This document shows, one piece after another, positions 1 through 64,000 of a stretch of DNA of 64,000 nt; position 1 is the stretch's first letter, and each line of letters begins with the position of its first letter. Under the pieces are notes generated by a model. The model was not told the origin of the DNA. It saw only the letters and a list, made by a program, of their open reading frames with translations, and searched no databases. A program made the position numbers and the translations under genes. The DNA is taken from the sequence record PZ212788.1; one strand, given 5' to 3'. This stretch comes from a phage.

Positions 1-1794
1 TTGGACGGGGAAGAAATGTGGTGTGACGCTTGTTATCAACTCTACACCTTGACAGGTGAGGAAAAGTATTACACCGCGTTTAAACAGTCTTACAACAAAT
101 TGCTTAATTTCAGTGATATAAACGCCTACGACAAACTGTTTAGGAAGACCACGTTGATTAAGGCACCGTTTACAGATGGTACTTGCCTTGTTGCAGGAAC
201 AGTTCCTGCCATGAGCAGGGACAGTGACGGGTATATCAATTTTAGAATGAACGCACGCCAGCCTTGCGAAATAATTCAAAAAGGGACTACATACAAAATA
301 GGCAGAGATGCTGAAATTGTTATGAATTTCGGAGGAGAAGGGGTTCTGTTCCAGCCACATTTCATCCTTAATGATGGCAACAATAACAAAAAACAGTACA
401 GGATAGGGGTTCCTTTTGGAGGGGCAGAGGTAACAGAAATAGTTGCCAAGGTTACTGATTTCGTAGAGGTAGTTGGTAAAGACGGTAATCCGTATCTCTT
501 ACCTAAAGAGGAAAACATTGTCGTAAGCGGTGGCGCTAGTGTTAGTATGCAGTATGATACCGACATTTACAACCACTCTGACAACTTCACCCGTTGTAAT
601 ATAGCAAGAGGTAAAGTAACTTTCAATTTTGGGAGAGAGATTTCTTTAAACTCAGTAACTTATCGATCAGATGATGAGATGGTAAGGGTCAAATTTCTTG
701 ACAAAGATAGGTGGTTATGGTATGCTGATCTATATGCCACTAATGGACAATGGATAACAGAAACTCTTACTCTAGGAGATTTCAAACTAGATCCGACACA
801 ACCTCATCACACCGAAGAAGAGATTAAACCTTTCTTTGCTAATCCTAAGGGGCTCACCTCTGTAGATTTCAGCCTAAGCGACAGGCAGATAGGTAATGGC
901 TTGTTTGATCTGTACTGCGTAAACACGCTGCCGCAGTTCTATATTGCAGATAGGGATGCTTATCTGATCTGGTTTAGCGTATGGATGGCAAGCAAGACAG
1001 AATCAACCGCTAAGGTTGGTGATTGCTATGTCAGAAACTACAAGCAAGGTGCATACAGGCACACACCAGGTGTGTTCCCTGCCGGAAAGGTGATAGATAA
1101 GGAAAACTATCTCTTAGAGGAAAGGCCAAATTGGCCCTACCCTGGCATGCAATACCCAGCAGTCTACTGCATGGGTGCAGAAAACATAGATCGCCATAGA
1201 TTGTCAAATACAATAGGCTTTCTGTATGACTCTCAAGTCTGGTATAATAATACGTTTAAGACAGAGGGTCCAGTTGCCTCACGTTATGTATGGCAGAGAG
1301 GCAATGAAGGGTTGACTGGTTGGTGGGAGATGGTAGATAACTCTAAGCTCCAGTCAAGATCTTTTGTTGCTGCGTGCCGCACAATATATGAGCTCAAGAA
1401 ACATAAAGAACCTGTTGATGAAAGACTATTCCTGTTCTGCCAGAAATGGGCATGGTTCCTCAACAGATTCCAGTCATCTCATTCAGGAAATCTGCCTACA
1501 GACTTTAACACCTCTGGGGGATATTCTTATCAGGACAGAGGAGACAGGATGTGGGTGGTAGGTGAATGGCTTGCAGGTTGCTGCTGGCTAGGTCTGTGCG
1601 GGTATTCAGAGACAATACCTCAAATAGATATTGTTGTGGAAGCCTGTGTGAAGCTACTGCAAAAGCACCACTTCATTAATGGGGATAATATTTTAAACGG
1701 CTGCTGGGCAGTTTCTGATCCGGTAGGCTATCACTCTGGCGAAATCCTTCGCGGTCTGGGCCTTTATGCTCAATACCGTGGATTGTACCTTTAA
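1..1794 (+). CDS. Tail-associated structural protein, C-terminal 597 codons (5' end outside window)
   Basis: Open frame from window edge to TAA 1792-1794, directly upstream of and co-oriented with the tail fiber gene; no catalytic motif recognised. Confidence 0.5.
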   Translation: MDGEEMWCDACYQLYTLTGEEKYYTAFKQSYNKLLNFSDINAYDKLFRKTTLIKAPFTDGTCLVAGTVPAMSRDSDGYINFRMNARQPCEIIQKGTTYKIGRDAEIVMNFGGEGVLFQPHFILNDGNNNKKQYRIGVPFGGAEVTEIVAKVTDFVEVVGKDGNPYLLPKEENIVVSGGASVSMQYDTDIYNHSDNFTRCNIARGKVTFNFGREISLNSVTYRSDDEMVRVKFLDKDRWLWYADLYATNGQWITETLTLGDFKLDPTQPHHTEEEIKPFFANPKGLTSVDFSLSDRQIGNGLFDLYCVNTLPQFYIADRDAYLIWFSVWMASKTESTAKVGDCYVRNYKQGAYRHTPGVFPAGKVIDKENYLLEERPNWPYPGMQYPAVYCMGAENIDRHRLSNTIGFLYDSQVWYNNTFKTEGPVASRYVWQRGNEGLTGWWEMVDNSKLQSRSFVAACRTIYELKKHKEPVDERLFLFCQKWAWFLNRFQSSHSGNLPTDFNTSGGYSYQDRGDRMWVVGEWLAGCCWLGLCGYSETIPQIDIVVEACVKLLQKHHFINGDNILNGCWAVSDPVGYHSGEILRGLGLYAQYRGLYL

Positions 1795-1798
1795 CATA

Positions 1799-1819
1799 GG
1801 GGGCTGTTTGCCCCCTTTC
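1799..1819 (+). terminator. Terminator-like hairpin (weak)
   Basis: GGGGGC-TGTTT-GCCCCC stem-loop followed by TTTC, between upstream stop and RBS of next gene. Confidence 0.4.
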
Positions 1820-1829
1820 AGGAGAAAGA

Positions 1830-4800
1830 ATGGCTGATATTAAAGTTGTCAGAATTGAATCTCTTCCTGCCACTACCGCAGTGACAGAGGATGATTACCT
1901 GGTTGTTCAACAACCAGACCTGACTCGTCGTGTAAAAATTGGCGATGTTGTCCATGTGGATGGGACTGTTTCTCATGTAATCTCCTTTAAGGAAGGTGGT
2001 AAGTTAAACGGCCCAATGGATTTTGCCTACTTCGAAGAGGAAGACCTCTACCTGCGTTGGAAAGGCGAATTTCCACACACTGTTCCTGCACTGTCTTCAC
2101 CGTACTCCGATGGTGGGATTACTGACGCTGCATGGATGGTATATACAGATCCGTCCTTAAGGGAGGAGCTGGAATCTACTATTGGCGCATCTATGATCAT
2201 GACAGCCGAAGGGCAGTCTGTCCAGGATGTGATGGATGTTACGGTTCAGACAGCTAACGATGCTAAAGCACTTGCACAGCGGGTAGATTTTGGTACAGTA
2301 CATACTGTAGGCGATGTTATTCACCTTGTCAACTTTGTGGGTCCTGCAGTTATTGAGGAGGGAAGAACCACCAACTACCCTTCCGTAGCAGCTGGTGAAA
2401 GATTTCTGAACGGTGTGGTATCTCGTCGTGATACTACAACTGTTGATGGTATTTTCCGTGGCGCTACCACCGGAGCCATGTACACCATTGCAGTAACCAA
2501 CGGTGTAGCAACAACGAAAAGAATAGCACTTCGTGATGAATTTAAACGCCTAGAGGCAAACAACCCAACAAGAACAGTTATCCGTGCTGGAGATGATTTA
2601 AATACGGCAGGGTACTTGCAGCTTGATGCAACAGGCCGTTGGGGTATGTGGAACCAACAAACAGCTTCGTGGCAACCTCTTGCTATAGAGCAAGGCGGCA
2701 CAGGGGCTAGAGATGCCGCTGGAGTCCGTATCAATATCGGTGCTTTCTATAAGCAACGTGCAGCCCTTGAGCCAAATTTCAATATCAATAACTTGACTGG
2801 TAATCAGGATGGTGTATACTATCAGCCAATGACTGCTTATGCAACTGAGGCGAATGGTTACCCTGCAGGTTCTGGTGCGGGTCACTTGATTGTTTGGCAG
2901 AACAATGCTAACGGCGGTACAGGTTGTCGTCAGGAATACTATCCATTCTCTAACGTAGATGTTTGGTATTTGAGAACCTATCAGGCCAACACAAATCAGT
3001 GGACTGCATGGCAGCCGATGGTCAGACCTCGTAACGATGATACCTTCAGATCTCATATTGGCCTTGGTAAAAACAACTCGCCAGCCTTCGGGCACCTTTA
3101 CTTAGCTCAATACTCGGGAGATGTTAAATCGGCCTCAGGTATTCTCCATGGAGATAAATATAATACTGACGGTGTCCTTGAGCATGGATATAGGATCTAT
3201 TCTGAGGTAAGAAACGACAATAAGGCTTGGTTGACAATCCACCTGCACAAAGGCGCAAAAGGATCTGAAACTCATAGATATTTAGGCTTCCGTGAGGATG
3301 GGGTCTTAGATTGTCCTAAATATATGCAGGTTGGTGATCTGAACGGTCAGATGGCAAACTGGGGACTTGGAGAATGGATCCGCAGTTCAGGAGCAGAAAG
3401 AGGTTTCTGGGGATCTAAGAAAGCCGCCAAGATGGTCATCTGGGATGGCGGTATGGACGAGCAAGGTGAAGGAACGCTTGAGTGGGGTGTTTATAACAAC
3501 CGGAAAGCCAAATGGGAACCACTACCGATAGCTTGTGGTGGTACCAGTGCCAGGACTGTAGGGGATGCTCAAGCACAATTCAGAATCCCTCTGGCAGCAG
3601 GTGCTAGACCATATGTAAACCTGCCTAGAACTGCAGCTATGCAGGACGGTAAGTATTATCCTATTATCGTCAGAACTGACCCCAACTTTGCAGCAACTAT
3701 CGGGACAGATTTAACCATTGTCACCAGATCTTCTTCTGGCGGCGACCCAATGAACTGTGCTACACTACAGTGTCACTACAGAACTGGTGGCTGGACAGAC
3801 AGAGGTGATTCTTTCCAAGGGGTTATTAATTTCTACCAAAACGAGAAAGCAATCCTCGGATGTGTATCTCCAACCAGAGGTAAGCAGGAGTATGTTGCAT
3901 TCTATGTAGAGGCACGTGCATTCCCTGTTACAGTATATGCTGGCGCTACTGTAATAGAAGTGTCAACCAGGGAGGCTGATTGGCAGGTAGGCAACGTGAC
4001 AGGTAACCAAGATGGTGTCAAGTTCTGTGCTCCTCTGGAATCTGCAGATTTGAGTCTTGCAATCAAAGGTGATGATGTAACAAACACCAGACCTCTGGTT
4101 GAGTTCAAAGGAACATCAGGTTTCTACACTGGTGGTGGAACTATGTGGCACTACCTGGGGACTCCTGAACGCTATGCAGTGATGAGCAAAATGAACATGC
4201 CTAAAGTCGAGCTTTGGGCAGACGGTATTGACTACATTTGTCCTGGTAGTCAGACCACTAGAAAAGCACTGTTCTCTAACGCAGGGTTCCAAGCTGCATC
4301 GGAAGGAACAGAGGATCTGATCAACAACACCTTTACCTCTAAATGTGGTAATGGTGCAAGACTGCAAGGCCAGGCAGAGTTCAGATCTACTCCGGAAGCT
4401 GGTCAAGTTATCGTTCGCGATGTTGTAGGTACAGCTCATAAGTTCTACAATTTCAACAAAGACGGCACATTTTTCCCTCCTGGAGGCTATGTTTGCCAGA
4501 CAGGTGCTGACTGGAACAATCAGTTTGGTAATACAAACCCCTCCAAGATAATGGCTGGCAATGTCAACGGGCCGGAAGGTTCGATGGTTGTTGGTGGACT
4601 GTCTGTGGCGTTTTCTGGAAACTATGCTTTCCAAATGGCTGGTCGCCTTGATCAGTTATACACTAGGTCTATCGAAGGTGGTAACCATAGGGCATGGAAC
4701 AAGGTTATTCAGCACCGTGGTCAAGGTCTGGGGACAGAAGACCTTAATGCCTACGATGGTAGCCGTGAAGGTTTCTATCACCAGGGTTCAAACGCTGACG

Positions 4801-5642
4801 CACTTGTAACAGATCGTCACTACCCTGCTCCGTACGCTGGTACACTGCTTGTTTACAAAAACACAGCTAACAGACCTCAAGGTTGTGTGCAGGAATATAT
4901 CACCTATTTTGGTGACAGATATACTCGTGCTGGTAACTACGTTGGCGATGTCTTTACTTGGGAAGAATGGAGACACGATGCTGGTAAGGGCATCCAGTTA
5001 AGACCTAATTACACTTTTGGTGAAACCAGTAATCAACTGGAAATTCATATCGGTGCTAATGGTCTTCCCTCCAACGCAGATGGCTTACCTAAGGATGATG
5101 CTGTACTCCATTATTGGGGTAACGGCAGCACAGGGGATCGTCCAAACGTGTTAGAGTTTAAGGTTCGTGACGAGTCTCAAGCAAATTGGGTATGGCATTG
5201 CGGTACCTTGCCGGATAAATCAAGATATCTTTCTGTAAACGGTGCTGTGAATTGCACATCTGTCAATCAGAGTTCTGACAGAGACCTGAAAGATAACATA
5301 GCTGTTATTCCTGATGCGTTAGAAGCTATCCGGAAGATGAAGGGTTATACTTACACTCTTAAAGAGAACGGTATGCCTTATGCAGGTGTTATAGCACAAG
5401 AGGTGCTTGAAGCGCTGCCGGAAGCAGTTAGCTCTTTCGTGCAAAGAAAGGAAATCCCAAACCCTGATCAGGATGGAACTCCTTTAGTAACAGAGGAAAG
5501 ATTCTACAGCGTGGATTACGCAGCCGTAACAGGCTTGCTTGTCCAGGTTTGCAGGGAACAGGACGATAAAATAACCGCCCTTGAGGAGCAGGTTAAAAAA
5601 TTGACAGAGGTTGTTACTGGGTTGCAAGAGAAACTTAAGTAA
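1830..5642 (+). CDS. Long tail fiber protein (1270 aa) with C-terminal intramolecular chaperone / S74-type self-cleaving domain
   Basis: RBS AGGAGA upstream of ATG; C-terminal SDRDLKDNIAVIPDALEAIRKMKGYTYTL plus coiled coil is the hallmark of autoproteolytic fiber chaperone domains; internal GGTGARDAAG and GGTSARTVGDA fiber repeats. Confidence 0.85.
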   Translation: MADIKVVRIESLPATTAVTEDDYLVVQQPDLTRRVKIGDVVHVDGTVSHVISFKEGGKLNGPMDFAYFEEEDLYLRWKGEFPHTVPALSSPYSDGGITDAAWMVYTDPSLREELESTIGASMIMTAEGQSVQDVMDVTVQTANDAKALAQRVDFGTVHTVGDVIHLVNFVGPAVIEEGRTTNYPSVAAGERFLNGVVSRRDTTTVDGIFRGATTGAMYTIAVTNGVATTKRIALRDEFKRLEANNPTRTVIRAGDDLNTAGYLQLDATGRWGMWNQQTASWQPLAIEQGGTGARDAAGVRINIGAFYKQRAALEPNFNINNLTGNQDGVYYQPMTAYATEANGYPAGSGAGHLIVWQNNANGGTGCRQEYYPFSNVDVWYLRTYQANTNQWTAWQPMVRPRNDDTFRSHIGLGKNNSPAFGHLYLAQYSGDVKSASGILHGDKYNTDGVLEHGYRIYSEVRNDNKAWLTIHLHKGAKGSETHRYLGFREDGVLDCPKYMQVGDLNGQMANWGLGEWIRSSGAERGFWGSKKAAKMVIWDGGMDEQGEGTLEWGVYNNRKAKWEPLPIACGGTSARTVGDAQAQFRIPLAAGARPYVNLPRTAAMQDGKYYPIIVRTDPNFAATIGTDLTIVTRSSSGGDPMNCATLQCHYRTGGWTDRGDSFQGVINFYQNEKAILGCVSPTRGKQEYVAFYVEARAFPVTVYAGATVIEVSTREADWQVGNVTGNQDGVKFCAPLESADLSLAIKGDDVTNTRPLVEFKGTSGFYTGGGTMWHYLGTPERYAVMSKMNMPKVELWADGIDYICPGSQTTRKALFSNAGFQAASEGTEDLINNTFTSKCGNGARLQGQAEFRSTPEAGQVIVRDVVGTAHKFYNFNKDGTFFPPGGYVCQTGADWNNQFGNTNPSKIMAGNVNGPEGSMVVGGLSVAFSGNYAFQMAGRLDQLYTRSIEGGNHRAWNKVIQHRGQGLGTEDLNAYDGSREGFYHQGSNADALVTDRHYPAPYAGTLLVYKNTANRPQGCVQEYITYFGDRYTRAGNYVGDVFTWEEWRHDAGKGIQLRPNYTFGETSNQLEIHIGANGLPSNADGLPKDDAVLHYWGNGSTGDRPNVLEFKVRDESQANWVWHCGTLPDKSRYLSVNGAVNCTSVNQSSDRDLKDNIAVIPDALEAIRKMKGYTYTLKENGMPYAGVIAQEVLEALPEAVSSFVQRKEIPNPDQDGTPLVTEERFYSVDYAAVTGLLVQVCREQDDKITALEEQVKKLTEVVTGLQEKLK

Positions 5643-5649
5643 CTGTTTT

Positions 5650-5680
5650 GCCCTCGCTTCGGCGGGGGCTTTTTGTTTGT
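5650..5680 (+). terminator. Rho-independent terminator
   Basis: GCCCTCGC-TTCG-GCGGGGGC stem-loop followed by TTTTTGTTTGT. Confidence 0.8.
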
Positions 5681-5681
5681 A

Positions 5682-5710
5682 TTGCGTATTAACTCAAAAT
5701 CTGGTAAAAT
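5682..5710 (+). promoter_or_regulatory. Sigma70-type promoter
   Basis: -35 TTGCGT, 17-nt spacer, -10 TAAAAT (TGG immediately upstream); about 30 nt before ATG 5742. Confidence 0.55.
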
Positions 5711-5741
5711 AGCTATCATGATTGTTTAACCTGGAGGCACA

Positions 5742-6332
5742 ATGTTTTTATGGGAAAGGCCTAGATACCTTCCAGATATTAGATTAGAGCTGCTGGCAGA
5801 TATTGTTACGTTTAAAAGTCCGTTTACAGGTAAAACGCAAAAAGTAACCTATGCCACACCTAACTGGAAAGGCACTTTGACGGTCTCCAATATCAGCGAA
5901 TCCCAGTTGCTAGAGCTTAAGAGCTTTGTTGATCAGGTGTATAAAGATGGGAACATCTTTCTCATTAAAACTTACGGTCACTCAGTAACAGCTAATGAGC
6001 CAATCGCCCTTGGGCCTACTGGTAACGACGATTTTTTGAAGACGGTCGGGTGGGAGCCAAACAGAGACATAGCCAGAGCTGGAGATAAAATATCTGTCAA
6101 TGATGAATTGAAAGTGGTAACAGCTCCAGTGCGTAGTGATGGTGTTGGGTCTGCTGTTATAGGCATATCTCCAAGACTTAGAAAACCTATTGCCGCAGGG
6201 GACACCATGAAGATAATAACTCAATCTCCGAAGGGTAGGTTTCATATCAGAGATATTTATAAAATTAAGCAAAAAGTCGATGCTATGCAAAAAGGTGATA
6301 ATATAGTTATCAACTTCTTTGAGGATTTCTAA
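5742..6332 (+). CDS. Minor tail/baseplate protein, hypothetical (196 aa)
   Basis: RBS GGAGG; weak resemblance of KGTLTVSNISESQLLELKSFV to lambda gpM from memory; position in tail module. Confidence 0.4.
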   Translation: MFLWERPRYLPDIRLELLADIVTFKSPFTGKTQKVTYATPNWKGTLTVSNISESQLLELKSFVDQVYKDGNIFLIKTYGHSVTANEPIALGPTGNDDFLKTVGWEPNRDIARAGDKISVNDELKVVTAPVRSDGVGSAVIGISPRLRKPIAAGDTMKIITQSPKGRFHIRDIYKIKQKVDAMQKGDNIVINFFEDF

Positions 6333-6333
6333 G

Positions 6334-6885
6334 ATGATCAGAGCGCCATTAGATAATTTATTTCTTGAAAAGCTGGAGCTTGATGGTGTTGAGATCTTAA
6401 TTGCTGCAAAGCTGGAGCTACCGACAGGAACTGTCAGGGTGTGCTCAGGCACTGGTGTTGTAGTAATTGAGGGGCAACATTTTATAGGGATAGGTGGATC
6501 AGCAACATTGACCGCTGTGTCTGAGAAAGATGCCACCAACTTCGGATCTGTGGTAGCAACATTGAACGGGTTTGATCCTAAGTATGTAGGTGATCTGCTG
6601 AAGACGGAGTATTCTGGTTGTCGTGCCACGTTGTACATTACCGCTATGGAGAATGGTTTGCCTGTTACAACTAATGGCTTGTTTGACGGACTTATAACAG
6701 ATATGGCTATTCAGACAGGCGAGAATAGTGCTTTGTCCATATCCATCTCTTCCATCTTCAACAGCTGGTTAAGAGGTTTTCCTTATCGGTACACGGAGGA
6801 AAGCCACAGCTCAAGAAACGATAACGACAGATTTTTTAAATATGTGGATCAGGTGGCGAGCCGCCCGATCATTTGGGAGGTTTAA
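6334..6885 (+). CDS. Tail/baseplate component, hypothetical (183 aa)
   Basis: ATG 6334 with RBS GAGGA chosen over ORF-track TTG 6319; stop overlaps next start (TAATG). Confidence 0.45.
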   Translation: MIRAPLDNLFLEKLELDGVEILIAAKLELPTGTVRVCSGTGVVVIEGQHFIGIGGSATLTAVSEKDATNFGSVVATLNGFDPKYVGDLLKTEYSGCRATLYITAMENGLPVTTNGLFDGLITDMAIQTGENSALSISISSIFNSWLRGFPYRYTEESHSSRNDNDRFFKYVDQVASRPIIWEV

Positions 6886-7310
6886 TGAGCACACACCCTC
6901 GTTTAGTGGATTGGCAAGAAAGATTGTGGAAAGTGTTTGACGAAGAGGCCACCATACCTTTTGAATGGGGATTCCACGATTGTTGCACCTTTGCAGCTAA
7001 GTGTGTTGATGCCCAATACGGAACAGATTTTCTTTCTAACTTTGAAGGAACGTATAAAACAGAGTTGGAAAGCAAGAGATGGTGCATGCTTCATTTCAAA
7101 ACCACACATCTGCCCACTATTTTTGATTTCTTTATGACTCGACTGGACACTCCTAAACAGGTTCAGCGTGGTGATATTGTTATTTTCGAAGGCCTGAACG
7201 GGCTCACCGCTGGTGTGTTCTGGAACAACCAGATTTGGGCGAAAGGGGATAAAGGGGTCTTTATGTTCGACATGAAAGATTCTATCGTTGTTGATGTCTG
7301 GAGGTATTAA
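6885..7310 (+). CDS. Tail tip assembly protein, NlpC/P60-like (lambda gpK-like)
   Basis: ATG 6885 with RBS GGGAGG; motifs FHDCCTF and GDIVIFEG...AGVF resemble Cys peptidase tail proteins; lies immediately before J-like gene. Confidence 0.4.
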   Translation: MSTHPRLVDWQERLWKVFDEEATIPFEWGFHDCCTFAAKCVDAQYGTDFLSNFEGTYKTELESKRWCMLHFKTTHLPTIFDFFMTRLDTPKQVQRGDIVIFEGLNGLTAGVFWNNQIWAKGDKGVFMFDMKDSIVVDVWRY

Positions 7311-10300
7311 TGCCAATTGCAATGATTGATAACATCGTTGCTTCTGCAAGATCTTCAAGTTATGACTGGAACGCATCCAAGGCAGCTCTGGCTGACAGCC
7401 TGAACACTGTTACCACCAGAACTCTGGATAAGATTTTTGAGGGCAACAAATCTTACAGAAGTCAGCAAGATAGACAAAAGCTTCTCAGATCTTCTGCTGC
7501 ACCTTGCTCTGTAGTGTATGGGAAGACACGCACATCTGGATTACTTGCGTTTTTGGAGCAGGACAGGGACAGGACCCTCCATTGTGCTATTGTTCTTGCC
7601 AATCATCCCCTGGAAGGTATAGAAGATATACTCATCGACGGTAATCCTATTTCCTCGTATGGAGATTTGATATCGTGGGAGCTACATAACGACAGAAAAA
7701 CATCTGATCCTTTCATGGGTACACACTGCCCGTCGTGGTCACCAGACATGATAGGTAGAGGGATCAGTTGGCTACGTGCCAGCTTCAGGTTTGACCCTAA
7801 CAAGTTCCCTTTTGGGTTGCCAAACGTTACACTCGTCAAGGTTGGTAAAAAATGCTATGATCCTCGTATCAGTAAAGAGGTGTATACCAATAACGCGGCC
7901 TTGGTGATTCTAGACTATTTAAGAACGTACCTTAAATGTCCTGACGAAACCATCAACTGGGAGTCCTTCAAGGAGGCTGCTAACATATGCGATGAGGCGG
8001 TAAGAAACGCGGACGGAACTAGTGAGCGCCGTTACACCATTAATGGTGAGTTCGATATGGATGAGGCCCCAGCAAGTATTATGGCAGAAATGCTGAAAGC
8101 TTGTGGTGCAGATCTCAGCTATGTAGCTGGTAAGTATGGACTGCTGGTAGGTGCATATTATGGTCCGGCAACAATGACACTGAGTGAGGACTGTGTCTGT
8201 GGTGAGGTTAAGATCTATCCGGAAGCCTCGTTTGACAAAAGATCCAACACAATAACTGGCAGATTCACCAGTCCGACTAAAGGGTATTCTGAAACAGATT
8301 TTCCATCAGTATTTGTCCCAGAGTGGATAGAGAAGGATGGAGAAAGAAAGATAATCGATATAGACTACCGCTTTGTTACCAGTCCTTACCAAGCTCAGCG
8401 TGTTTCTGCAATCTTCTTAAGACGTGCTAGAGCTGGCAGGATTATTGAAGTCACCTGCAATATGCGAGGTTTTAAATTTAAGCCTGGTAGTTACGTTACA
8501 ATGGACCTTCCAAGTATTGGTATAGTGGGCCAAGAAATGAGGGTTCTTGAGTGGGAGTTCACTAAAAAGGGTGGTGTTAAGGTAAAACTTCGCCAAGATG
8601 CTAAAGAGTGGAATGATGCCACAGGGCAACTTCCTGATTCCGGCGATGTAGATATTCCGATATCCCCGTCCGGTGTAGCTCAACCGCAAAACTTCAGATA
8701 CTCCGTTCTCCAAGCTGGGGAAGTAACTCACGGTGTTTTGGCTTGGGACAACGTTGGAACTTACGCTCAAAATATTGTGCAGGTAAGAAAGAACGGAGAG
8801 ATTGTTTGGACAGCACAGACAGTTGAGCAGTTTGTCCGAGTAGAAGGCTTGACCAAAGGGTCATACACAGCAACCGTGGTTGCAACATCTTATAAAGGTG
8901 GTGTATCTCCAGAAGCCTACTGCGAGTTCAACATTCAAGCACCTGAAGCTCCTGTTTCTGTAGAAGTTAAGCAGGGATACTTTGCTATCACCTTGATTCC
9001 GCATAGTAGGGATTTAGCAAGTGTTAGCACCCAGTATGACTTTTGGACATCCGGTATGACAAGGTTGCCAGACACCAGTGATGCAACCGTTACTTCAAAA
9101 GCCACCCGTATGGGTGTTGGTTCAACTTGGACATCTGAAGGTCTGCAGAACGATAAGATTTATTATTGGTATATTAGAACCACAAACGCTTTTGGTAGTT
9201 CTCAGTTTGTAGAATGCGCTGCACGCTGCTACACCTCTATTGAGGATTTGATGCCTCAGATAGATGCTGAATTCAAAAAGACAGAAACTTATAAAGAGTT
9301 GATGAGTACTTTGGATTCCTCTATTGAAGAGGTTGAAAATCGTGTCACAGAACTTAACAGGTACATGGATGGTAGGGTAGATGAAGCGTTCCAGCAACTT
9401 GGGGACAGAATAGGTGCGGTAGTTACAGAAACAACTCAGAAGTTTGAAGATGTCAATGGTAACATTACAGCGCTGGATAGGAAACTTGTTGCTGCACAGA
9501 ACAAATTCACCAACGATCTGAACACTGAAAGTGGCAGACTGGCATCTCTGATCGAGACAACCAATAAAGCAACTACTGATCTTCTGAACAAAAAGACAGA
9601 GGCTTTAGATGAGAAATTGGTTGCCGCCAAAGGTGAGCTGGTAGAGCAGATAGAGGGAGTTGAGAGCGGGTATTTAGCCGGAGATAAAACTCTGGATGGT
9701 AAGATCAATACTCAGAGAACAGAACTTGACGCAAGCATCTTGAGCACTAACCAGGCAACTGTGGATCTTTTGAACAGGACATCTGAAACTCTGGATCAAA
9801 AGATCAGTCAGACAAACGCGACGGTATCTAAAAACTATACCACCCTGGATGGCAAGATAACCACCGCAAAAACTGACCTCAACACCTTGATTGCCAATAC
9901 CAACAAGGCCACCACTGACTTGTTGAATCAGAAAACATCTGCACTGTCAGAGCAGATAACTTCTGCACGTGGGGAGATTTCTACCAACAAGCAGGCGATT
10001 GATGCTTTGGATGGAAAACTGACTTCCACAAAAACAGCGCTGGATGCTACAATTTCCGATACCAACAAAGCTACTGTGGACCTTATCAACGGCACAGCGT
10101 CAGCTATTCGTCAAGAACTTGCTGTTGCTAAGCAGGAGATCATTGATGATGTTGGGGATGTGTCCGAAATCAGGGCTGCAGTAGCTACAACATCTAAGGC
10201 TGTAACCGACTTAGAGGGTAAAGTAAATGCTCAATGGGGCACAAAAATACAGGTAGACTCCGCAGGGAATAAATATGTTGCAGGTATCCAGTTGGGGATG

Positions 10301-11149
10301 GAAGGGTCTGGAGGCCAAGTTCAATCCTACTTCATGGTTAGTGCAAACAATTTTGCGGTATACAACCCTGGAAATGGAACAGCAACCCTTGCTTTCGCAA
10401 TCAAGAACAACCAAGCGTTCTTGAAAGATGCTTTTATAGAGAACGGGACGATTTCATCTGCCAAGATCGCACAAGAAATTTCGTCAAACAACTACGATGG
10501 CAACGGGTACCATAAATACGGTTGGTATATTAACAAGAACGGGCACGCCCAATTTATGGATGTATGGGTGAAAGGCAACATCAACGCCAGTTCTGGTAAC
10601 TTCACAGGGGCAGTTAACGCCACTAGTGGTACCTTCCGTGGGGATGTTTATGCCAATAATGGTAGCTTTAGGGGCACCATAGATGCAACTGGAGGTACCT
10701 TCCGTGGACGTGTAGAAGCTTCCGTTATCCGTGCTAACCAGTTCGAAGGTGCAATCGTTGCACATAGGACCTACGGTGACTGTTCTCCAGTGTACAACTC
10801 GCAGCAAAGGGTTTGCCGTTGGAGGTGGAGATATGTGGACAACGTGCAAGGCCAAGGTAAGAACGTAACATTCTTCTTTAAACTGAATGGTACTCTTGCC
10901 AGCTCACAACTGAATGCATGGATAGCTGGTCATCAGATCCTTGCTGGCAAGAAGTATTTTAACGACAACAACGGCATGTGTGCGGTAGGGATAACAGGTC
11001 TGGGTGAACAAACTATAGACATTGTTATCGAGATTTACACACCGTGGTCAACGTCTAGCGTGACAGGTGTCACAATCTCCTGTCCTACTGTGATCGTTAG
11101 TCGTTCTAACTCAAGCTTCCAGGGACCTTGGAACGAGTCTCACGACTAA
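7310..11149 (+). CDS. Central tail fiber / host specificity protein J-like (1279 aa)
   Basis: Segments FDFWTSGM...YYWYIRTTNAFGSSQFVECAARC and KYVAGIQLGMEG...FMVSANNFAVYNPGNGT match recalled lambda gpJ regions; FN3-like central part. Confidence 0.8.
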   Translation: MPIAMIDNIVASARSSSYDWNASKAALADSLNTVTTRTLDKIFEGNKSYRSQQDRQKLLRSSAAPCSVVYGKTRTSGLLAFLEQDRDRTLHCAIVLANHPLEGIEDILIDGNPISSYGDLISWELHNDRKTSDPFMGTHCPSWSPDMIGRGISWLRASFRFDPNKFPFGLPNVTLVKVGKKCYDPRISKEVYTNNAALVILDYLRTYLKCPDETINWESFKEAANICDEAVRNADGTSERRYTINGEFDMDEAPASIMAEMLKACGADLSYVAGKYGLLVGAYYGPATMTLSEDCVCGEVKIYPEASFDKRSNTITGRFTSPTKGYSETDFPSVFVPEWIEKDGERKIIDIDYRFVTSPYQAQRVSAIFLRRARAGRIIEVTCNMRGFKFKPGSYVTMDLPSIGIVGQEMRVLEWEFTKKGGVKVKLRQDAKEWNDATGQLPDSGDVDIPISPSGVAQPQNFRYSVLQAGEVTHGVLAWDNVGTYAQNIVQVRKNGEIVWTAQTVEQFVRVEGLTKGSYTATVVATSYKGGVSPEAYCEFNIQAPEAPVSVEVKQGYFAITLIPHSRDLASVSTQYDFWTSGMTRLPDTSDATVTSKATRMGVGSTWTSEGLQNDKIYYWYIRTTNAFGSSQFVECAARCYTSIEDLMPQIDAEFKKTETYKELMSTLDSSIEEVENRVTELNRYMDGRVDEAFQQLGDRIGAVVTETTQKFEDVNGNITALDRKLVAAQNKFTNDLNTESGRLASLIETTNKATTDLLNKKTEALDEKLVAAKGELVEQIEGVESGYLAGDKTLDGKINTQRTELDASILSTNQATVDLLNRTSETLDQKISQTNATVSKNYTTLDGKITTAKTDLNTLIANTNKATTDLLNQKTSALSEQITSARGEISTNKQAIDALDGKLTSTKTALDATISDTNKATVDLINGTASAIRQELAVAKQEIIDDVGDVSEIRAAVATTSKAVTDLEGKVNAQWGTKIQVDSAGNKYVAGIQLGMEGSGGQVQSYFMVSANNFAVYNPGNGTATLAFAIKNNQAFLKDAFIENGTISSAKIAQEISSNNYDGNGYHKYGWYINKNGHAQFMDVWVKGNINASSGNFTGAVNATSGTFRGDVYANNGSFRGTIDATGGTFRGRVEASVIRANQFEGAIVAHRTYGDCSPVYNSQQRVCRWRWRYVDNVQGQGKNVTFFFKLNGTLASSQLNAWIAGHQILAGKKYFNDNNGMCAVGITGLGEQTIDIVIEIYTPWSTSSVTGVTISCPTVIVSRSNSSFQGPWNESHD

Positions 11150-11157
11150 CCTTTAAA

Positions 11158-11186
11158 GCCCCGCTTCGGCGGGGTTTATTTTTATG
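11158..11186 (+). terminator. Rho-independent terminator
   Basis: GCCCCGC-TTCG-GCGGGG stem-loop followed by TTTATTTTTAT. Confidence 0.8.
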
Positions 11187-11192
11187 CTCAGA

Positions 11193-11221
11193 TTGACTAT
11201 TGTTACAAAATTTGGTAAAAT
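11193..11221 (+). promoter_or_regulatory. Sigma70-type promoter
   Basis: -35 TTGACT, 17-nt spacer, -10 TAAAAT preceded by TGG. Confidence 0.6.
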
Positions 11222-11254
11222 ACCTTGTAGAGATTTTCATACCGGAGGAGTGAC

Positions 11255-12745
11255 GTGGCTAAGTATGGATTGACAGAGGCTGGTTTCGTTATACCAACCC
11301 TAAATGACCTAATCGTTGAAACTAAGCAAAGCCTGATCCGTGCTTTTGGCGAAAACTTCAACGTACAGAGTAACTCCGTTGCAGATAAGCTGACCACTAT
11401 CTTCAACGAGCGAGAGTATCAACTTATTCTTATGGCAGCATCTGTATACGCATCACAGACGCTGTATGGGGCAGAAGGTATCTACCTAGATGAGCTTCTT
11501 GGAAGACAGGGTATTTACCGAAGAGGCCGTTCTAAATCATCAGGTACCTGCCAGTTGACAATCAACACAACTGTGCCGTACAATATGATTTATGATTCCA
11601 AAACTTATACGCTGGACAGTGGCAACTTTGTTCTTAGCAACGATGTGCAAGTAGCAGGGAATCTTATTGCTCACAGAATAAATGCTCCAGACCTAAGGAT
11701 TGGGAAATACAACTTCCAAATTACCAACCAGACAGATGGAAGTATCAAAACAAAAAGTCTGGTTTTAACAGATAAGTCTCTGGACTCTTCTGATTTGCCA
11801 AGCTTTTACGGAGAGATTAAGCAATTCATTGTCGATAATACAACCCTGTTGAACGACGATTTGATTCAGGTCGATATGTTGACAGGAACGTTGTGGATAG
11901 GGTACAATTCGAATCTTGATCAAGTTGGACTTAATAGTAGAGTAGATTTCAGAGTATCCCCGATTGTAGGGGAAAGAACTATCACCCTGGATGTTATCGC
12001 TAACGAGGCTGGTGAGCTGTCAAGAGAGGCAGAAACCGTGACAACAATGTCACCTACTCCCAGTGGATTTATCAAGCTTACCAACCGAGAAAGATTCAAC
12101 GAGGGCAGGGATGTTGAGAAAGATTCCGAGTATCGCTTAAGAGCTTCCAGCACAAAACAGTTAACATCGAAGGCTACCCGTCCTGCAATCCTTAGCGCTG
12201 TAAGCGAGGTGAAAGGTGTTGAGAAAGTGAGAGTGTTCTCCAACAACACTGATAAAACTGATGCTAAAGGTATACCTCCTTACAAGTTCCAAGTGGTTGT
12301 GTTTGGTGGTGCAACGGAGGACATTTGCCAAGCACTTTACCAAACTATAGCCTGTACGAACAGGACTTATGGTAATATTTTCTACGATGTCACTACATCT
12401 GACGGTCAAACTGAAAGAATTTATTACTCCAAGGCAAATACCTACCGCCTAGATGTAAGAATTACCTATTCCGGCGCTGCGCTTTCCACAACCGAAAAAG
12501 ATGCCATTGTAGAGGCTCTTTTGCAGGTTGTTAACGGACTGGATGTTGCAGATACGTTGTACAATATCCAATTGGTCGGTGCTGCATCCGCTGCTGTGTC
12601 GATAGGTAGATTTAATAGACTGGTAATTCAAGTTAAACCAGTAGGAGCTTCTGATGAAGCTTACACTACAAACGATATTGTTGCGAACATGACCGAGGTG
12701 TTTGACCTCGACGAAAGTAATATAACTTTCCAACAAACTATTTAA
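11255..12745 (+). CDS. Baseplate J-like protein (gp47 / P2 gpJ family)
   Basis: GTG start with RBS GGAGGAG; N-terminal AEGIYLDELLGRQGIYRRGRSKSSGTCQL matches the conserved GEYLDxL...G motif of Baseplate_J proteins. Confidence 0.6.
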   Translation: MAKYGLTEAGFVIPTLNDLIVETKQSLIRAFGENFNVQSNSVADKLTTIFNEREYQLILMAASVYASQTLYGAEGIYLDELLGRQGIYRRGRSKSSGTCQLTINTTVPYNMIYDSKTYTLDSGNFVLSNDVQVAGNLIAHRINAPDLRIGKYNFQITNQTDGSIKTKSLVLTDKSLDSSDLPSFYGEIKQFIVDNTTLLNDDLIQVDMLTGTLWIGYNSNLDQVGLNSRVDFRVSPIVGERTITLDVIANEAGELSREAETVTTMSPTPSGFIKLTNRERFNEGRDVEKDSEYRLRASSTKQLTSKATRPAILSAVSEVKGVEKVRVFSNNTDKTDAKGIPPYKFQVVVFGGATEDICQALYQTIACTNRTYGNIFYDVTTSDGQTERIYYSKANTYRLDVRITYSGAALSTTEKDAIVEALLQVVNGLDVADTLYNIQLVGAASAAVSIGRFNRLVIQVKPVGASDEAYTTNDIVANMTEVFDLDESNITFQQTI

Positions 12746-12756
12746 GGCGGCGAGAT

Positions 12757-13443
12757 ATGGCAGAGATTAAGTCGGATGTTAACCACATCCACACTCTGCC
12801 AGATTTTGTTCAGGGAGGTCTTGACTACCTGCCTGGAGATTTTCTGGCTGAGAAGGTTAATTTAGTCACATTCTTAACCGTATACCTTAAAAGGTTGGAG
12901 GATGTTGATAAGATGCTGGTAGGTTTGGCTGAAGGAAGATTGCTTAACAATGCCAGCGGAAGATACCTTGACGAAGTTGGTAATCAACTTGGTATTCTTA
13001 GGAATGGACTTTCAGATGCTGATTTTCGTGCCACACTAATTATTCAGCAGGCCGCAGCATCAAGGGGCGGGACTCGCGAAGATGTCATCTCCACCTTGCG
13101 ACAATTGTTCGGAAGAGACAATTTCGATACGTGGAAAGGAGACAACTTCAGGTTTGACATAAATATTAGAAAAACTTGCTTTGACATATTGCAGTCTATC
13201 GATCAGATCTTAGATATGCTACCATTGCCTTGTCATTTGCGTCTTACAGAATCGCAAGGGCAAGCTTTTGGTTTTGAAGGGGACTCTACAGCTCTTGGCT
13301 TCGGATCAGTATGGGAAGAAAACCAGTTTGGAGTTGGTGGGCTGGCTACTTTGCTGTATGTTCCTGACGTAAGACCTGATTGGGACACCACAACCATTTA
13401 TTGTGAAAGTATTACAGTAAACGCAACTAGACAGGAGGGTTAA
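12757..13443 (+). CDS. Baseplate/tail protein, hypothetical (228 aa)
   Basis: Follows baseplate J-like gene; stop overlaps next start. Confidence 0.4.
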   Translation: MAEIKSDVNHIHTLPDFVQGGLDYLPGDFLAEKVNLVTFLTVYLKRLEDVDKMLVGLAEGRLLNNASGRYLDEVGNQLGILRNGLSDADFRATLIIQQAAASRGGTREDVISTLRQLFGRDNFDTWKGDNFRFDINIRKTCFDILQSIDQILDMLPLPCHLRLTESQGQAFGFEGDSTALGFGSVWEENQFGVGGLATLLYVPDVRPDWDTTTIYCESITVNATRQEG

Positions 13444-15515
13444 TGGCAACAGCTGTTTTTAAACCTTACCGTGATTACTCTACAATGGCTGCACGGTTTC
13501 ATTACCGAACAGTTCAGGATACTGCCGTTCCTGGTAGGGATTATGATCATGTTGAGGGCGATGTAACTATCCCAGTTGGGGCAACCAGTATTGAGATCCC
13601 CGTGGAAATTGTTGACAAATTACCCAACAGGTTGCCAAGAAGCTTCTTTATGGAGTTTTCATCAAAATCTCAAGGGGTGATGATTGGAACACAAAGGGCG
13701 AAATGTACAATAGTTTCAGATGAGAATCTTGACAGGATATCTTGGGATACTGTTGAGGAGAGAATGTTTCACCCAAGATATTGGGTTACAACCACTCAGC
13801 AGACTGAAAGTACCTGTATTGTTGCAGATAACAACTGTTGTATTAACCGTTTAGTGTCAAGAACATATGGAGGTATGGCTGGGTGCATTTGGGAAACAGT
13901 TGACAAGTATGACCATTTCGGTATTGGGTTTGATGATCACTATGAGATGAGAAACACCAAGCTTTGGTTCAGAATGTCAATAACCAATGCCAGCAACTTC
14001 TCCACCCCTGAAAAGATGATTATGACTGTAGACCTTGTTGATGGCACAATCATCTATGTTCCTTTAGCTCAATATGCTGTCAGCATCTCAGAGGATAAGA
14101 ATGTTGCAGAGATTCATATTGATTTCGAGGACTGCGTCGGGATGGATCAGAACAACAACATGATGGGTGTTGATCCTCGACAGGTGAGAAGGATTTTAAT
14201 ACCGCTTATGCCTAAAGACTGGGTAAGTAATAGCACAGACCCGAGAACGGAAAATGTAGAGTGTGAGTTGCGCCTAGATCTGCTCCAGCCAGACACAGGC
14301 TGGAAAATGATGCAACTTAACAATATTCAGGTTAAAGAGCACGACGTTGGGATCTGCACCGCATATGACGATATGTGGAACGTATCTCCTTTAAGGGTGT
14401 TGAACAATATCAAGCGTCTGGGCTATACCGGAACCATAAACCATTATGTTGGTATGAGTCATTATTATGACTACACATGGTCAGGAACCCAATGGTCTAT
14501 AAACAGAACAGGGGCGCTAAACGCTGCAGCTTATAAATGGCATGATGATTTTATGTACAATGCCAAACGACATAACTTCGACGTTATGCAATCTGTAAGT
14601 TTTGAGCTTTTCAGCGATGCCTGCCCGTTGGAATGGACCCAAAGAGACTGGAACGATAACTACGCTAAAACAGGGTATACACCCTGTAGCTACCTCCTGT
14701 CTCCAACCATTGAAGAGGGTATGAATTTCCTTACTGCAGTATTTAAGAATTTTGCATCAGCCGCTATGAGAAACAACCTGCCAGTGATTATGCAGGTTGG
14801 TGAACCGTGGTGGTGGTACAATACCGATACTCGTAGACCTTGTATTTATGATTACCCTACAAAGCAGGCGTTTTATGATGAGACAGGTGAGTATGCATTA
14901 GATATTGGGACTATTGACGATCCTAAAACTGGCGGTGTTTACGACAAGTATGTAGCATTTTGTCGTGGTAAGCTTGGCGCTCGTATTGCGGCTATTTCAA
15001 AGGCAATAAAGGCACACGCTGCATCAGCTCAGATGACAGCTTTGCTGTTTTTCCCAACCATCATGGAAACCGAGCTTACGCAAAAGCTGAACCTTGCTGA
15101 CCAATATAAAAAGGAAGCAGGTGCTCTTGATTTCTTCTGCACCGAGTGCTACGATTGGGTGATGCAGGGAGGTATTGAAAAGGCAAAAGAGTCTGTAAAC
15201 ATACCTATCGTTAAGTTAGGTTGGCAACCGTCTGAAATACAATACCTTGCAGGGTTCGTTCCTAGTAAAGAGCTTGCTCCGGTATATGGCTACGACCCAA
15301 CCAGGAATTACCAAGAATTTTTATGGAGATGTATCTGCGGAAACATGGCAACCATAGAGTATAGATACCCTGAGGTAAAACAGTATGTGTGGGCATACCC
15401 GCAAGTAATGTCTGACAGCATCACTGTTACAGCCAGAGATTCTACCGTGCTTCATATGGGGCAGGTTGCTCTGAAAGGGTATGTAGAAGATGTTGTCCCT
15501 CCAGACTTCTCATAA
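13443..15515 (+). CDS. Tail fiber / tailspike-like protein (690 aa)
   Basis: Large Trp/Tyr-rich protein in fiber cluster; possible carbohydrate-active domain, unverified. Confidence 0.4.
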   Translation: MATAVFKPYRDYSTMAARFHYRTVQDTAVPGRDYDHVEGDVTIPVGATSIEIPVEIVDKLPNRLPRSFFMEFSSKSQGVMIGTQRAKCTIVSDENLDRISWDTVEERMFHPRYWVTTTQQTESTCIVADNNCCINRLVSRTYGGMAGCIWETVDKYDHFGIGFDDHYEMRNTKLWFRMSITNASNFSTPEKMIMTVDLVDGTIIYVPLAQYAVSISEDKNVAEIHIDFEDCVGMDQNNNMMGVDPRQVRRILIPLMPKDWVSNSTDPRTENVECELRLDLLQPDTGWKMMQLNNIQVKEHDVGICTAYDDMWNVSPLRVLNNIKRLGYTGTINHYVGMSHYYDYTWSGTQWSINRTGALNAAAYKWHDDFMYNAKRHNFDVMQSVSFELFSDACPLEWTQRDWNDNYAKTGYTPCSYLLSPTIEEGMNFLTAVFKNFASAAMRNNLPVIMQVGEPWWWYNTDTRRPCIYDYPTKQAFYDETGEYALDIGTIDDPKTGGVYDKYVAFCRGKLGARIAAISKAIKAHAASAQMTALLFFPTIMETELTQKLNLADQYKKEAGALDFFCTECYDWVMQGGIEKAKESVNIPIVKLGWQPSEIQYLAGFVPSKELAPVYGYDPTRNYQEFLWRCICGNMATIEYRYPEVKQYVWAYPQVMSDSITVTARDSTVLHMGQVALKGYVEDVVPPDFS

Positions 15516-15527
15516 TCAGGAGATAAA

Positions 15528-16568
15528 ATGTCAAAACCTAGTTTTCCATTAGAGATTTGGGCAGAGGAGGATCAGGTTCTGCCTAACACCCACAGACAGA
15601 ACAGGCTACGCCCGATTGATGATTTGTGGAGAAAAGGTTGGGATCTTGGTCAAAAGCCATCCTGTGAAGAACTTAACTATATTTTCAATATGCTCGGAAC
15701 TTGGGCAAAATACATTGCTGACGAGCAGATCCCCGCTCAAGAAGGCCGTTATCTGGTACGTGATAATAACTTGAGCGATCTTTTGAACATCCCTGTTGCC
15801 CGTAGAAACCTTGGGATTATCACTAAGGAAGAGGCAGACGCCAGGTATGTAAAAGTTACAGGTGATACAATGACAGGCCCCTTGGGGTTGCAACGTATCA
15901 ACTTTAAAGCTGCCGAGACAGATAAGGCTTGGATAGAGACAACTATTGGCCCAGATAAGACAACTCTCGACTTTGGGTTAAGTGATAATACCGGGTCGTT
16001 TGATGATGGTGGTACATCTACAGTAGATGCGTTTCGTTGGAGATTCCAGCCAACTCAGCCGGATATTAATCCAGAGTTCACTTTGATGTACCTTAACGCG
16101 ATCACGGCTAATCGTGCGCTGTTGAAAGTGGTAGGCAATGTTGAAGTTGTCGATAACATGAGGTGCAATAACCTTACTATCAGCAATACAGCAACATTCA
16201 CCAACTGTAATGTGGCTAGTCAGTTGACGGCTGGGTCAGTATATGTTAATGGTGGTGCAAGTTGTGACAGTATGGTTGTAAGAAGCCAGCACTGTGTTGT
16301 CGGTAACAGAAATGTGGTGCGCTCCGTGAATGGAGTGACGGCTAACGGTAACGGTGATGTAACGATCACTATCCCGCAGACAGGTGTGCAAGACATCAGA
16401 ATCGGTGCAAGACTTGTGGACGGCGTTTCTGAATCTCCAATCCGCAACGGCTACGTTGTCACAGGCTGGCATTTCGGTGACAAAAAAGAGATGCGTGGTT
16501 CAACCTACTGGGCAGGACCTTTACAAAAACTTGTAAATGGTCAATGGATCACTGTTAATTATGCATAG
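15528..16568 (+). CDS. Receptor-binding tail fiber protein, paralog A (346 aa)
   Basis: RBS AGGAGA; paralogous to 17583-18626 (shared NAITANRA, GNRNVVRSVNG, C-terminal KLVNGQWIT); followed by Tfa chaperone gene. Confidence 0.55.
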   Translation: MSKPSFPLEIWAEEDQVLPNTHRQNRLRPIDDLWRKGWDLGQKPSCEELNYIFNMLGTWAKYIADEQIPAQEGRYLVRDNNLSDLLNIPVARRNLGIITKEEADARYVKVTGDTMTGPLGLQRINFKAAETDKAWIETTIGPDKTTLDFGLSDNTGSFDDGGTSTVDAFRWRFQPTQPDINPEFTLMYLNAITANRALLKVVGNVEVVDNMRCNNLTISNTATFTNCNVASQLTAGSVYVNGGASCDSMVVRSQHCVVGNRNVVRSVNGVTANGNGDVTITIPQTGVQDIRIGARLVDGVSESPIRNGYVVTGWHFGDKKEMRGSTYWAGPLQKLVNGQWITVNYA

Positions 16569-16582
16569 ATCGGAGGACTAGC

Positions 16583-17167
16583 ATGAAAATACTTCAAGAG
16601 TTTAAACTTTACCAACCGGGATCTGGCGAATACCACTCCAACAAGGAAACCAAGGAGCTGACCCCTCAAGAGGTCGAGGATTACACCGCATACACTGGGT
16701 ATTTTTTACGTAATGATGATGGTGATTGGTATGTGCAGTCACGAACATTACGACAAGAAAATCCAGGGTGTATCTTCCTACTTGTTGACGAGAAGGGAAT
16801 TCTTAAGACATCTACAGAAGAACCTGATGCCTTATGGCCTGCTCCAGGTCTTCGTGTGGTTATCGCCAAAAAAGAAGAGGTACCAGAAAACATTATGCTT
16901 CACCACGACGCTTTGCGTTTAGTTGGTGATGAATTTGTCACAGACAATGAATTCTTTGTTCAACAGGCAGAGGGTGTCATAGAGACAGAACTTGCTTGGG
17001 CTACTGCTAGAATTGGTGCCTATCAAGACATGATTGACCTTGAATATGATCTTACTGATGACCAGAAACGTAACATCAGAGATTTGAAAATGTACAGGGT
17101 AAAACTTCTTGAAATAGATACATCTAAAGCCCCTGACATTTTCTTCCCGGAGCGACCTACCCTCTAA
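16583..17167 (+). CDS. Tail fiber assembly chaperone (Tfa family)
   Basis: C-terminal KMYRVKLLEIDTSKAPDIFFPERP matches the conserved Tfa C-terminal signature (YRV..L...DTS.APDI.WP). Confidence 0.7.
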   Translation: MKILQEFKLYQPGSGEYHSNKETKELTPQEVEDYTAYTGYFLRNDDGDWYVQSRTLRQENPGCIFLLVDEKGILKTSTEEPDALWPAPGLRVVIAKKEEVPENIMLHHDALRLVGDEFVTDNEFFVQQAEGVIETELAWATARIGAYQDMIDLEYDLTDDQKRNIRDLKMYRVKLLEIDTSKAPDIFFPERPTL

Positions 17168-17178
17168 GAGGAGGTGTT

Positions 17179-17493
17179 GTGGAGTTGGATTTGGCGGCAT
17201 TGTACGGTATCTGCATGGGTACCGTTGTCCCGATCTGTGTATGGGCTTTCAACCAGTGGCACACCAAATGGAAAGGCATTTCCAAGAGGTTGGATGAGCT
17301 GGAGAAAGACCTCATCTTAGTGAAAAACAGTATGGTTACAAAAGATAGACTTGATTCCGTTATCGAGACTCGGTTAAGCAAGCTAGAGGCCGATATTAAC
17401 GACCTTAAGCAGGATGTCAGGACAGATGTCTCCGGCATCCGAGCTGATGTACAAAAGATTTTGCACATGCTCGTAGAGCATAGTAAAAGGTAA
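17179..17493 (+). CDS. Membrane-anchored coiled-coil protein (104 aa)
   Basis: GTG start with RBS GAGGAGG; N-terminal hydrophobic segment LAALYGICMGTVVPICVWAF then heptad-rich region. Confidence 0.4.
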   Translation: MELDLAALYGICMGTVVPICVWAFNQWHTKWKGISKRLDELEKDLILVKNSMVTKDRLDSVIETRLSKLEADINDLKQDVRTDVSGIRADVQKILHMLVEHSKR

Positions 17494-17502
17494 ACAAAGG
17501 TC

Positions 17503-17536
17503 AGAACGGAAAGGACTCCGTTCTTGCATTTTGTTC
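17503..17536 (+). terminator. Rho-independent terminator
   Basis: GAACGGA-AAGGAC-TCCGTTC stem-loop followed by TTGCATTTTGTTC. Confidence 0.6.
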
Positions 17537-17552
17537 TCTAAAGTGTTAAAAT
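17524..17552 (+). promoter_or_regulatory. Sigma70-type promoter for fiber paralog B
   Basis: -35 TTGCAT, 17-nt spacer, -10 TAAAAT; overlaps terminator 3' arm. Confidence 0.55.
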
Positions 17553-17582
17553 AGTCCTAAGGAATTTTCTCAGGAGAACGTG

Positions 17583-18626
17583 ATGACTAAACCAGTTATC
17601 CCTCTTGATATTTGGGCCAATCAGGATGTTGTGCTTGAAAATACGGGAGAGTTGAATAAGTCTCAACCAAAAAAAGAAGAGAGATTGAAAGGTTGGGATA
17701 TGACACAAAGAATGGCATGTGAAGTTGTTAACTTTGAACTTCACATGCTTTCTGCGTGGTTGAAGCATTTAACAGAAGATGTTGTCCCAGGATGGGATAA
17801 TAGATTCTTAAAGGTCACTAATAATCTAGCAGACGTTCCAGACAAAGCTGCTGCACGTCAAGTTCTCAATGTATACTCACCTGAAGAAATGGACGATCTA
17901 TATGTTGACAAGTCTGGAGACATAATGACTCAGACTCAAACTTTAGGTCTCCAAAGAATCGAGTTTGCATCTGCGTCAACAGACAGTGCGGCAATATATA
18001 CCACCATAACGCCAGACAAGACGACGATGGATTTCTGGATTATGGACAACATCGGTGGTGCTGACGGCACAGACCTTGATGATCCTTCTCACCAAATAGA
18101 CGGGTTCCGTTGGAGATTTCAACCTTCTGGTGGGCAGCCTGTGTTTTCGGCTATGAAGCTCAATGCTATAACTGCCAACCGTGCAAGACTGGCTATCCAA
18201 GGAAATCTTGAATGCAACGATGCAAAAAGTTCCTCTGCAAATGCCAATGCGGTCACGATACCAAGAGCCACTGTTAACGGACAACAATCCTGCGGAAGCG
18301 CTCAAATAGGTGGAAGAGTTGATTGTAACGATGAAACCGTTAGAGGCCAATATGCAACCGTTGGTGGAAGAAACGTGGTCCGCAGGGTAAACGGTAACAG
18401 CGCAGACGGTAGTGGTAACCTTACTGTCCCTATGCCCAGTAGAGGGGTTGACGATGTAAGGATAGCAAACCGTTTCAAAACCACCTACAGAGAGTCAAGA
18501 GTCTACCCTGGACATGTGATGTGCTCTGGTAACTACGCTTATAAACACCCTTATCAAGGTGATTACTGGACAGGTGCTATCCAAAAACTTGTAAACGGTC
18601 AATGGATCACTATATCTTATGCTTAA
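17583..18626 (+). CDS. Receptor-binding tail fiber protein, paralog B (347 aa)
   Basis: ATG 17583 with RBS AGGAGA; paralog of 15528-16568; last 30 nt nearly identical to paralog A 3' end. Confidence 0.55.
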   Translation: MTKPVIPLDIWANQDVVLENTGELNKSQPKKEERLKGWDMTQRMACEVVNFELHMLSAWLKHLTEDVVPGWDNRFLKVTNNLADVPDKAAARQVLNVYSPEEMDDLYVDKSGDIMTQTQTLGLQRIEFASASTDSAAIYTTITPDKTTMDFWIMDNIGGADGTDLDDPSHQIDGFRWRFQPSGGQPVFSAMKLNAITANRARLAIQGNLECNDAKSSSANANAVTIPRATVNGQQSCGSAQIGGRVDCNDETVRGQYATVGGRNVVRRVNGNSADGSGNLTVPMPSRGVDDVRIANRFKTTYRESRVYPGHVMCSGNYAYKHPYQGDYWTGAIQKLVNGQWITISYA

Positions 18627-18637
18627 AAAGAGGGTAA

Positions 18638-18904
18638 ATGAAACTAACTCAGTTTTTATGGGGACTGGTTGCGGCATCTGATGACCCTACGAAAGTATCC
18701 CAATCTAAGCTATGGTCGAACATAGGCATGGCGGTGATGACTGGGGTGTTTATTCATATGGGGTATAATGATACGCTTCCTGAATGGTATGCGTGGATAT
18801 ATGCACCTTCAGTAGCCTGCCCCCAGCTTATTAGCAAATTCATCTCGCTCCGGTGGGGTTGCCAGCACCCTGACCACGTTAAAAACGAAGAGCAAAAAGC
18901 TTAA
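18638..18904 (+). CDS. Small hydrophobic protein (88 aa)
   Basis: RBS AGAGGG; hydrophobic core IGMAVMTGVFIHMGY; sits where a fiber chaperone or accessory gene would be expected. Confidence 0.35.
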   Translation: MKLTQFLWGLVAASDDPTKVSQSKLWSNIGMAVMTGVFIHMGYNDTLPEWYAWIYAPSVACPQLISKFISLRWGCQHPDHVKNEEQKA

Positions 18905-18913
18905 GGAGAAATC

Positions 18914-20659
18914 ATGGCGCAAGACATGACAAGCTTCGAGCAGGCGGTAGATCAAGTAATTGTTGATTCTGAACGTTTGCACTTGATTGTCAACGGTAAC
19001 GCTGTGGATGAAGTTGTCGTAGAGGATGGGACCACTATCCCTACGGTACGAAAAGCCATGCTTGACACCCTTTATTTTAAAACGCCACCAATCCCTTGGG
19101 CGTATGGTGCATCCACAACAGTTTTTAACCAGTTGTATGAGTTTAAAGGGGATACAGGCACTCAGTGGTGGTACGCCCCAGCAGCATCAAAATCTAACCC
19201 GGTTAGAATGCCAGCAGATCCTTCACAATCTCCAAACTGGAGATTATACACCGACTCTGCAGTAATGGCAAAATACTACGCAAAACTTAACAGCCCAAGG
19301 TTCGAAGGTGACCCGCGAGTACCTACACCTCCAATGGACGACAAATCCGAGTCTATAGCAAACACAGAGTTTGTTGTTGACTATGTGGATAGCATATTTG
19401 AAGCCATGGAGGGAATGAAAGTTACTGTAGGGTCTTTGGTGGTAAAAGGTCTTACAGAACTTGCTAACACTATAGTTGGTGGCACACTCACCTTACATGG
19501 GCCTGTTAATGGAGCAGATTCTACTGCACGCTTCAGGAACCTAATCCTCACGGCAAATACTTCTACACTTACTTTTGCGTGGAGTGATCCTAAGCATGCA
19601 GACTGGAGAAGCACAGAGCTGCAACCTCATGAAGTGTCCACCCACAGGGTTATAGCTGACACTATAACTTCTGGGAAACCAGTGGCTAATAATAACGATG
19701 TGCATTTTGATGGTCTAGGTAATAACTTTTTTGACTACGTGTACATTCGTGGTAATGCCATGAAGGCAGCAACCGAACCGACATTGCAGGTAGATGGAAC
19801 CACCAGGGTTAAGAACCTTGAGGTGACAGGCACTGTTACAGGGATAACCTACTCTGTCGATGGCACCATGATTTACCCTAGCTATATTGAAAGCACGGGG
19901 GACGCATTAATAAATGGTGATTTAGAAGTTGGCGGATCTGTAGTTATTCGAGGTACAGCCTCTATCCAAAACATAGCTCTGAATACCCTAAGAGTCAATG
20001 AGCGTGCAACTTTTGAAGGGGAAGGGCTTACAGCCAACAAAGGTGTAATTACCGAGCTGACAACCACTACTTTAACTGCAACAACTGCAAACTCTGAAAA
20101 CTGCAACGTTACCAGAAACTTGCAGGTAAATGGAGATGTTAGTTTAAACGCAGCAGGGACGGGCACCACCTACCTTCACAACCTTGAAATATCCGGCACA
20201 GTGACTGGGTGGCTGCCAGACTTCTCTAATGTCAACTTTGTTTGTAATGGCATTAACTCCAGTGGCAAGATAACCACCTCTCAAGAAATTGAGGCGGGTA
20301 AAACCATTACTGCCCCTACTTTCCACGCAGGAAAGGTAGATTTTGATTTAGAGGAGGTTGACGCGTCCAGTGGGACATGGACACCTAACGGGCAGGCCAG
20401 TATGTATGTTGTCCACGCGAAAGGGGATTTTACAATAGGACAATGGCCTGGTACATCAGCGGAAGATAAACCTTATCCATTCACTGCGGTTATCTATGTC
20501 ATTCAGGATGCTGTAGGTCACAACGTGACTTTGCACGATAAGTATGCTATCCTGTCGGCAACGCCTGTTATTAATAACAAGGCTAATAGTGTTACCTTGC
20601 TGCAATTAACATATTGTGGTGTTGGTGATATCGTAGACGTAGTAATTGCACAACGTTAA
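18914..20659 (+). CDS. Tail fiber protein (581 aa)
   Basis: RBS AAGGAGA; N-terminal LNSPRFEGDPRVPTPPMDDKSESIANTEFV resembles the conserved SPxFxGxPxAPT...IANTxFV motif of T4 gp34/37-type fibers. Confidence 0.6.
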   Translation: MAQDMTSFEQAVDQVIVDSERLHLIVNGNAVDEVVVEDGTTIPTVRKAMLDTLYFKTPPIPWAYGASTTVFNQLYEFKGDTGTQWWYAPAASKSNPVRMPADPSQSPNWRLYTDSAVMAKYYAKLNSPRFEGDPRVPTPPMDDKSESIANTEFVVDYVDSIFEAMEGMKVTVGSLVVKGLTELANTIVGGTLTLHGPVNGADSTARFRNLILTANTSTLTFAWSDPKHADWRSTELQPHEVSTHRVIADTITSGKPVANNNDVHFDGLGNNFFDYVYIRGNAMKAATEPTLQVDGTTRVKNLEVTGTVTGITYSVDGTMIYPSYIESTGDALINGDLEVGGSVVIRGTASIQNIALNTLRVNERATFEGEGLTANKGVITELTTTTLTATTANSENCNVTRNLQVNGDVSLNAAGTGTTYLHNLEISGTVTGWLPDFSNVNFVCNGINSSGKITTSQEIEAGKTITAPTFHAGKVDFDLEEVDASSGTWTPNGQASMYVVHAKGDFTIGQWPGTSAEDKPYPFTAVIYVIQDAVGHNVTLHDKYAILSATPVINNKANSVTLLQLTYCGVGDIVDVVIAQR

Positions 20660-20667
20660 TATATCTA

Positions 20668-20693
20668 ACCGCTCCTGACGGGGCGGTTTTCTT
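20668..20693 (+). terminator. Rho-independent terminator
   Basis: CCGCTCC-TGAC-GGGGCGG stem-loop followed by TTTTCTT. Confidence 0.65.
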
Positions 20694-20707
20694 ATCTGGA
20701 GAACACA

Positions 20708-23700
20708 ATGCTTCCAATCCCTTTGCTAAAACTTGGTCGTCATTTCCTCGATAAGAGGGGTGGAATTAAGGAACTTGCTGTTCTGTCATACCCAATAGAC
20801 AACAGTGATGGTACAAGCAACACAGTATCCTATGTAAATAGCTTAGCTATACTTTTTGATGATGGTCAGCTTAATATTACTGGCTATAATAGGTTCGGAG
20901 AGTGTCGGACTGGAGATCTTGATACAATAAACTATCCTAATGAGGCAGCTTGGAACGTAGACCATGTTTGGAGAGCTGACCGTGCATTTGTAATCCGCAC
21001 ATTCGATAATAAATTTTTCTATATTGGTTGCACAGCTGGTCTTATCGGATCGGAGGCAGCAGGTGGAAACGATGTTTGTGTCAGAGAGTGGACACCTTTG
21101 CCGGAACAGATCGTAACAGGGTTGCATTTGGACACCCATCCTGAGAGACTTGTTGAAGTAATGGGTGGCGTAAACAATACCGTGTGGGTAATTGCTGCAC
21201 CAGAGGCTGATGGTATGCTTCACCTGTACGGCTCTGGCAATAATACTTACGGCTCTCTTCATGTTGACAAAAGTCAACACGCTACTCCAGTTAAGATCGG
21301 TGAAACATCTGAAAGTCCAGAGACAGGTCCTTGGAAAAATCCAAGAATTAATTGTGAAGTTCATGACAACTCGGTTATTTTTGGTGGTCCTAACGGATTC
21401 TGGATTGCAGGTTACGACTTTCTGAGAAATAACAGTAGAAACGACCTTGTTTGGCCTCCTGTGCAGATTACTCGTAACGATTTGAGGGGCATTCCTGCAG
21501 ATGAGGAGTGGAAAGGGTTTATGTGTGGTCCTAACGGGGCAGTAATTGCTACACAGAGGATGCATAGACCCGATGACCAGCAGCTTGTTAACGTATTTTA
21601 TGGTCAAAACATTTGGGGAGATGATACATGGCGGGAACTGAATATCACCTACACCCATGAGGTAATGATGGCTCGTGGGTACGGCACAAGTGGCATTTTC
21701 TTCAATAATGGCACCAAGCAGTATCGTGGATTCTCTCGCAACTTGTGTAATGATATTGGTGCACAATCTGCAAACAATAGTCCTAGGTCCGATTTTATCC
21801 ACTATCAAGCTCTTGCTACAGCTAAATATGTTGAGCAACGCCTGCCAGTTAGCTGGACAGAGAGTGTTTATTTCCAAGGCATCCATAGAGAAGGTTTCTT
21901 AGGGACCTTTACTGTTGTTAATGGTAAACTTTGGTGGTCAGGCATCCCAAGGGGAAGTTTTGCAGGCTCTAACAACCTGTTTGGAGGCAGACTTAATAGC
22001 CAGGGGTTCACAGAGGTTCCTGAGAATTGGTATAAAAATGTCCCGGTAGACAGTTGGGGTGTTGAGGATATTTTCGACGTTAACGGTGTTAGCAGCGTTA
22101 GCAATATTTACATTGGTGACACGGTCAAGATGAAGTTGAAGCCTCAGCCAGAGGGGGCTACGTTCATTATTGACAAGATTGAACTGGTAAATGCTGCAGG
22201 TACGGTTGTTACAGATGCAAATTACCAATTCTCCACCAACTGGAACCACGGAGGGGCCAATGAAGTTGTTGTCACCCAGTATAACAGAAATGTTAACAGA
22301 CGTGGCCTGTACTCTGTAAAAATAACCTATCATGACAAGCATGGCACAGGCAGAACCCATACGACAAGGACTTTGAACTGGAACACCATAGTTCCTGCGT
22401 ACCCGTCTGATGGTAAATGGCATACTGTCGGTAGAAACAAACAGTTCCATGTCAACGATACTGTATACTTTGGGTTGAATGCGGCTCAGCCTGCAGTAGA
22501 AGGGGATACATCGTATATGGTCAGACTCCATAGAATGGATGCCGGATCAGTAACTTATGATGTTACCCAAGAGATTTATAATCAGCGACGAAATACCTAT
22601 GATAACTTGGTGCAGACACAGGCCTTATGGGAGTTCAACCCAAACGGCAGAGGTGGTAAAATGTTGCAGGTCAATGAACAAAACGGGACATCGTTAACTG
22701 TTCACGAACACCCAAACCCTTGGCCTGATCCTGGAAAACCTAACTCTGGTGCTCGTACACTGAAAATTGTCAGCCATGATGTAGGATATTTCGGAATACG
22801 CTGGGAAGCTACAGTAAGATATGCCGACGGGACAACAAACAACATAGGGATCACTCTTGGTGGCACTAGTGAGGATAACTCACTGAAAATTGCCTACACC
22901 CCTAGAGGCATCTCTATTGACAATATGGATGTTGTTCGCAACGGTTACGGCGATGTGAATGTCAAAGTTACTCTTGGCGAACATCTTGGTGGGGAAAGGA
23001 TCATCATGTATGCCTTTGATCATGACCCTCGCACCAACGGAACCTATGCAGACCAGGCGTGGAGCTACCTGATAAGCGCACCTGAGCCAAATACTAAAGA
23101 GTTCTACTACGGTATGAAGCGAGATGTGTGCAAGAAAACAGGAACACATGACTGGATTGCTATCTGCGTTAAAGATGAGCGCACAGCTTGGGACGAGCCT
23201 GTTAACAGATGGTTCATAGGGATTCCTACCAGAAGTGATAAATACGTTGAAGACTATATCGTGTGTATGGGCGGCACCAACCTCAACATGTGTTGGAACG
23301 AGGATGCTGCAAACAAATACTCTGACTATGACTATATGAGGGACTACTCTTGCAATCAATGGTTTAACCAATCCGGATATGCTAATCGACAGTCAAGAGT
23401 AAATCCTGCAATCTTTACAGATACGCAGGTTTTCTTGTTGAAACAGGCAAACGAGGTTCAGACCTTCAAGAATAACTATGACCCTAATAAGTGGTTCTAC
23501 AACTGTTACGGGGCATACTTTTGGGGACCTGCTGAACTGCCTGACAGCGGCTCTTGCTTCGAGGCTGCAACCTACGGCAGCGACTATATCATGGGACAGG
23601 TCAAGAAGTACAAGATGATCCCAGGGCCTGAAACTTTAGGTAACGCTGTTGACCCATACATAAATTTCGCAGCTTTGCATGCGAATATGGATGGTGCAAG

Positions 23701-26335
23701 GTATCCGTTCAACGTTCCAGTCGCCAATGGGTACAGACGTGTCGTGATGATTATCAAATGCGATCTGATCGGAAAGCAAGTTCTTGCAGAAAACGGAACA
23801 TCCACACATCCTTTTGAAGTTGCTCTGCACTACCAGTTTGCAGACTCACCATATGCGGGAGATAAAAGAATCTCCGACACAGACTCTAAGCGCTGTAAGA
23901 AAGTTTTACTTGGAGCCGGGTGGTGGTGGTACGAGTTTGATTTAACAGATAAGTTCACAGATGATACCAAAACTCTCACAGGTATCCGTCTGGACCTTGG
24001 TGAGAACATGCACAAAGCTGTTTGTGATGGCACCTACGGTGATCCTACAGTATACTTGAAGTATGTCTCTCTTGAGCATCCAGAGGATGCCGTAATCGGT
24101 CCTAAACTGAAATTGTTCGGCTCATGGATTGCCAAGGATAGAGTAGGAATGGGTAAGAAAGTGAGAGGATTCCTGATAGACGCAGGGACAGAGGACATGC
24201 TGGTTAATGCAGTGTGGCCTACGCTAGAAGGCACTGCCTACAACAATGCAGCTAGGTCTATAAATTGGTTCAACATTCACAGAGCTATGTGGACCACTAA
24301 CTGCTACTTGTGGAGAGAGCTTAACGATCAGGCCTTTGGCTTTAGTGACGGCAGAAGGATGGCGATCATTTGCTGGACAACACTGCAAAGATGTTATGAC
24401 CATGACTACGAGATTGGCGGTAGAGCATGGAAAGATATCAGAGATAGAATCATATACAATTTTGCAGATGATAATGGTGGCGGGGCATATAACTTTGGCA
24501 CAAGCCGACTTATCCACTTGAACGGATCTTTAGCCTACAAGAAAGAAGGTTACTCTGGGTCCATGATCGAGTGGGGCCTGGTAAAAGATGCTCGTATATT
24601 GATGGGCCAGCAACTTGCTGCCGCAATAGGACCTAGCGCAGTGCAGTCTGTTAAACCAGCGTGGTTCGATATTCCATTGTGGTCACCTGGAACACCAGGA
24701 ACTGCTGCAATCAACCCTACCACTGGGGATCTAGAAATCTCATGGGAGGACTTGAAGCAGGTCGGTGGTTGGGATAAAACAGGGTATCAGGTTCAGTGGT
24801 GGAGGCCTGATGGATCTTTAGCCGCTGATGAGTTTGTTAAGGACAATTTCTACACTATGTCTTCTGCAAAAGCACAGCAATTGTTCGGTCAGGCCACTCC
24901 GTCAACGATCACCATGTCTATGTGCTGTAAAGACAACAGGACTGGAGCTCTGGGACCGAGGGTTGCTAAGGTTTTCTCAGGTATTAAATGGAATCTTCCT
25001 GTTCAAAGTGTTTCATGGAAGCAAATAGGTGATAACAAGCTGCTGGTTACCCCTGCCTGTCAGTTCAACGCAACTCTTAACGTTGATCCTGCTGTTGCGG
25101 CAAACTCAGCTAAAGCTTCTGACTTCTCTGTGTCTAACACTGCTATGGCAGATGTGAGGAAGATTGACACACTGAACGCCAGAATTACCTGTAAAAACAC
25201 TTATGGCACATTCCAAATCATCAACAACTTCACAGATGCTGATTCTAAGGTAGTAAGGACAGCAAGCCAGACTCTGAGTTTAGGGACTCTGGCCTATGCG
25301 GCCCTGATCACCGAGCAGTCGGCAACACTCCAAGGAGGTGGTGTAGGCAAGTCCATTGCAACACCTGTGTGGAAGCCAAATGAGTGGGTTGTGTTTGATT
25401 TGACTGTGGACTTCTCCAGCGATAATAACTGGACATGGGTAAGGAATTGTTTGTCACAATTGATGGGAGGTCCAAGCTCCGTTAGTGATAGTCACGACTC
25501 TACTGACCCGAGTGTGTTCCAGGTAGGTAAAACTCACCCAGAGACTGGAGAAACGTTGCCTGACAGGAAGTATGCGTTGGTTTGCATCTCTTACGGGAAG
25601 GCAGATGTCACCTTCTCGGGGACACACACTTATAACGGAACATACAATTTCTCAAGGAAGTATAGTCTCAAAGCAGGGAACATTATAGACGAGGTTGGTG
25701 CACTGTATAATCCTGGAAACGGCATAGGGATTGTGGGTGGTCAACTGCAGATGCAGGAACCTTCTATTACCCCTTCCAACGTATCTGGGATTAGAAAGAC
25801 TTGGGAAAGTAGCAATACCAACATTGCAACAGTGGATGCTACCACAGGGCTGGTAACATTTAAAGCTACTGGGAATGTCACCATAAAGTTTGTAGTTACA
25901 GATGATGCAGGCCGCAAAACGTCCTCAACATCATTCACTGTCAAACAGATGGCACCTCAGTGGTTTATTTGGGAAGGAAATCCTCTTGACGGGGCCTACC
26001 CTAGACCTGCAGGAACGTCTAATATGAGGGTCTTTACCGGTCCGGTAATGAACAATCCGACCACAACCACCAACCCTACATTTTTTGGTGCTTACATACC
26101 TGAAATTATTGGCCTACCAAGGAACCAGATACAACTGCTTTTCGGAGCAGGTGTTGATGGTCTAGCCACTTTTGGGTACAGTGACAACATTGATGCAGCC
26201 AGAAGCTCTGGTTGGATTGGATTTAAGTTTCAGTGGAACCCTGGTGGTAGAACATTAGGTATTGCAAGCATAGGTGTTATGCTACCTGGTAACCAGCAAT
26301 ACCATCTCGAAGCTTATACAAACTTCCCTAGTTAA
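20708..26335 (+). CDS. Giant tail-associated adhesin/fiber protein (1875 aa)
   Basis: RBS GGAGAA; N-terminal RCC1-like repeat signature HLYGSGNNTYGSLH; C-terminal Ig-like Big_2-type segment NIATVDATTGLVTFKATGNVTIKFVVTD. Confidence 0.6.
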   Translation: MLPIPLLKLGRHFLDKRGGIKELAVLSYPIDNSDGTSNTVSYVNSLAILFDDGQLNITGYNRFGECRTGDLDTINYPNEAAWNVDHVWRADRAFVIRTFDNKFFYIGCTAGLIGSEAAGGNDVCVREWTPLPEQIVTGLHLDTHPERLVEVMGGVNNTVWVIAAPEADGMLHLYGSGNNTYGSLHVDKSQHATPVKIGETSESPETGPWKNPRINCEVHDNSVIFGGPNGFWIAGYDFLRNNSRNDLVWPPVQITRNDLRGIPADEEWKGFMCGPNGAVIATQRMHRPDDQQLVNVFYGQNIWGDDTWRELNITYTHEVMMARGYGTSGIFFNNGTKQYRGFSRNLCNDIGAQSANNSPRSDFIHYQALATAKYVEQRLPVSWTESVYFQGIHREGFLGTFTVVNGKLWWSGIPRGSFAGSNNLFGGRLNSQGFTEVPENWYKNVPVDSWGVEDIFDVNGVSSVSNIYIGDTVKMKLKPQPEGATFIIDKIELVNAAGTVVTDANYQFSTNWNHGGANEVVVTQYNRNVNRRGLYSVKITYHDKHGTGRTHTTRTLNWNTIVPAYPSDGKWHTVGRNKQFHVNDTVYFGLNAAQPAVEGDTSYMVRLHRMDAGSVTYDVTQEIYNQRRNTYDNLVQTQALWEFNPNGRGGKMLQVNEQNGTSLTVHEHPNPWPDPGKPNSGARTLKIVSHDVGYFGIRWEATVRYADGTTNNIGITLGGTSEDNSLKIAYTPRGISIDNMDVVRNGYGDVNVKVTLGEHLGGERIIMYAFDHDPRTNGTYADQAWSYLISAPEPNTKEFYYGMKRDVCKKTGTHDWIAICVKDERTAWDEPVNRWFIGIPTRSDKYVEDYIVCMGGTNLNMCWNEDAANKYSDYDYMRDYSCNQWFNQSGYANRQSRVNPAIFTDTQVFLLKQANEVQTFKNNYDPNKWFYNCYGAYFWGPAELPDSGSCFEAATYGSDYIMGQVKKYKMIPGPETLGNAVDPYINFAALHANMDGARYPFNVPVANGYRRVVMIIKCDLIGKQVLAENGTSTHPFEVALHYQFADSPYAGDKRISDTDSKRCKKVLLGAGWWWYEFDLTDKFTDDTKTLTGIRLDLGENMHKAVCDGTYGDPTVYLKYVSLEHPEDAVIGPKLKLFGSWIAKDRVGMGKKVRGFLIDAGTEDMLVNAVWPTLEGTAYNNAARSINWFNIHRAMWTTNCYLWRELNDQAFGFSDGRRMAIICWTTLQRCYDHDYEIGGRAWKDIRDRIIYNFADDNGGGAYNFGTSRLIHLNGSLAYKKEGYSGSMIEWGLVKDARILMGQQLAAAIGPSAVQSVKPAWFDIPLWSPGTPGTAAINPTTGDLEISWEDLKQVGGWDKTGYQVQWWRPDGSLAADEFVKDNFYTMSSAKAQQLFGQATPSTITMSMCCKDNRTGALGPRVAKVFSGIKWNLPVQSVSWKQIGDNKLLVTPACQFNATLNVDPAVAANSAKASDFSVSNTAMADVRKIDTLNARITCKNTYGTFQIINNFTDADSKVVRTASQTLSLGTLAYAALITEQSATLQGGGVGKSIATPVWKPNEWVVFDLTVDFSSDNNWTWVRNCLSQLMGGPSSVSDSHDSTDPSVFQVGKTHPETGETLPDRKYALVCISYGKADVTFSGTHTYNGTYNFSRKYSLKAGNIIDEVGALYNPGNGIGIVGGQLQMQEPSITPSNVSGIRKTWESSNTNIATVDATTGLVTFKATGNVTIKFVVTDDAGRKTSSTSFTVKQMAPQWFIWEGNPLDGAYPRPAGTSNMRVFTGPVMNNPTTTTNPTFFGAYIPEIIGLPRNQIQLLFGAGVDGLATFGYSDNIDAARSSGWIGFKFQWNPGGRTLGIASIGVMLPGNQQYHLEAYTNFPS

Positions 26336-26343
26336 CAGGAGGA

Positions 26344-26379
26344 AAATAAAAAAGGGGCCAAACGGCCCCTTTCTTTTTA
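26344..26379. terminator. Bidirectional rho-independent terminator
   Basis: A-tract, GGGGCC-AAAC-GGCCCC, T-tract; lies between convergent genes ending at 26335 (+) and 26383 (-). Confidence 0.85.
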
Positions 26380-26382
26380 TAA

Positions 26383-26583
26383 TTAGTAATATTCCCAACA
26401 TGCCCCATCTTCAGACGGCTTGACGCGCTTACCTTTATGGTCAACATAGGTATAGCCACAACCTTCACAAATAACAGGTGCTGCATAGCCTTCCTTCCAC
26501 TGATCCTCAGTGATCAGACCTTCCAAATCTTTGCAGTCAAAGCCAAACAACTCTTCAGAGCAATCTTTACAAAAATCAGCCAT
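26383..26583 (-). CDS. Small zinc-ribbon-like protein (66 aa)
   Basis: Cys pairs CKDC and CEGC; RBS GAGGA on minus strand. Confidence 0.45.
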   Translation of the reverse strand: MADFCKDCSEELFGFDCKDLEGLITEDQWKEGYAAPVICEGCGYTYVDHKGKRVKPSEDGACWEYY

Positions 26584-26586
26584 TTC

Positions 26587-26994
26587 TCAGTCCTCGCATT
26601 TAACAAATTTTTCTATAGATCCACCAAGCACAGCTTGTTGTTTGATGGCACTTTCTTCATCATAGTGGATAGACTTATGTTCCGTACCTCCAAACTTACC
26701 TGTGTGGAAGGTGTGCACCCAAATCTCTTTAGGAAGGGATTTATTCTCTTCCTCCACCAACTCCCACATACCCCACAAGTGATCTGTGATATCTCTGATG
26801 AAATATCCCTCGCCGAGGTTTGTATTCACACTGTAAGCTGATTCGTGATCTCCGCAAATATAACGGAAGGCAGTGTACTCTTTACCTGGTGTGAAGTGAG
26901 TATCCATTAGTATGGCTGTTAAAGAATAAGGGTCTCGAAAGCCCAAGAACTTTAGTTTAACAATTTCGACATTTACATCTGCAAGATTATCCAT
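26587..26994 (-). CDS. Hypothetical protein (135 aa)
   Basis: ATG at 26994 with RBS GAGGAG 6 nt upstream preferred over ORF-track TTG at 27051. Confidence 0.45.
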   Translation of the reverse strand: MDNLADVNVEIVKLKFLGFRDPYSLTAILMDTHFTPGKEYTAFRYICGDHESAYSVNTNLGEGYFIRDITDHLWGMWELVEEENKSLPKEIWVHTFHTGKFGGTEHKSIHYDEESAIKQQAVLGGSIEKFVKCED

Positions 26995-27155
26995 GACGAT
27001 CTCCTCTGTTTGGTTGGTGAGAATTATATATAGATCTGGTGGTGGTGTCAAGCTTAATTTTAAGAGATCTGAGAGGGTATTTTATTCAGGAAGGCAATCG
27101 CACAGGGTGGAGAAATTTATGAAGGCACAGGCCTCGTTTGAGGCCTTAAATTCTA

Positions 27156-27536
27156 TTATGACACTTTGACATAGCGCTCTGACAAAGCTGGGAAGCCAAA
27201 AGTAGTGCCTATACTACCATAGGCTATCCACCATTGGAGTTCATCGTGACACCATTTTCCGATCAGGAAGGTGCTGGGATAGCGGGTCAGTATTTTGGCA
27301 TAAGCTTTAGGATCTGCATCTTCTGGGATAATGATGCTTGGAATATCTTTGTTATGACCACAGCAGCAGTTTAGCGTTTTCAAACCTGCTGCCCACAAAC
27401 TCATGATAGGCTTAGCCATACACTTATCAAGGCACACACGTTTTTTGCCGTCACGAAGATTTTTAGGCACATCAACGATAACATTTGGATGCTTGGCACC
27501 TTTCACTTTCCAATTATAGGATTTACACTTGCACAT
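27156..27536 (-). CDS. Cys-rich hypothetical protein (126 aa)
   Basis: RBS GGAG; motifs CKCK, CLDKC, NCCCGHN suggest metal binding; family not recognised. Confidence 0.45.
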   Translation of the reverse strand: MCKCKSYNWKVKGAKHPNVIVDVPKNLRDGKKRVCLDKCMAKPIMSLWAAGLKTLNCCCGHNKDIPSIIIPEDADPKAYAKILTRYPSTFLIGKWCHDELQWWIAYGSIGTTFGFPALSERYVKVS

Positions 27537-27586
27537 TTAATCAGTCTCCGTCTAGAAAGCCGCACTATACGTTTTTGAGGTATACT

Positions 27587-27757
27587 TTACTTAAAGTCTT
27601 TATCACCTGCCACGATTGCATGAATCCACTCATTGTGATGCTCAATAGCGGTGAGATGTAACATGATGTAGTGATCGTCATTGCCAAACATGATATGATA
27701 GGCTTTGGCAGCATTTTGATATAACTTCCACATCAGGTAATGATATCTTCGCCTCAT
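27587..27757 (-). CDS. Small protein (56 aa), translationally coupled
   Basis: ATG 6 nt after the stop of the HAD gene with RBS GGAG; below ORF-track length cut-off; fills a 226-bp gap. Confidence 0.25.
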   Translation of the reverse strand: MRRRYHYLMWKLYQNAAKAYHIMFGNDDHYIMLHLTAIEHHNEWIHAIVAGDKDFK

Positions 27758-27762
27758 GGCTC

Positions 27763-28233
27763 TTACTCCGGTGCAGGATCTGGGTAATCTTCAATAATAA
27801 AGGGCCATCCGTTCCGCTTAGCCTCAGACTTATACTCAATCTCCTTCATTGCAAACTCTAACTGATTCTTAGCCGGAATACATGCCGGAGAATCATCAAT
27901 CCAGATATCTGGGTAGATATCAAACTGCGCCAGGTAGGCTGCCTTCTGAACACCACCTGTGTAGAACACACCAACATCGAGCTCCTTGCGCCAATACTCA
28001 ATGTCTACATTGTCTTGAGTAATGAATCGGAAAGTCACAAGGTAGACTGTCCACCCCTCCTTCTTCAGATCCCTGATCAGGCGGGAGAAGATGAAAGGGC
28101 TCGCATTAAACGTTCCATCAAAGTCGATGGCAATGATGTGCGTGCCGTGGCGAGTCTCATATGGATTGCTCGTGGTAAGATTGCTGTAATTAAAAGGGAC
28201 TTCTTCCCCGCAGTAGCTGTAGTCCATATTCAC
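27763..28233 (-). CDS. HAD-superfamily phosphatase, putative 5'-(deoxy)nucleotidase
   Basis: HAD motif I IIAIDFDGTF, motif II VYLVT, Lys in GGVQK, motif IV IWIDDSP. Confidence 0.55.
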   Translation of the reverse strand: MNMDYSYCGEEVPFNYSNLTTSNPYETRHGTHIIAIDFDGTFNASPFIFSRLIRDLKKEGWTVYLVTFRFITQDNVDIEYWRKELDVGVFYTGGVQKAAYLAQFDIYPDIWIDDSPACIPAKNQLEFAMKEIEYKSEAKRNGWPFIIEDYPDPAPE

Positions 28234-28505
28234 ACCTTCTCGTTGATAAATTTACGGGCGGTTTGGTGAGTTGTTTCTGCTGTCTTCAGAATGATATTAA
28301 TTTTATCGTCAAGATCATTCATCTCGGCAGTTAATTCAGGAATCTCTCCGGCATGCATGGTGAAATCATACATAGACATGCCCAAGATCTCATTGATGCG
28401 GCGGTTGCATTCTGCAGCACGCTGGTTCATTTTCCAAGCTAACACCAAAGCCTCCTGCGTAGCCTCTAGTGCAAAATCTAATACGTCGGCCTCTTCTTTC
28501 GTCAT
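28230..28505 (-). CDS. Hypothetical protein (91 aa)
   Basis: ORF with RBS AGGAGAGA; stop overlaps the start of the next gene in the operon. Confidence 0.4.
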   Translation of the reverse strand: MTKEEADVLDFALEATQEALVLAWKMNQRAAECNRRINEILGMSMYDFTMHAGEIPELTAEMNDLDDKINIILKTAETTHQTARKFINEKV

Positions 28506-28562
28506 CTTAGTCTCTCCTGTTGTATTGTTGGTAGGTGTATGAATACCTTATAACTCACCTTT

Positions 28563-29129
28563 TTATTCAAACTGCAATAGTAAGTCCACCACCGCGCTAG
28601 GTCTGTCAACAAATTCCCCAGGTCCACATGCCCACAGAGGGTATCCGTCTACATACCGCCAAATCCAACCTGCAGTGTGGAGTTCGAGCAGGGCAGTACC
28701 GTCCTTACTGTCAACCACTCTTTCCCACAGTGTCGGGCAGCGAAGCTTGAGGATCGGATCCCCTCCCTTATACCCATCCATGTAGATACCCATTGCAAAG
28801 TTCAGCATCATCTTTTTGTGCACTGATCTTTTACTGAGGGTACTCATCACTTCCTCTTTGTGAATGTTTGTAAGCTTCTCCTTGGCTACCCGCAGATCGT
28901 TGCAACCATTGTTCAGCAGATCTTCCAGACACTTGATCCGAAGGTCGTGAATGTCTTTGTCGTGTACCGTTGGCACAGGGTCGTAGCGGTATAGCACTGT
29001 TGATACAAGGTTGCTCGGGTGTGGGTCTGACAGCAACCCATAACCCCAATACTCTTCTGTATCTGAAAGGACAAGACACCCAATGTCTCTGTCAAGCTTT
29101 CCTGTGTTGTAAGCCACATTGACCGCCAT
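28563..29129 (-). CDS. Hypothetical protein (188 aa)
   Basis: Co-oriented ORF in minus-strand block. Confidence 0.45.
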   Translation of the reverse strand: MAVNVAYNTGKLDRDIGCLVLSDTEEYWGYGLLSDPHPSNLVSTVLYRYDPVPTVHDKDIHDLRIKCLEDLLNNGCNDLRVAKEKLTNIHKEEVMSTLSKRSVHKKMMLNFAMGIYMDGYKGGDPILKLRCPTLWERVVDSKDGTALLELHTAGWIWRYVDGYPLWACGPGEFVDRPSAVVDLLLQFE

Positions 29130-29131
29130 GA

Positions 29132-29377
29132 CTATAGCTCCACTAGCAAAGTGCTTTCAAAGTGCCGTTCATGCAAACCGTTGTAAGGGACCACTTCTAC
29201 AACGCCATCACGGACATATGGGGCCATCATGGTGGTATAATCTCCAAACGGGTTGGTATTGTCACTAACCACAACCACCTTCTGCCCTTCCTTGGCAGAG
29301 TGCCAAATAGATCTGCACTTCATCAGGTGTTCGAGAGCTCCAGGTAAAATTTTGTTACGTTCTTTACGGGTCTTCAT
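29132..29377 (-). CDS. Hypothetical protein (81 aa)
   Basis: Tightly packed ORF, 2-nt gap to neighbour. Confidence 0.4.
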   Translation of the reverse strand: MKTRKERNKILPGALEHLMKCRSIWHSAKEGQKVVVVSDNTNPFGDYTTMMAPYVRDGVVEVVPYNGLHERHFESTLLVEL

Positions 29378-29823
29378 AACAGATATAGCTCCTTATGAAA
29401 GTGGTCTTTTAATTTCTCACTGAGAAACTTCTTGATACCTTCCTCTAAAGTGTTTTCGATGTAGTCCAGCTTAACTGCTTCGATGGACATATCATAGATC
29501 GCCAGCTCTAAGCTGTCAAGTCCCATCATAGCATGAACCATAAGATTTTCATCTTCAGATACATTCAGGGGGCTTCCTATAACATCTGGAGGCAGAATAG
29601 TTTCCCAATTATTCTGGGCGGTAGTTCTCCCTCCCTCTACTTTACGGCGCAGTTCGAATGTGTTCTTAGTGTAGAACACTTCATAAGAAACGATACGACT
29701 GTCGCTCTCGTAATAAACGAAGTTCAGGTAGGAGCCTAGCCGCAGTCGGCAAACTTCTACCCCAAACCATTGTTTCTTATAAGAATTCAGGCTAATGCTG
29801 TCGCATTCACGTTTGCTCAACAC
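29374..29823 (-). CDS. Hypothetical protein (149 aa)
   Basis: ORF overlapping neighbour by 4 nt. Confidence 0.45.
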   Translation of the reverse strand: MLSKRECDSISLNSYKKQWFGVEVCRLRLGSYLNFVYYESDSRIVSYEVFYTKNTFELRRKVEGGRTTAQNNWETILPPDVIGSPLNVSEDENLMVHAMMGLDSLELAIYDMSIEAVKLDYIENTLEEGIKKFLSEKLKDHFHKELYLL

Positions 29824-29839
29824 GGCTCTCTCCTTTTTG

Positions 29840-30076
29840 TTAATCTTCGTAAATCAGGATTTCTGCTTTAGGTTTTCGTGCTTTCATGTCCAGCTCTATC
29901 CAGTGCACCATAGCTGTTTCAAGAAAAACAGCCTGGATGCATCCGTCCTCAGCAGCGTGTCCTAGCAGCATAACAAGATCTTCTCCTTCGTCATCTGCAT
30001 CACGAACATACAGAATCTCCCCGGGTTCAAAATCTTTAACAACCTGATTGTTGGATAATTTACGAATTTTCGCCAT
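29840..30076 (-). CDS. Small hypothetical protein (78 aa)
   Basis: One of three consecutive small ORFs of 78-88 aa. Confidence 0.4.
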   Translation of the reverse strand: MAKIRKLSNNQVVKDFEPGEILYVRDADDEGEDLVMLLGHAAEDGCIQAVFLETAMVHWIELDMKARKPKAEILIYED

Positions 30077-30077
30077 A

Positions 30078-30341
30078 TCAGAAACCCTCTAAAAAGCTCT
30101 TGTAGAAAACAATCTCAGTATCCACACCAGTCACAATCTTGTCGTTCCTGATTTCATCGGTAAGATAGGTGTCAAAACGCAGAACCTGTGTGGTGTTGTC
30201 ACACATCCACTCAGCTGTGACCATTGCGAAAATCTTAGCATCTTCATTATCTGGTGTGAATGTTACCACCTCACCGCACTTAAACTTTTCGATAGGCTGA
30301 GTGTTAGCTTTCGGTTCTGCGATAGTGATTTTTGTGGTCAT
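30078..30341 (-). CDS. Small hypothetical protein (87 aa)
   Basis: Tightly packed small ORF. Confidence 0.4.
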   Translation of the reverse strand: MTTKITIAEPKANTQPIEKFKCGEVVTFTPDNEDAKIFAMVTAEWMCDNTTQVLRFDTYLTDEIRNDKIVTGVDTEIVFYKSFLEGF

Positions 30342-30607
30342 TACTCTTCCTCCATAGTTTCACCAAATACTTCGATACGAGCATCGAGCTCGGTTGCTTT
30401 CAGCTCCCCAACAAAATCTTTTAGTTCTTTCTCGTCCAGATCGTAAGCCCACACACAAGAAGAACATGCAGATTTCACAATCAGTAGAGTAGATACACGA
30501 CCTGACTCTGTGATCATGCTCACAATGGTCCCCACAGGGAACGTGTTGATAGCTTTTTTAACTGGGCGTTCAGCTTTAATTACTACCTCTGTTGCCATAA
30601 ATAACAT
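30341..30607 (-). CDS. Small hypothetical protein (88 aa)
   Basis: Tightly packed small ORF, overlap ATGA. Confidence 0.4.
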   Translation of the reverse strand: MLFMATEVVIKAERPVKKAINTFPVGTIVSMITESGRVSTLLIVKSACSSCVWAYDLDEKELKDFVGELKATELDARIEVFGETMEEE

Positions 30608-30613
30608 CCTCTC

Positions 30614-32095
30614 TTACTTAGCGTACTCGATTAATTCCACAGTTTTACCAAAGCTAGGGATATAATTTTTATTATACCCTTCGGTGAGAACCCATAAAGT
30701 ATCGTACTTTTTCCACCTGTTGTCAACAGCCTTTTGTTCAAAGTTATGCTCAAAGTATAGGTCGGTCAGGACGATGACATCTTTTGCATTTGGTATGTTG
30801 GCATCCAGATACTCGAACACGCAAGCAGCTGTTGTGCCCCATGTTGAGTGGACCTCATAGTTGATCATCTCGTCTATGTTGCCGCGAGTATATACTTTAA
30901 CCTCTCCGACTTCAGTTGACCAACAGAACATTGTAACCTTAAACTCTTTATACAGGTTGCACAATCCGGTGATTTCATTGAACATTTTCTTTAAAGTTCT
31001 TTGAGAGATCGAGCCAGAAACGTCTAAAGCCACCACAATATCTATAGTGTTTTCCGGATTACGACCCGGAACAATAACGTGTTGGTTCTTGTTTATAGCT
31101 CCAACTTTTCGCATTGTGCTGGTCAAAGACCCAGATCGGCGACCAGGTTTTCTGTAGGTCAGTTCGGCCTTTCGTTTAGACAACATGCGTTGCTTGATGA
31201 TGTCTATATAATTGATTACAGGCTTACCTCTGTTCTTGACAAACTCACGAACCGCCTCAGGGCAACGACCTCCGGAAGCTTGCATTGCTGCCTCCAGCAT
31301 GTCACCAGAGTCCTGCATGGCCTGATCTTTATCAGATTGGCTGATTACAGGTTGTGGCTGATCATACCCCATAGCCTTTCCAAGATCATCACTAGTGCCA
31401 CCGTTCCCACTCATGTGATCATCGGTTTGTCGCTTATCACCTTGAAAGTTCTCACCTTTACCGTTCTTACTTTTACCGTTATTTTGATCTCTTTGCTTAT
31501 CAAGAACTGCATAAACGTTCTCAGCAATCCATCCATGAAACTTCATGTCGCAGTAGCAGCTGGCTAAGAAGCCAAAAGGCTTACCTTTTACGAACGTAGT
31601 GCTTTTCCCTTTTGGGAAGAAAACACAAGGAGGCTTGCTAAAGTCAACCACAAGGCCTGTGTTGATGACGTGATCACAAGCAATGTTGAACAGTTCCGGT
31701 TCAAAGCTTTTACCACGGACCAGGTGATCACAGATAATATGCCCCACCTCATGTGACAGAAGAAAGGCCACCTCTTTCACAGATTTGGGGGAATAGAAAA
31801 CCTCAGCCATCTCAAACTGCTCGTCAGTTAGAGAAGCCTTAAGAATAGCCTTGCGTTCATCAGCCAACCCCATAATGAACTCAGGACTGTAATAGATGCG
31901 TTTATGGTCGGTTGCCATGGTGGAGCACCATGTGTGGTTTTCTACGAACTGCAACCCTGACAGTAGTGTGCCATAAAACGGCAGCTTTTCAAGGAGATAC
32001 ATACGTGCAGCCTGCAACATTCTCAGGGCATCATCTTTCTGTGAGGCAATGATTTCTGAACTTCTGCTATCCATTAAAACTCCAGAAGGGGACAA
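30614..32095 (-). CDS. vWA-domain protein with N-terminal putative metallopeptidase domain (DUF2201-like, 493 aa)
   Basis: HExxH-type HEVGHIICDH in N-terminal half; MIDAS-type DIVVALDVSGSIS in C-terminal half. Confidence 0.65.
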   Translation of the reverse strand: MSPSGVLMDSRSSEIIASQKDDALRMLQAARMYLLEKLPFYGTLLSGLQFVENHTWCSTMATDHKRIYYSPEFIMGLADERKAILKASLTDEQFEMAEVFYSPKSVKEVAFLLSHEVGHIICDHLVRGKSFEPELFNIACDHVINTGLVVDFSKPPCVFFPKGKSTTFVKGKPFGFLASCYCDMKFHGWIAENVYAVLDKQRDQNNGKSKNGKGENFQGDKRQTDDHMSGNGGTSDDLGKAMGYDQPQPVISQSDKDQAMQDSGDMLEAAMQASGGRCPEAVREFVKNRGKPVINYIDIIKQRMLSKRKAELTYRKPGRRSGSLTSTMRKVGAINKNQHVIVPGRNPENTIDIVVALDVSGSISQRTLKKMFNEITGLCNLYKEFKVTMFCWSTEVGEVKVYTRGNIDEMINYEVHSTWGTTAACVFEYLDANIPNAKDVIVLTDLYFEHNFEQKAVDNRWKKYDTLWVLTEGYNKNYIPSFGKTVELIEYAK

Positions 32096-32107
32096 TGGCC
32101 CCTGTCA

Positions 32108-33085
32108 TTATTTAACGTGTTTGAAAATACCTGCCAACTCGGTCATTGTCATGCGGGTGGTCTTCATAAGATCTGTCATAGCTTTCTCCATAATTGGAGA
32201 TACTACCATAAAGTTTCCTTTAGTGAAACCTTTATTCCAGTCGGTCACCAACAGTGGTTTAAGTCCAGCTCCGAGACGTTCACCAGTTAAAGCACAGCAT
32301 TTGCGAATATACGAACTCTTAAATTGGCTGAACGACAGATCAACTTTCATACCTGCATCGTAGAACGTTTGACAATAGAAAGTGTAAGCCTTAGCAATCT
32401 CAACATCATCAGGCAGTGCAGGAACTTCTTCTGTAATATCCTCTTCGACCTCCTGAGGATCTTTTTCCTCTTCAGAGTTCTGTTCTTCAATTTCTTCTGT
32501 CACAGTCTCGTTTACGATGTCTGAAATGTGTTTGTTGGCTGCACGATCAGCCATGAAATTTTTAAAGTCCTGCATTGGTGACATATCTTCCTCCTCTTCG
32601 TCAAATAGTGCTAGTTTATCTTCTTCTGTCCCGTATTGCAAGATGAAATCTTCAAAAGTATAATCACCTTTCAATTTCTCCATACGCTCTTCGCTCAGGT
32701 GGAGCATCATCTGCTGGACAATTTTTCGATCAGTTTTATCTTTTATCAAGATTGCAGTCTTTTTATCTACCAGACAGTCCTTCAGAGCGTTGCACCTCAA
32801 TCCCACCACACAACAATTATCAATTGAGTAAGGACCTTCATCATCTATCCGCTCCAGAGATGGATAGAAAGGATTTCCCAGCCCGTTTTCATCTGTGTGC
32901 ATGTCAAAAGGTATAAGGGTGTAATCGCACACTCCATCTCCTAAAAGTTTTTTACCAAATAGGAGGTATTCTTCCCATGACAGGTTGAACTCTATATCCC
33001 GTTTCCGTGCATTATTCTGTTTGCGTCTATATTTTTTGAGCAGGCGCTCTAACTCTTCTGGTGTATAATATTTTTCAAGATTCAT
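32108..33085 (-). CDS. HNH-like (His-Me finger) protein with acidic linker
   Basis: ATG 33085 with RBS AAGAGA preferred over TTG 33151; motif CDYTLIPFDMHTDENGLGNPFYPSLERIDDEGPYSIDNCCVVGLRCNALK; acidic EEEEDM and EEQNSEEEKDPQEVEED stretch. Confidence 0.45.
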   Translation of the reverse strand: MNLEKYYTPEELERLLKKYRRKQNNARKRDIEFNLSWEEYLLFGKKLLGDGVCDYTLIPFDMHTDENGLGNPFYPSLERIDDEGPYSIDNCCVVGLRCNALKDCLVDKKTAILIKDKTDRKIVQQMMLHLSEERMEKLKGDYTFEDFILQYGTEEDKLALFDEEEEDMSPMQDFKNFMADRAANKHISDIVNETVTEEIEEQNSEEEKDPQEVEEDITEEVPALPDDVEIAKAYTFYCQTFYDAGMKVDLSFSQFKSSYIRKCCALTGERLGAGLKPLLVTDWNKGFTKGNFMVVSPIMEKAMTDLMKTTRMTMTELAGIFKHVK

Positions 33086-33116
33086 GAGTTGTCTCTTGTG
33101 CTCTGTAGGTGAAGAA

Positions 33117-33145
33117 ATCTTATCAAGTGCCTCAACAGATGTCAA
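33117..33145 (-). promoter_or_regulatory. Sigma70-type promoter for minus-strand block
   Basis: On minus strand: -35 TTGACA, 17-nt spacer, -10 TAAGAT, about 30 nt upstream of ATG 33085. Confidence 0.6.
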
Positions 33146-33158
33146 CCTCAAAAACGTG

Positions 33159-33187
33159 TTGACTTTACCCTAAATCCACGATATAGT
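33159..33187 (+). promoter_or_regulatory. Sigma70-type promoter for plus-strand early block
   Basis: -35 TTGACT, 17-nt spacer, -10 TATAGT; divergent from the minus-strand promoter. Confidence 0.65.
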
Positions 33188-33227
33188 GCACCCATTCGAA
33201 AGAAAACGAACACAGGAGTACTTAATC

Positions 33228-34127
33228 ATGGCAAATCTTAACAGCTTTAGCACTCGGTGGAAACAAGATATCACAACCAATCTCTCAGCAGGCGATATCC
33301 TTTCTGCAATTTACGAGGCTTTGGATGATAAAGCTACTTCAAAAGCGGTTTGTACCAACCCACTAATTCCTGTAGTGATGAAGGTTATTGAGCGTAGATT
33401 GGTATCCGGGTCTGATAAGTGGACATATTTAGATAATGAAGGACACACCTATTCCAATGGGTACGTCGATATAAAAGTAGAATACGCGGTATCATACCGC
33501 CGGAGCGGTTCTGTAACTTTCAACTTCTCTGGAGGTTTTCGATCTCTGGCTACCTCACCTTTTGTTTCCTCAGAGGAGAAGTATGAGCTTCCATTTCTTT
33601 GGATGATGGCTAACGCGACAGGAAAAACCCCCGTTAGCATCCGAGTAAAATACAACTACAACGGATCTAGTAAGATCTATGCCGAGAGTGTCTCAGCAAG
33701 TTTTTATTTTGTGATGGGGGATGGAATCCTCAAACATATAAAGATGTGCGATATGCATGATGTTATAAATGAAGTGACTGATAAGAATGTTCTGGTGAAG
33801 GATCTCAACAATTTTTATACACCCGGAGACTATTACGTCAGCCGTCCACTGTGCATCTTTAATGCCGCACACCCTCTAGGTGAGTATTTGATCGCCAATA
33901 GCGATATTGCCAATAACCGCTTCGAGGTAGCAAGAGTACAGAATGAGGTATTGACATCTTGCAAGAGCGGTGATAAGTTTACCGAAGAAGAGATGGGTGT
34001 TTTAGAAATGATGGGATATAAGTGTAGCCTTTGGGTAGATGAGGTGTTTAATGATTGCATCTATGGACAGGATATTTACCCATTAAAGAAGTATACTGAT
34101 TCCAGTTTAATTTACGCGGAGATTTGA
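33228..34127 (+). CDS. Hypothetical early protein (299 aa)
   Basis: ATG 33228 with RBS AGGAG preferred over GTG 33186, which lies inside the -10 hexamer. Confidence 0.5.
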   Translation: MANLNSFSTRWKQDITTNLSAGDILSAIYEALDDKATSKAVCTNPLIPVVMKVIERRLVSGSDKWTYLDNEGHTYSNGYVDIKVEYAVSYRRSGSVTFNFSGGFRSLATSPFVSSEEKYELPFLWMMANATGKTPVSIRVKYNYNGSSKIYAESVSASFYFVMGDGILKHIKMCDMHDVINEVTDKNVLVKDLNNFYTPGDYYVSRPLCIFNAAHPLGEYLIANSDIANNRFEVARVQNEVLTSCKSGDKFTEEEMGVLEMMGYKCSLWVDEVFNDCIYGQDIYPLKKYTDSSLIYAEI

Positions 34128-34129
34128 CT

Positions 34130-34402
34130 ATGATGAAGTCATGTGGTAGTGTATATTATGTTGGTGAGAATGTTCAGGCAGATAGTGTGTGGAAATCCAT
34201 TAAGTCCACCACCGATGATGCCTTTCTGAGCGGGTTATGCTTTCCCAGCCCAGGGGACACTCTCCCTTACCCTGGAGATTTTGTTGTCAACAAGATGGAC
34301 GGTTATACCGTGTGCCTGATGGTTGAAAAAATCTTTTTAGACACTAGACACAATCACCGTCTTGTGTTAAAATTTCAAGAATGTAAAATGACAATTTCCT
34401 AA
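34130..34402 (+). CDS. Hypothetical protein (90 aa)
   Basis: ATG 34130 with RBS GGAGA preferred over TTG 34124. Confidence 0.4.
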   Translation: MMKSCGSVYYVGENVQADSVWKSIKSTTDDAFLSGLCFPSPGDTLPYPGDFVVNKMDGYTVCLMVEKIFLDTRHNHRLVLKFQECKMTIS

Positions 34403-34415
34403 GGAGACCTTGCCG

Positions 34416-34772
34416 ATGTCTAAAGTTACTTATCGTGCAGCTATTTACTGCAATGAACACCCAATCTATAATGATGGTCACTGCCTTTTTAAAGAAAATC
34501 AATTGGGCTGTATTGTCCTACCTGATGAAGGGAAAGGTTATCTGATTGCATTGACAGGGTTCGAGCCTGAAGCTCTGGAAGCCAATCTGGACTATCTGGT
34601 AGAAGAGGGTGCTGCAGACCTGGTTTCCAATGGCCTCGCCATAAGCCTTGACGAGGTGGAGCGCTTCATGGGCAATTACCGTGTAGTGCGTGAGTTTACT
34701 ATCGAGGTGGAAACTCCAGAGTGGGGTAGCACTGAAACTAACGCCGAAGAAAAAGAAGAGGAGGCAGAATAA
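34416..34772 (+). CDS. Hypothetical protein with acidic C-terminus (118 aa)
   Basis: ATG 34416 with RBS AAGGAGA; C-terminal ETNAEEKEEEAE. Confidence 0.45.
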   Translation: MSKVTYRAAIYCNEHPIYNDGHCLFKENQLGCIVLPDEGKGYLIALTGFEPEALEANLDYLVEEGAADLVSNGLAISLDEVERFMGNYRVVREFTIEVETPEWGSTETNAEEKEEEAE

Positions 34773-35029
34773 TGAAAGTGCAGATCTTGACTAATGCCGA
34801 GAAGATGTTTATTGAAGATACACCTTTTGAAGCTGGTGAGCTACAGTTCGTTTATTTTGTTGACTTAGATAAGGTGTTCCCTGCACTGAATCTGGGTCTG
34901 GATGAAGTCCCTCATAAAGTTTTGTGCCAAGTTGTTCGTGCCTTAGCGGCAGATGGGGATTTCCACACCCTTGAAGATATCCAGACCTACGGGTATCTTG
35001 AACTGCAACGAGAAGAAGAGGTGGACTGA
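34772..35029 (+). CDS. Hypothetical protein (85 aa)
   Basis: RBS GAGGAGG; start overlaps upstream stop. Confidence 0.4.
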   Translation: MKVQILTNAEKMFIEDTPFEAGELQFVYFVDLDKVFPALNLGLDEVPHKVLCQVVRALAADGDFHTLEDIQTYGYLELQREEEVD

Positions 35030-35031
35030 TA

Positions 35032-35412
35032 ATGGCCCGGTGGAAGACAACAGTTGACCTTCATGATCAGTGGTTAGGACGCATCGCTGAAGACGGGAAA
35101 CTAGTAGAGTGGGACAATAAGCATGTTAGCGAGTTGGCAAGCATTGTGGCTGGCAAGTTACGCTCCAAGTTCCCTGAACAACTGGATCCTGATAATTCAA
35201 AGTTCGATCCTGAGTTGGAGGATGTTGTATACTACTTCGATACCGTGGATGACTACGATGCGTGGCTTGCAGCACGGGAGCTTTACCCACAAGGCTCTGC
35301 TATGCGCCAGATGGAAGAAGATTATCCTCCGTGTGAGCAATTCAATAGCGCAATGACTTGCCTCTATGATTGGGCAGATAAGAACCTTGTCTGGATTCGG
35401 ACTGCATTTTAG
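35032..35412 (+). CDS. Hypothetical protein (126 aa)
   Basis: ORF in co-oriented early operon. Confidence 0.45.
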   Translation: MARWKTTVDLHDQWLGRIAEDGKLVEWDNKHVSELASIVAGKLRSKFPEQLDPDNSKFDPELEDVVYYFDTVDDYDAWLAARELYPQGSAMRQMEEDYPPCEQFNSAMTCLYDWADKNLVWIRTAF

Positions 35413-35456
35413 TGGGCAGGAATGGCGGCAAGGATGCCGCTTAAGGAGTAGTAGAG

Positions 35457-35726
35457 ATGTTATACCAGCAATATGAACTTCGTGCAGAAAAAGAGTTAAA
35501 TTTTGACAAAGATATTCACAGATATTATTATGGGAAAGTTAGAGGGCAAGCAAGAAAGTGTACTCCAACACTCTTTTATGCCAGCAGACGACTAGCGCCA
35601 GAAGAGGCAACAGCAGAAAGGGTTGCGTACAACTGGAGAGTCACGTATGATATTGACAGATTCGATGTGATATCTGTTTTGGAAAACTTTGAAAACACTT
35701 ACACACAAGTAGAGGACTTTTACTAA
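35457..35726 (+). CDS. Hypothetical protein (89 aa)
   Basis: RBS AAGGAG. Confidence 0.45.
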   Translation: MLYQQYELRAEKELNFDKDIHRYYYGKVRGQARKCTPTLFYASRRLAPEEATAERVAYNWRVTYDIDRFDVISVLENFENTYTQVEDFY

Positions 35727-36910
35727 TGTCAAGAAACGTATTCGAAAGTGGTCAAATCACTGTCCGTGAGTTGCCAGCTATTATTCAGTTTGCCCAACGT
35801 CATAGCCGATCTGTCCTAATTTTGGGACCAATGGGTGTGGGTAAAAGCCAGGTGATGAAGCAGATCGCTGATAATATGTTCGGTGAGCGAGATGACAACC
35901 TTGTTGACGTGCGACTGTCAGATAAAGATCCTGCCGACTTATCTGGGCTACCTATCCCTGTAGAAGCGGATGGAACTACACGTACAGTGTTTGCAATTCC
36001 AGAATTTTGGCCTGCGGATCCTGACTGGAGCGGAATTATCTTTCTGGATGAGCTCACTCATGCAGATAACTACCTGCAAAAGGTTGCAATGCAAATTATG
36101 CTTGACCACAAGTGCGGCACCTATGCATTCCCTAAGGGTTCTGTTTTTGTGGCTGCGGGTAACCGTTCTACAGATGGTGCGGTTCTTTCGGCGCTCGAAG
36201 CCCCTCTGGCTAACCGTTTTATCATTGTAGAGGTTACAAGCAATGCAGAGGTGTTTATTGAGGACTACGCATTCCTCAACGGGGTTCACTCCTCTGTAAT
36301 TGGGTATCTGAAAAGAGTTCCATCAGCTATTGATAATTATGAGGCTATGGCTGAGATTAATTGTCCATCTTTTGCCACACCACGATCTTGGGTTGCTGCA
36401 TCTGACATCTTGCACGATTTTGACAGCGGTATTATTTCTGACGCTATGGCCCGTGTTCTTCTGCAAGGTGCTATTGGTCACACTGCAGCGGTAGAGATCT
36501 GGACATACCACACCAAGAAACGCAATTTACCGGAAATCGGTCGGATTATGGCAGGTGGCTGCAAAGAATACGTAGGTCCTAAGCAGCCAGACATTTTGTG
36601 GATTCTTGGATCTGAAGGTTGTATCGCTATTCGTAATATGATGGAAAATGCAAGTATCTCAGACGAAGATCTTGTCAGCTGTGTGGCAAACTTCCTCGAT
36701 TTCCTTTGGGAAAACTTCAAGGACGAGAACCGAGATTTTGTATTCTCAGTCTTTATGGCGATGATGAAACCTAATGCCTTAGGAAATGCCTTGCTTATCG
36801 GTAAAGGGCGTGACAAGATTGTTGCTCAGCTGATCAAAGCATACCCAAACCTGATGAAGATTGTAAAAGAGTTTGGTGAAGAGTTTAGCGCCATTTTGGC
36901 TAAAGCTTAA
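35726..36910 (+). CDS. AAA+ ATPase, MoxR/CbbQ-like (AAA_5 type, 394 aa)
   Basis: Walker A GPMGVGKSQ, Walker B IIFLDELTHA, sensor region VFVAAGNRS. Confidence 0.7.
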   Translation: MSRNVFESGQITVRELPAIIQFAQRHSRSVLILGPMGVGKSQVMKQIADNMFGERDDNLVDVRLSDKDPADLSGLPIPVEADGTTRTVFAIPEFWPADPDWSGIIFLDELTHADNYLQKVAMQIMLDHKCGTYAFPKGSVFVAAGNRSTDGAVLSALEAPLANRFIIVEVTSNAEVFIEDYAFLNGVHSSVIGYLKRVPSAIDNYEAMAEINCPSFATPRSWVAASDILHDFDSGIISDAMARVLLQGAIGHTAAVEIWTYHTKKRNLPEIGRIMAGGCKEYVGPKQPDILWILGSEGCIAIRNMMENASISDEDLVSCVANFLDFLWENFKDENRDFVFSVFMAMMKPNALGNALLIGKGRDKIVAQLIKAYPNLMKIVKEFGEEFSAILAKA

Positions 36911-36920
36911 GGGGGGTTGT

Positions 36921-37301
36921 ATGGCTAAAGTAGGTAAGCGGGGAAACTACCTGGTGGTATTGACCGAGGAGCCGGAGAAGGAGTACGAATGCAGCTCCAC
37001 TTGCGTGATCGATATCCGAGAAAAAGATGTAGATGAAATCTGGTTTAAAATATTGGACGCTTGCGATAGCAGTGATTATTTCTTCATTTATGTCAACGAT
37101 AAGGCTGGATTCTTCCATGACGACGGAGAGTTGCCGTATGAAATCTATGAACTTGTAGAGGCTTGCCATCGTGGAGATGCGGAGTTGTTTGGCCTACGGC
37201 TGAAAAGCGGTAAATTCTTCTATCAAGATGAGTGCATGAATCTTCATAACTTTGTAGAGGGAACTTGCAACGATGGAGAGATTTTGGCACACTACGATTA
37301 A
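36921..37301 (+). CDS. Hypothetical protein (126 aa)
   Basis: ATG 36921 with RBS AAGGGGGG preferred over TTG 36873, which overlaps the ATPase gene. Confidence 0.45.
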   Translation: MAKVGKRGNYLVVLTEEPEKEYECSSTCVIDIREKDVDEIWFKILDACDSSDYFFIYVNDKAGFFHDDGELPYEIYELVEACHRGDAELFGLRLKSGKFFYQDECMNLHNFVEGTCNDGEILAHYD

Positions 37302-37312
37302 TTTCTAAGACC

Positions 37313-37340
37313 TCCCCCGCTTCGGCGGGGATTTTCTATT
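37313..37340 (+). terminator. Rho-independent terminator
   Basis: CCCCCGC-TTCG-GCGGGG stem-loop followed by ATTTTCTATTT. Confidence 0.7.
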
Positions 37341-37350
37341 TGGAGTCATT

Positions 37351-37851
37351 GTGAAAATTAAGATCTTTGCTATTATTTTGAGCGCACTTTTATCGCTGCC
37401 TGTTGTTGCAGCACCAAAACAAAAAGTATATCATACTTGCAAGCCCTCAGATACTAAGGAAAACATTCTGGCATGCAATATCTACAGGGAGGCTAGAGGG
37501 GATGGCACGATGGGTATGCTGGCATCAGGGTTTGCCACACTAAACAGGAAATCTCACCCCAAATACCCAGACACTATAAGAAACATTGTCTACCAACCTA
37601 ACCAGTTTTCGTGGACAAACCACGGCAAAACTTTTAAGGTGACAGAAAAAGATTCATGGGATCACGCTAAAAGTCTTGCAAAGATGCTTCTAAAGGTCTA
37701 TAATAACAACCATGTTGCATACATGGCTATGGACATAACAGGTGGAGCAACACACTACCATACAACCAAAGTACGACCGAAATGGGCAAAAAAGATGCAG
37801 AGGACAGCTCAATTCGGGAGTCATATCTACTACAAGGAGCGCAATAAATGA
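37351..37851 (+). CDS. SleB-like cell wall hydrolase with N-terminal signal peptide (candidate endolysin)
   Basis: GTG start with RBS GGAG; signal peptide MKIKIFAIILSALLSLPVVAAP; Hydrolase_2 motifs NIYREARGDG, ATLNR, YQPNQFS. Confidence 0.65.
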   Translation: MKIKIFAIILSALLSLPVVAAPKQKVYHTCKPSDTKENILACNIYREARGDGTMGMLASGFATLNRKSHPKYPDTIRNIVYQPNQFSWTNHGKTFKVTEKDSWDHAKSLAKMLLKVYNNNHVAYMAMDITGGATHYHTTKVRPKWAKKMQRTAQFGSHIYYKERNK

Positions 37852-39830
37852 TTGTAAACAGTAATGAAACTAAAGCAGTACTAACCGGAAATATGGAGGT
37901 CACCAGGGGCTCAATTTCTCTGAACAAAGAGACTTTTGGGCTAATCATTAAAGGGATTTACGAAGATAAGGTGCTGGCAAGCTGCCGTGAACCAATCTTC
38001 AATGCTGTGGACTCCCATGTTGAGTCTGGACGGGGTGATGTACCTATCATCATTCACTCTCCTACAGACCTTGAACCATACTTCTTTGTGCAGGACGTTG
38101 GATTGGGCATGTCAGAAGAGATGGTCCGCAACACTTTCATGAATCTCGGGGAGTCAACCAAGCGCAACAGCAACGCTCTGGTAGGTAATAAAGGTGTTGG
38201 TTCAAAGGCTCCGTTCAGTATGGTGGACACTTTCGATGTTATCAGTGTGCACAATGGTGTTGAAAGCACATATCTATTGTTCTTGGATCAGGGTATCCCA
38301 AACGTTACCAAGATCCGCGAGCGAAAGACTGAAGAGCACAACGGGGTAAAAGTTCAGTTCCATGTTAAGAAAGAGCATGTTCTGAAATATCGCACTGCTA
38401 TTGCGTCATGCCTACGCTATGCAAAGTTTCCGTTTACCGTTACCGACCCTATGACCAGTAAGATGCTGGAAGGTGACAAGGTTGAGGCGCAGTATCGCTA
38501 CGAGAAAGATGGTTGGAAAATGACTATCCTGAAAGGTTATACCAGCTCTGATGAGAGCCGTGTGGTGATGGGACACCAACCTTACCGCTCTAAGTTTCTG
38601 GAAACATTGACAGACTACCCTGCAATCTGTGTAGAGATCCCTATCGGGGATTGCAATATTAACCCTGGGCGCGAATGGACCATAGAGGGGCACGACGATG
38701 GTGGATTCCAGGATCGCCTGGAGGCCTTTGTCAAAGAAGGTATACGTCTTCGTGGGGCAGAAGTTGTTGCGGAATTGGAGACAGCAAAAACATCCTCAGA
38801 AGCACGTGAGATGATGAAGAACAGTGGAGTGTTCGGACACATCTTCGGCAAAAACTTTATGTGGAACCGTTGGGAAGAAACAGGGCTTGGCGACTTAGGC
38901 GATTGTGAAATTTTCGCTGGCGGCTTAAATAAAGGCCGCATAGGCTATGCTCGTTACGGAAAGTCGGAGTTCTTACGAGGTGTATACCTTGTATTTAACG
39001 ACGGAGACGGCAAATATAACCGAAATAAGTGTAACTACTTAAGCGAGATCACCGGACGCAACGTTTTCTATTGCCGTAACACGGATCTGATGGAAGAGTT
39101 TAAAGAAGCGGCACACCACCCGTTCTTTGCAGATACGGTCAAATTGTTATCAGAGCTCCCTCGCCGTCCTGTAAAGAAAGGTGAAACAAAAACTCACTAT
39201 GAGCCAGGGTATTGGGTTAAAAAACTTGAGAAAGATGGTTACTTCCGTCGTGAGCGTATTACTAAGGCAGAGTTCAAGAAGATTAAGCACTGCATTCCTT
39301 ATGAGGGTGATATCCAACGTGGAAGTTGTTGGCTGGGACAGCTAAGTAACATCTACCAGCAAAATTATGACCGTGTGCGTGCGGCACTCAAGATTCCTGA
39401 AGGGGAAGATCTGTACCTGGTATCAGAATCTCGTCTGCTTTGGACTGATCCTGATTGCCAGTATGTTACAGAGAAAAATGTGGAACATTTGTTGAAAGAG
39501 GACGCCTGGAAATTCTTACTGACTCGCGCAGCAAATGAAACTTCATATGACAGCCTGTATAGACAATTAGGGAAAATTATCCCCATGCAAGATTTTGGAA
39601 ATTATCGGCCACATTTCCACAAGTGGGAAGGTAACACCGCGTGGAAGCACAGTGAGCTAAATCATCGTGCCAAAATCTTAATCGCCAACCGAGTCAAGTG
39701 CGGGAAGGCCTATATTGCAAGATTGGAAAAGAAATATCCACTTTTGAAGCATGTGGGCTTGAAATATTGGGACACTCCTGCTATGATTGAATACCGTGAA
39801 CTGATCGACGCAAAGAATAACACCAAATAA
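37848..39830 (+). CDS. rIIA: rIIA-like protein with N-terminal GHKL ATPase fold (660 aa)
   Basis: GHKL boxes EPIFNAVDSH, QDVGLGMSEE, GNKGVGSKAPFS; N-terminal region aligns with recalled T4 rIIA (ETK..GN, DFG.GMS, SKSPFS.TDTF). Confidence 0.75.
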   Translation: MIVNSNETKAVLTGNMEVTRGSISLNKETFGLIIKGIYEDKVLASCREPIFNAVDSHVESGRGDVPIIIHSPTDLEPYFFVQDVGLGMSEEMVRNTFMNLGESTKRNSNALVGNKGVGSKAPFSMVDTFDVISVHNGVESTYLLFLDQGIPNVTKIRERKTEEHNGVKVQFHVKKEHVLKYRTAIASCLRYAKFPFTVTDPMTSKMLEGDKVEAQYRYEKDGWKMTILKGYTSSDESRVVMGHQPYRSKFLETLTDYPAICVEIPIGDCNINPGREWTIEGHDDGGFQDRLEAFVKEGIRLRGAEVVAELETAKTSSEAREMMKNSGVFGHIFGKNFMWNRWEETGLGDLGDCEIFAGGLNKGRIGYARYGKSEFLRGVYLVFNDGDGKYNRNKCNYLSEITGRNVFYCRNTDLMEEFKEAAHHPFFADTVKLLSELPRRPVKKGETKTHYEPGYWVKKLEKDGYFRRERITKAEFKKIKHCIPYEGDIQRGSCWLGQLSNIYQQNYDRVRAALKIPEGEDLYLVSESRLLWTDPDCQYVTEKNVEHLLKEDAWKFLLTRAANETSYDSLYRQLGKIIPMQDFGNYRPHFHKWEGNTAWKHSELNHRAKILIANRVKCGKAYIARLEKKYPLLKHVGLKYWDTPAMIEYRELIDAKNNTK

Positions 39831-39840
39831 GGAGACAGCT

Positions 39841-40422
39841 ATGATTTTCATCTACGAACATTTCAAAACTCGTAAAGAAGCACGCGACCGCCGTGCAGAA
39901 CTTGAGAAGAAGGGTTTCACATGTGCTATTGAGAAAGGTACTACAACATGGACACTGGCAGTAGGTGCCCCAGAGCTGTTTGATCCTGACCGAGACAGTG
40001 TCTGCTATACCCGTGAGGATTTTGAAACCCGCGAAGAGGCCCGTTTATTCCGCTACGGACTGGAAGACAACGGTAAGTACGCCATGATCTTAGATTCAGG
40101 TGAAGGTTCCGTTAAACGTTGGGGCGTGGTATACCCACTGTGTGTTGTTCACGGTGTGGGGGTCACTGGGGTAGCAATCAAGTCAGAAGAACCTTTAGTA
40201 GAAGTCAAAGATCCGGTGCTGGAAGTGGTGAGCAGTGTGTCTCAGCAACAGTCTCGAAGCATCGAGCCTTTGGTAGTTATTTGCGGGGAACTCCTCCAGA
40301 TCACCTGCAACGAAGGCATTTTTGAAATTCGCCGCAGCGAAAGTGAGGAAGTTTACCAGAAAGTCTTCGACCATATTTCTGTTCAGGAATATGATGAGGC
40401 AATTGGTGAAATCCTTGTCTAG
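39841..40422 (+). CDS. rIIB: rIIB-like protein, N-terminal portion ending at in-frame TAG (193 aa)
   Basis: RBS AAGGAGA; same reading frame as 40468-41046; C-terminal YQKVFDHISVQEYDEAIGEI resembles the T4 rIIB mid-region. Confidence 0.5.
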   Translation: MIFIYEHFKTRKEARDRRAELEKKGFTCAIEKGTTTWTLAVGAPELFDPDRDSVCYTREDFETREEARLFRYGLEDNGKYAMILDSGEGSVKRWGVVYPLCVVHGVGVTGVAIKSEEPLVEVKDPVLEVVSSVSQQQSRSIEPLVVICGELLQITCNEGIFEIRRSESEEVYQKVFDHISVQEYDEAIGEILV

Positions 40423-40467
40423 CTGGAACGCAAGAATGAGTTCACCACACTTGCAGACAACCTGATC

Positions 40468-41046
40468 ATGAAAGATGGTAAGCTCTACTACTACGGTGTA
40501 GAGATGCGATCCACCATTGCAAAGAAAATTGAGAAAGATTATGCAGACGGAACGCTGGATGACCGCTATGTGAAATTCCTCGTTCGCCTGCTACGCAATC
40601 CTTCTGCAAAATCTGTAAACATGCTCTACGATTTTATGCAGGCCAACGATATCCAGATTGCAGAAGATGGTCGAATCATTTGCTACAAAGGGGTTCAGTT
40701 TAACGGCAGCAAGTGGGTAGATTGGCACAGTGGTAAAGTTCCACAATACCAGGGTGCTTTTGTATCCATGCCTCGTAACTTTGTAGAGGATGATCCGGAA
40801 GCTGCGTGCTCCTATGGCTTACACTGCGCCAGCAAAGAGTATGCAAAGAGCTACGGCACTGTAATGACTGTCATGGTTGACCCTGCAGATGTGGTTAGTG
40901 TGCCATACCAACACAATAGCGCCAAGTGCCGTGCATGCCGCTATGAGATTGTGGTAGCTCCGGAAGCACGCAAAGATGGAGACCCTATTGAATATGTAGT
41001 TGATCGTGACGGTAACACTATCGACATTCTTTACGAGGAGGCGTAA
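40468..41046 (+). CDS. rIIB: rIIB-like protein, C-terminal portion (192 aa from first ATG after the TAG)
   Basis: FLVRLLRNPSAKSVNMLYDFMQANDIQIAEDG, CSYGLHCASKEYAKSYG and DPADVVSVPYQHNSAKCRACRYEIV match the recalled T4 rIIB C-terminal domain. Confidence 0.7.
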   Translation: MKDGKLYYYGVEMRSTIAKKIEKDYADGTLDDRYVKFLVRLLRNPSAKSVNMLYDFMQANDIQIAEDGRIICYKGVQFNGSKWVDWHSGKVPQYQGAFVSMPRNFVEDDPEAACSYGLHCASKEYAKSYGTVMTVMVDPADVVSVPYQHNSAKCRACRYEIVVAPEARKDGDPIEYVVDRDGNTIDILYEEA

Positions 41047-42416
41047 TGGAAAAAGGGCAGTATGATGTAGGCACAGATGCTGCCCTCGTTGCAATCATGA
41101 GCGGTGAGAATGTCTTCGTTTCAGGACCTGCAGGTTGTGGGAAGACGTATCTCATCAACATGATCCAGTCGATGTATGGAGACTCTTGCATAACGGTTGC
41201 CCCGACAGGGGTAGCCGCTTTAAACGTTAATGGAGCAACAGCACACCGAACCTTCGATCTTGCAGCAGGTGTGAGCATGGAGTCAGACTGGACCGCAATA
41301 AGGGCAAAAACAGCAAAGCCTTTGAAAAGCAAGGCATTTACCATCCTAATTATCGATGAAATCTCTATGATCCGTGCTGATAAGTTTATAGAGATGGATA
41401 GGAAACTCCGCTTCCTTCGAAAAAATGACAAACCTTTCGGAGGCATACAGGTCATATTGTTTGGCGATTTTTACCAGGCACCTCCTGTTGTCTCTTCTAT
41501 GGAGAAGGAAGCCTACTTCAACTTCTACCATACGGACCTGTGTTGCTATACCGAATCTTGGAAAGAGCTTGACCTCCACAACATAGCCCTAATAGATCAG
41601 TTCCGACAGGAGTCTATTCGATTTGCTACAATGCTCAACTGTGTTCGTGAGGGTCGTCGCATAAAAGAGGTTGTAGCAGAACTTAATGCTCGCTGTTACA
41701 AAGGAGGTGTACCAACAGACGCTCTCACAATTTGCGCCACCAACAAACAAGCAGAGGAAGTGAACAGAAGGTTCTATGATGCCATCAACGCCCCAGAGAA
41801 GGTATACACTGGTGAAATGAAGGGTAAGTTTCCCTCCACCCTGCCAGTTGAGCAGGAGATGAAGTTGAAAATTGGCATGAAAGTTATGATAACCGCCAAC
41901 GATGTTGACCCGACGCACAAAGTACCTTATTATGTTAACGGAACACGTGCTACAATTGTTAAATTTAAGAACAAGGCGGTGGTGGTAGAGCTTGAAGATG
42001 GAACACAGGTTGACATAGAGCAGAGGTTGTGGGAGAATAACGAGTATAAGCCATCCCAGAGATACAACATTGCAGAAAGGAAGATGGAGAAGTTTATAGA
42101 GAGGGTAGTGATTGGGTCATACAAGCAACTTCCTCTGAAATCTGGGTACGCTGTAACATCTCATAAAAGTCAAGGACTTACACTAGATTGTTACAACCTA
42201 GACCTTGGAAAGAACGGAGCTTTCTCTCCTGGGATGACGTATGTCGCTTTGAGTAGAGTTAAGACAATACAAGGAATAAACTTGTTGCGTCCACTAAGAG
42301 AGGTTGACATTATTGTTGACCCGCGAGTCGTAGAGTTTTACAATACAACATTCCCTGACTTAGACAAAATTGTCAGGAAAGATTTTGAAACCAGAGCAGA
42401 AGAGGGGGACGTATGA
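41046..42416 (+). CDS. Dda/Pif1-like superfamily 1 DNA helicase
   Basis: Walker A VSGPAGCGKTY, Walker B ILIIDEISM, C-terminal TSHKSQGLT motif. Confidence 0.8.
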   Translation: MEKGQYDVGTDAALVAIMSGENVFVSGPAGCGKTYLINMIQSMYGDSCITVAPTGVAALNVNGATAHRTFDLAAGVSMESDWTAIRAKTAKPLKSKAFTILIIDEISMIRADKFIEMDRKLRFLRKNDKPFGGIQVILFGDFYQAPPVVSSMEKEAYFNFYHTDLCCYTESWKELDLHNIALIDQFRQESIRFATMLNCVREGRRIKEVVAELNARCYKGGVPTDALTICATNKQAEEVNRRFYDAINAPEKVYTGEMKGKFPSTLPVEQEMKLKIGMKVMITANDVDPTHKVPYYVNGTRATIVKFKNKAVVVELEDGTQVDIEQRLWENNEYKPSQRYNIAERKMEKFIERVVIGSYKQLPLKSGYAVTSHKSQGLTLDCYNLDLGKNGAFSPGMTYVALSRVKTIQGINLLRPLREVDIIVDPRVVEFYNTTFPDLDKIVRKDFETRAEEGDV

Positions 42417-42754
42417 GTTTGTGGAGAAATATCGTTAACTACGTGTGCGGCAATCCAACTCCTGAAGAGAAGGATGTTGTGATTCACGATTTTACTAAAA
42501 GATCTCGTGAAAAAGATCTACTGCTAACAAAGGTGACTGATAAAGATCCTGCAGTAGGGGACTGGGCAGGTTTTGCGTTTACATCGGACAAATACACCTT
42601 TAACAAAGGTGACTACCTTGTTGTGGATTTTAACGAAGACATTGAGGGTGCTGAACCTTACTATCAAACCCTTATTGTTGCAGGGTGTGTTGATCTCTCT
42701 GCAGGCATGCACAGTTTGATTCTTTTTGAGCTTGACTCTGAAGACCTTGAGTAG
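42413..42754 (+). CDS. Hypothetical protein (113 aa)
   Basis: Overlapping start ATGA; RBS GAGGGGGA. Confidence 0.45.
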   Translation: MSLWRNIVNYVCGNPTPEEKDVVIHDFTKRSREKDLLLTKVTDKDPAVGDWAGFAFTSDKYTFNKGDYLVVDFNEDIEGAEPYYQTLIVAGCVDLSAGMHSLILFELDSEDLE

Positions 42755-42770
42755 TAAGATGTGAGTATAA
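42742..42770 (+). promoter_or_regulatory. Sigma70-type promoter
   Basis: -35 TTGACT, 17-nt spacer, -10 TAAGAT, spanning the stop of the upstream gene. Confidence 0.5.
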
Positions 42771-42781
42771 AGGGGAGGCAC

Positions 42782-42799
42782 TCCTCCCCACAAAAACTA
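42782..42799 (+). promoter_or_regulatory. 5'-proximal mRNA stem-loop
   Basis: GGGGAGG-CACT-CCTCCCC with no U-tract, about 5 nt downstream of the predicted start site. Confidence 0.45.
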
Positions 42800-42814
42800 A
42801 GGAAGCACTAAACG

Positions 42815-43117
42815 ATGAAACGTTATAAACCATACACTTTTGAAATCGATTTCGAACTTGACGATATGTTTACTGTGGAAGCTCAGGCAGTTGTCCAGTT
42901 GCCAGACTCGGAGTGCCGTGACTCTGATGTTGACTATTACGGGTTTAGACAAATTACCGATGTGCGTGTTTACCACAACGGTGAAGAGGTGGACTTCCAC
43001 CAACTGCCAAACGATATGCGCCACTCAATTTACAAACGTGCAGCCCGTGAACTAGAGTCCTATCTGGATGCAGCGACGACAGCAGCTGCATTTGCTGAAG
43101 AAGTGGGAGGTTTCTGA
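42815..43117 (+). CDS. Hypothetical protein (100 aa)
   Basis: RBS AAGGAAG. Confidence 0.45.
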   Translation: MKRYKPYTFEIDFELDDMFTVEAQAVVQLPDSECRDSDVDYYGFRQITDVRVYHNGEEVDFHQLPNDMRHSIYKRAARELESYLDAATTAAAFAEEVGGF

Positions 43118-43512
43118 TGATTACAGGTGTGAAGATTATCCAATACCACTTAACCAAATTGGAAGATGCTGAAAAAGAGCTTGCAGAAGTTCTGAATAGT
43201 GGATATACTTTGCTATCATGCGCCTGCTCAGACACATACGCTGTGTGGACACTTATCCGGAAGGAAGAGCCTGCGGGGATCTTGGTGCCAAACCCTAAGA
43301 TCATTAGTGAGGTGGATGACTACGCTCAGGACGGCCTGCCAGAAGGCTGGGAAGTATGGGAAGGTGGTGAAAACCCTGCACCAGGTAAGTGGGTAAAATA
43401 CAAACTGCGTAGTGGCGCACAGTACGCTGACTATTCTGATGACCTGGACTGGAGTCATTCTTCACCAGAATCATCTGCAAGTTCCTATGATATCATAGCT
43501 TTTAAGGAATAA
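43117..43512 (+). CDS. Hypothetical protein (131 aa)
   Basis: RBS GGAGG; overlapping start. Confidence 0.45.
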   Translation: MITGVKIIQYHLTKLEDAEKELAEVLNSGYTLLSCACSDTYAVWTLIRKEEPAGILVPNPKIISEVDDYAQDGLPEGWEVWEGGENPAPGKWVKYKLRSGAQYADYSDDLDWSHSSPESSASSYDIIAFKE

Positions 43513-43524
43513 GGAGAAGGTGGT

Positions 43525-44007
43525 ATGTCAGATTTTATGTGGAAAGTTGGTTATTCCTCCCCTGAAATGTGTAAGGCCTGTTTTGTGAAAATAGGTCGCG
43601 AGGATATCGACAAAGTGATTCTTAAGTTTCGTGATGTGGCTGTAATCGGCAACCGAGTGCTTAAGCACTTAAAGAATCTGAAGCTCACCAAAAAGAAGTT
43701 CTTTGGACTTTTCGAAGAGAAGGTTGATGCTTGGACCCATTGCATTCAGGAAGCTAAATCTCACTACAGTGCTATCATTACCCCAGAACGGGTAGCCAAG
43801 ATGGAAGGATTCATCAACAGCACAGAGTTTGAGTGCCTGAAAGCTGCACTTGATAGTTATCCGAAATGCCTCAAGCACTTGGACAAGTATGTAGAAAAGG
43901 ATGGGGAAATGTACCTAACCCTGGACGCATATTATGAGATGCAAGAAATTTTAAATTTAGATTTGACATTGGTATCCACCGAGTATACAATAGGTATCCA
44001 GGTTTAA
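43525..44007 (+). CDS. Hypothetical protein (160 aa)
   Basis: RBS AAGGAGAAGG. Confidence 0.45.
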   Translation: MSDFMWKVGYSSPEMCKACFVKIGREDIDKVILKFRDVAVIGNRVLKHLKNLKLTKKKFFGLFEEKVDAWTHCIQEAKSHYSAIITPERVAKMEGFINSTEFECLKAALDSYPKCLKHLDKYVEKDGEMYLTLDAYYEMQEILNLDLTLVSTEYTIGIQV

Positions 44008-44013
44008 CACTAG

Positions 44014-44041
44014 GCCCTGCCCGAAAGGGTGGGGCTTTTTG
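44014..44041 (+). terminator. Rho-independent terminator
   Basis: GCCCTGCCC-GAAA-GGGTGGGGC stem-loop followed by TTTTTG; same hairpin recurs at 55519. Confidence 0.75.
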
Positions 44042-44058
44042 CATTAGGAGACAGCAAA

Positions 44059-44823
44059 TTGAAATTCATCTACAAAGAACACTACCACAAAGGTGTTGTG
44101 TGGAGTCTATTTGACGGGTCTGGTGGTGCAGTTATTGACTGGGCAAAAGCTGGGTACCTGTGCCTGTGCTTTAATGCAGAAGGTGCTGACCACGGCAGTT
44201 ATGCAGAGGTGATAACCGATCATCCTAACATTCACTATGTGGATTATTGGATTGACCCATGGTTCCCTCAGGAAACTTTTTGCATGTATCCAGCTCCAGA
44301 CTTTATTCTTGCATTTCCTCCGTGCACGCATTTAGCGGTATCAGGTGCTGCACATTTTAAGAAAAAGCTGGCTAAGGATCCTTTGATCCAAATTAATGCT
44401 GTAAAGGATGCTCGGGTTGCGGAAGAGTTGGGAGAGATTTACGATTGCCCGTGGCATGTAGAGAATCCTGTAGGGGTTATGTCCACACTGTGGCGAAAAC
44501 CTGATTACCGTTTTCATCCTTCGGATTATGGTGGGTATTTACCGGAGGATGATGTAAACCCCTGGTTTCCTGAATTTATAGCTCCACGTGATGCCTATCC
44601 AAAAATAACTTGCGGCTGGATAGGCAATGGATTTATAATCCCGGCCACAAAACCTGTCCCGCAAATAGTTGACGCGGTTAGCGGGTATTCCATGCAACAC
44701 GCCAAGCTGGGTGGAAAGAGTGCAAGAACGAAGATGATCCGAAGCCTCACGCCACGTGGCTGGGCAAAAGCCGTATTCTTAGCAAACGAGCCTGTAGTAA
44801 GGAGCAGAATTAATGGGAAGTAA
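44059..44823 (+). CDS. C5-cytosine methyltransferase-like protein, atypical and short (254 aa)
   Basis: TTG 44059 with RBS AGGAGA preferred over GTG 44029 inside the terminator stem; motif I-like LFDGSGG, motif IV-like FPPCT, motif VI-like VENPVG. Confidence 0.4.
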   Translation: MKFIYKEHYHKGVVWSLFDGSGGAVIDWAKAGYLCLCFNAEGADHGSYAEVITDHPNIHYVDYWIDPWFPQETFCMYPAPDFILAFPPCTHLAVSGAAHFKKKLAKDPLIQINAVKDARVAEELGEIYDCPWHVENPVGVMSTLWRKPDYRFHPSDYGGYLPEDDVNPWFPEFIAPRDAYPKITCGWIGNGFIIPATKPVPQIVDAVSGYSMQHAKLGGKSARTKMIRSLTPRGWAKAVFLANEPVVRSRINGK

Positions 44824-46891
44824 ATTTATGGCATCTGCATACAACCGTTTCGGTGAGCCAAACCCGAAAGCAACTAAGTATAAAAGTGGGGGAAGTGTGA
44901 AACGAGACTATCGTGATGAAAAAGAGGTTGAAACTGTAGAGACTGTTTTAGAAAATACTAAAATTGTCCCTGTCCCACAACAAAATATCGGTCTGATGGC
45001 TGCACAATATTTTGGTGTGCGATCAGCATTGTCACAAGAAGACGGTGTGACAGTCACTGCAACATATTTCCCATATTACGACCGCTACGGAAATCTGTCC
45101 GGTTTCAAAAAGCGTGACTGGACTATTCCTAAAGAACAAAGGGGCCACTTCTCCGTTGTTGGCATCGTAAAGGCCAACTCCCAGATGTTTGGTCAAAAGC
45201 TGTGTGCATCTTCCAACAACCGTAAGCAGATTAACGTTTGTGAGGGAGAAGGTGATGTTATTGCAGCATGGCAGGCTGCATATCAGATACAAGTAAAAGG
45301 GATTCTCACCAACGCTAAAGCCCCGGCAAAGGTGAAGCAGTGGGCTAAAGAGGTCCAGGACGGGATCGACGCAGTTATCAACGGTGGTGATCTGGCAGGA
45401 AAACCCTGCCTGCCTTTTGTTGGAATTAACTGTGGATGTGCAAACGCAGTAGATACTTTTGCAAACAATGAGAAGTTTATCCGTAGCTATGGAACAGTTG
45501 TGCTGGCAATGGATAACGATGCAGCTAACGAGGTAGAGAAGCAAAAACACGTCATTAAAGGTGTTGAGGCCACGCACAATATCGCAGCATTTTTGATGGC
45601 TGATAACGTTTACCACGTAGAATACCCTGGTGAAGTAAATGACCCTGACGGGGTAAAAGATATCCGTGACATGCTGAAGGCTAAAAAGCTGGAAGATATT
45701 GTCAACATGTTCCGGCATCCTGTTAAATATGTGCCTGATGCTGTGTCGGACTTAGAAGACTTCTCTATCGAGTCTTTGCGGAAAAAGACTTCCAACGGGG
45801 TAGATATCAGCGCAGAGTTCCCAAAACTGCAAAAAATGCTAAAAGGCTTGCACAAAGGGACACTCGTAATGCTTACAGGTCCATCAGGCGGTGGTAAAAC
45901 AACCGTGGCTAAAAAACTGGAACACTGTATTGCAAGATATCTAATGGACCCGACATGCCCGAAGGCTGATGACTATGAAGAGGATGATCGTCTATGTATG
46001 ATCCATCTTGAGGAGGACCCAGAGGAAGCAATTAACTCCTTGTATGCAAACCAGTTAGGGTTTGATGTTAAAGAGTTTGTTGAAGATCCTAGCCAGTTTT
46101 TAACTGATCAAGAACACGCAGAGATTCACCAATCATGGGCAAAAGCTGGAAAAATCAAAGTGTTCAAACATTTCGGATCTATTCCGGTGGACGAGTTGAT
46201 TACTAAGCTTAAGCAAATGGTTTGCCTGTACCATTGTCGTTATATTGTGCTGGATCACCTGTCCATGGTAATTTCAGGGCTTAATGTTAAAGATGAGCGA
46301 AAAGAACTGGACATGGCTATGACCCAACTGGCTGCGTTTTGTAAGCAGTTTAACGTGTTTATCTTGGTGATCGCTCACCTCAAACGTACAGAGATTGTGC
46401 CTCCTAAGGACAAGGATGGTAACCCATTACCTTTCTGGTATCCTGTGCGAAAAGAGAATTTGCGAGGATCGGCTGGGCTTGAACAGTTGAGTTGGGTAGT
46501 CATAGGTGTCGAGGCCGAAGAAATGGTGGATCGTTCTCGTGGGCGTGTCCGTCTGGTAGGTCTTAAAAACCGTCCAGCAAAAACTTTAGGTATTGCTGAC
46601 ACTTTAGTTATGGATCCGCATACAGGTAAGTTCCATGATGCCAGTAATTGGTACTGGGACAAAGAAATGCAGATGTTTACAGACGGAGAAGGTGGGGAGG
46701 TTGTTTGGAGACCTCAGGCCATGTTTGAGGACCAAGAGCATGCAGTTGTAGAAACACCTATGGGCAAGGTTGTAGCCGATAAGGTTGTAACTCCTACTAT
46801 TAAGCCTGTTGACACGCAGGAAGACCTCCAGTACGATGATCCATCCTCTGACCCGGTCCCTGGTTTTGAGGATGATGAAACGCCTTTTTAA
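44813..46891 (+). CDS. Primase-helicase, T7 gp4-like (Toprim plus RecA-type hexameric helicase)
   Basis: Toprim VCEGEGDVIAAW and LAMDNDAAN; Walker A GPSGGGKTT; Walker B and arginine finger region IVLDHLSMV...IAHLKR; no N-terminal zinc ribbon seen. Confidence 0.8.
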   Translation: MGSKFMASAYNRFGEPNPKATKYKSGGSVKRDYRDEKEVETVETVLENTKIVPVPQQNIGLMAAQYFGVRSALSQEDGVTVTATYFPYYDRYGNLSGFKKRDWTIPKEQRGHFSVVGIVKANSQMFGQKLCASSNNRKQINVCEGEGDVIAAWQAAYQIQVKGILTNAKAPAKVKQWAKEVQDGIDAVINGGDLAGKPCLPFVGINCGCANAVDTFANNEKFIRSYGTVVLAMDNDAANEVEKQKHVIKGVEATHNIAAFLMADNVYHVEYPGEVNDPDGVKDIRDMLKAKKLEDIVNMFRHPVKYVPDAVSDLEDFSIESLRKKTSNGVDISAEFPKLQKMLKGLHKGTLVMLTGPSGGGKTTVAKKLEHCIARYLMDPTCPKADDYEEDDRLCMIHLEEDPEEAINSLYANQLGFDVKEFVEDPSQFLTDQEHAEIHQSWAKAGKIKVFKHFGSIPVDELITKLKQMVCLYHCRYIVLDHLSMVISGLNVKDERKELDMAMTQLAAFCKQFNVFILVIAHLKRTEIVPPKDKDGNPLPFWYPVRKENLRGSAGLEQLSWVVIGVEAEEMVDRSRGRVRLVGLKNRPAKTLGIADTLVMDPHTGKFHDASNWYWDKEMQMFTDGEGGEVVWRPQAMFEDQEHAVVETPMGKVVADKVVTPTIKPVDTQEDLQYDDPSSDPVPGFEDDETPF

Positions 46892-46894
46892 TGT
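46866..46894 (+). promoter_or_regulatory. Putative weak sigma70-type promoter
   Basis: -35 TTGAGG, 17-nt spacer, -10 TAATGT overlapping the primase-helicase stop codon. Confidence 0.3.
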
Positions 46895-46906
46895 TTAACA
46901 AAGAGT

Positions 46907-46932
46907 GGGAGGGGTAGTACAACCGCCTCCCC
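46907..46932 (+). promoter_or_regulatory. Stem-loop upstream of the HNH gene
   Basis: GGGAGG...CCTCCC arms with a 13-nt loop followed by only TTT; weak terminator or 5' hairpin. Confidence 0.3.
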
Positions 46933-46949
46933 TTTAAGGAGAACACTTT

Positions 46950-47684
46950 ATGAACGAGTTCAGAGATCACTGTGTAGCCAATCACTTGTGGTCAGAAATA
47001 TTGGAGTATGACGGTCAAAATCTTTTTTGGAAGATAGACATTCTGGCAGGTAGCGGTGTAGGATATGTTAAAACTTCAGCAGGCTCCAGAGCCGACAAGG
47101 GGCAAGATGCTGATGGCAGGCCTGTGGTTAGCCTAGGAAAGCATTGCACTAAAGGTGCCCACGTCATAATTTGGGAAATGTTTAACGGTCCTGTACCGGA
47201 AGGGTATGAGGTTGACCACATCAAGGAGATAAGGGAAACAGGTGGTGTGGCTGATAACAGTATTCAAAATTTGCAACTACTCGAGCCCACAGATAACAAA
47301 AAGAAAAGTTGCAAGATACCTCGTAGCAACAACAAATCTGGCAGGGTCGGGGTGCACTATTCTGAAGAAAGAGAGGCATGGGTAGCTCAAGGCACAGACT
47401 CTGTAGGGGAAAGGGTCTGGCTAGGCCAGTACAGAACTTTCGAAGAGGCAGAGTGGGCAAGAAAGTTCTTCGAAGATAATGGTTTTTCGCACAAGAGTGG
47501 AAGAGCCGTGCAGTATAATAACACCAGCGGTTGCTCAGGGGTGAATTGGGATAAAACCCATGAGAGATGGGTAGCCAGAATTTATGTAGATGGTAAAAGG
47601 AAATGCCTTGGGTATTTCAAGAATAGGGACGATGCAATAGCTGCAAGAAAGAATGCTGAGAAGAAACAGGAGGAGACAGTATGA
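46950..47684 (+). CDS. HNH homing endonuclease with AP2-type DNA-binding domains
   Basis: HNH core EGYEVDHIKE...NSIQNLQLL; two AP2-like repeats SGRVGVHYSEEREAWVAQ and SGCSGVNWDKTHERWVARIY; inserted between primase-helicase and polymerase. Confidence 0.8.
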   Translation: MNEFRDHCVANHLWSEILEYDGQNLFWKIDILAGSGVGYVKTSAGSRADKGQDADGRPVVSLGKHCTKGAHVIIWEMFNGPVPEGYEVDHIKEIRETGGVADNSIQNLQLLEPTDNKKKSCKIPRSNNKSGRVGVHYSEEREAWVAQGTDSVGERVWLGQYRTFEEAEWARKFFEDNGFSHKSGRAVQYNNTSGCSGVNWDKTHERWVARIYVDGKRKCLGYFKNRDDAIAARKNAEKKQEETV

Positions 47685-50458
47685 GTAATTGGTGCTTCGA
47701 TCTGGAGGCCTCCGGGCTTTTGGAAGACCCAGATCTTTATTATCACTGCGGCCTGTTTAAAGAGCTGAATAAGAACCGTTTTATGCTGTTCCTTCCTCTA
47801 AATGACCGCACACACTACTCCGAGGAGGATATAGAAAAGGCTAAGAACTTCATTCTGGCAAAGAAAACTCTTTATAAAGATTTTGAAGTTCGCATAGCAG
47901 ATTTTTCAGAGTTGGAAGGTTGGCTTACAGGAAATTCTGACTGGTCACCAACAGCTTTGAACTGCCATAACTGCTACAGTTATGACTTTATGCTGATGGA
48001 AAGATTATCTGGTATTCATTTTGATATGTTCCGTGATCCTAAATGTATGGGGACTATCAACGATCACCAGGTTAACCTGTTTGATACGTTGGCGATGAGC
48101 CGAATCTTGTGGCCTGATCGCCCTTTACCAAAAGGTTGTCCGGACTCTGTATTCAACCCGGTTACTAAGAAAATGCAACCTGTTGGTCCTCACGGCCTTA
48201 TGGCATGGGGCTACGCCCTTGGTAACCAGAAAGTTCAAATTGATGACTGGCGCGATCTTCCGTTGTGGAAGTATGTGGATCGTGTATTCGAGGACGTTAT
48301 CATCCAGGAGCTGCTCTGGAAAGAGCTGGTAGCGGAATCAAAAGGTGTATTCTACGGCAAATCTGACATGCAGAACTTTATGTACGATCCAGCCAAAGAG
48401 AAGCCGAAAGGGTTCAAGAAAATCACCTGGAAGAACGCATTACGCCGAGGCATGCTGCAGCACTTCCTGATGGAGCTGCAGGCCCGTCAGGGTGTGTATT
48501 TCGACATAGATGGGGCTATTGCTTTACGTGACCGTTGCGATGCGTGGATGAAAGAGATCGCTGATCGTGTTGAACCTCAACTTCCTTTAAAAGAGTTGTC
48601 AATGTCTCAGCGGCCCAAGTTCCCTGAAAAGCCGTTTAACCAAGATGGGACAATCTCCAATAATGGTTGGAAATGGTTAAAAGATAAGCTTGGCTATCCT
48701 GTAGACATGAGCGCTTTAGAATTCAAAGCCCCGCCTAAGCGAGCATTTACCTCCACAGGAGATGTCAGCAAGATGGGGATAAAATGGTGCGAAGAGATGG
48801 GCTGCAAAGACCCCGACAAGATGGCTGATTTCTTGAGAGGTTATATTAAGGGCACCTCCACACCACAACCTTTACCTAAAGAGCTGATGGATCAGGCAAT
48901 AAGTGATCTGCAGCAGAAGCGAATGCCTGACTGCAAGATACCTATGAAAATCAGCAATCAGGACGACATTAAGCGATACCTGATCAGTGCTGGTTGGCTC
49001 CCAACAATGTGGAGAACTAAGGATGTAACTAAAGACAGCAAGAAGAAAGCTCTACCTGATGCAGATGTTGATGCACGAGTGTATGCATATATGGACGAGC
49101 TTTTAGAGTCAGAGTATTGTGACCTAATTATCAACTTCTGGAACAAAACTGATGCTAAGTTCCAGACAACCGTGCACAAGTTCCGAAGCTTTCCTAACTC
49201 CGAAAGGATTAAAAAGGAAGTATTCGGGAAAATACGTAGAAAAGCTAGGGCACTTATTACTTCTCCGCAACTGAAAGATACGTTTGGACACCTATGCCCG
49301 AATCTTGAAAAATTGAACGGAGAGATGGCTAAAGATATCGTCTTGTGGTTATCATTGCGAAACCGCAGATCGGTCCTTGATCCAATTAAGGAGGATAAGG
49401 TTGATACTGGTCTTCTTAATCACCCACGTTTGAAGATTGACCATAAGCTTCCTGCTAAAAGCTCTGGATTAACAAACACTTCCAGACAGAAACACAGTAT
49501 TTGTGCAAACATGCCTAAACCATCTCCTAAAGTGGTTATGGGTAAAGAGATGCGTAGTCTGTGGGGTGTTCCTCCGGGATACTTTGAGATCGGTATTGAC
49601 GGGTCCAACTTAGAGCAGCTTATCGGGGCTTGGGGTGCCTTTGAGTTCGACAACGGCTTGTATTATGATGTTGTAAGTAACGGAGACGCACACCAAAACA
49701 ATGCTGAGGCATATACAAAAGTGGCAGGCAGAGAGGTGTCCCGTAACGACGGTAAACCTATCACGTATGGGGTTATGTACGGGGCACAAAAAGATAAAGT
49801 TGCAGATATGCTGGACATCTCCCCAGAGTTGGGACAAAGGGTAATCGATGCACTCTGGGATGCCAACCCAGGTCTTAAGGGGCGCAAAGAGGATCTGGAG
49901 AAATTCTGGGAAGCAACAGGTAAGAAGTTTATCTACTCTTTTGATGGTCATGCTATCTGGACCCGATCTAAACACTCTTTACTTAATGCATACCAACAAA
50001 ATGGCGGTGCATCGTTGTGTGACTTAGTTGGAATACTCATGCACCACCAGATGGTGAAGCGTGGGTGGTACGATGAAGGTGTTCGTCGTATTATCTATTA
50101 CCATGACGAATATCAGCTTCAAGTCCCTGACACACCGAAGTATAAGACTGTGTACACCTTCGACACAATCGAAGAACTGGAAGCATTTAAGGCAGAGCAG
50201 GAGGCCAAACTTCATGTGTTCGACGGTCATAAGTACAAAAAGGCACGCAAGGATGAGGACGGAAACGAAGTGGTTGACAGAGACGGAAACACGGTGTACG
50301 ATCCTATCCTGAATGATGACGGAAAGCTTGAACTTATCTGGAGCCCTGTGGGTGAAATGGTGGTGCATTGCTTCTGGCAAGCTTCTAAAATGATGGGCGT
50401 CCCGTTCCAGATCACAGGTGAATACTTGTGTGGTCGTAATTGGGGCGATTGTCACTAA
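47681..50458 (+). CDS. Family A DNA polymerase, T7 gp5-like with 3'-5' exonuclease domain (925 aa)
   Basis: Exo I CFDLEASGL; GPHGLMAWGYALG resembling T7 gp5; motif B ITYGVMYGAQ; motif C YYHDEYQLQV; C-terminal NWGDCH. Confidence 0.9.
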   Translation: MSNWCFDLEASGLLEDPDLYYHCGLFKELNKNRFMLFLPLNDRTHYSEEDIEKAKNFILAKKTLYKDFEVRIADFSELEGWLTGNSDWSPTALNCHNCYSYDFMLMERLSGIHFDMFRDPKCMGTINDHQVNLFDTLAMSRILWPDRPLPKGCPDSVFNPVTKKMQPVGPHGLMAWGYALGNQKVQIDDWRDLPLWKYVDRVFEDVIIQELLWKELVAESKGVFYGKSDMQNFMYDPAKEKPKGFKKITWKNALRRGMLQHFLMELQARQGVYFDIDGAIALRDRCDAWMKEIADRVEPQLPLKELSMSQRPKFPEKPFNQDGTISNNGWKWLKDKLGYPVDMSALEFKAPPKRAFTSTGDVSKMGIKWCEEMGCKDPDKMADFLRGYIKGTSTPQPLPKELMDQAISDLQQKRMPDCKIPMKISNQDDIKRYLISAGWLPTMWRTKDVTKDSKKKALPDADVDARVYAYMDELLESEYCDLIINFWNKTDAKFQTTVHKFRSFPNSERIKKEVFGKIRRKARALITSPQLKDTFGHLCPNLEKLNGEMAKDIVLWLSLRNRRSVLDPIKEDKVDTGLLNHPRLKIDHKLPAKSSGLTNTSRQKHSICANMPKPSPKVVMGKEMRSLWGVPPGYFEIGIDGSNLEQLIGAWGAFEFDNGLYYDVVSNGDAHQNNAEAYTKVAGREVSRNDGKPITYGVMYGAQKDKVADMLDISPELGQRVIDALWDANPGLKGRKEDLEKFWEATGKKFIYSFDGHAIWTRSKHSLLNAYQQNGGASLCDLVGILMHHQMVKRGWYDEGVRRIIYYHDEYQLQVPDTPKYKTVYTFDTIEELEAFKAEQEAKLHVFDGHKYKKARKDEDGNEVVDRDGNTVYDPILNDDGKLELIWSPVGEMVVHCFWQASKMMGVPFQITGEYLCGRNWGDCH

Positions 50459-50507
50459 TGTAAACTATCAACACATGGAAGTGTTGTTGAGCAAAGAGGA
50501 GACTTTT

Positions 50508-50792
50508 ATGGTAGTAGAGCCAACAAAAACATTTACATCCATGACCATTCCTGTTATTATGCAGGTGGAGTGTGTTCAGGTATCTCAAGTGTGGCCTGGC
50601 ACCAAAATCCCAACAGGGCCTGATTTCTTTCAGGTTGGGAAAGTGTACAATGTCTGGAAGGCACCAGATTGTTACCCTTTCATTAAAGATGACCGTGGGA
50701 TGCTGTGGTATCTTGGAAATGACTTGACACTGCACCTTGGGAATGCTATTATTGCAGTATTCAGACTTAACAAGAAGGAGACCGATCAATGA
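50508..50792 (+). CDS. Small early protein, member of bipartite-motif family (94 aa)
   Basis: ATG 50508 with RBS GAGGAG; motif FFQVGKVYNV...IKDDRGMLWYLG. Confidence 0.45.
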   Translation: MVVEPTKTFTSMTIPVIMQVECVQVSQVWPGTKIPTGPDFFQVGKVYNVWKAPDCYPFIKDDRGMLWYLGNDLTLHLGNAIIAVFRLNKKETDQ

Positions 50793-51016
50793 CGACTTTG
50801 GTTAAAGCTACCTTTGTAGAAGAAAAGATGACAGACCTGTCATTCTTTAAAGAAGGAAAGACCTACGAGGTTTATTACGATAAAGCTCGTGCAAACAAAA
50901 TGATTAAAGACGAGGAAGGGGTTGCCTGGTATATCTCTCACCTGGCAAACGGTGAGTATCATATCTACGGAACCACTTTGCTTGCCAAGTTTGTAGTTGT
51001 TGAAGAGGACCTATGA
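50789..51016 (+). CDS. Small early protein, member of bipartite-motif family (75 aa)
   Basis: RBS AAGGAGA; motif FKEGKTYEV...IKDEEGVAWYIS. Confidence 0.45.
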   Translation: MTTLVKATFVEEKMTDLSFFKEGKTYEVYYDKARANKMIKDEEGVAWYISHLANGEYHIYGTTLLAKFVVVEEDL

Positions 51017-51207
51017 AAGTAAAGTATCTTGCTGAAGGTATGAATAGGTATTTTACCCTTGGGGAAGAATATTGGCCCTTTACAAACAACGGTGATGTCT
51101 ACGTGAAAGATAATTTCGGCACGCCGTGGTTTCTGCACTCTAATGGGCTGGGATACTCCATTTACTGCGGTGCAGTGAACAACACAACTCTTGCAGAGTT
51201 CGTTTAG
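51013..51207 (+). CDS. Small early protein, member of bipartite-motif family (64 aa)
   Basis: RBS GAGGA; motif FTLGEEYWP...VKDNFGTPWFL. Confidence 0.45.
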   Translation: MKVKYLAEGMNRYFTLGEEYWPFTNNGDVYVKDNFGTPWFLHSNGLGYSIYCGAVNNTTLAEFV

Positions 51208-51217
51208 AGGAGGTAGG

Positions 51218-51589
51218 ATGTTAGTAAAAGGTACCCACACAGTCAAACAACGTATTGAAGTTGAGATTGATGATTGTGAGCTGAAGCATATTTTACGGTC
51301 ATGCTCCAACGTTTTGCTCCTTAGTATTCTTCAGGAGCGAGCGGAGAACGAGTTCTTAAATGCATTGGCAGGCCGTCCCGGTGACTTCTGTGTGCGTAAG
51401 CGTGGTGACAACAAGTCGTGGTTGTGGGAGATCGATGCCGACTGGGATTACCACAAAAATGAGGGTATAGATGAGCCTATTCGTGAACTGACGGACAAAG
51501 AGATTCAGATGTACAATGAAGTTTGTCATTGGGCAACACGCCAACAAATTTACCTAGACCCTGTGTGGCTGATTGAAAATAGTCGTTGA
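51218..51589 (+). CDS. Hypothetical early protein (123 aa)
   Basis: ATG 51218 with RBS GAGGAGG preferred over ORF-track start 51191. Confidence 0.45.
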   Translation: MLVKGTHTVKQRIEVEIDDCELKHILRSCSNVLLLSILQERAENEFLNALAGRPGDFCVRKRGDNKSWLWEIDADWDYHKNEGIDEPIRELTDKEIQMYNEVCHWATRQQIYLDPVWLIENSR

Positions 51590-51614
51590 CAAGAAGTAAG
51601 GTTAGATGTAAGAT
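51586..51614 (+). promoter_or_regulatory. Sigma70-type promoter
   Basis: -35 TTGACA, 17-nt spacer, -10 TAAGAT; upstream AAAATAGTCG shared with promoters at 60208 and 63497. Confidence 0.6.
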
Positions 51615-51665
51615 ACTCCTCACAAACAGAGTATTGATTGTTAAATAATTAAGGAGACCTCTAAG

Positions 51666-51920
51666 ATGAAAATCATGTTGAAACCAGAATGCGTTGCAAA
51701 CGACCGAGCTTTTAAAGATTGCACACTTGGCGCTACTTATGAAGCAGAGTTTTGTGAGAACCCTTTGGTAAAAGCCCTTTTGGAAGAAGGGGCCCCTCTA
51801 TCACAAGAAGAGCTTGATGAGCTGGAAAACTCAGCACAGTGCCTTACCTTTAAAGATGATGAAGGAGACTCTGTCTGGTGCACTGTTAACGAAGTAGTTT
51901 TTGTAAAAACTGAACATTAA
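51666..51920 (+). CDS. Small early protein, paralog of 51984-52244 (84 aa)
   Basis: RBS AAGGAGA; KPECVANDRAFKDCT and FKDDEGDSVWCT align with KPDYLEKDSAFRDCT and IEDDNGDCVFCT. Confidence 0.5.
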   Translation: MKIMLKPECVANDRAFKDCTLGATYEAEFCENPLVKALLEEGAPLSQEELDELENSAQCLTFKDDEGDSVWCTVNEVVFVKTEH

Positions 51921-51923
51921 TAC

Positions 51924-51952
51924 TTGACAACAGCGATAGGACCTAATACAAT
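51924..51952 (+). promoter_or_regulatory. Sigma70-type promoter
   Basis: -35 TTGACA, 17-nt spacer, -10 TACAAT. Confidence 0.6.
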
Positions 51953-51983
51953 GGTCCTATCAAAACGAAAGGGGACCACAGCA

Positions 51984-52244
51984 ATGACCAAACAATATCA
52001 ACGAATTAAAGCCAAGGTTAAGCCAGACTATCTAGAGAAGGACTCTGCTTTTCGGGACTGCACAGCTGACAAAGTTTACACAGGGGCCGTCCTGTTGAAC
52101 GATAAACTTGAAGTAGATGTGCTGGGTAAAGAGGCCGTTATCGAGGATGACAACGGTGACTGTGTTTTCTGCACCACACGAGAGCTAGAAGTCTTAGAAT
52201 ATTTCGGTGAAATCTTCAACTCCTTAGACGACGAGGAAGCGTGA
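51984..52244 (+). CDS. Small early protein, paralog of 51666-51920 (86 aa)
   Basis: ATG 51984 with RBS AAAGGGGA preferred over ORF-track start 51924, which overlaps the promoter. Confidence 0.5.
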   Translation: MTKQYQRIKAKVKPDYLEKDSAFRDCTADKVYTGAVLLNDKLEVDVLGKEAVIEDDNGDCVFCTTRELEVLEYFGEIFNSLDDEEA

Positions 52245-52633
52245 TGAAAAATATTTGGGATATCGATATCTTTGAAGCCTCTAAGCTTGACGGTGCTGAT
52301 GGAGTGATTATGGTGTCTGATGGCAAGGCAACACTAACTTCCGGAGATATCATCTATGCCTTGGACGAGCTGGCGCTTCTGAAATCTACCGGTAACACTT
52401 TGGAGGAGCGTCTTCAGGGATTCGCTTTCAAAGAAGGTACAAATACAGCCATGATGTGCACCACACGGACAGTTCAGGTTGGTAACGGTGTCTATATGAT
52501 TATTGCTGTGTGTCCTAAATTCAGCAACGTCAACAAAGATGATGCTGACGCGGTCAACGATGTGGTTGTTCTCTTCGTGGGTGACGCTATGGCAGATCTG
52601 ATGAATGCAGGAGAAGCAGCAAATGAAGACTGA
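52244..52633 (+). CDS. Hypothetical early protein (129 aa)
   Basis: ATG 52244 overlapping upstream stop (TGATG), RBS GAGGAAG. Confidence 0.45.
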   Translation: MKNIWDIDIFEASKLDGADGVIMVSDGKATLTSGDIIYALDELALLKSTGNTLEERLQGFAFKEGTNTAMMCTTRTVQVGNGVYMIIAVCPKFSNVNKDDADAVNDVVVLFVGDAMADLMNAGEAANED

Positions 52634-52925
52634 AAACATCACCCCAGCAGGGTTCTTAAAAGTATACCGTGAACTGCTATATACTACAGAGGACAGTGTT
52701 CTAGAGTATCCAGAATATCTTTTGCTGTATAAGTATCTGCAGGAGGCTGGTGAAAATCTGCCAGTTAGTGCAGAAGGTGGTCCAAACTGGATATACAGCG
52801 CATGGAGAAAGGTTGACATTCTCCCAGACCCAGGTAAAGATATGGTAGTTTGGCAGCTTATCAACAACATCGGGATTCCAATCTTTGATGAAGCTGTTAA
52901 AATCTATTTTGAACTTGACGATTAA
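52623..52925 (+). CDS. Hypothetical early protein (100 aa)
   Basis: ATG 52623 with RBS AGGAGA preferred over 52605. Confidence 0.45.
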   Translation: MKTENITPAGFLKVYRELLYTTEDSVLEYPEYLLLYKYLQEAGENLPVSAEGGPNWIYSAWRKVDILPDPGKDMVVWQLINNIGIPIFDEAVKIYFELDD

Positions 52926-52942
52926 TATCAGGAGACCTTAAG

Positions 52943-53188
52943 ATGACTGAAGCAGTTGCTCGCGCAGGACAGAAAGTACGTTGTGTTGAAGTAGGTTTTG
53001 GTGGCAAAGGGTGTCAAAACTTGACTCAAGGCAAGGAATATGCTGTTATCTCTGGTGGTGGCGACGAAAGTATTGTGTTCGAGGGCCACATCCTGGATGC
53101 TGAAAACTTTGAAATCTTTGACGACGATGGGGATCCGATCACCTGCCTGCTGGACGGGAATTGGGGAACTTTCGAAGTGATTGGCTAA
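52943..53188 (+). CDS. Small early protein, member of bipartite-motif family (81 aa)
   Basis: RBS CAGGAGA; motif LTQGKEYAV...FDDDGDPITCLL. Confidence 0.45.
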   Translation: MTEAVARAGQKVRCVEVGFGGKGCQNLTQGKEYAVISGGGDESIVFEGHILDAENFEIFDDDGDPITCLLDGNWGTFEVIG

Positions 53189-53198
53189 CAAATACCTA

Positions 53199-53227
53199 TT
53201 GTAATTTACAGAAGGGGATGCTAAAAT
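53199..53227 (+). promoter_or_regulatory. Sigma70-type promoter
   Basis: -35 TTGTAA, 17-nt spacer, -10 TAAAAT. Confidence 0.5.
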
Positions 53228-53271
53228 AGTGTCTCCTTCTATGTTGTTCAAATAAAATCGGAGATTCCATA

Positions 53272-53640
53272 ATGGAACAAATGAACGATCAAGAGTCGGT
53301 TGCGATGAACGAGCAAGAACAACCTCAAGAATTTTTCTTAGGGTTAAGTAAAGATCAAGTGTCTCTTTTGCTAGTGCTTTCTTCTTTCATGGGAAGACTT
53401 CAGGAGCTCACACAACAACCGGAGGCTGAACAATTATTTCAGGCTCTGCGTGAAGAAGAAAAATATCGTCGTTTGGACTATGCCTTAGGTTGGGTAGCTC
53501 AACAACGAGATATGTTGATGGCCCTCTCTGGGACCACAAGTTTTGCAATGGGCCTGTTGGCTCAAGTTCAGGACAAATTAATTCAAGCAGGGTTTGCACA
53601 CACGGCAAACACTAACGAAGAACAAGGAGACAAAGAATGA
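53272..53640 (+). CDS. Hypothetical protein, Gln/Glu-rich N-terminus (122 aa)
   Basis: RBS GGAGA; start overlap ATGA with the next gene. Confidence 0.45.
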   Translation: MEQMNDQESVAMNEQEQPQEFFLGLSKDQVSLLLVLSSFMGRLQELTQQPEAEQLFQALREEEKYRRLDYALGWVAQQRDMLMALSGTTSFAMGLLAQVQDKLIQAGFAHTANTNEEQGDKE

Positions 53641-54908
53641 GCGTTATTCAACAATTCGCTAACCCGATGAATCCGCGTGAAACTGTTTTACTGGCTCACG
53701 GCATGATTAAACGCGTCAGCATCAAGCCTATCAAAGGTGCTGATCCTACAACAGGTATTAAAACCACTGTGTGGCAAGGTAAGAAAATTGAGTCCAGCCA
53801 CACCATCTCTTTACTGATTTCTGAACTGGATTCCTCTGATAACCTACTTCAAGGTGGTGAAGAAGTTTGGATCAGTATGGGCGATAAGCTGCTTAAACCG
53901 GGTCATCAAGACTCTGTCTCTGTTAAAATTGATGACAAGTGGGAAACCGTAACGCCAGGATGGATCGTAAATATCCCTTTGAAGGCAAACGAGCATAACG
54001 GTAAGACCTACTACAAAGGCTCACTGGCTAAGATGGTTAAGCTGGGTGCAGGAGAGGCTCCAGCAGCGACTCAGCAGCAAAAACAGCAACAAGGTGCACA
54101 ATCACAAGGCCAGAAGCAGAAACCTCAGCAGAATGCCAATCAGGACGTTTTACGCATCTATGGTGATGTGACTCAGATTGTTGGCAACGTGGTTACTGTT
54201 AATGACCACAAGATTGGCGAAGGTGCTATGGTTGTAACTGATGAGCAGCTTAAAGACCTGGTGGTAGGTGGTCGTGTTGCAGCCATTGTTGACAAAGACA
54301 CCGGAAACATTATCAGTGGTTTCAAAGCCTATCCTCCTAAGGCAGAGAACGGCACTCAAGGCTCTGGTGGCAAGCGTAAATCCTCTTACGACCCTATCGG
54401 TGTGGAGACGGGACATAGCATCAATGCGTTGCAGATCATCCTGGATCGCGGGTTTAAGGTAGACGACCCACTGGGCGTGGCTAAAACACTGCACGTAGTC
54501 ACCATTGAGCTTAAGAAAGAGTATGCTCAAGCCACCAACCGAACTGAAGATGAAGTAGGTGCCAGTGTCGGTAATGCGGTGTTGAACGCTTGTCGCCGTA
54601 TTGACAAGAAAACGAAAGTTGATGATTTTGCAGTGGCAATTACTGCAGAAGCAAAAGATGTCTTGACTAATCTAGCTGAGCCGTTGTACGATTGGATCAA
54701 GAACGGTGCTGAGTCCACTGACCATCAAGAACCTCAGGCTGCCAAACAGGAAGCAGCTCCACAGCAAAACACTGTAGACGCTCCTCCTGTAAATGATGGG
54801 GAAGATGACCCGATGGATCAGAATCCAGCACAGTATGACTTCTGTGATGACATACCTTTCGCTCCGGTGGGTTTGCAATATGGAAAAAGCAGAATCCACG
54901 CATTGTAA
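53637..54908 (+). CDS. Two-domain protein with Gln-rich linker and acidic SSB-tip-like motif; possible ssDNA-binding protein (423 aa)
   Basis: RBS GGAGA; linker [20 protein letters not shown]; near C-terminus [19 protein letters not shown] resembles the E. coli SSB tail DFDDDIPF; no enzymatic motif. Confidence 0.35.
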
Positions 54909-55503
54909 GAGGTGCATCAAGTGCGGAGAGGTGAAAAACCTCTCCGAGTTCTACAAACACCCAAAGATGTCTGACGGTCATCTTAATAAGTGCAAAGAGT
55001 GTTGCAAGAAGGCCAGCAGGGAGGCTGACAGGTTTTCCCACGACTCTTCAGAAAAAGGTGTAATACGCGTGCTGTACAAGGCTCAAAAGTGCAACAGCAA
55101 GCAAAGAGGCCACCCTCCTCCGACTTACACCAAAAAAGAGTTTAAGGAGTGGCTATACCTGAACGGTTACAAAGAGTTGTATGATCAGTGGGTAGCCAGC
55201 GGATACGACAAAAGGAAAAAGCCTTCTTGTGACAGGATAGATGATTTCAAAGGGTACTCTTTTGATAATATCCGTTTAACGACTTGGGGAGAAAATAAAG
55301 ACAAGCAGACGGAGGATATTCTGTTGCATAGAAGCACCAGCGGTAGACGGTGTAAAAATGTAAGAAGGCTGGACATGAATGGAAACGTTCTTAAAGAATG
55401 GGTATCCCACAATTCTTGTAGAAGAGAAACCGGAATATGTGTTGATTACTACATTCATGAAAAAATTCCAGCCCCCGATGGATACCTCTATGAATACTTT
55501 TAG
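54880..55503 (+). CDS. Zinc-finger / HNH-like endonuclease-like protein (207 aa)
   Basis: ATG 54880 overlaps the upstream gene by 29 nt; [10 protein letters not shown]...CKECCKK zinc finger; [25 protein letters not shown] resembles the HNH DHID...N motif with His replaced by Arg. Confidence 0.4.
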
Positions 55504-55518
55504 CACCTAACTAACATA

Positions 55519-55547
55519 GCCCTGCCCGAAAGGGTGGGGCATTTTTG
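55519..55547 (+). terminator. Rho-independent terminator
   Basis: GCCCTGCCC-GAAA-GGGTGGGGC stem-loop followed by ATTTTTG; same hairpin as at 44014. Confidence 0.75.
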
Positions 55548-55565
55548 TATAAGGAGATCTGAAAA

Positions 55566-55982
55566 ATGACATTAGAAGATATCATTGTTAAACCTGAGAA
55601 CTATGACCAATACAACCTGTCAACTCAATCTGTAGACCTTGGATGCGCCACAGTTAGTGCGTGGCTGGTTAACGGAAAAGAGCTGGACAAGTGCTTAGAA
55701 GCTCACATGTCTGTTAACAAGTTTCTGGATGAAAATACTCACTGGCTTGAGGGTGCAGGAGTATATGCTTCATGGTTGGAAAGTATGGGATTCGACTACC
55801 AATCTGAAGAAGGGTGGTGGAGCTATTTAGCTATCTGCCCAGAGACGCTGCAATGCTTCATGAAATATTCTGAAGATTTGGAGTACCGGGCGGTGGTTGA
55901 TAGTGCTATTGCCCGTTATAGCCGTAAACCTTTTTCCCACGACATTAAAACTGTGGAAGAGTTTGTTGAAGTTTTCTGTTGA
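55566..55982 (+). CDS. Hypothetical protein (138 aa)
   Basis: RBS AAGGAGA. Confidence 0.45.
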   Translation: MTLEDIIVKPENYDQYNLSTQSVDLGCATVSAWLVNGKELDKCLEAHMSVNKFLDENTHWLEGAGVYASWLESMGFDYQSEEGWWSYLAICPETLQCFMKYSEDLEYRAVVDSAIARYSRKPFSHDIKTVEEFVEVFC

Positions 55983-56008
55983 CACAGGTGGAAAGGTGTG
56001 CAATTATA
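55979..56008 (+). promoter_or_regulatory. Sigma70-type promoter
   Basis: -35 TTGACA overlapping the upstream stop, 17-18 nt spacer, -10-like AATTATAAC. Confidence 0.45.
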
Positions 56009-56078
56009 ACTTCATAGAACGGGAGGACGTGATGAACGAAGAAAACTGGGATGTATAACTAACAGGAGGCCACTGCCC

Positions 56079-56276
56079 ATGATTTATCGAATCCGTGTAA
56101 GAGAAGATGCACCAGGCTGTTACTTTGACTGGCGTGGGTGGTGGTTTCTCCACCCAATGGATGGACTCACAGATAGAATGCTGGATGCTGCCCTTTATAC
56201 AGATACCGACATAGAATATAATCTCTATCTGAAGGACGGTATAGATAACGGCCTGTTTGAAGCAATTCCTGTGTAA
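56079..56276 (+). CDS. Small hypothetical protein (65 aa)
   Basis: RBS CAGGAGG. Confidence 0.4.
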   Translation: MIYRIRVREDAPGCYFDWRGWWFLHPMDGLTDRMLDAALYTDTDIEYNLYLKDGIDNGLFEAIPV

Positions 56277-56344
56277 GAGACTGTGATAGCTATGTTTTAT
56301 GATCTTCCTGTAGCACCACCACCTGTTGAACCCGGAGAACTAAG

Positions 56345-56770
56345 ATGATCTATGAAATGCCAAAACTGATTCGTGACGATGCCCAAAACGCCCACACCTT
56401 TATCATGGGCAAGCGCATGGATATTATTTGTCATAAAGATTTCTGGGAAGGTAGTTACTTCACAGAATATTTTGGTAAACTGGATAATGGTCTGCTGATC
56501 CAGTTCTACACCGATGCGGAAAACAATATCTGCTGGGAGTTCGAAACTGAAGATATCCATAAACTTTTCACCTTCCTAGGTATTAAGGTTGAGGCCAAGT
56601 TTGAAGAAGGCGAGTGCGACGATTGTGGATTCTACGAGGTAACAGATTTCTATCTCCCAAGTGGTGAGAACCTTTACTATGAAAGCCACTTCGGCAACTC
56701 AAATATGCCACAAGGTTGGGATGAGTTTTTTGAAATTGCGGAAGAGGAGCTGACATACCGTGATTATTGA
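56345..56770 (+). CDS. Hypothetical protein translationally coupled to the Macro-like gene (141 aa)
   Basis: RBS GGAGAA; 3' end overlaps the GTG start of 56760. Confidence 0.45.
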   Translation: MIYEMPKLIRDDAQNAHTFIMGKRMDIICHKDFWEGSYFTEYFGKLDNGLLIQFYTDAENNICWEFETEDIHKLFTFLGIKVEAKFEEGECDDCGFYEVTDFYLPSGENLYYESHFGNSNMPQGWDEFFEIAEEELTYRDY

Positions 56771-57218
56771 TACTGTAGCGGGAGATTTAATCTCCCTTTT
56801 TAAGAGCGGTGCTGGTCACCTGATCCACGGTTGTAACTGCTTTCATACAATGGGTGCAGGCATAGCGAAAGATATTGCCCGTGAGTTCCCTCAAGCACTG
56901 GCAGCCGACAAAGAGACTGCCTATGGTAATCTGGACAAGCTGGGTATGTTTTCTTGTTGGGAGCATTTTGCCAAGAACAGGGTCGTATATGGAATCAACC
57001 TGTATACCCAGTTCTACCCAGGGCCCAATGCTGAATACTTCTCAATAATGAAAGGTTTTGAGCGAGTCAACGAGGTATTCAAAGGTGTGTCATTGCCGTT
57101 CTACATTCCTAAAATTGGATGCGGTATTGGCGGTCTAAAGTGGGAACATGTAGAAGATGTAATTAATCTTGCAACCACAGATATTGATGTGGTTGTAGTA
57201 GAGTACAAAAAGTGTTGA
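56760..57218 (+). CDS. Macro-domain-like protein (Macro_2 type), putative ADP-ribose binding or hydrolase
   Basis: Motif HLIHGCNCFHTMGAGIAKDIAREFP matches the N-C...MG.GIA...F.P signature of bacterial Macro_2 domains; second Gly-rich site KIGCGIGGL. Confidence 0.55.
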   Translation: MIIDTVAGDLISLFKSGAGHLIHGCNCFHTMGAGIAKDIAREFPQALAADKETAYGNLDKLGMFSCWEHFAKNRVVYGINLYTQFYPGPNAEYFSIMKGFERVNEVFKGVSLPFYIPKIGCGIGGLKWEHVEDVINLATTDIDVVVVEYKKC

Positions 57219-57243
57219 CGACCATCTTCTGAGGTGATATAGT
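57215..57243 (+). promoter_or_regulatory. Sigma70-type promoter
   Basis: -35 TTGACG overlapping the upstream stop, 17-nt spacer, -10 TATAGT. Confidence 0.6.
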
Positions 57244-57272
57244 TTCCACAACAACTAAGAGAGGAGAGCACT

Positions 57273-57443
57273 GTGGAGACTAAAATCTTAATTCTTGCTG
57301 TGGTAGATACAACCGAAGGAGCTATATTCGAATCTGCAGGGGGGTATTTCTACCTACCATACGGAAAAAGAACTTCCGAGCCAAGTAAAGATTCAATCCT
57401 CAAGGTGTTCCCGTGTGCTTTCTGGCTGGAGATTTTGGTATAA
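57273..57443 (+). CDS. Small protein (56 aa), below ORF-track cut-off
   Basis: GTG start with RBS GAGGAG 7 nt upstream; uninterrupted frame to TAA 57441-57443; fills promoter-to-gene gap. Confidence 0.25.
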   Translation: METKILILAVVDTTEGAIFESAGGYFYLPYGKRTSEPSKDSILKVFPCAFWLEILV

Positions 57444-57469
57444 GATTGCAGAGGATTTGGGAGAGAATT

Positions 57470-57664
57470 ATGAGAAACAAGAAAGAGCTTTACTCTGGTG
57501 AGTGGATCAACGATCAACAGGTGGGAGAGGTAACCTGCTTCCGATGTTTTACCAGGTACAATCTTAAAACTGCACCAAAAAGTGTTCCAAAGACTGATGG
57601 TTATTACATAAAAGAACCTCATTGCCCAAAATGTAAATGCCGATTATACTGGAGTAACCTGTAA
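57470..57664 (+). CDS. Small zinc-ribbon protein (64 aa)
   Basis: ATG 57470 with RBS GGGAGAGA; Cys pairs CFRC and CPKCKC. Confidence 0.45.
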   Translation: MRNKKELYSGEWINDQQVGEVTCFRCFTRYNLKTAPKSVPKTDGYYIKEPHCPKCKCRLYWSNL

Positions 57665-57668
57665 AAGA

Positions 57669-57696
57669 TTGACATCTGAAAACTGCAGTGTATAAT
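57669..57696 (+). promoter_or_regulatory. Sigma70-type promoter, near consensus
   Basis: -35 TTGACA, 16-nt spacer, -10 TATAAT. Confidence 0.7.
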
Positions 57697-57727
57697 ATAT
57701 GCATAAACTAACAGAGAGTGATGTATT

Positions 57728-57919
57728 ATGGTAATTTTTAACCGGGATGGTATCATAGTTAGACAGCACCCCTTCCTTGAATACTATCAAATTGAGCAAT
57801 GGTGCTACGGGGATTGCAGTCACTCCTACGGGCAAAGTTGGGGATATCGCACAGTTTTTGAATCAACAGATCTTGATAAAGTAAAACAGAAAGTTTTAGA
57901 ACTTCTTAACAACAAGTGA
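57728..57919 (+). CDS. Small hypothetical protein (63 aa)
   Basis: RBS GAGAGTG. Confidence 0.4.
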   Translation: MVIFNRDGIIVRQHPFLEYYQIEQWCYGDCSHSYGQSWGYRTVFESTDLDKVKQKVLELLNNK

Positions 57920-57929
57920 GTATCGTGCC

Positions 57930-58262
57930 ATGGTAACTTTGGAAAGACGTAAAGCTATCGCCGCCACACTGGCAGACATCTTTTGGGATTGCAACTTAAA
58001 AGATACCCGAAATTGTGGTGCATCTGTAGATGTATTATTCCCACGGCCTACTATTGTTGCAATGGGCAACCTGCTCGATGTGGTATATGGAGCATGGGAC
58101 AAGGAAGGTGGATTCTATATCTGGCAACCTGACTACGGGACTTGGAAAGAGGTTAGTGGTTCTTCGGACTTCACTCCTGCAGTGGCTAAAATGGATGGCT
58201 GGAAAATCTATGTCGGTAACGACATGGAACTGAAAGGCGAAATTGTTTACTGGTTACCTTAA
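57930..58262 (+). CDS. Hypothetical protein (110 aa)
   Basis: ORF in co-oriented early operon; weak RBS. Confidence 0.4.
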   Translation: MVTLERRKAIAATLADIFWDCNLKDTRNCGASVDVLFPRPTIVAMGNLLDVVYGAWDKEGGFYIWQPDYGTWKEVSGSSDFTPAVAKMDGWKIYVGNDMELKGEIVYWLP

Positions 58263-58283
58263 GAAAGTCCAGGAGATAAAGTT

Positions 58284-58529
58284 ATGAACAAAGGGTGGAC
58301 ATTTGTAGACGGCGTTAAAAACATGCCTCTAGGAAAGTATATTGTAGCCATGGCAGATGAGAATGGAAAGGTTGATTTCGGAGTTTGCGAGGTTGTTCTT
58401 GCAGGATCTGGTGACTATGCTCACAAAACTGGGATAATTAACGGTCATTTCTACTTTGATTACAACCCTGTTGTGGCGTATATGGCTATGCCAGAGTTCG
58501 AGCTCCCAAAGGAAGGTGCAGATGTTTAA
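58284..58529 (+). CDS. Small early protein, possible bipartite-motif family member (81 aa)
   Basis: RBS CAGGAGA; motif MPLGKYIVAMADENGKVDFGVCEV. Confidence 0.45.
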   Translation: MNKGWTFVDGVKNMPLGKYIVAMADENGKVDFGVCEVVLAGSGDYAHKTGIINGHFYFDYNPVVAYMAMPEFELPKEGADV

Positions 58530-58719
58530 GCTTAAATCTGCATGGAACATCGCTGTGGGGGACGAGATCCGTATCCCAGGTGGAAAGACCATTATGAAAA
58601 TATCTCGTATCGAGTACGAAGGTGATCGTGTATTTCATATCTTTGCAGAAGATGGTCGAGAGATTTATATACAGGCAGGATCTCACATCTATATTCGTAA
58701 GAAAGAGGAGGACAAATGA
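58522..58719 (+). CDS. Small hypothetical protein (65 aa)
   Basis: ATG 58522 with RBS AAGGAAGG, overlapping upstream stop; preferred over ORF-track 58456. Confidence 0.4.
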   Translation: MFKLKSAWNIAVGDEIRIPGGKTIMKISRIEYEGDRVFHIFAEDGREIYIQAGSHIYIRKKEEDK

Positions 58720-59045
58720 CAGAGATCATCATTTCAACTGCAGGGTATGTATTCCTGACAATCATTGCACTGGCTATTTTGGTGACAGTGTATGGGTTTG
58801 TTATCCTTCCTATCCTTGAGACATTTAGTTTGTGTCGGTGTTGGAGAAAAGCTTACGGTCCACAACCATGGAAGGACTGGCCCCACCTGGTGCGCTTAGC
58901 GTTCTCTTATGCTTACGATCACTCCAGTAGTGCATGCATAACCGGATACCACGCCCACAACTGGAGCTGGGAAGGGTTGAGGAAATGGAATGTTACAAAG
59001 ACCATACCTCTGCGCATGTACAAACCTAAAAACAAAGACAACTGA
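58716..59045 (+). CDS. Small membrane protein (109 aa)
   Basis: RBS GAGGAGG; N-terminal hydrophobic segment TAGYVFLTIIALAILVTVYGFVILPIL. Confidence 0.45.
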   Translation: MTEIIISTAGYVFLTIIALAILVTVYGFVILPILETFSLCRCWRKAYGPQPWKDWPHLVRLAFSYAYDHSSSACITGYHAHNWSWEGLRKWNVTKTIPLRMYKPKNKDN

Positions 59046-59074
59046 TACTTGAAAATTCCTGGCATATCAAGTAT
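59046..59074. repeat. Inverted repeat at the start of the noncoding region
   Basis: ATACTTGA ... TCAAGTAT arms separated by 13 nt, immediately after the last small gene. Confidence 0.4.
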
Positions 59075-59086
59075 AAGGGGGATTTC

Positions 59087-59181
59087 TAAAATGGATTTCC
59101 TCCTTTTGATATTTCACCGGGCTGGATATTTTAAAATTCTTAGAAAATCAGAAAATGGATCGAAAACTAAAATGGATTTTT
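59087..59181. repeat. Cluster of three AAAATGGAT(T/C) motif copies
   Basis: TAAAATGGATTT at 59087, GAAAATGGATCG at 59151, TAAAATGGATTTTT at 59168; a fourth copy at 59521. Confidence 0.5.
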
Positions 59182-59355
59182 CAGAGTAGGCGCGACAAGC
59201 TGAATAACTCATCCTATCGTTTGCACCATATTCCAGGCCACCATTATAGATTTCCCACACATGCTAACCTCTCTCTACTAGAACTTCCTCCACTTACCCT
59301 TGACCTTCTATGGTAACAATCTAACCGCTATCTTGAAGTTGCGGTGCAGCTTTCC

Positions 59356-59535
59356 AGGTACTCGATCTACTTTTCATTTCAGGGCTTGGATTTTCTGAAA
59401 ATTTTTCTCGATAAATTTCTCAGTACTCGATCTGTTTTTCGTTTTCTGAATCGGATTTTCTGGAAATCGTTCCGGCTCTCAACCTGAAATTTTTGGGGAC
59501 GAAATCGATTTTTCGTTTTCAGAAATGGATTTTTA
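59356..59535. repeat. Imperfect tandem direct repeats, about 65-bp period
   Basis: AGGTACTCGATCTACTTTTCATTTC (59356) versus CAGTACTCGATCTGTTTTTCGTTTTC (59421); GGATTTTCTGAAAAT (59388) versus GGATTTTCTGGAAAT (59453); partial third unit 59491-59513. Confidence 0.6.
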
Positions 59536-59649
59536 AAATTTCTATATGGGAATATTTTAGTGGATACTATTTTATAGTAAATTGTTACGGAGGGTAATTA
59601 GCGTGCTAATTAAATTTATTAAATGCGAGGAGTTCTCATTTAGAATTTT

Positions 59650-59666
59650 GAATGATAATCATTCTC
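59650..59666. promoter_or_regulatory. Fur-box-like motif, copy 1
   Basis: GAATGATAATCATTCTC matches the 3' two-thirds of the Fur consensus GATAATGATAATCATTATC at most positions. Confidence 0.3.
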
Positions 59667-59780
59667 GTTTGCAGAATAACGGGCAGGCCCGGTGATTGTC
59701 TCCCGGCCCCTGTTGCCCCGGCTTGTTATTATAGTATCACACAGGACAAAGAAAGCAAGGATTTTTTGCATAAATTTTTA

Positions 59781-59802
59781 AATGATAATGATAACCGTTC
59801 TC
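59781..59802. promoter_or_regulatory. Fur-box-like motif, copy 2
   Basis: AATGATAATGATAACCGTTCTC contains GATAATGATAACCGTTCTC, about 16 of 19 matches to the Fur consensus. Confidence 0.3.
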
Positions 59803-60207
59803 ATTTTATGCAGCGCCCATCCCCAGTGGTTGTCTCCCCCGTCACCGGTGCCTGCCGTCCTTTCGATAGGTATATTGTGCCACCTGGCGGGGCCGCTGTC
59901 AACACCTTTCAAAAAAAAAAAATTATAACCAGGTGCGCCCACTGCCAGGACCTGGCGGGGGAGAGTGAAAGCTTGCAAACCTGGTAGGGCTATGCTATAG
60001 GGTAGGCAACAACTGGAGAGGAGGTACAAAAATGAAAGGTAATATAATCCCCTGGAAAATGTAGCGACTAATGACGCTGAGGCTATCGCCATGGTTGAAA
60101 AGGCTATGGCGGGAGCGTTGGAACATAAAGAAGAGTACGAAAAAATGGTGGTTAACCTGGCGGGGGCGGCAGGTGGATTCTATCATAAAAATAATTTAAA
60201 ATAGTCG

Positions 60208-60235
60208 TTGACAACAAGGTTAATCATGGTATTAT
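60208..60235 (+). promoter_or_regulatory. Sigma70-type promoter
   Basis: -35 TTGACA, 16-nt spacer, -10 TATTAT; preceded by AAAATAGTCG. Confidence 0.6.
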
Positions 60236-60285
60236 TACCCTACAAGGTGAACAACACCGCACTAACCAGTAAAGAGGATAAATTT

Positions 60286-60483
60286 ATGAACGCATACGGG
60301 ATCAAAGTACGTCGCAACACTCGCCAGGTGGTCACCAATCAAGTGATTTGCCGGGTGGATGTAACCATCAACAACGGGCAAGGCCTTTATAAATTTCGTC
60401 GCGGTCATAGCTATACCCTGCAACAGCTTAATCGTTGCGCCCTGACAAAAGGTCAGATCAACCACTGGTTTAATAAAAAATAA
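60286..60483 (+). CDS. Small basic protein (65 aa)
   Basis: ATG 60286 with RBS AAGAGGA preferred over ORF-track 60208, which coincides with the -35 hexamer. Confidence 0.45.
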   Translation: MNAYGIKVRRNTRQVVTNQVICRVDVTINNGQGLYKFRRGHSYTLQQLNRCALTKGQINHWFNKK

Positions 60484-60486
60484 GTA

Positions 60487-60515
60487 TTGACATACAGTCA
60501 GACACCAAATACACT
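60487..60515 (+). promoter_or_regulatory. Sigma70-type promoter
   Basis: -35 TTGACA, 17-nt spacer, -10 TACACT. Confidence 0.6.
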
Positions 60516-60547
60516 AAAAGCACAAAAGACACTAAGAGGATAAAATC

Positions 60548-60946
60548 ATGAAAACCACTACCTTTAATTTTGATAATGCAGACTTTTCTTTTTCTGATGT
60601 CAAGAACTGCCGCCGTGATCGTGGATTTTACAAGGCTTATAATCTGGTGGGCCTGGACGATGACAATAATTTGCACGAAGTAGCTGAGATCCGGTATTAT
60701 GCCGCCGCCAGCGGGAACACTTACTACTGCGTTTTTTGGATACACGACAACAAGAACAACAAGTACGGCTATACTGGCGGCAAGGCGAGCGGTCACGGTT
60801 ATGATAAAGCTAACGCAGCACTTGAGAGCGCATTAAATGCTATGGGGATCACTGCCGACGGCTGGATCTACGAAGAAGAGTTTTTGTCGGCACTTGCTGA
60901 CCACCTAGGCTATAAAAAGCACATTGTAACATGCGCCCACGAATAA
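60548..60946 (+). CDS. Hypothetical early protein (132 aa)
   Basis: RBS AAGAGGA; Gly/Tyr-rich YGYTGGKASGHGYDKANAALESAL; family not recognised. Confidence 0.5.
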   Translation: MKTTTFNFDNADFSFSDVKNCRRDRGFYKAYNLVGLDDDNNLHEVAEIRYYAAASGNTYYCVFWIHDNKNNKYGYTGGKASGHGYDKANAALESALNAMGITADGWIYEEEFLSALADHLGYKKHIVTCAHE

Positions 60947-60952
60947 AAATCA

Positions 60953-60980
60953 TTGACACGCTGCAAAATTTAAGTAAACT
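60953..60980 (+). promoter_or_regulatory. Sigma70-type promoter
   Basis: -35 TTGACA, 16-nt spacer, -10 TAAACT. Confidence 0.55.
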
Positions 60981-60990
60981 AGACACAAAA

Positions 60991-61009
60991 GGCGGGAATG
61001 TTTCCCGCC
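60991..61009 (+). promoter_or_regulatory. 5'-terminal mRNA stem-loop
   Basis: GGCGGGAA-TGT-TTCCCGCC, about 5-10 nt after the predicted start site, no U-tract; same arms as the hairpin at 63535. Confidence 0.5.
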
Positions 61010-61028
61010 AGCACAAAGGAAAAAGATC

Positions 61029-61424
61029 ATGAATAAGAACGTACGCCGCATCATGAACGAACTGGCAAACGATGAAAAAATTATTGACATGCATTTAGTC
61101 AACATTTGCCGCCGTTGTGTAACATATAACAACCGCGCCGCAAAAGCGCGTGAGATGAACGCAAAAGGCACCTTAAAGCCCTTTCAGGTGGTTGTAAAAT
61201 CTATAACCAGTGCAGCAGGCCAGGCGCATGACCACAACAACGGGAGCACTAATATTGATCCGTCTTACGTAATGAAACGGATCCGGACTTGCAAGAATAA
61301 AGAGCAGGTGTATAATGTCATAGACTGGTTGGATTCTATGGGCGATGTGGTTTACAATAGGTTTTCTGCAGCTATCGAGATCCAGCTTGACAGGTTGGAC
61401 GGTAAAGTACTGAAAACTTACTAA
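61029..61424 (+). CDS. Hypothetical early protein (131 aa)
   Basis: RBS AAAGGAAAAAG. Confidence 0.5.
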   Translation: MNKNVRRIMNELANDEKIIDMHLVNICRRCVTYNNRAAKAREMNAKGTLKPFQVVVKSITSAAGQAHDHNNGSTNIDPSYVMKRIRTCKNKEQVYNVIDWLDSMGDVVYNRFSAAIEIQLDRLDGKVLKTY

Positions 61425-61435
61425 GATTATTTTTA

Positions 61436-61472
61436 GATGGCCTTGACTTCAGGGCCATCAATAAAGTAAACT
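61436..61472 (+). promoter_or_regulatory. Repeated palindrome-promoter element, copy 1
   Basis: GATGGCC-TTGACTTCAG-GGCCATC inverted repeat bracketing the -35 TTGACT, then -10-like TAAACT; 45-bp core is near-identical to the element at 62067. Confidence 0.55.
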
Positions 61473-61504
61473 AATCCCAGTTAAGCGAAAAAGGAGGCTT
61501 GAAG

Positions 61505-61624
61505 ATGAGCACTACACGCCAACACGCAAAGGTAACGATTATCGTTTGCATCATTGGTTACATTCTGGCGCAAATGTTGATGGGTAGCGCCAATGATTTC
61601 GCAAAATTTTTCTTAGACTTTTAA
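61505..61624 (+). CDS. Small hydrophobic peptide (39 aa), below ORF-track cut-off
   Basis: RBS AAGGAGG 6 nt upstream of ATG; predicted single transmembrane helix VTIIVCIIGYILAQMLMG. Confidence 0.35.
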   Translation: MSTTRQHAKVTIIVCIIGYILAQMLMGSANDFAKFFLDF

Positions 61625-61652
61625 TTGACAAGATAACTTAAATCAGTATAAT
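61625..61652 (+). promoter_or_regulatory. Sigma70-type promoter, consensus
   Basis: -35 TTGACA, 16-nt spacer, -10 TATAAT. Confidence 0.7.
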
Positions 61653-61666
61653 ACTAAGCACATAAA

Positions 61667-61682
61667 CGGGAAAACTTCCCAG
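61667..61682 (+). promoter_or_regulatory. 5'-terminal mRNA stem-loop
   Basis: CGGGAA-AAC-TTCCCAG, the same AAC loop and GGGAA/TTCCC arms as the 63535 hairpin. Confidence 0.4.
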
Positions 61683-61704
61683 AACACCAAAAGGAGAAAA
61701 CATT

Positions 61705-62055
61705 ATGAATACTTCCATCACTATGACCGCCGAAGAAAAAGCCCTGCAGATCGCCGCTCTGAAAAAACAGATCGCAGACCTTGAGAATAAGATCGACAAT
61801 TTTGAAATCGACGAAGACAAGTACGACGATAAATATGATGAATGGTTAGACGAGATCTACGGCGAAATCATGATCGGAAACATTTCTTTTCTTCCGTCGC
61901 GTATCCTCAAGGAGCTAGATCCTATCGCTTACCGCTGCGGATTTAGCGACTACATCGACAGCCTGGATATTGAGGACGATGAAGAATACCAGGAATTACA
62001 GACAGAGTTAGAAGAAGCAAAAGAAGAGCTTGCGGAGCTGGAAGAAAACGAGTAA
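61705..62055 (+). CDS. Highly acidic coiled-coil protein (116 aa)
   Basis: RBS AAGGAGA; acidic runs EIDEDKYDDKYDEWLDE and DIEDDEEYQELQTELEEAKEELAELEENE. Confidence 0.5.
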   Translation: MNTSITMTAEEKALQIAALKKQIADLENKIDNFEIDEDKYDDKYDEWLDEIYGEIMIGNISFLPSRILKELDPIAYRCGFSDYIDSLDIEDDEEYQELQTELEEAKEELAELEENE

Positions 62056-62066
62056 GCTTATTTTTA

Positions 62067-62103
62067 GATGGCCTTGACACCAGGGCCATCAATAAAGTAA
62101 ACT
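62067..62103 (+). promoter_or_regulatory. Repeated palindrome-promoter element, copy 2
   Basis: GATGGCC-TTGACACCAG-GGCCATC inverted repeat bracketing the -35 TTGACA, then TAAACT. Confidence 0.55.
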
Positions 62104-62144
62104 TTATACTGTTAACACTGAACTAATGCATAGGAGTTAAAACC

Positions 62145-62390
62145 ATGGCAGCACTAATCACCAAATATTATGCCCCTACCAACACCAAAAGCGCCCGTAT
62201 CATGGTAAAAGGCTTCGGACGTAAAAAGGTGTACACCTGGGATTATGCCTTAGACACGGAAGACAACTACACCAACGCAATGACCGATTTTATTAATGAA
62301 CTAAATAAGCAGATCTTGACAAGTTATAAAGTGACCGATATTGCTTATATAGGTGAAGGCGGGATCTGTTTTGTAGGCATTGTGAAATAG
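62145..62390 (+). CDS. Hypothetical early protein (81 aa)
   Basis: RBS AGGAG. Confidence 0.45.
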   Translation: MAALITKYYAPTNTKSARIMVKGFGRKKVYTWDYALDTEDNYTNAMTDFINELNKQILTSYKVTDIAYIGEGGICFVGIVK

Positions 62391-62400
62391 TTATTTTTTC

Positions 62401-62440
62401 GGTGGTCCTGGTTGCAGGGCCATCTATAAAGATAATTTAT
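62401..62440 (+). promoter_or_regulatory. Degenerate third copy of the palindrome-promoter element
   Basis: GGTGGTCC-TGGTTGCAG-GGCCATC followed by TATAAAGATAAT; same arm and -35 layout but diverged. Confidence 0.35.
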
Positions 62441-62464
62441 TAACACCATGAAAGGAGAAAGTAC

Positions 62465-62818
62465 ATGATCAGCGGGGCAAGTTTTATTATTGGCGCTATT
62501 GCTACGGCTTTAATTGTAAATAAGATCCAGGATAAAAAGGAAAGAGGAAGTACCGCCCTTGCAGAATATCCATTTTGGGCATTCAACGATAACGAAGATT
62601 ATATTATAAAGTATAAAAATAAAGAAGGTGACCAAGTAACACCGCGACCGATCCCGGCTTACAAAATGCAGGAAACACTATACCGCCTGGAGGCGGGAGG
62701 CGCAAAAATTGTAGACTTTTGGGGATACGACCACACAGATCAGGAAGTTATAAAGCGCCGTATCCGGGCTATTCAGGCCAATATTGAAGTTAGCAAGGGG
62801 GGAATATATGAAAATTAA
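62465..62818 (+). CDS. Membrane protein with N-terminal transmembrane helix (117 aa)
   Basis: RBS AAAGGAGA; hydrophobic SGASFIIGAIATALIV. Confidence 0.45.
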   Translation: MISGASFIIGAIATALIVNKIQDKKERGSTALAEYPFWAFNDNEDYIIKYKNKEGDQVTPRPIPAYKMQETLYRLEAGGAKIVDFWGYDHTDQEVIKRRIRAIQANIEVSKGGIYEN

Positions 62819-63005
62819 TTTCGAGAAAATTGTAAAGCGCCCTCATGATTCCGAAGAGCTGCCAGAACGCCGCCAGCGTAACAATAAACTGAATAAGCCA
62901 AAAAGGTTTGGGAAGATCTGGCGTAATCATTATGATCGTAAATTGCCCGGCCTACTTTTGGAACGTGAACGACAGGCAGAACGATACCGCCATAAAGACA
63001 AATAA
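62808..63005 (+). CDS. Small basic protein (65 aa)
   Basis: ATG 62808 with RBS GGGGGAA; Arg/Lys-rich PERRQRNNKLNKPKRFGKIWRNHYDRK. Confidence 0.4.
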   Translation: MKINFEKIVKRPHDSEELPERRQRNNKLNKPKRFGKIWRNHYDRKLPGLLLERERQAERYRHKDK

Positions 63006-63013
63006 CAACCAAC

Positions 63014-63043
63014 GCCCCGCCATTGTGCGGGGCTTTTTATTTC
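63014..63043 (+). terminator. Rho-independent terminator
   Basis: GCCCCGC-ATTGT-GCGGGGC stem-loop followed by TTTTTATTTCT. Confidence 0.8.
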
Positions 63044-63186
63044 TATCCTACGAATAGCGCCCCTGGTTGGCCCCACAAACGCCACAAAAGCCCCTACCTA
63101 TGCAATCCCCTTTCTTGACCTGAAAACAACGTCTAGGGCCGTTTTATGGCGTTAAAAATATTATTGACAGTGATTTTATTCAAAGC

Positions 63187-63215
63187 TTGACACCTTGGAA
63201 TAGTCCGGATATACT
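63187..63215 (+). promoter_or_regulatory. Sigma70-type promoter, second TTGACA 23 nt upstream
   Basis: -35 TTGACA, 17-nt spacer, -10 TATACT; another TTGACA at 63164. Confidence 0.65.
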
Positions 63216-63246
63216 AACCACATCAAAGCAAGAAGGAGTAAACGCC

Positions 63247-63507
63247 ATGCGTAAATTAAAAAATTTTGATAAAGTAGATGTTGTCCTGAATAATTTTTAC
63301 TACTGCAATAATAAAGCCGTTTGGTGGCGTGATAGTTCCACCGATAAAGTTAAAGCGCGCTTTCTCCAAGGGCACTGGCAAGGCCGCCCAGTGATTAAAA
63401 TCTTAGGGCAATTGGTAGCGTTTAAAAATTGCCACCGTGTTGACGACTTTGAAGATATTTTGAACATTTTACGCCACAATAATTTAAAAAATAGTGTTGA
63501 CAAGTAA
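63247..63507 (+). CDS. Hypothetical early protein (86 aa)
   Basis: ATG 63247 with RBS AAGGAG preferred over ORF-track 63187, which coincides with the -35 hexamer. Confidence 0.45.
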   Translation: MRKLKNFDKVDVVLNNFYYCNNKAVWWRDSSTDKVKARFLQGHWQGRPVIKILGQLVAFKNCHRVDDFEDILNILRHNNLKNSVDK

Positions 63508-63524
63508 GCCTCAATAAGTATACT
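63497..63524 (+). promoter_or_regulatory. Sigma70-type promoter
   Basis: -35 TTGACA overlapping the upstream stop, 16-nt spacer, -10 TATACT; preceded by AAAATAGTG. Confidence 0.65.
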
Positions 63525-63534
63525 TAAACACACA

Positions 63535-63553
63535 GGCGGGAAAACTTCCCGCC
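63535..63553 (+). promoter_or_regulatory. 5'-terminal mRNA stem-loop
   Basis: GGCGGGAA-AAC-TTCCCGCC; same 8-bp arms as the hairpin at 60991. Confidence 0.5.
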
Positions 63554-63581
63554 ACTAACAAAGAAAATAGGAGAAAATATC

Positions 63582-64000
63582 ATGACCACCGTTAACATTA
63601 CTACAGGTTACAATTTATCTTTCGACGTGCTGACCGACGAACAAAAAGAAAAAGCCGTTGAAATGGTCCGCGAAAGAGAAGAACACAGCGGGGATAATTT
63701 TTTTGCAGAAAGTGTAATTGAATACTATAAAGAATATGTTTTTCCAGAGTATGGCCTTGAAGATACCGAAGTACATTGGTCAGGCTTTTGGTGCCAGGGT
63801 GACGGCGCGTCAATCAGTGCGGAAAACGTGGATTTAGAAAAATTCTTGCGTAAAGTAAAGGCCCTGACCAAGTTCCGATCAATTCGTCACTTGTTCGGCA
63901 CAATGCACGATGGCGAGCTATCCGCAAGTGTTGAGCGTGATCCATATAGCCGCTATAGTCACGAAAACACTGTAAGCGGGTACATCGATACTACATGGCT
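63582..64000 (+). CDS. Hypothetical early protein, N-terminal 139 codons (3' end outside window)
   Basis: RBS AGGAGAAAA; no stop to window edge; motif VHWSGFWCQGDGASIS, family not recognised. Confidence 0.45.
   Translation, partial: MTTVNITTGYNLSFDVLTDEQKEKAVEMVREREEHSGDNFFAESVIEYYKEYVFPEYGLEDTEVHWSGFWCQGDGASISAENVDLEKFLRKVKALTKFRSIRHLFGTMHDGELSASVERDPYSRYSHENTVSGYIDTTW

Follow-up and report, generated by a model that had tools for sequence, protein, structure and literature searches.

The window, which is the 64-kb stretch of DNA that was analyzed as a whole, comes from the genome of a Vequintavirus (rV5-like), a coliphage. Positions 61705..62055 encode a 116-amino-acid protein (ATG at 61705, TAA at 62055) that is rV5 gp192 and bas51_0110 of phage WalterGehring, and is labelled "hypothetical" everywhere. 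This gene and all features described below are on the plus strand. The original prediction had singled out the protein for its high acidity, and the composition bears this out. With 36 Asp/Glu residues against 10 Lys/Arg, the protein has a net charge of -26, a pI of 4.05, and an Asp/Glu fraction of 0.31, and is the most acidic of the 89 predicted ORFs in the window (mean Asp/Glu fraction 0.13, z = 3.2). It belongs to phrog_9294, which it matches over its full length (E = 3e-52). The gene is real and is under purifying selection. Against an ortholog with 87% amino acid identity, dN/dS is 0.067 (dS 1.05), and this value, together with the thousands of homologues, rules out a spurious ORF generated by compositional bias. 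The mass-spectrometry survey of rV5 does not name the acidic protein as a virion protein.

A promoter had also been predicted directly ahead of the gene, and it is indeed present. The sigma-70-type sequence TTGACA-16 nt-TATAAT at 61625..61652 matches the consensus at 12 of 12 positions (-35 at 61625-61630, -10 at 61647-61652) and lies 52 nt before the ATG. Perfect copies of TTGACA-16-TATAAT occur three times in the 64 kb, versus 0.08 expected, and none of 100 shuffles reached three. The promoter is kept in WalterGehring, and in the relative L008 the -10 hexamer is TATACT. The ribosome-binding site read from the sequence, AGGAG at 61692..61696, is located 8 nt before the ATG, and AAAGGAGAAAAC is kept in five of five aligned relatives. 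Upstream, the stop codon of a small ORF, rV5 gp193, abuts the -35 hexamer. This ORF (61505..61624; 39 amino acids from its ATG, or 41 from a TTG at 61499) matches phrog_16391 (E = 8.7e-31) and is a predicted single-pass membrane protein, listed in rV5 Table S3 as "membrane protein, 1 TMD" (gene 193).

The two genes form a cassette that is flanked by two copies of a hairpin element in exact register, where none would be expected in the window by chance. Copy 1 is 38 nt long (TAGATGGCCTTGACTTCAGGGCCATCAATAAAGTAAAC, 61434..61471), lies upstream of the cassette, just past the stop codon that ends the preceding gene, and has a predicted folding energy of -19.6 kcal/mol (z = -4.6). Copy 2 (62065..62102; -20.1 kcal/mol, z = -5.2) begins 10 nt past the stop codon of the acidic gene and is upstream of the gene at 62145-62390. 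The loop of copy 1 contains TTGACT with TAAACT 18 nt downstream, a promoter-like arrangement with a 9/12 match, and the loop of copy 2 contains TTGACA, again followed after 18 nt by TAAACT. The hairpins were considered as intrinsic terminators and rejected because no U-tract follows them. WalterGehring and L008 have a third copy further downstream. Relatives with 50% identity carry this hairpin element directly upstream of the acidic gene, and L009 and L010 have no gp193 between the two. A tRNA search of window positions 50,000-64,000 and an Rfam search of 58,500-62,500 gave no matches.

The position of the gene can be read at two scales. The original prediction placed it near the start of an early block, which holds locally, as it is the fifth ORF past an ORF-poor gap at ~59.05-60.2 kb. 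Genome-wide this does not hold. On the genome maps of rV5 and WalterGehring, the acidic gene comes ~53 genes after the start of a long same-strand unit, which also contains rIIA/B, helicase, primase, and DNA polymerase. The proposed parallel to the early position of T7 Ocr is likewise partial: the promoter is of the host type, but the gene would not be the first expressed in this genome. From the promoter type and the layout, the gene is probably transcribed early. A literature search found no characterized member of the family, no Vequintavirus transcriptome, and no escape or trigger mutants that map to the acidic gene.

The AlphaFold2 model of the protein (pLDDT 89) contains the helices that had been anticipated from the sequence, at residues 9-31, 37-52, 64-71, 73-86, and 93-114, and a beta-hairpin at 55-62. 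The N-terminal helix (residues 9-31, 61729..61797) is amphipathic, with heptad-spaced hydrophobic residues I16, L19, I23, L26, and I30, and is predicted to be one arm of a stalk. The predicted second arm is the very acidic amphipathic C-terminal helix (residues 93-114, 61981..62046), identified from the AlphaFold2 model and the hydrophobic moment, with Y95, L98, L102, A105, L109, and L112 at the heptad positions. Together, the two helices are predicted to form an acidic coiled-coil stalk. An ordinary coiled coil has a mixture of Glu and Lys. In contrast, basic residues are depleted from the C-terminal helix. Across 129 family sequences, its solvent-facing positions are 59-75% Asp/Glu and mostly ≤9% Lys/Arg, with one position at 16%.

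Between the arms lies a conserved head of about 50 amino acids (residues ~37-88, 61813..61968), composed of a helix, the beta-hairpin, and two further helices. The head signature is YDEWLDE..G.I.IG..F.PSRILKELDPIAYRCGF.DY.DS, and the acidic protein carries Y-D-E-x-L-D-E ... P-S-x-[IV]-L-x-E-x-D-P-x-A-Y-R-x-G-x-x-D-[YW]. Positions Y44, L48, D49, S65, L68, E70, D72, P73, A75, Y76, G79, and D82 are invariant or nearly so (D72 98%, A75 96%, L68 94%), and K69, R77, and C78 are also conserved. Fold prediction is confident whether or not the stalk is present, and a head-only homologue of 67 amino acids is predicted to fold alone (pLDDT 91). L48, L68, A75, and Y76 are hydrophobic or at DSSP helix starts, and S65 and D72-P73 precede the helices at 64-71 and 73-86. 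Since the best-conserved residues are mostly hydrophobic or at helix starts, the head fits a conserved scaffold that displays charge. Nevertheless, it is conserved far beyond what a mere charge scaffold needs, which could mean a specific docking site instead. It is possible, if doubtful, that the head docks on one conserved host or phage protein and modulates it with no nucleic-acid mimicry. The targets could be the replisome, RNA polymerase, a protease, or a chaperone, and the acidic helices would only dimerize, space, or solubilize. The extreme conservation of the motif across distant phages, the autonomy of the head, and its combination with other C-terminal modules favor docking, as does the transcription unit that the gene shares with replication genes.

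The acidic protein belongs to a very large, previously undescribed family that lacks a model in Pfam and NCBIfam, a solved structure, and an assigned function. The family profile retrieves 3,659 representative clusters at E ≤ 1e-3, almost exclusively from phages. The head also matches phrog_9396 and phrog_37123. These two PHROGs and 9294 are all labelled "unknown function" and evidently split one superfamily. In searches with the protein, the head, and head-only homologues, Pfam and NCBIfam returned nothing beyond coiled-coil noise, and no model covers the head. Family heads usually have the two stalk helices on either side. The stalk is optional, as the head also occurs alone, with other C-terminal modules such as Cys-rich zinc-ribbon-like tails, or in tandem duplication. 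Cyanophage-like polyproteins combine two head domains with AETFGA-type repeats and a membrane anchor at the C terminus. A Pfam search of ten long members for domain fusions found just one, to Kyano_Gp96. Kyano_Gp96 is itself without an assigned function.

Acidity is a property of the whole family. All 148 of the best 148 representatives have a pI below 4.7, with a median net charge of -29.5, and the net charge is negative in 79 of 79 IMG/VR members (-4 to -48), head-only forms of 50-75 amino acids included. This family-wide acidity argues that the negative surface is functional. It also weighs against docking without mimicry, for which the head-only forms are too strongly acidic and basic residues too depleted along the stalk. 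The hosts include enterobacteria, Vibrio, Pseudomonas, and actinobacteria, and several of the long fusion forms look cyanophage-like. Such a wide range suggests that the target is generic or universally conserved, and the occurrence in phages of both Gram-negative and Gram-positive hosts limits the specific proteins on which a head could dock.

Members of the family stand alone in arrays of small same-strand genes of the early type. No conserved neighbor was found across 79 IMG/VR loci (55 groups) and two metagenomic contexts, where the best cluster was present in 4 of the 55 groups. Accordingly, there is no co-occurring gene that could be a phage docking partner. In long contigs, the gene lies ≤1.5 kb from the upstream end in 6 of 51, versus one at the downstream end. 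A family member is sometimes the first gene of ~40-kb contigs, and in podovirus-like genomes some homologues occupy the first or second place from the left end. Kakivirus PS3, of the T7 supergroup, has two paralogues in its host-promoter-driven early region, which match phrog_9294, 9396, and 37123; no Ocr-family gene (phrog_2568) was found in that region. Among Escherichia phages, tblastn with family queries gave no match outside the Vequintaviruses. In 72,556 plasmids, the family was found in one record only, a non-mobilizable 137.6-kb entry with 97.8% identity to a Vequintavirus that is evidently a Vequintavirus genome. The family is almost absent from bacterial genomes, where four loci were found, all in MAGs.

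[quoted passage not shown] The original prediction had likened the acidic protein to Ocr in size and charge while seeing no clear sequence similarity, and both observations proved correct. Ocr has 117 amino acids, 34 Asp/Glu, and a net charge of -28, compared to 116, 36, and -26 for the acidic protein, and the same tool gives both a pI of 4.05. Both are non-structural phage accessory proteins encoded behind host sigma-70 promoters. In sequence, hhalign of the family against Ocr gave a probability of 0.5% over 8 columns, and the acidic protein had no match to Pfam Ocr at E ≤ 10. Ocr itself matches phrog_2568 (2.5e-57), whereas the acidic protein matches only phrog_9294, 9396, and 37123. Of the comparison with Ocr and ArdA that had been proposed, the part on the predicted fold turned out negative. 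Fold search with the AlphaFold2 model returned neither fold, nor a match to any other known DNA mimic, and the predicted head and helical stalk differ from the architecture of Ocr. In this genome, moreover, the acidic gene lies away from the leading end, unlike that of Ocr.

ArdA is a DNA-mimic anti-restriction protein of plasmids and transposons, and generic anti-restriction mimics of this type are common on plasmids. Like the acidic protein, it is an acidic, non-enzymatic accessory protein of mobile elements. However, the acidic family has no match to Pfam ArdA (PF07275) and is nearly absent from plasmids. That the protein is a diverged true member of the Ocr or ArdA family is extremely improbable. 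Length and charge speak for such membership, which is refuted at the level of sequence and predicted fold by the hhalign result, the separate PHROGs, and the missing Pfam and fold matches.

Searches of the PDB by sequence and by profile found nothing relevant (best E-value 0.18-0.2). Prefoldin beta was the best match by PDB sequence (phmmer E = 0.41-0.48) and by Foldseek (E = 1.5-2.8, TM 0.40-0.41), and neither is significant. The two proteins have in common a topology of N-terminal helix, beta-hairpin, and C-terminal helix. Membership in the prefoldins was rejected, as the sequence and fold scores are at noise level and the resemblance is one of topology. A related proposal is that the protein serves as an acidic chaperone or assembly helper, either prefoldin-like or as an escort for basic phage proteins, or that it is an internal protein that is packaged and injected. 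The shared topology and the cyanophage-like polyproteins with their two heads, repeats, and membrane anchor would fit. Against this stand the noise-level scores of the matches (E = 0.4-1.5, TM 0.41), the host-type promoter among small non-structural genes, and the absence of the protein from the named rV5 virion proteins, and the proposal is very unlikely.

T7 gp5.9 and lambda Gam, both acidic and helical or coiled-coil, block RecBCD as DNA mimics. In gp5.9, coiled-coil helices reportedly display the negative charges. These proteins and the acidic protein are all small, acidic, helical phage proteins, and the predicted Glu-rich stalk helices would present charge much as gp5.9 does. No PDB chain matches the acidic protein by profile or fold, so no homology to gp5.9 or Gam is detected, and the acidic family has a conserved globular head whereas gp5.9 and Gam are without one. 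Unrelated small acidic phage proteins, such as Ocr and T5 Ptr1/Ptr2, act as decoys or are sensed as such (PMC11464382). Ptr1/Ptr2 are small, highly acidic proteins of a virulent coliphage, and their native function is not known (PMC11464382). As possible DNA-mimic or anti-restriction proteins, they and the acidic protein fall into one class. No homologue of the acidic gene is detectable in T5, as tblastn matched only Vequintaviruses among Escherichia phages.

Indirect evidence on restriction comes from plaque data of the BASEL collection. Vequintaviruses have 9-17 EcoKI sites and 4-6 EcoCFT_I sites, and plate on hosts with these type I systems at an EOP of 0.06-1.1. They are severely restricted by EcoRI, EcoRV, and EcoP1. 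A siphovirus with three EcoKI sites falls to an EOP of ~1e-4 on EcoKI. Yet phi92-like phages (12-14 EcoKI sites) and Felix O1-like phages (9 sites) are equally insensitive to type I systems, and tblastn detects no homologue of the acidic gene in them. Since phages without a homologue share the phenotype, the insensitivity cannot be assigned to the acidic gene, and the comparison of gene presence with type I insensitivity as a natural experiment within BASEL was uninformative. The phenotype is compatible with an anti-restriction role and is not diagnostic of one. It is unlikely that the acidic protein is a functional analogue of Ocr, although not a homologue. The match in size and charge, the good plating of Vequintaviruses beside the sensitive siphovirus, and the PS3 paralogues in an early region without an Ocr-family gene all argue for it. 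Against it are the equally insensitive phages that have no homologue, the view of the BASEL authors that weak type I effects are due to site rarity, the position of the gene deep in a transcription unit, and the lack of structural likeness to Ocr or ArdA.

The preferred reading, with a probability of roughly 0.4, is that the acidic protein is a polyanionic decoy for host DNA-binding proteins. It would be a non-structural, early-type accessory protein of a large phage family, with a small alpha/beta head that may fold on its own and that in this lineage would be borne on a stalk with a poly-Glu/Asp surface. Acting most likely stoichiometrically rather than enzymatically, it would, soon after infection, fill the positively charged surface with which a conserved host protein binds nucleic acid, as a DNA-mimic-type decoy. 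In order of preference, the candidate targets would be, first, type I restriction-modification or BREX methyltransferase complexes, as for Ocr; second, RecBCD/AddAB, as for gp5.9; and third, nucleoid proteins or RNA polymerase. Several features suggest such a decoy: the net charge of -26 over 116 residues, the Ocr-like size and charge, and the acidity of the family; the consensus host promoter and the absence from the named virion proteins; the same-strand arrays of small genes without a conserved neighbor and the early paralogues of PS3; and the precedent of Ocr and Ptr1/Ptr2 together with the near-insensitivity of Vequintaviruses to type I restriction. On the other side, high acidity also occurs in proteins that are not DNA mimics, the gene lies away from the leading end of the genome, plasmids lack the family, and the fold matches no known mimic. 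It is improbable that the protein is, more broadly, the founding member of a large phage anti-defense superfamily with a new fold, made up of DNA mimics directed against type I restriction-modification/BREX and/or RecBCD. The fold would be an autonomous acidic head, often borne on an acidic coiled-coil stalk. If this were so, it would explain the near-immunity of Vequintaviruses to type I restriction, and the superfamily would be widespread in enteric, marine, and actinobacterial phages.

The family comprises thousands of 50%-identity clusters that are almost confined to phages. The idea is directly testable with standard assays, as rV5-like phages, BASEL isolates included, are readily grown. 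If the acidic protein is a decoy, the few known DNA mimics would be joined by a new and very common fold. The protein could then account for the way in which rV5-like therapeutic phages ignore type I restriction, and would be a new probe or trigger for systems, such as PARIS, that sense acidic proteins of phages. Should it not be a mimic, the head motif, through its extreme conservation, would still point to a conserved target of phage takeover.

The acidic protein is encoded at 61705-62055 on the plus strand by an ATG-to-TAA open reading frame (ORF) of 116 codons, with an AGGAG ribosome-binding site (61692-61696, +) 8 nt 5' of the ATG. The original prediction described a highly acidic product behind a consensus promoter, and both descriptions hold. 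The protein contains 36 Asp/Glu and 10 Lys/Arg residues (net charge -26, pI 4.05) and is the most acidic of the window's 89 predicted ORFs (D/E fraction 0.31 versus a mean of 0.13; z = 3.2). The same array contains another fairly acidic small ORF at 56345-56770 (141 aa, net charge -21, pI 4.2), and the net charges of several further ORFs in the window lie between -11 and -18. The promoter, TTGACA-16-TATAAT at 61625-61652 (+), is a perfect consensus; three such promoters are present in the 64 kb versus 0.08 expected, and 0 of 100 shuffles reach three. Its -35 hexamer abuts the stop codon of an upstream ORF of 39/41 aa (61499-61624; phrog_16391) that has one predicted transmembrane helix. This ORF is rV5 gene 193, listed as "membrane protein, 1 TMD", and the acidic protein is rV5 gene 192, listed at 116 aa, 13.6 kDa and pI 3.7 with no homologue or function (PMC3606486 Table S3).

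The ORF is a real gene and belongs to a very large family. The locus shares 97.8% identity with Escherichia phage WalterGehring (Bas51) and more than 90% with over 100 further Vequintavirus (rV5-like) genomes, and every matching Vequintavirus genome annotates the gene as "hypothetical protein". Compared with an IMG/VR ortholog at 87% amino acid identity, dN/dS is 0.067 (dS 1.05, dN 0.07). A word-indexed search returned 51 homologues, and when 1.84 billion cluster representatives were searched with a profile, 3,659 matched at E <= 1e-3 and 1,433 at the stricter E <= 1e-10, most of them 100-135 aa long. The full-length protein falls in phrog_9294, and its central part has further matches in phrog_9396 and phrog_37123, all labelled "unknown function"; no Pfam-A or NCBIfam model covers it. 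The gene is already known as an annotated hypothetical protein, and neither it nor its family has a described function, structure or curated model. Among isolated phages, carriers include Vequintaviruses and their relatives on Salmonella, Klebsiella and Serratia; phages of Vibrio, Pseudomonas (PAK_P1-like), Stenotrophomonas and Pseudoalteromonas; Providencia/Proteus phages (Kakivirus, Autographiviridae); and phages of Microbacterium, Clavibacter and Gordonia. The family is essentially confined to phages. Among 72,556 plasmids its one occurrence is in PLSDB record CP057073 (137.6 kb, non-mobilisable), a "plasmid" that has the gene at 97.8% identity and is evidently a Vequintavirus genome, and a pattern scan of 185,579 species-representative genomes found the family in only four contigs, all from metagenome-assembled genomes. 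Seventeen "Campylobacter phage" GenBank records are 89-95% identical to the E. coli Vequintavirus locus at 61400-62400; these records and CP057073 are probably mislabelled or contaminating Vequintavirus genomes.

The helices expected from the sequence were recovered by AlphaFold2, which gave a confident model from a 20-sequence alignment (pLDDT 89, pTM 0.67). The model is composed of helices at residues 9-31 and 37-52, a beta-hairpin at 55-62, helices at 64-71 and 73-86, and a C-terminal helix at 93-114. Residues ~37-88 form a conserved head with the signature YDEWLDE..G.I.IG..F.PSRILKELDPIAYRCGF.DY.DS. Across 129 aligned sequences, D72 is conserved in 98%, A75 in 96%, L68 in 94%, L48 in 91%, G79 in 89%, P73, Y76 and D82 in 88%, Y44 in 85% and S65 in 81%. 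The predicted helical stalk is optional in the family. Head-only forms of 50-85 aa exist (e.g., PS3 gp02/gp05 and Jojan60), and one of them, P0050 (67 aa), is predicted with confidence to be an autonomous alpha/beta domain (pLDDT 91.3, pTM 0.76). In other members, Cys-rich, zinc-ribbon-like tails take the place of the C-terminal helix, or two heads stand in tandem within long cyanophage-like proteins. The long proteins P0067, P0078, P0084, P0131, P0134 and P0137 (metagenomic) and P0090 span 211-559 aa; the metagenomic ones combine two tandem heads with many AETFGA/AESF-type repeats, several with a hydrophobic C-terminal anchor, and in P0090 the family is joined to Pfam Kyano_Gp96. These long proteins resemble either polyproteins or wrongly joined genes from marine (cyanophage-like) viruses. 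A head that is modular and conserved far beyond what a charge scaffold needs suggests a specific docking module whose acidity is secondary, an explanation that we consider possible but doubtful.

Head-only forms are still acidic, which argues against docking: those in IMG/VR carry -7 to -17 in 51-77 aa. Acidity is family-wide. All 148 of the best representatives have a pI below 4.7, with a median net charge of -29.5 and a median D/E fraction of 0.31, in a set partly biased by a search profile that includes the acidic helix. All 79 IMG/VR members found through head-motif patterns are net negative (-4 to -48). At the non-heptad positions of the C-terminal helix, Asp/Glu makes up 59-75% and Lys/Arg mostly no more than 9% (16% at one position), a composition unlike the E/K mixture seen in ordinary coiled coils. 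The simplest reading of these sequences is that the polyanionic surface is under selection.

The docking explanation is also weakened by the lack of a co-occurring partner gene. Of 80 IMG/VR loci fetched, 79 contained the family ORF (55 non-redundant groups), and when six genes on each side were clustered, the most frequent neighbour cluster occurred in 4 of the 55 groups. Two metagenomic contexts bear no resemblance to each other. The gene is a stand-alone module, typically inside arrays of small same-strand genes. Its position is modestly skewed toward the upstream end: on 51 contigs of at least 20 kb, it lies within 1.5 kb of the upstream end in six and of the downstream end in one, and on L011, a 40-kb contig, no ORF precedes it. 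Providencia phage PS3 (L002), a member of the T7 supergroup, encodes two head-only paralogues of 66-67 aa, gp02 (1683-1886) and gp05 (2931-3131), in its host-promoter left-end early region, one of them directly behind an annotated sigma-70-like promoter. No gene in that region matches the Ocr PHROG. In position these genes are analogous to gene 0.3, though in some lineages only. On a siphovirus-like 28-kb JGI contig (L004, 5300-8204), unlike the early arrays elsewhere, a head-only member is closely preceded by a ParB_N gene and two TAGT-family genes and closely followed by the terminase genes.

In WalterGehring, the gene belongs to a long unit of same-strand genes whose start is a divergent promoter region. 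The unit includes rIIA/rIIB, a helicase, DNA methyltransferases, a primase-helicase and DNA polymerase, and then runs into an extended array of small hypothetical genes. In the rV5 paper it is designated "10-1-238-164", and 33 sigma-70-type promoters are reported genome-wide (PMC3606486). The original placement near the start of an early block stands locally, as four ORFs separate the gene from an ORF-poor gap (~59.05-60.2 kb), but not for the unit, where it lies ~53 genes in despite its own strong host-type promoter. A literature search found no transcriptome for the Vequintavirus group, and so early expression is something we infer. The ORF-poor stretch (~1.1 kb, ~59050-60200), inside the small-gene array, contains three degenerate 47-nt direct repeats with 65-74 bp spacing (59348-59533), four TTTCTAAAATGGATTT-like copies and three ACCTGGCGGGG copies. 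No tRNA genes were detected in it, nor any Rfam matches in the part scanned (58,500-62,500). The rV5 paper likewise marks a "non-coding" box (PMC3606486), and the stretch may be an origin or have a regulatory role.

A conserved 38-nt element at 61434-61471 and 62065-62102 brackets the cassette of gp193 and the acidic gene. A third copy lies beyond the window (L001 10404-10431), as it does in the aligned relatives L008 and L009. The element folds into a stable hairpin of 10 bp (-19.6 and -20.1 kcal/mol; z about -5) with TTGAC(T/A) in the loop and TAAACT 18 nt further. A classical terminator is ruled out because no U-tract follows the hairpin; the element may be a regulated promoter/operator or an RNA processing or stability site. 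In relatives at 50% identity, the acidic gene follows it directly. The gp193 ORF and the consensus promoter behind it are present in the rV5 lineage but missing from L009 and L010, which are more distant relatives; there the hairpin adjoins the acidic gene directly, which suggests that their insertion gave the gene a new promoter.

Together, family-wide acidity, a non-enzymatic size, a stand-alone early-type context and a broad host range lead us to a tentative reading, with a probability of about 0.4, of the protein as a putative polyanionic decoy. It would be made from a host promoter with no need for a phage partner and would act stoichiometrically on a conserved host DNA-binding protein. 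Candidate targets are type I restriction-modification (RM) or BREX systems, RecBCD/AddAB, nucleoid proteins and RNA polymerase.

A narrower proposal is that the protein is an Ocr-like inhibitor specifically of type I RM or BREX. The parallel with T7 Ocr in size and charge is striking (117 aa, 34 D/E, net -28, beside 116 aa, 36 D/E, net -26), and the PS3 early-region paralogues also favor the proposal. As originally noted, clear sequence similarity is lacking, and the family profile aligned to Ocr with a probability of 0.5% (hhalign). Ocr matches phrog_2568, "ocr-like anti-restriction", at 2.5e-57, whereas the acidic protein does not. True homology to Ocr or ArdA is thus extremely improbable, as every test run came out against it and only length and charge are in its favor. 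As a mimic, the protein would be new and unrelated to the known ones.

Published plaque data also bear on this proposal (PMC8594841 S1 Data, S5 Table). All 12 BASEL Vequintaviruses have 9-17 EcoKI sites, and Vequintavirus stocks, grown like all BASEL stocks on a restriction-free host, plate at an efficiency (EOP) of about 0.06-1 on type I RM hosts and are severely restricted by EcoRI, EcoRV and EcoP1. WalterGehring (Bas51) has 13 EcoKI sites (EOP 0.11-0.56) and 6 EcoCFT_I sites (0.12-0.75), DrSchubert (Bas50) has 10 (0.08-1.08) and 4 (0.6-1.08), and RudolfGeigy (Bas52) has 14 (0.06-0.56) and 6 (0.28-0.9). EcoRI restricts WalterGehring to about 1e-4, and EcoRV and EcoP1 leave no plaques (PMC8594841). 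The text of that paper describes such phages as exceptionally RM-susceptible and ascribes the weak type I effects to rare sites; the raw data are more nuanced and would allow for an anti-restriction factor specific to type I systems. However, the phi92-like Bas60-62 (12-14 EcoKI sites, EOP 0.1-0.7; 7-9 EcoCFT_I sites, 0.46-1.28) and the Felix O1-like Bas63 (9 EcoKI sites, 0.75-1.5; 9 EcoCFT_I sites, 0.3-0.8) are equally insensitive (PMC8594841) with no homologue detected. Two tblastn searches found no homologue among Escherichia phages outside the Vequintaviruses; 115 records at >=80% identity covered all 94 Escherichia-labelled matches. The phenotype is therefore compatible with the original idea but not assignable to the acidic gene. 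Unexplained type I resistance looks common among large virulent coliphages, since these many-site phages plate well while the siphovirus AugustePiccard (Bas01), with 3 EcoKI and 6 EcoCFT_I sites, drops to about 1e-4 on EcoKI (PMC8594841). Given a phenotype common to phages without the gene and no fold similarity to Ocr, an Ocr-like inhibitor is unlikely. Just as improbable is the idea that the protein founds a very large superfamily of DNA mimics with a new fold, and that this superfamily explains why Vequintaviruses are insensitive to type I restriction.

Least probable among these functions, and quite unlikely, is an acidic chaperone or a packaged internal protein. The best matches, non-significant, were prefoldin beta subunits, which share only a common helix, hairpin, helix topology. 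This weak likeness and the cyanophage polyprotein fusions point toward such a role, but the matches are at noise level and the rV5 mass-spectrometry survey does not name the protein among its virion proteins.

The acidic gene is a reasonable and directly testable lead rather than a surprise. If the decoy reading is true, the family would be a non-homologous and unusually widespread newcomer among DNA-mimic and anti-defence accessory proteins.
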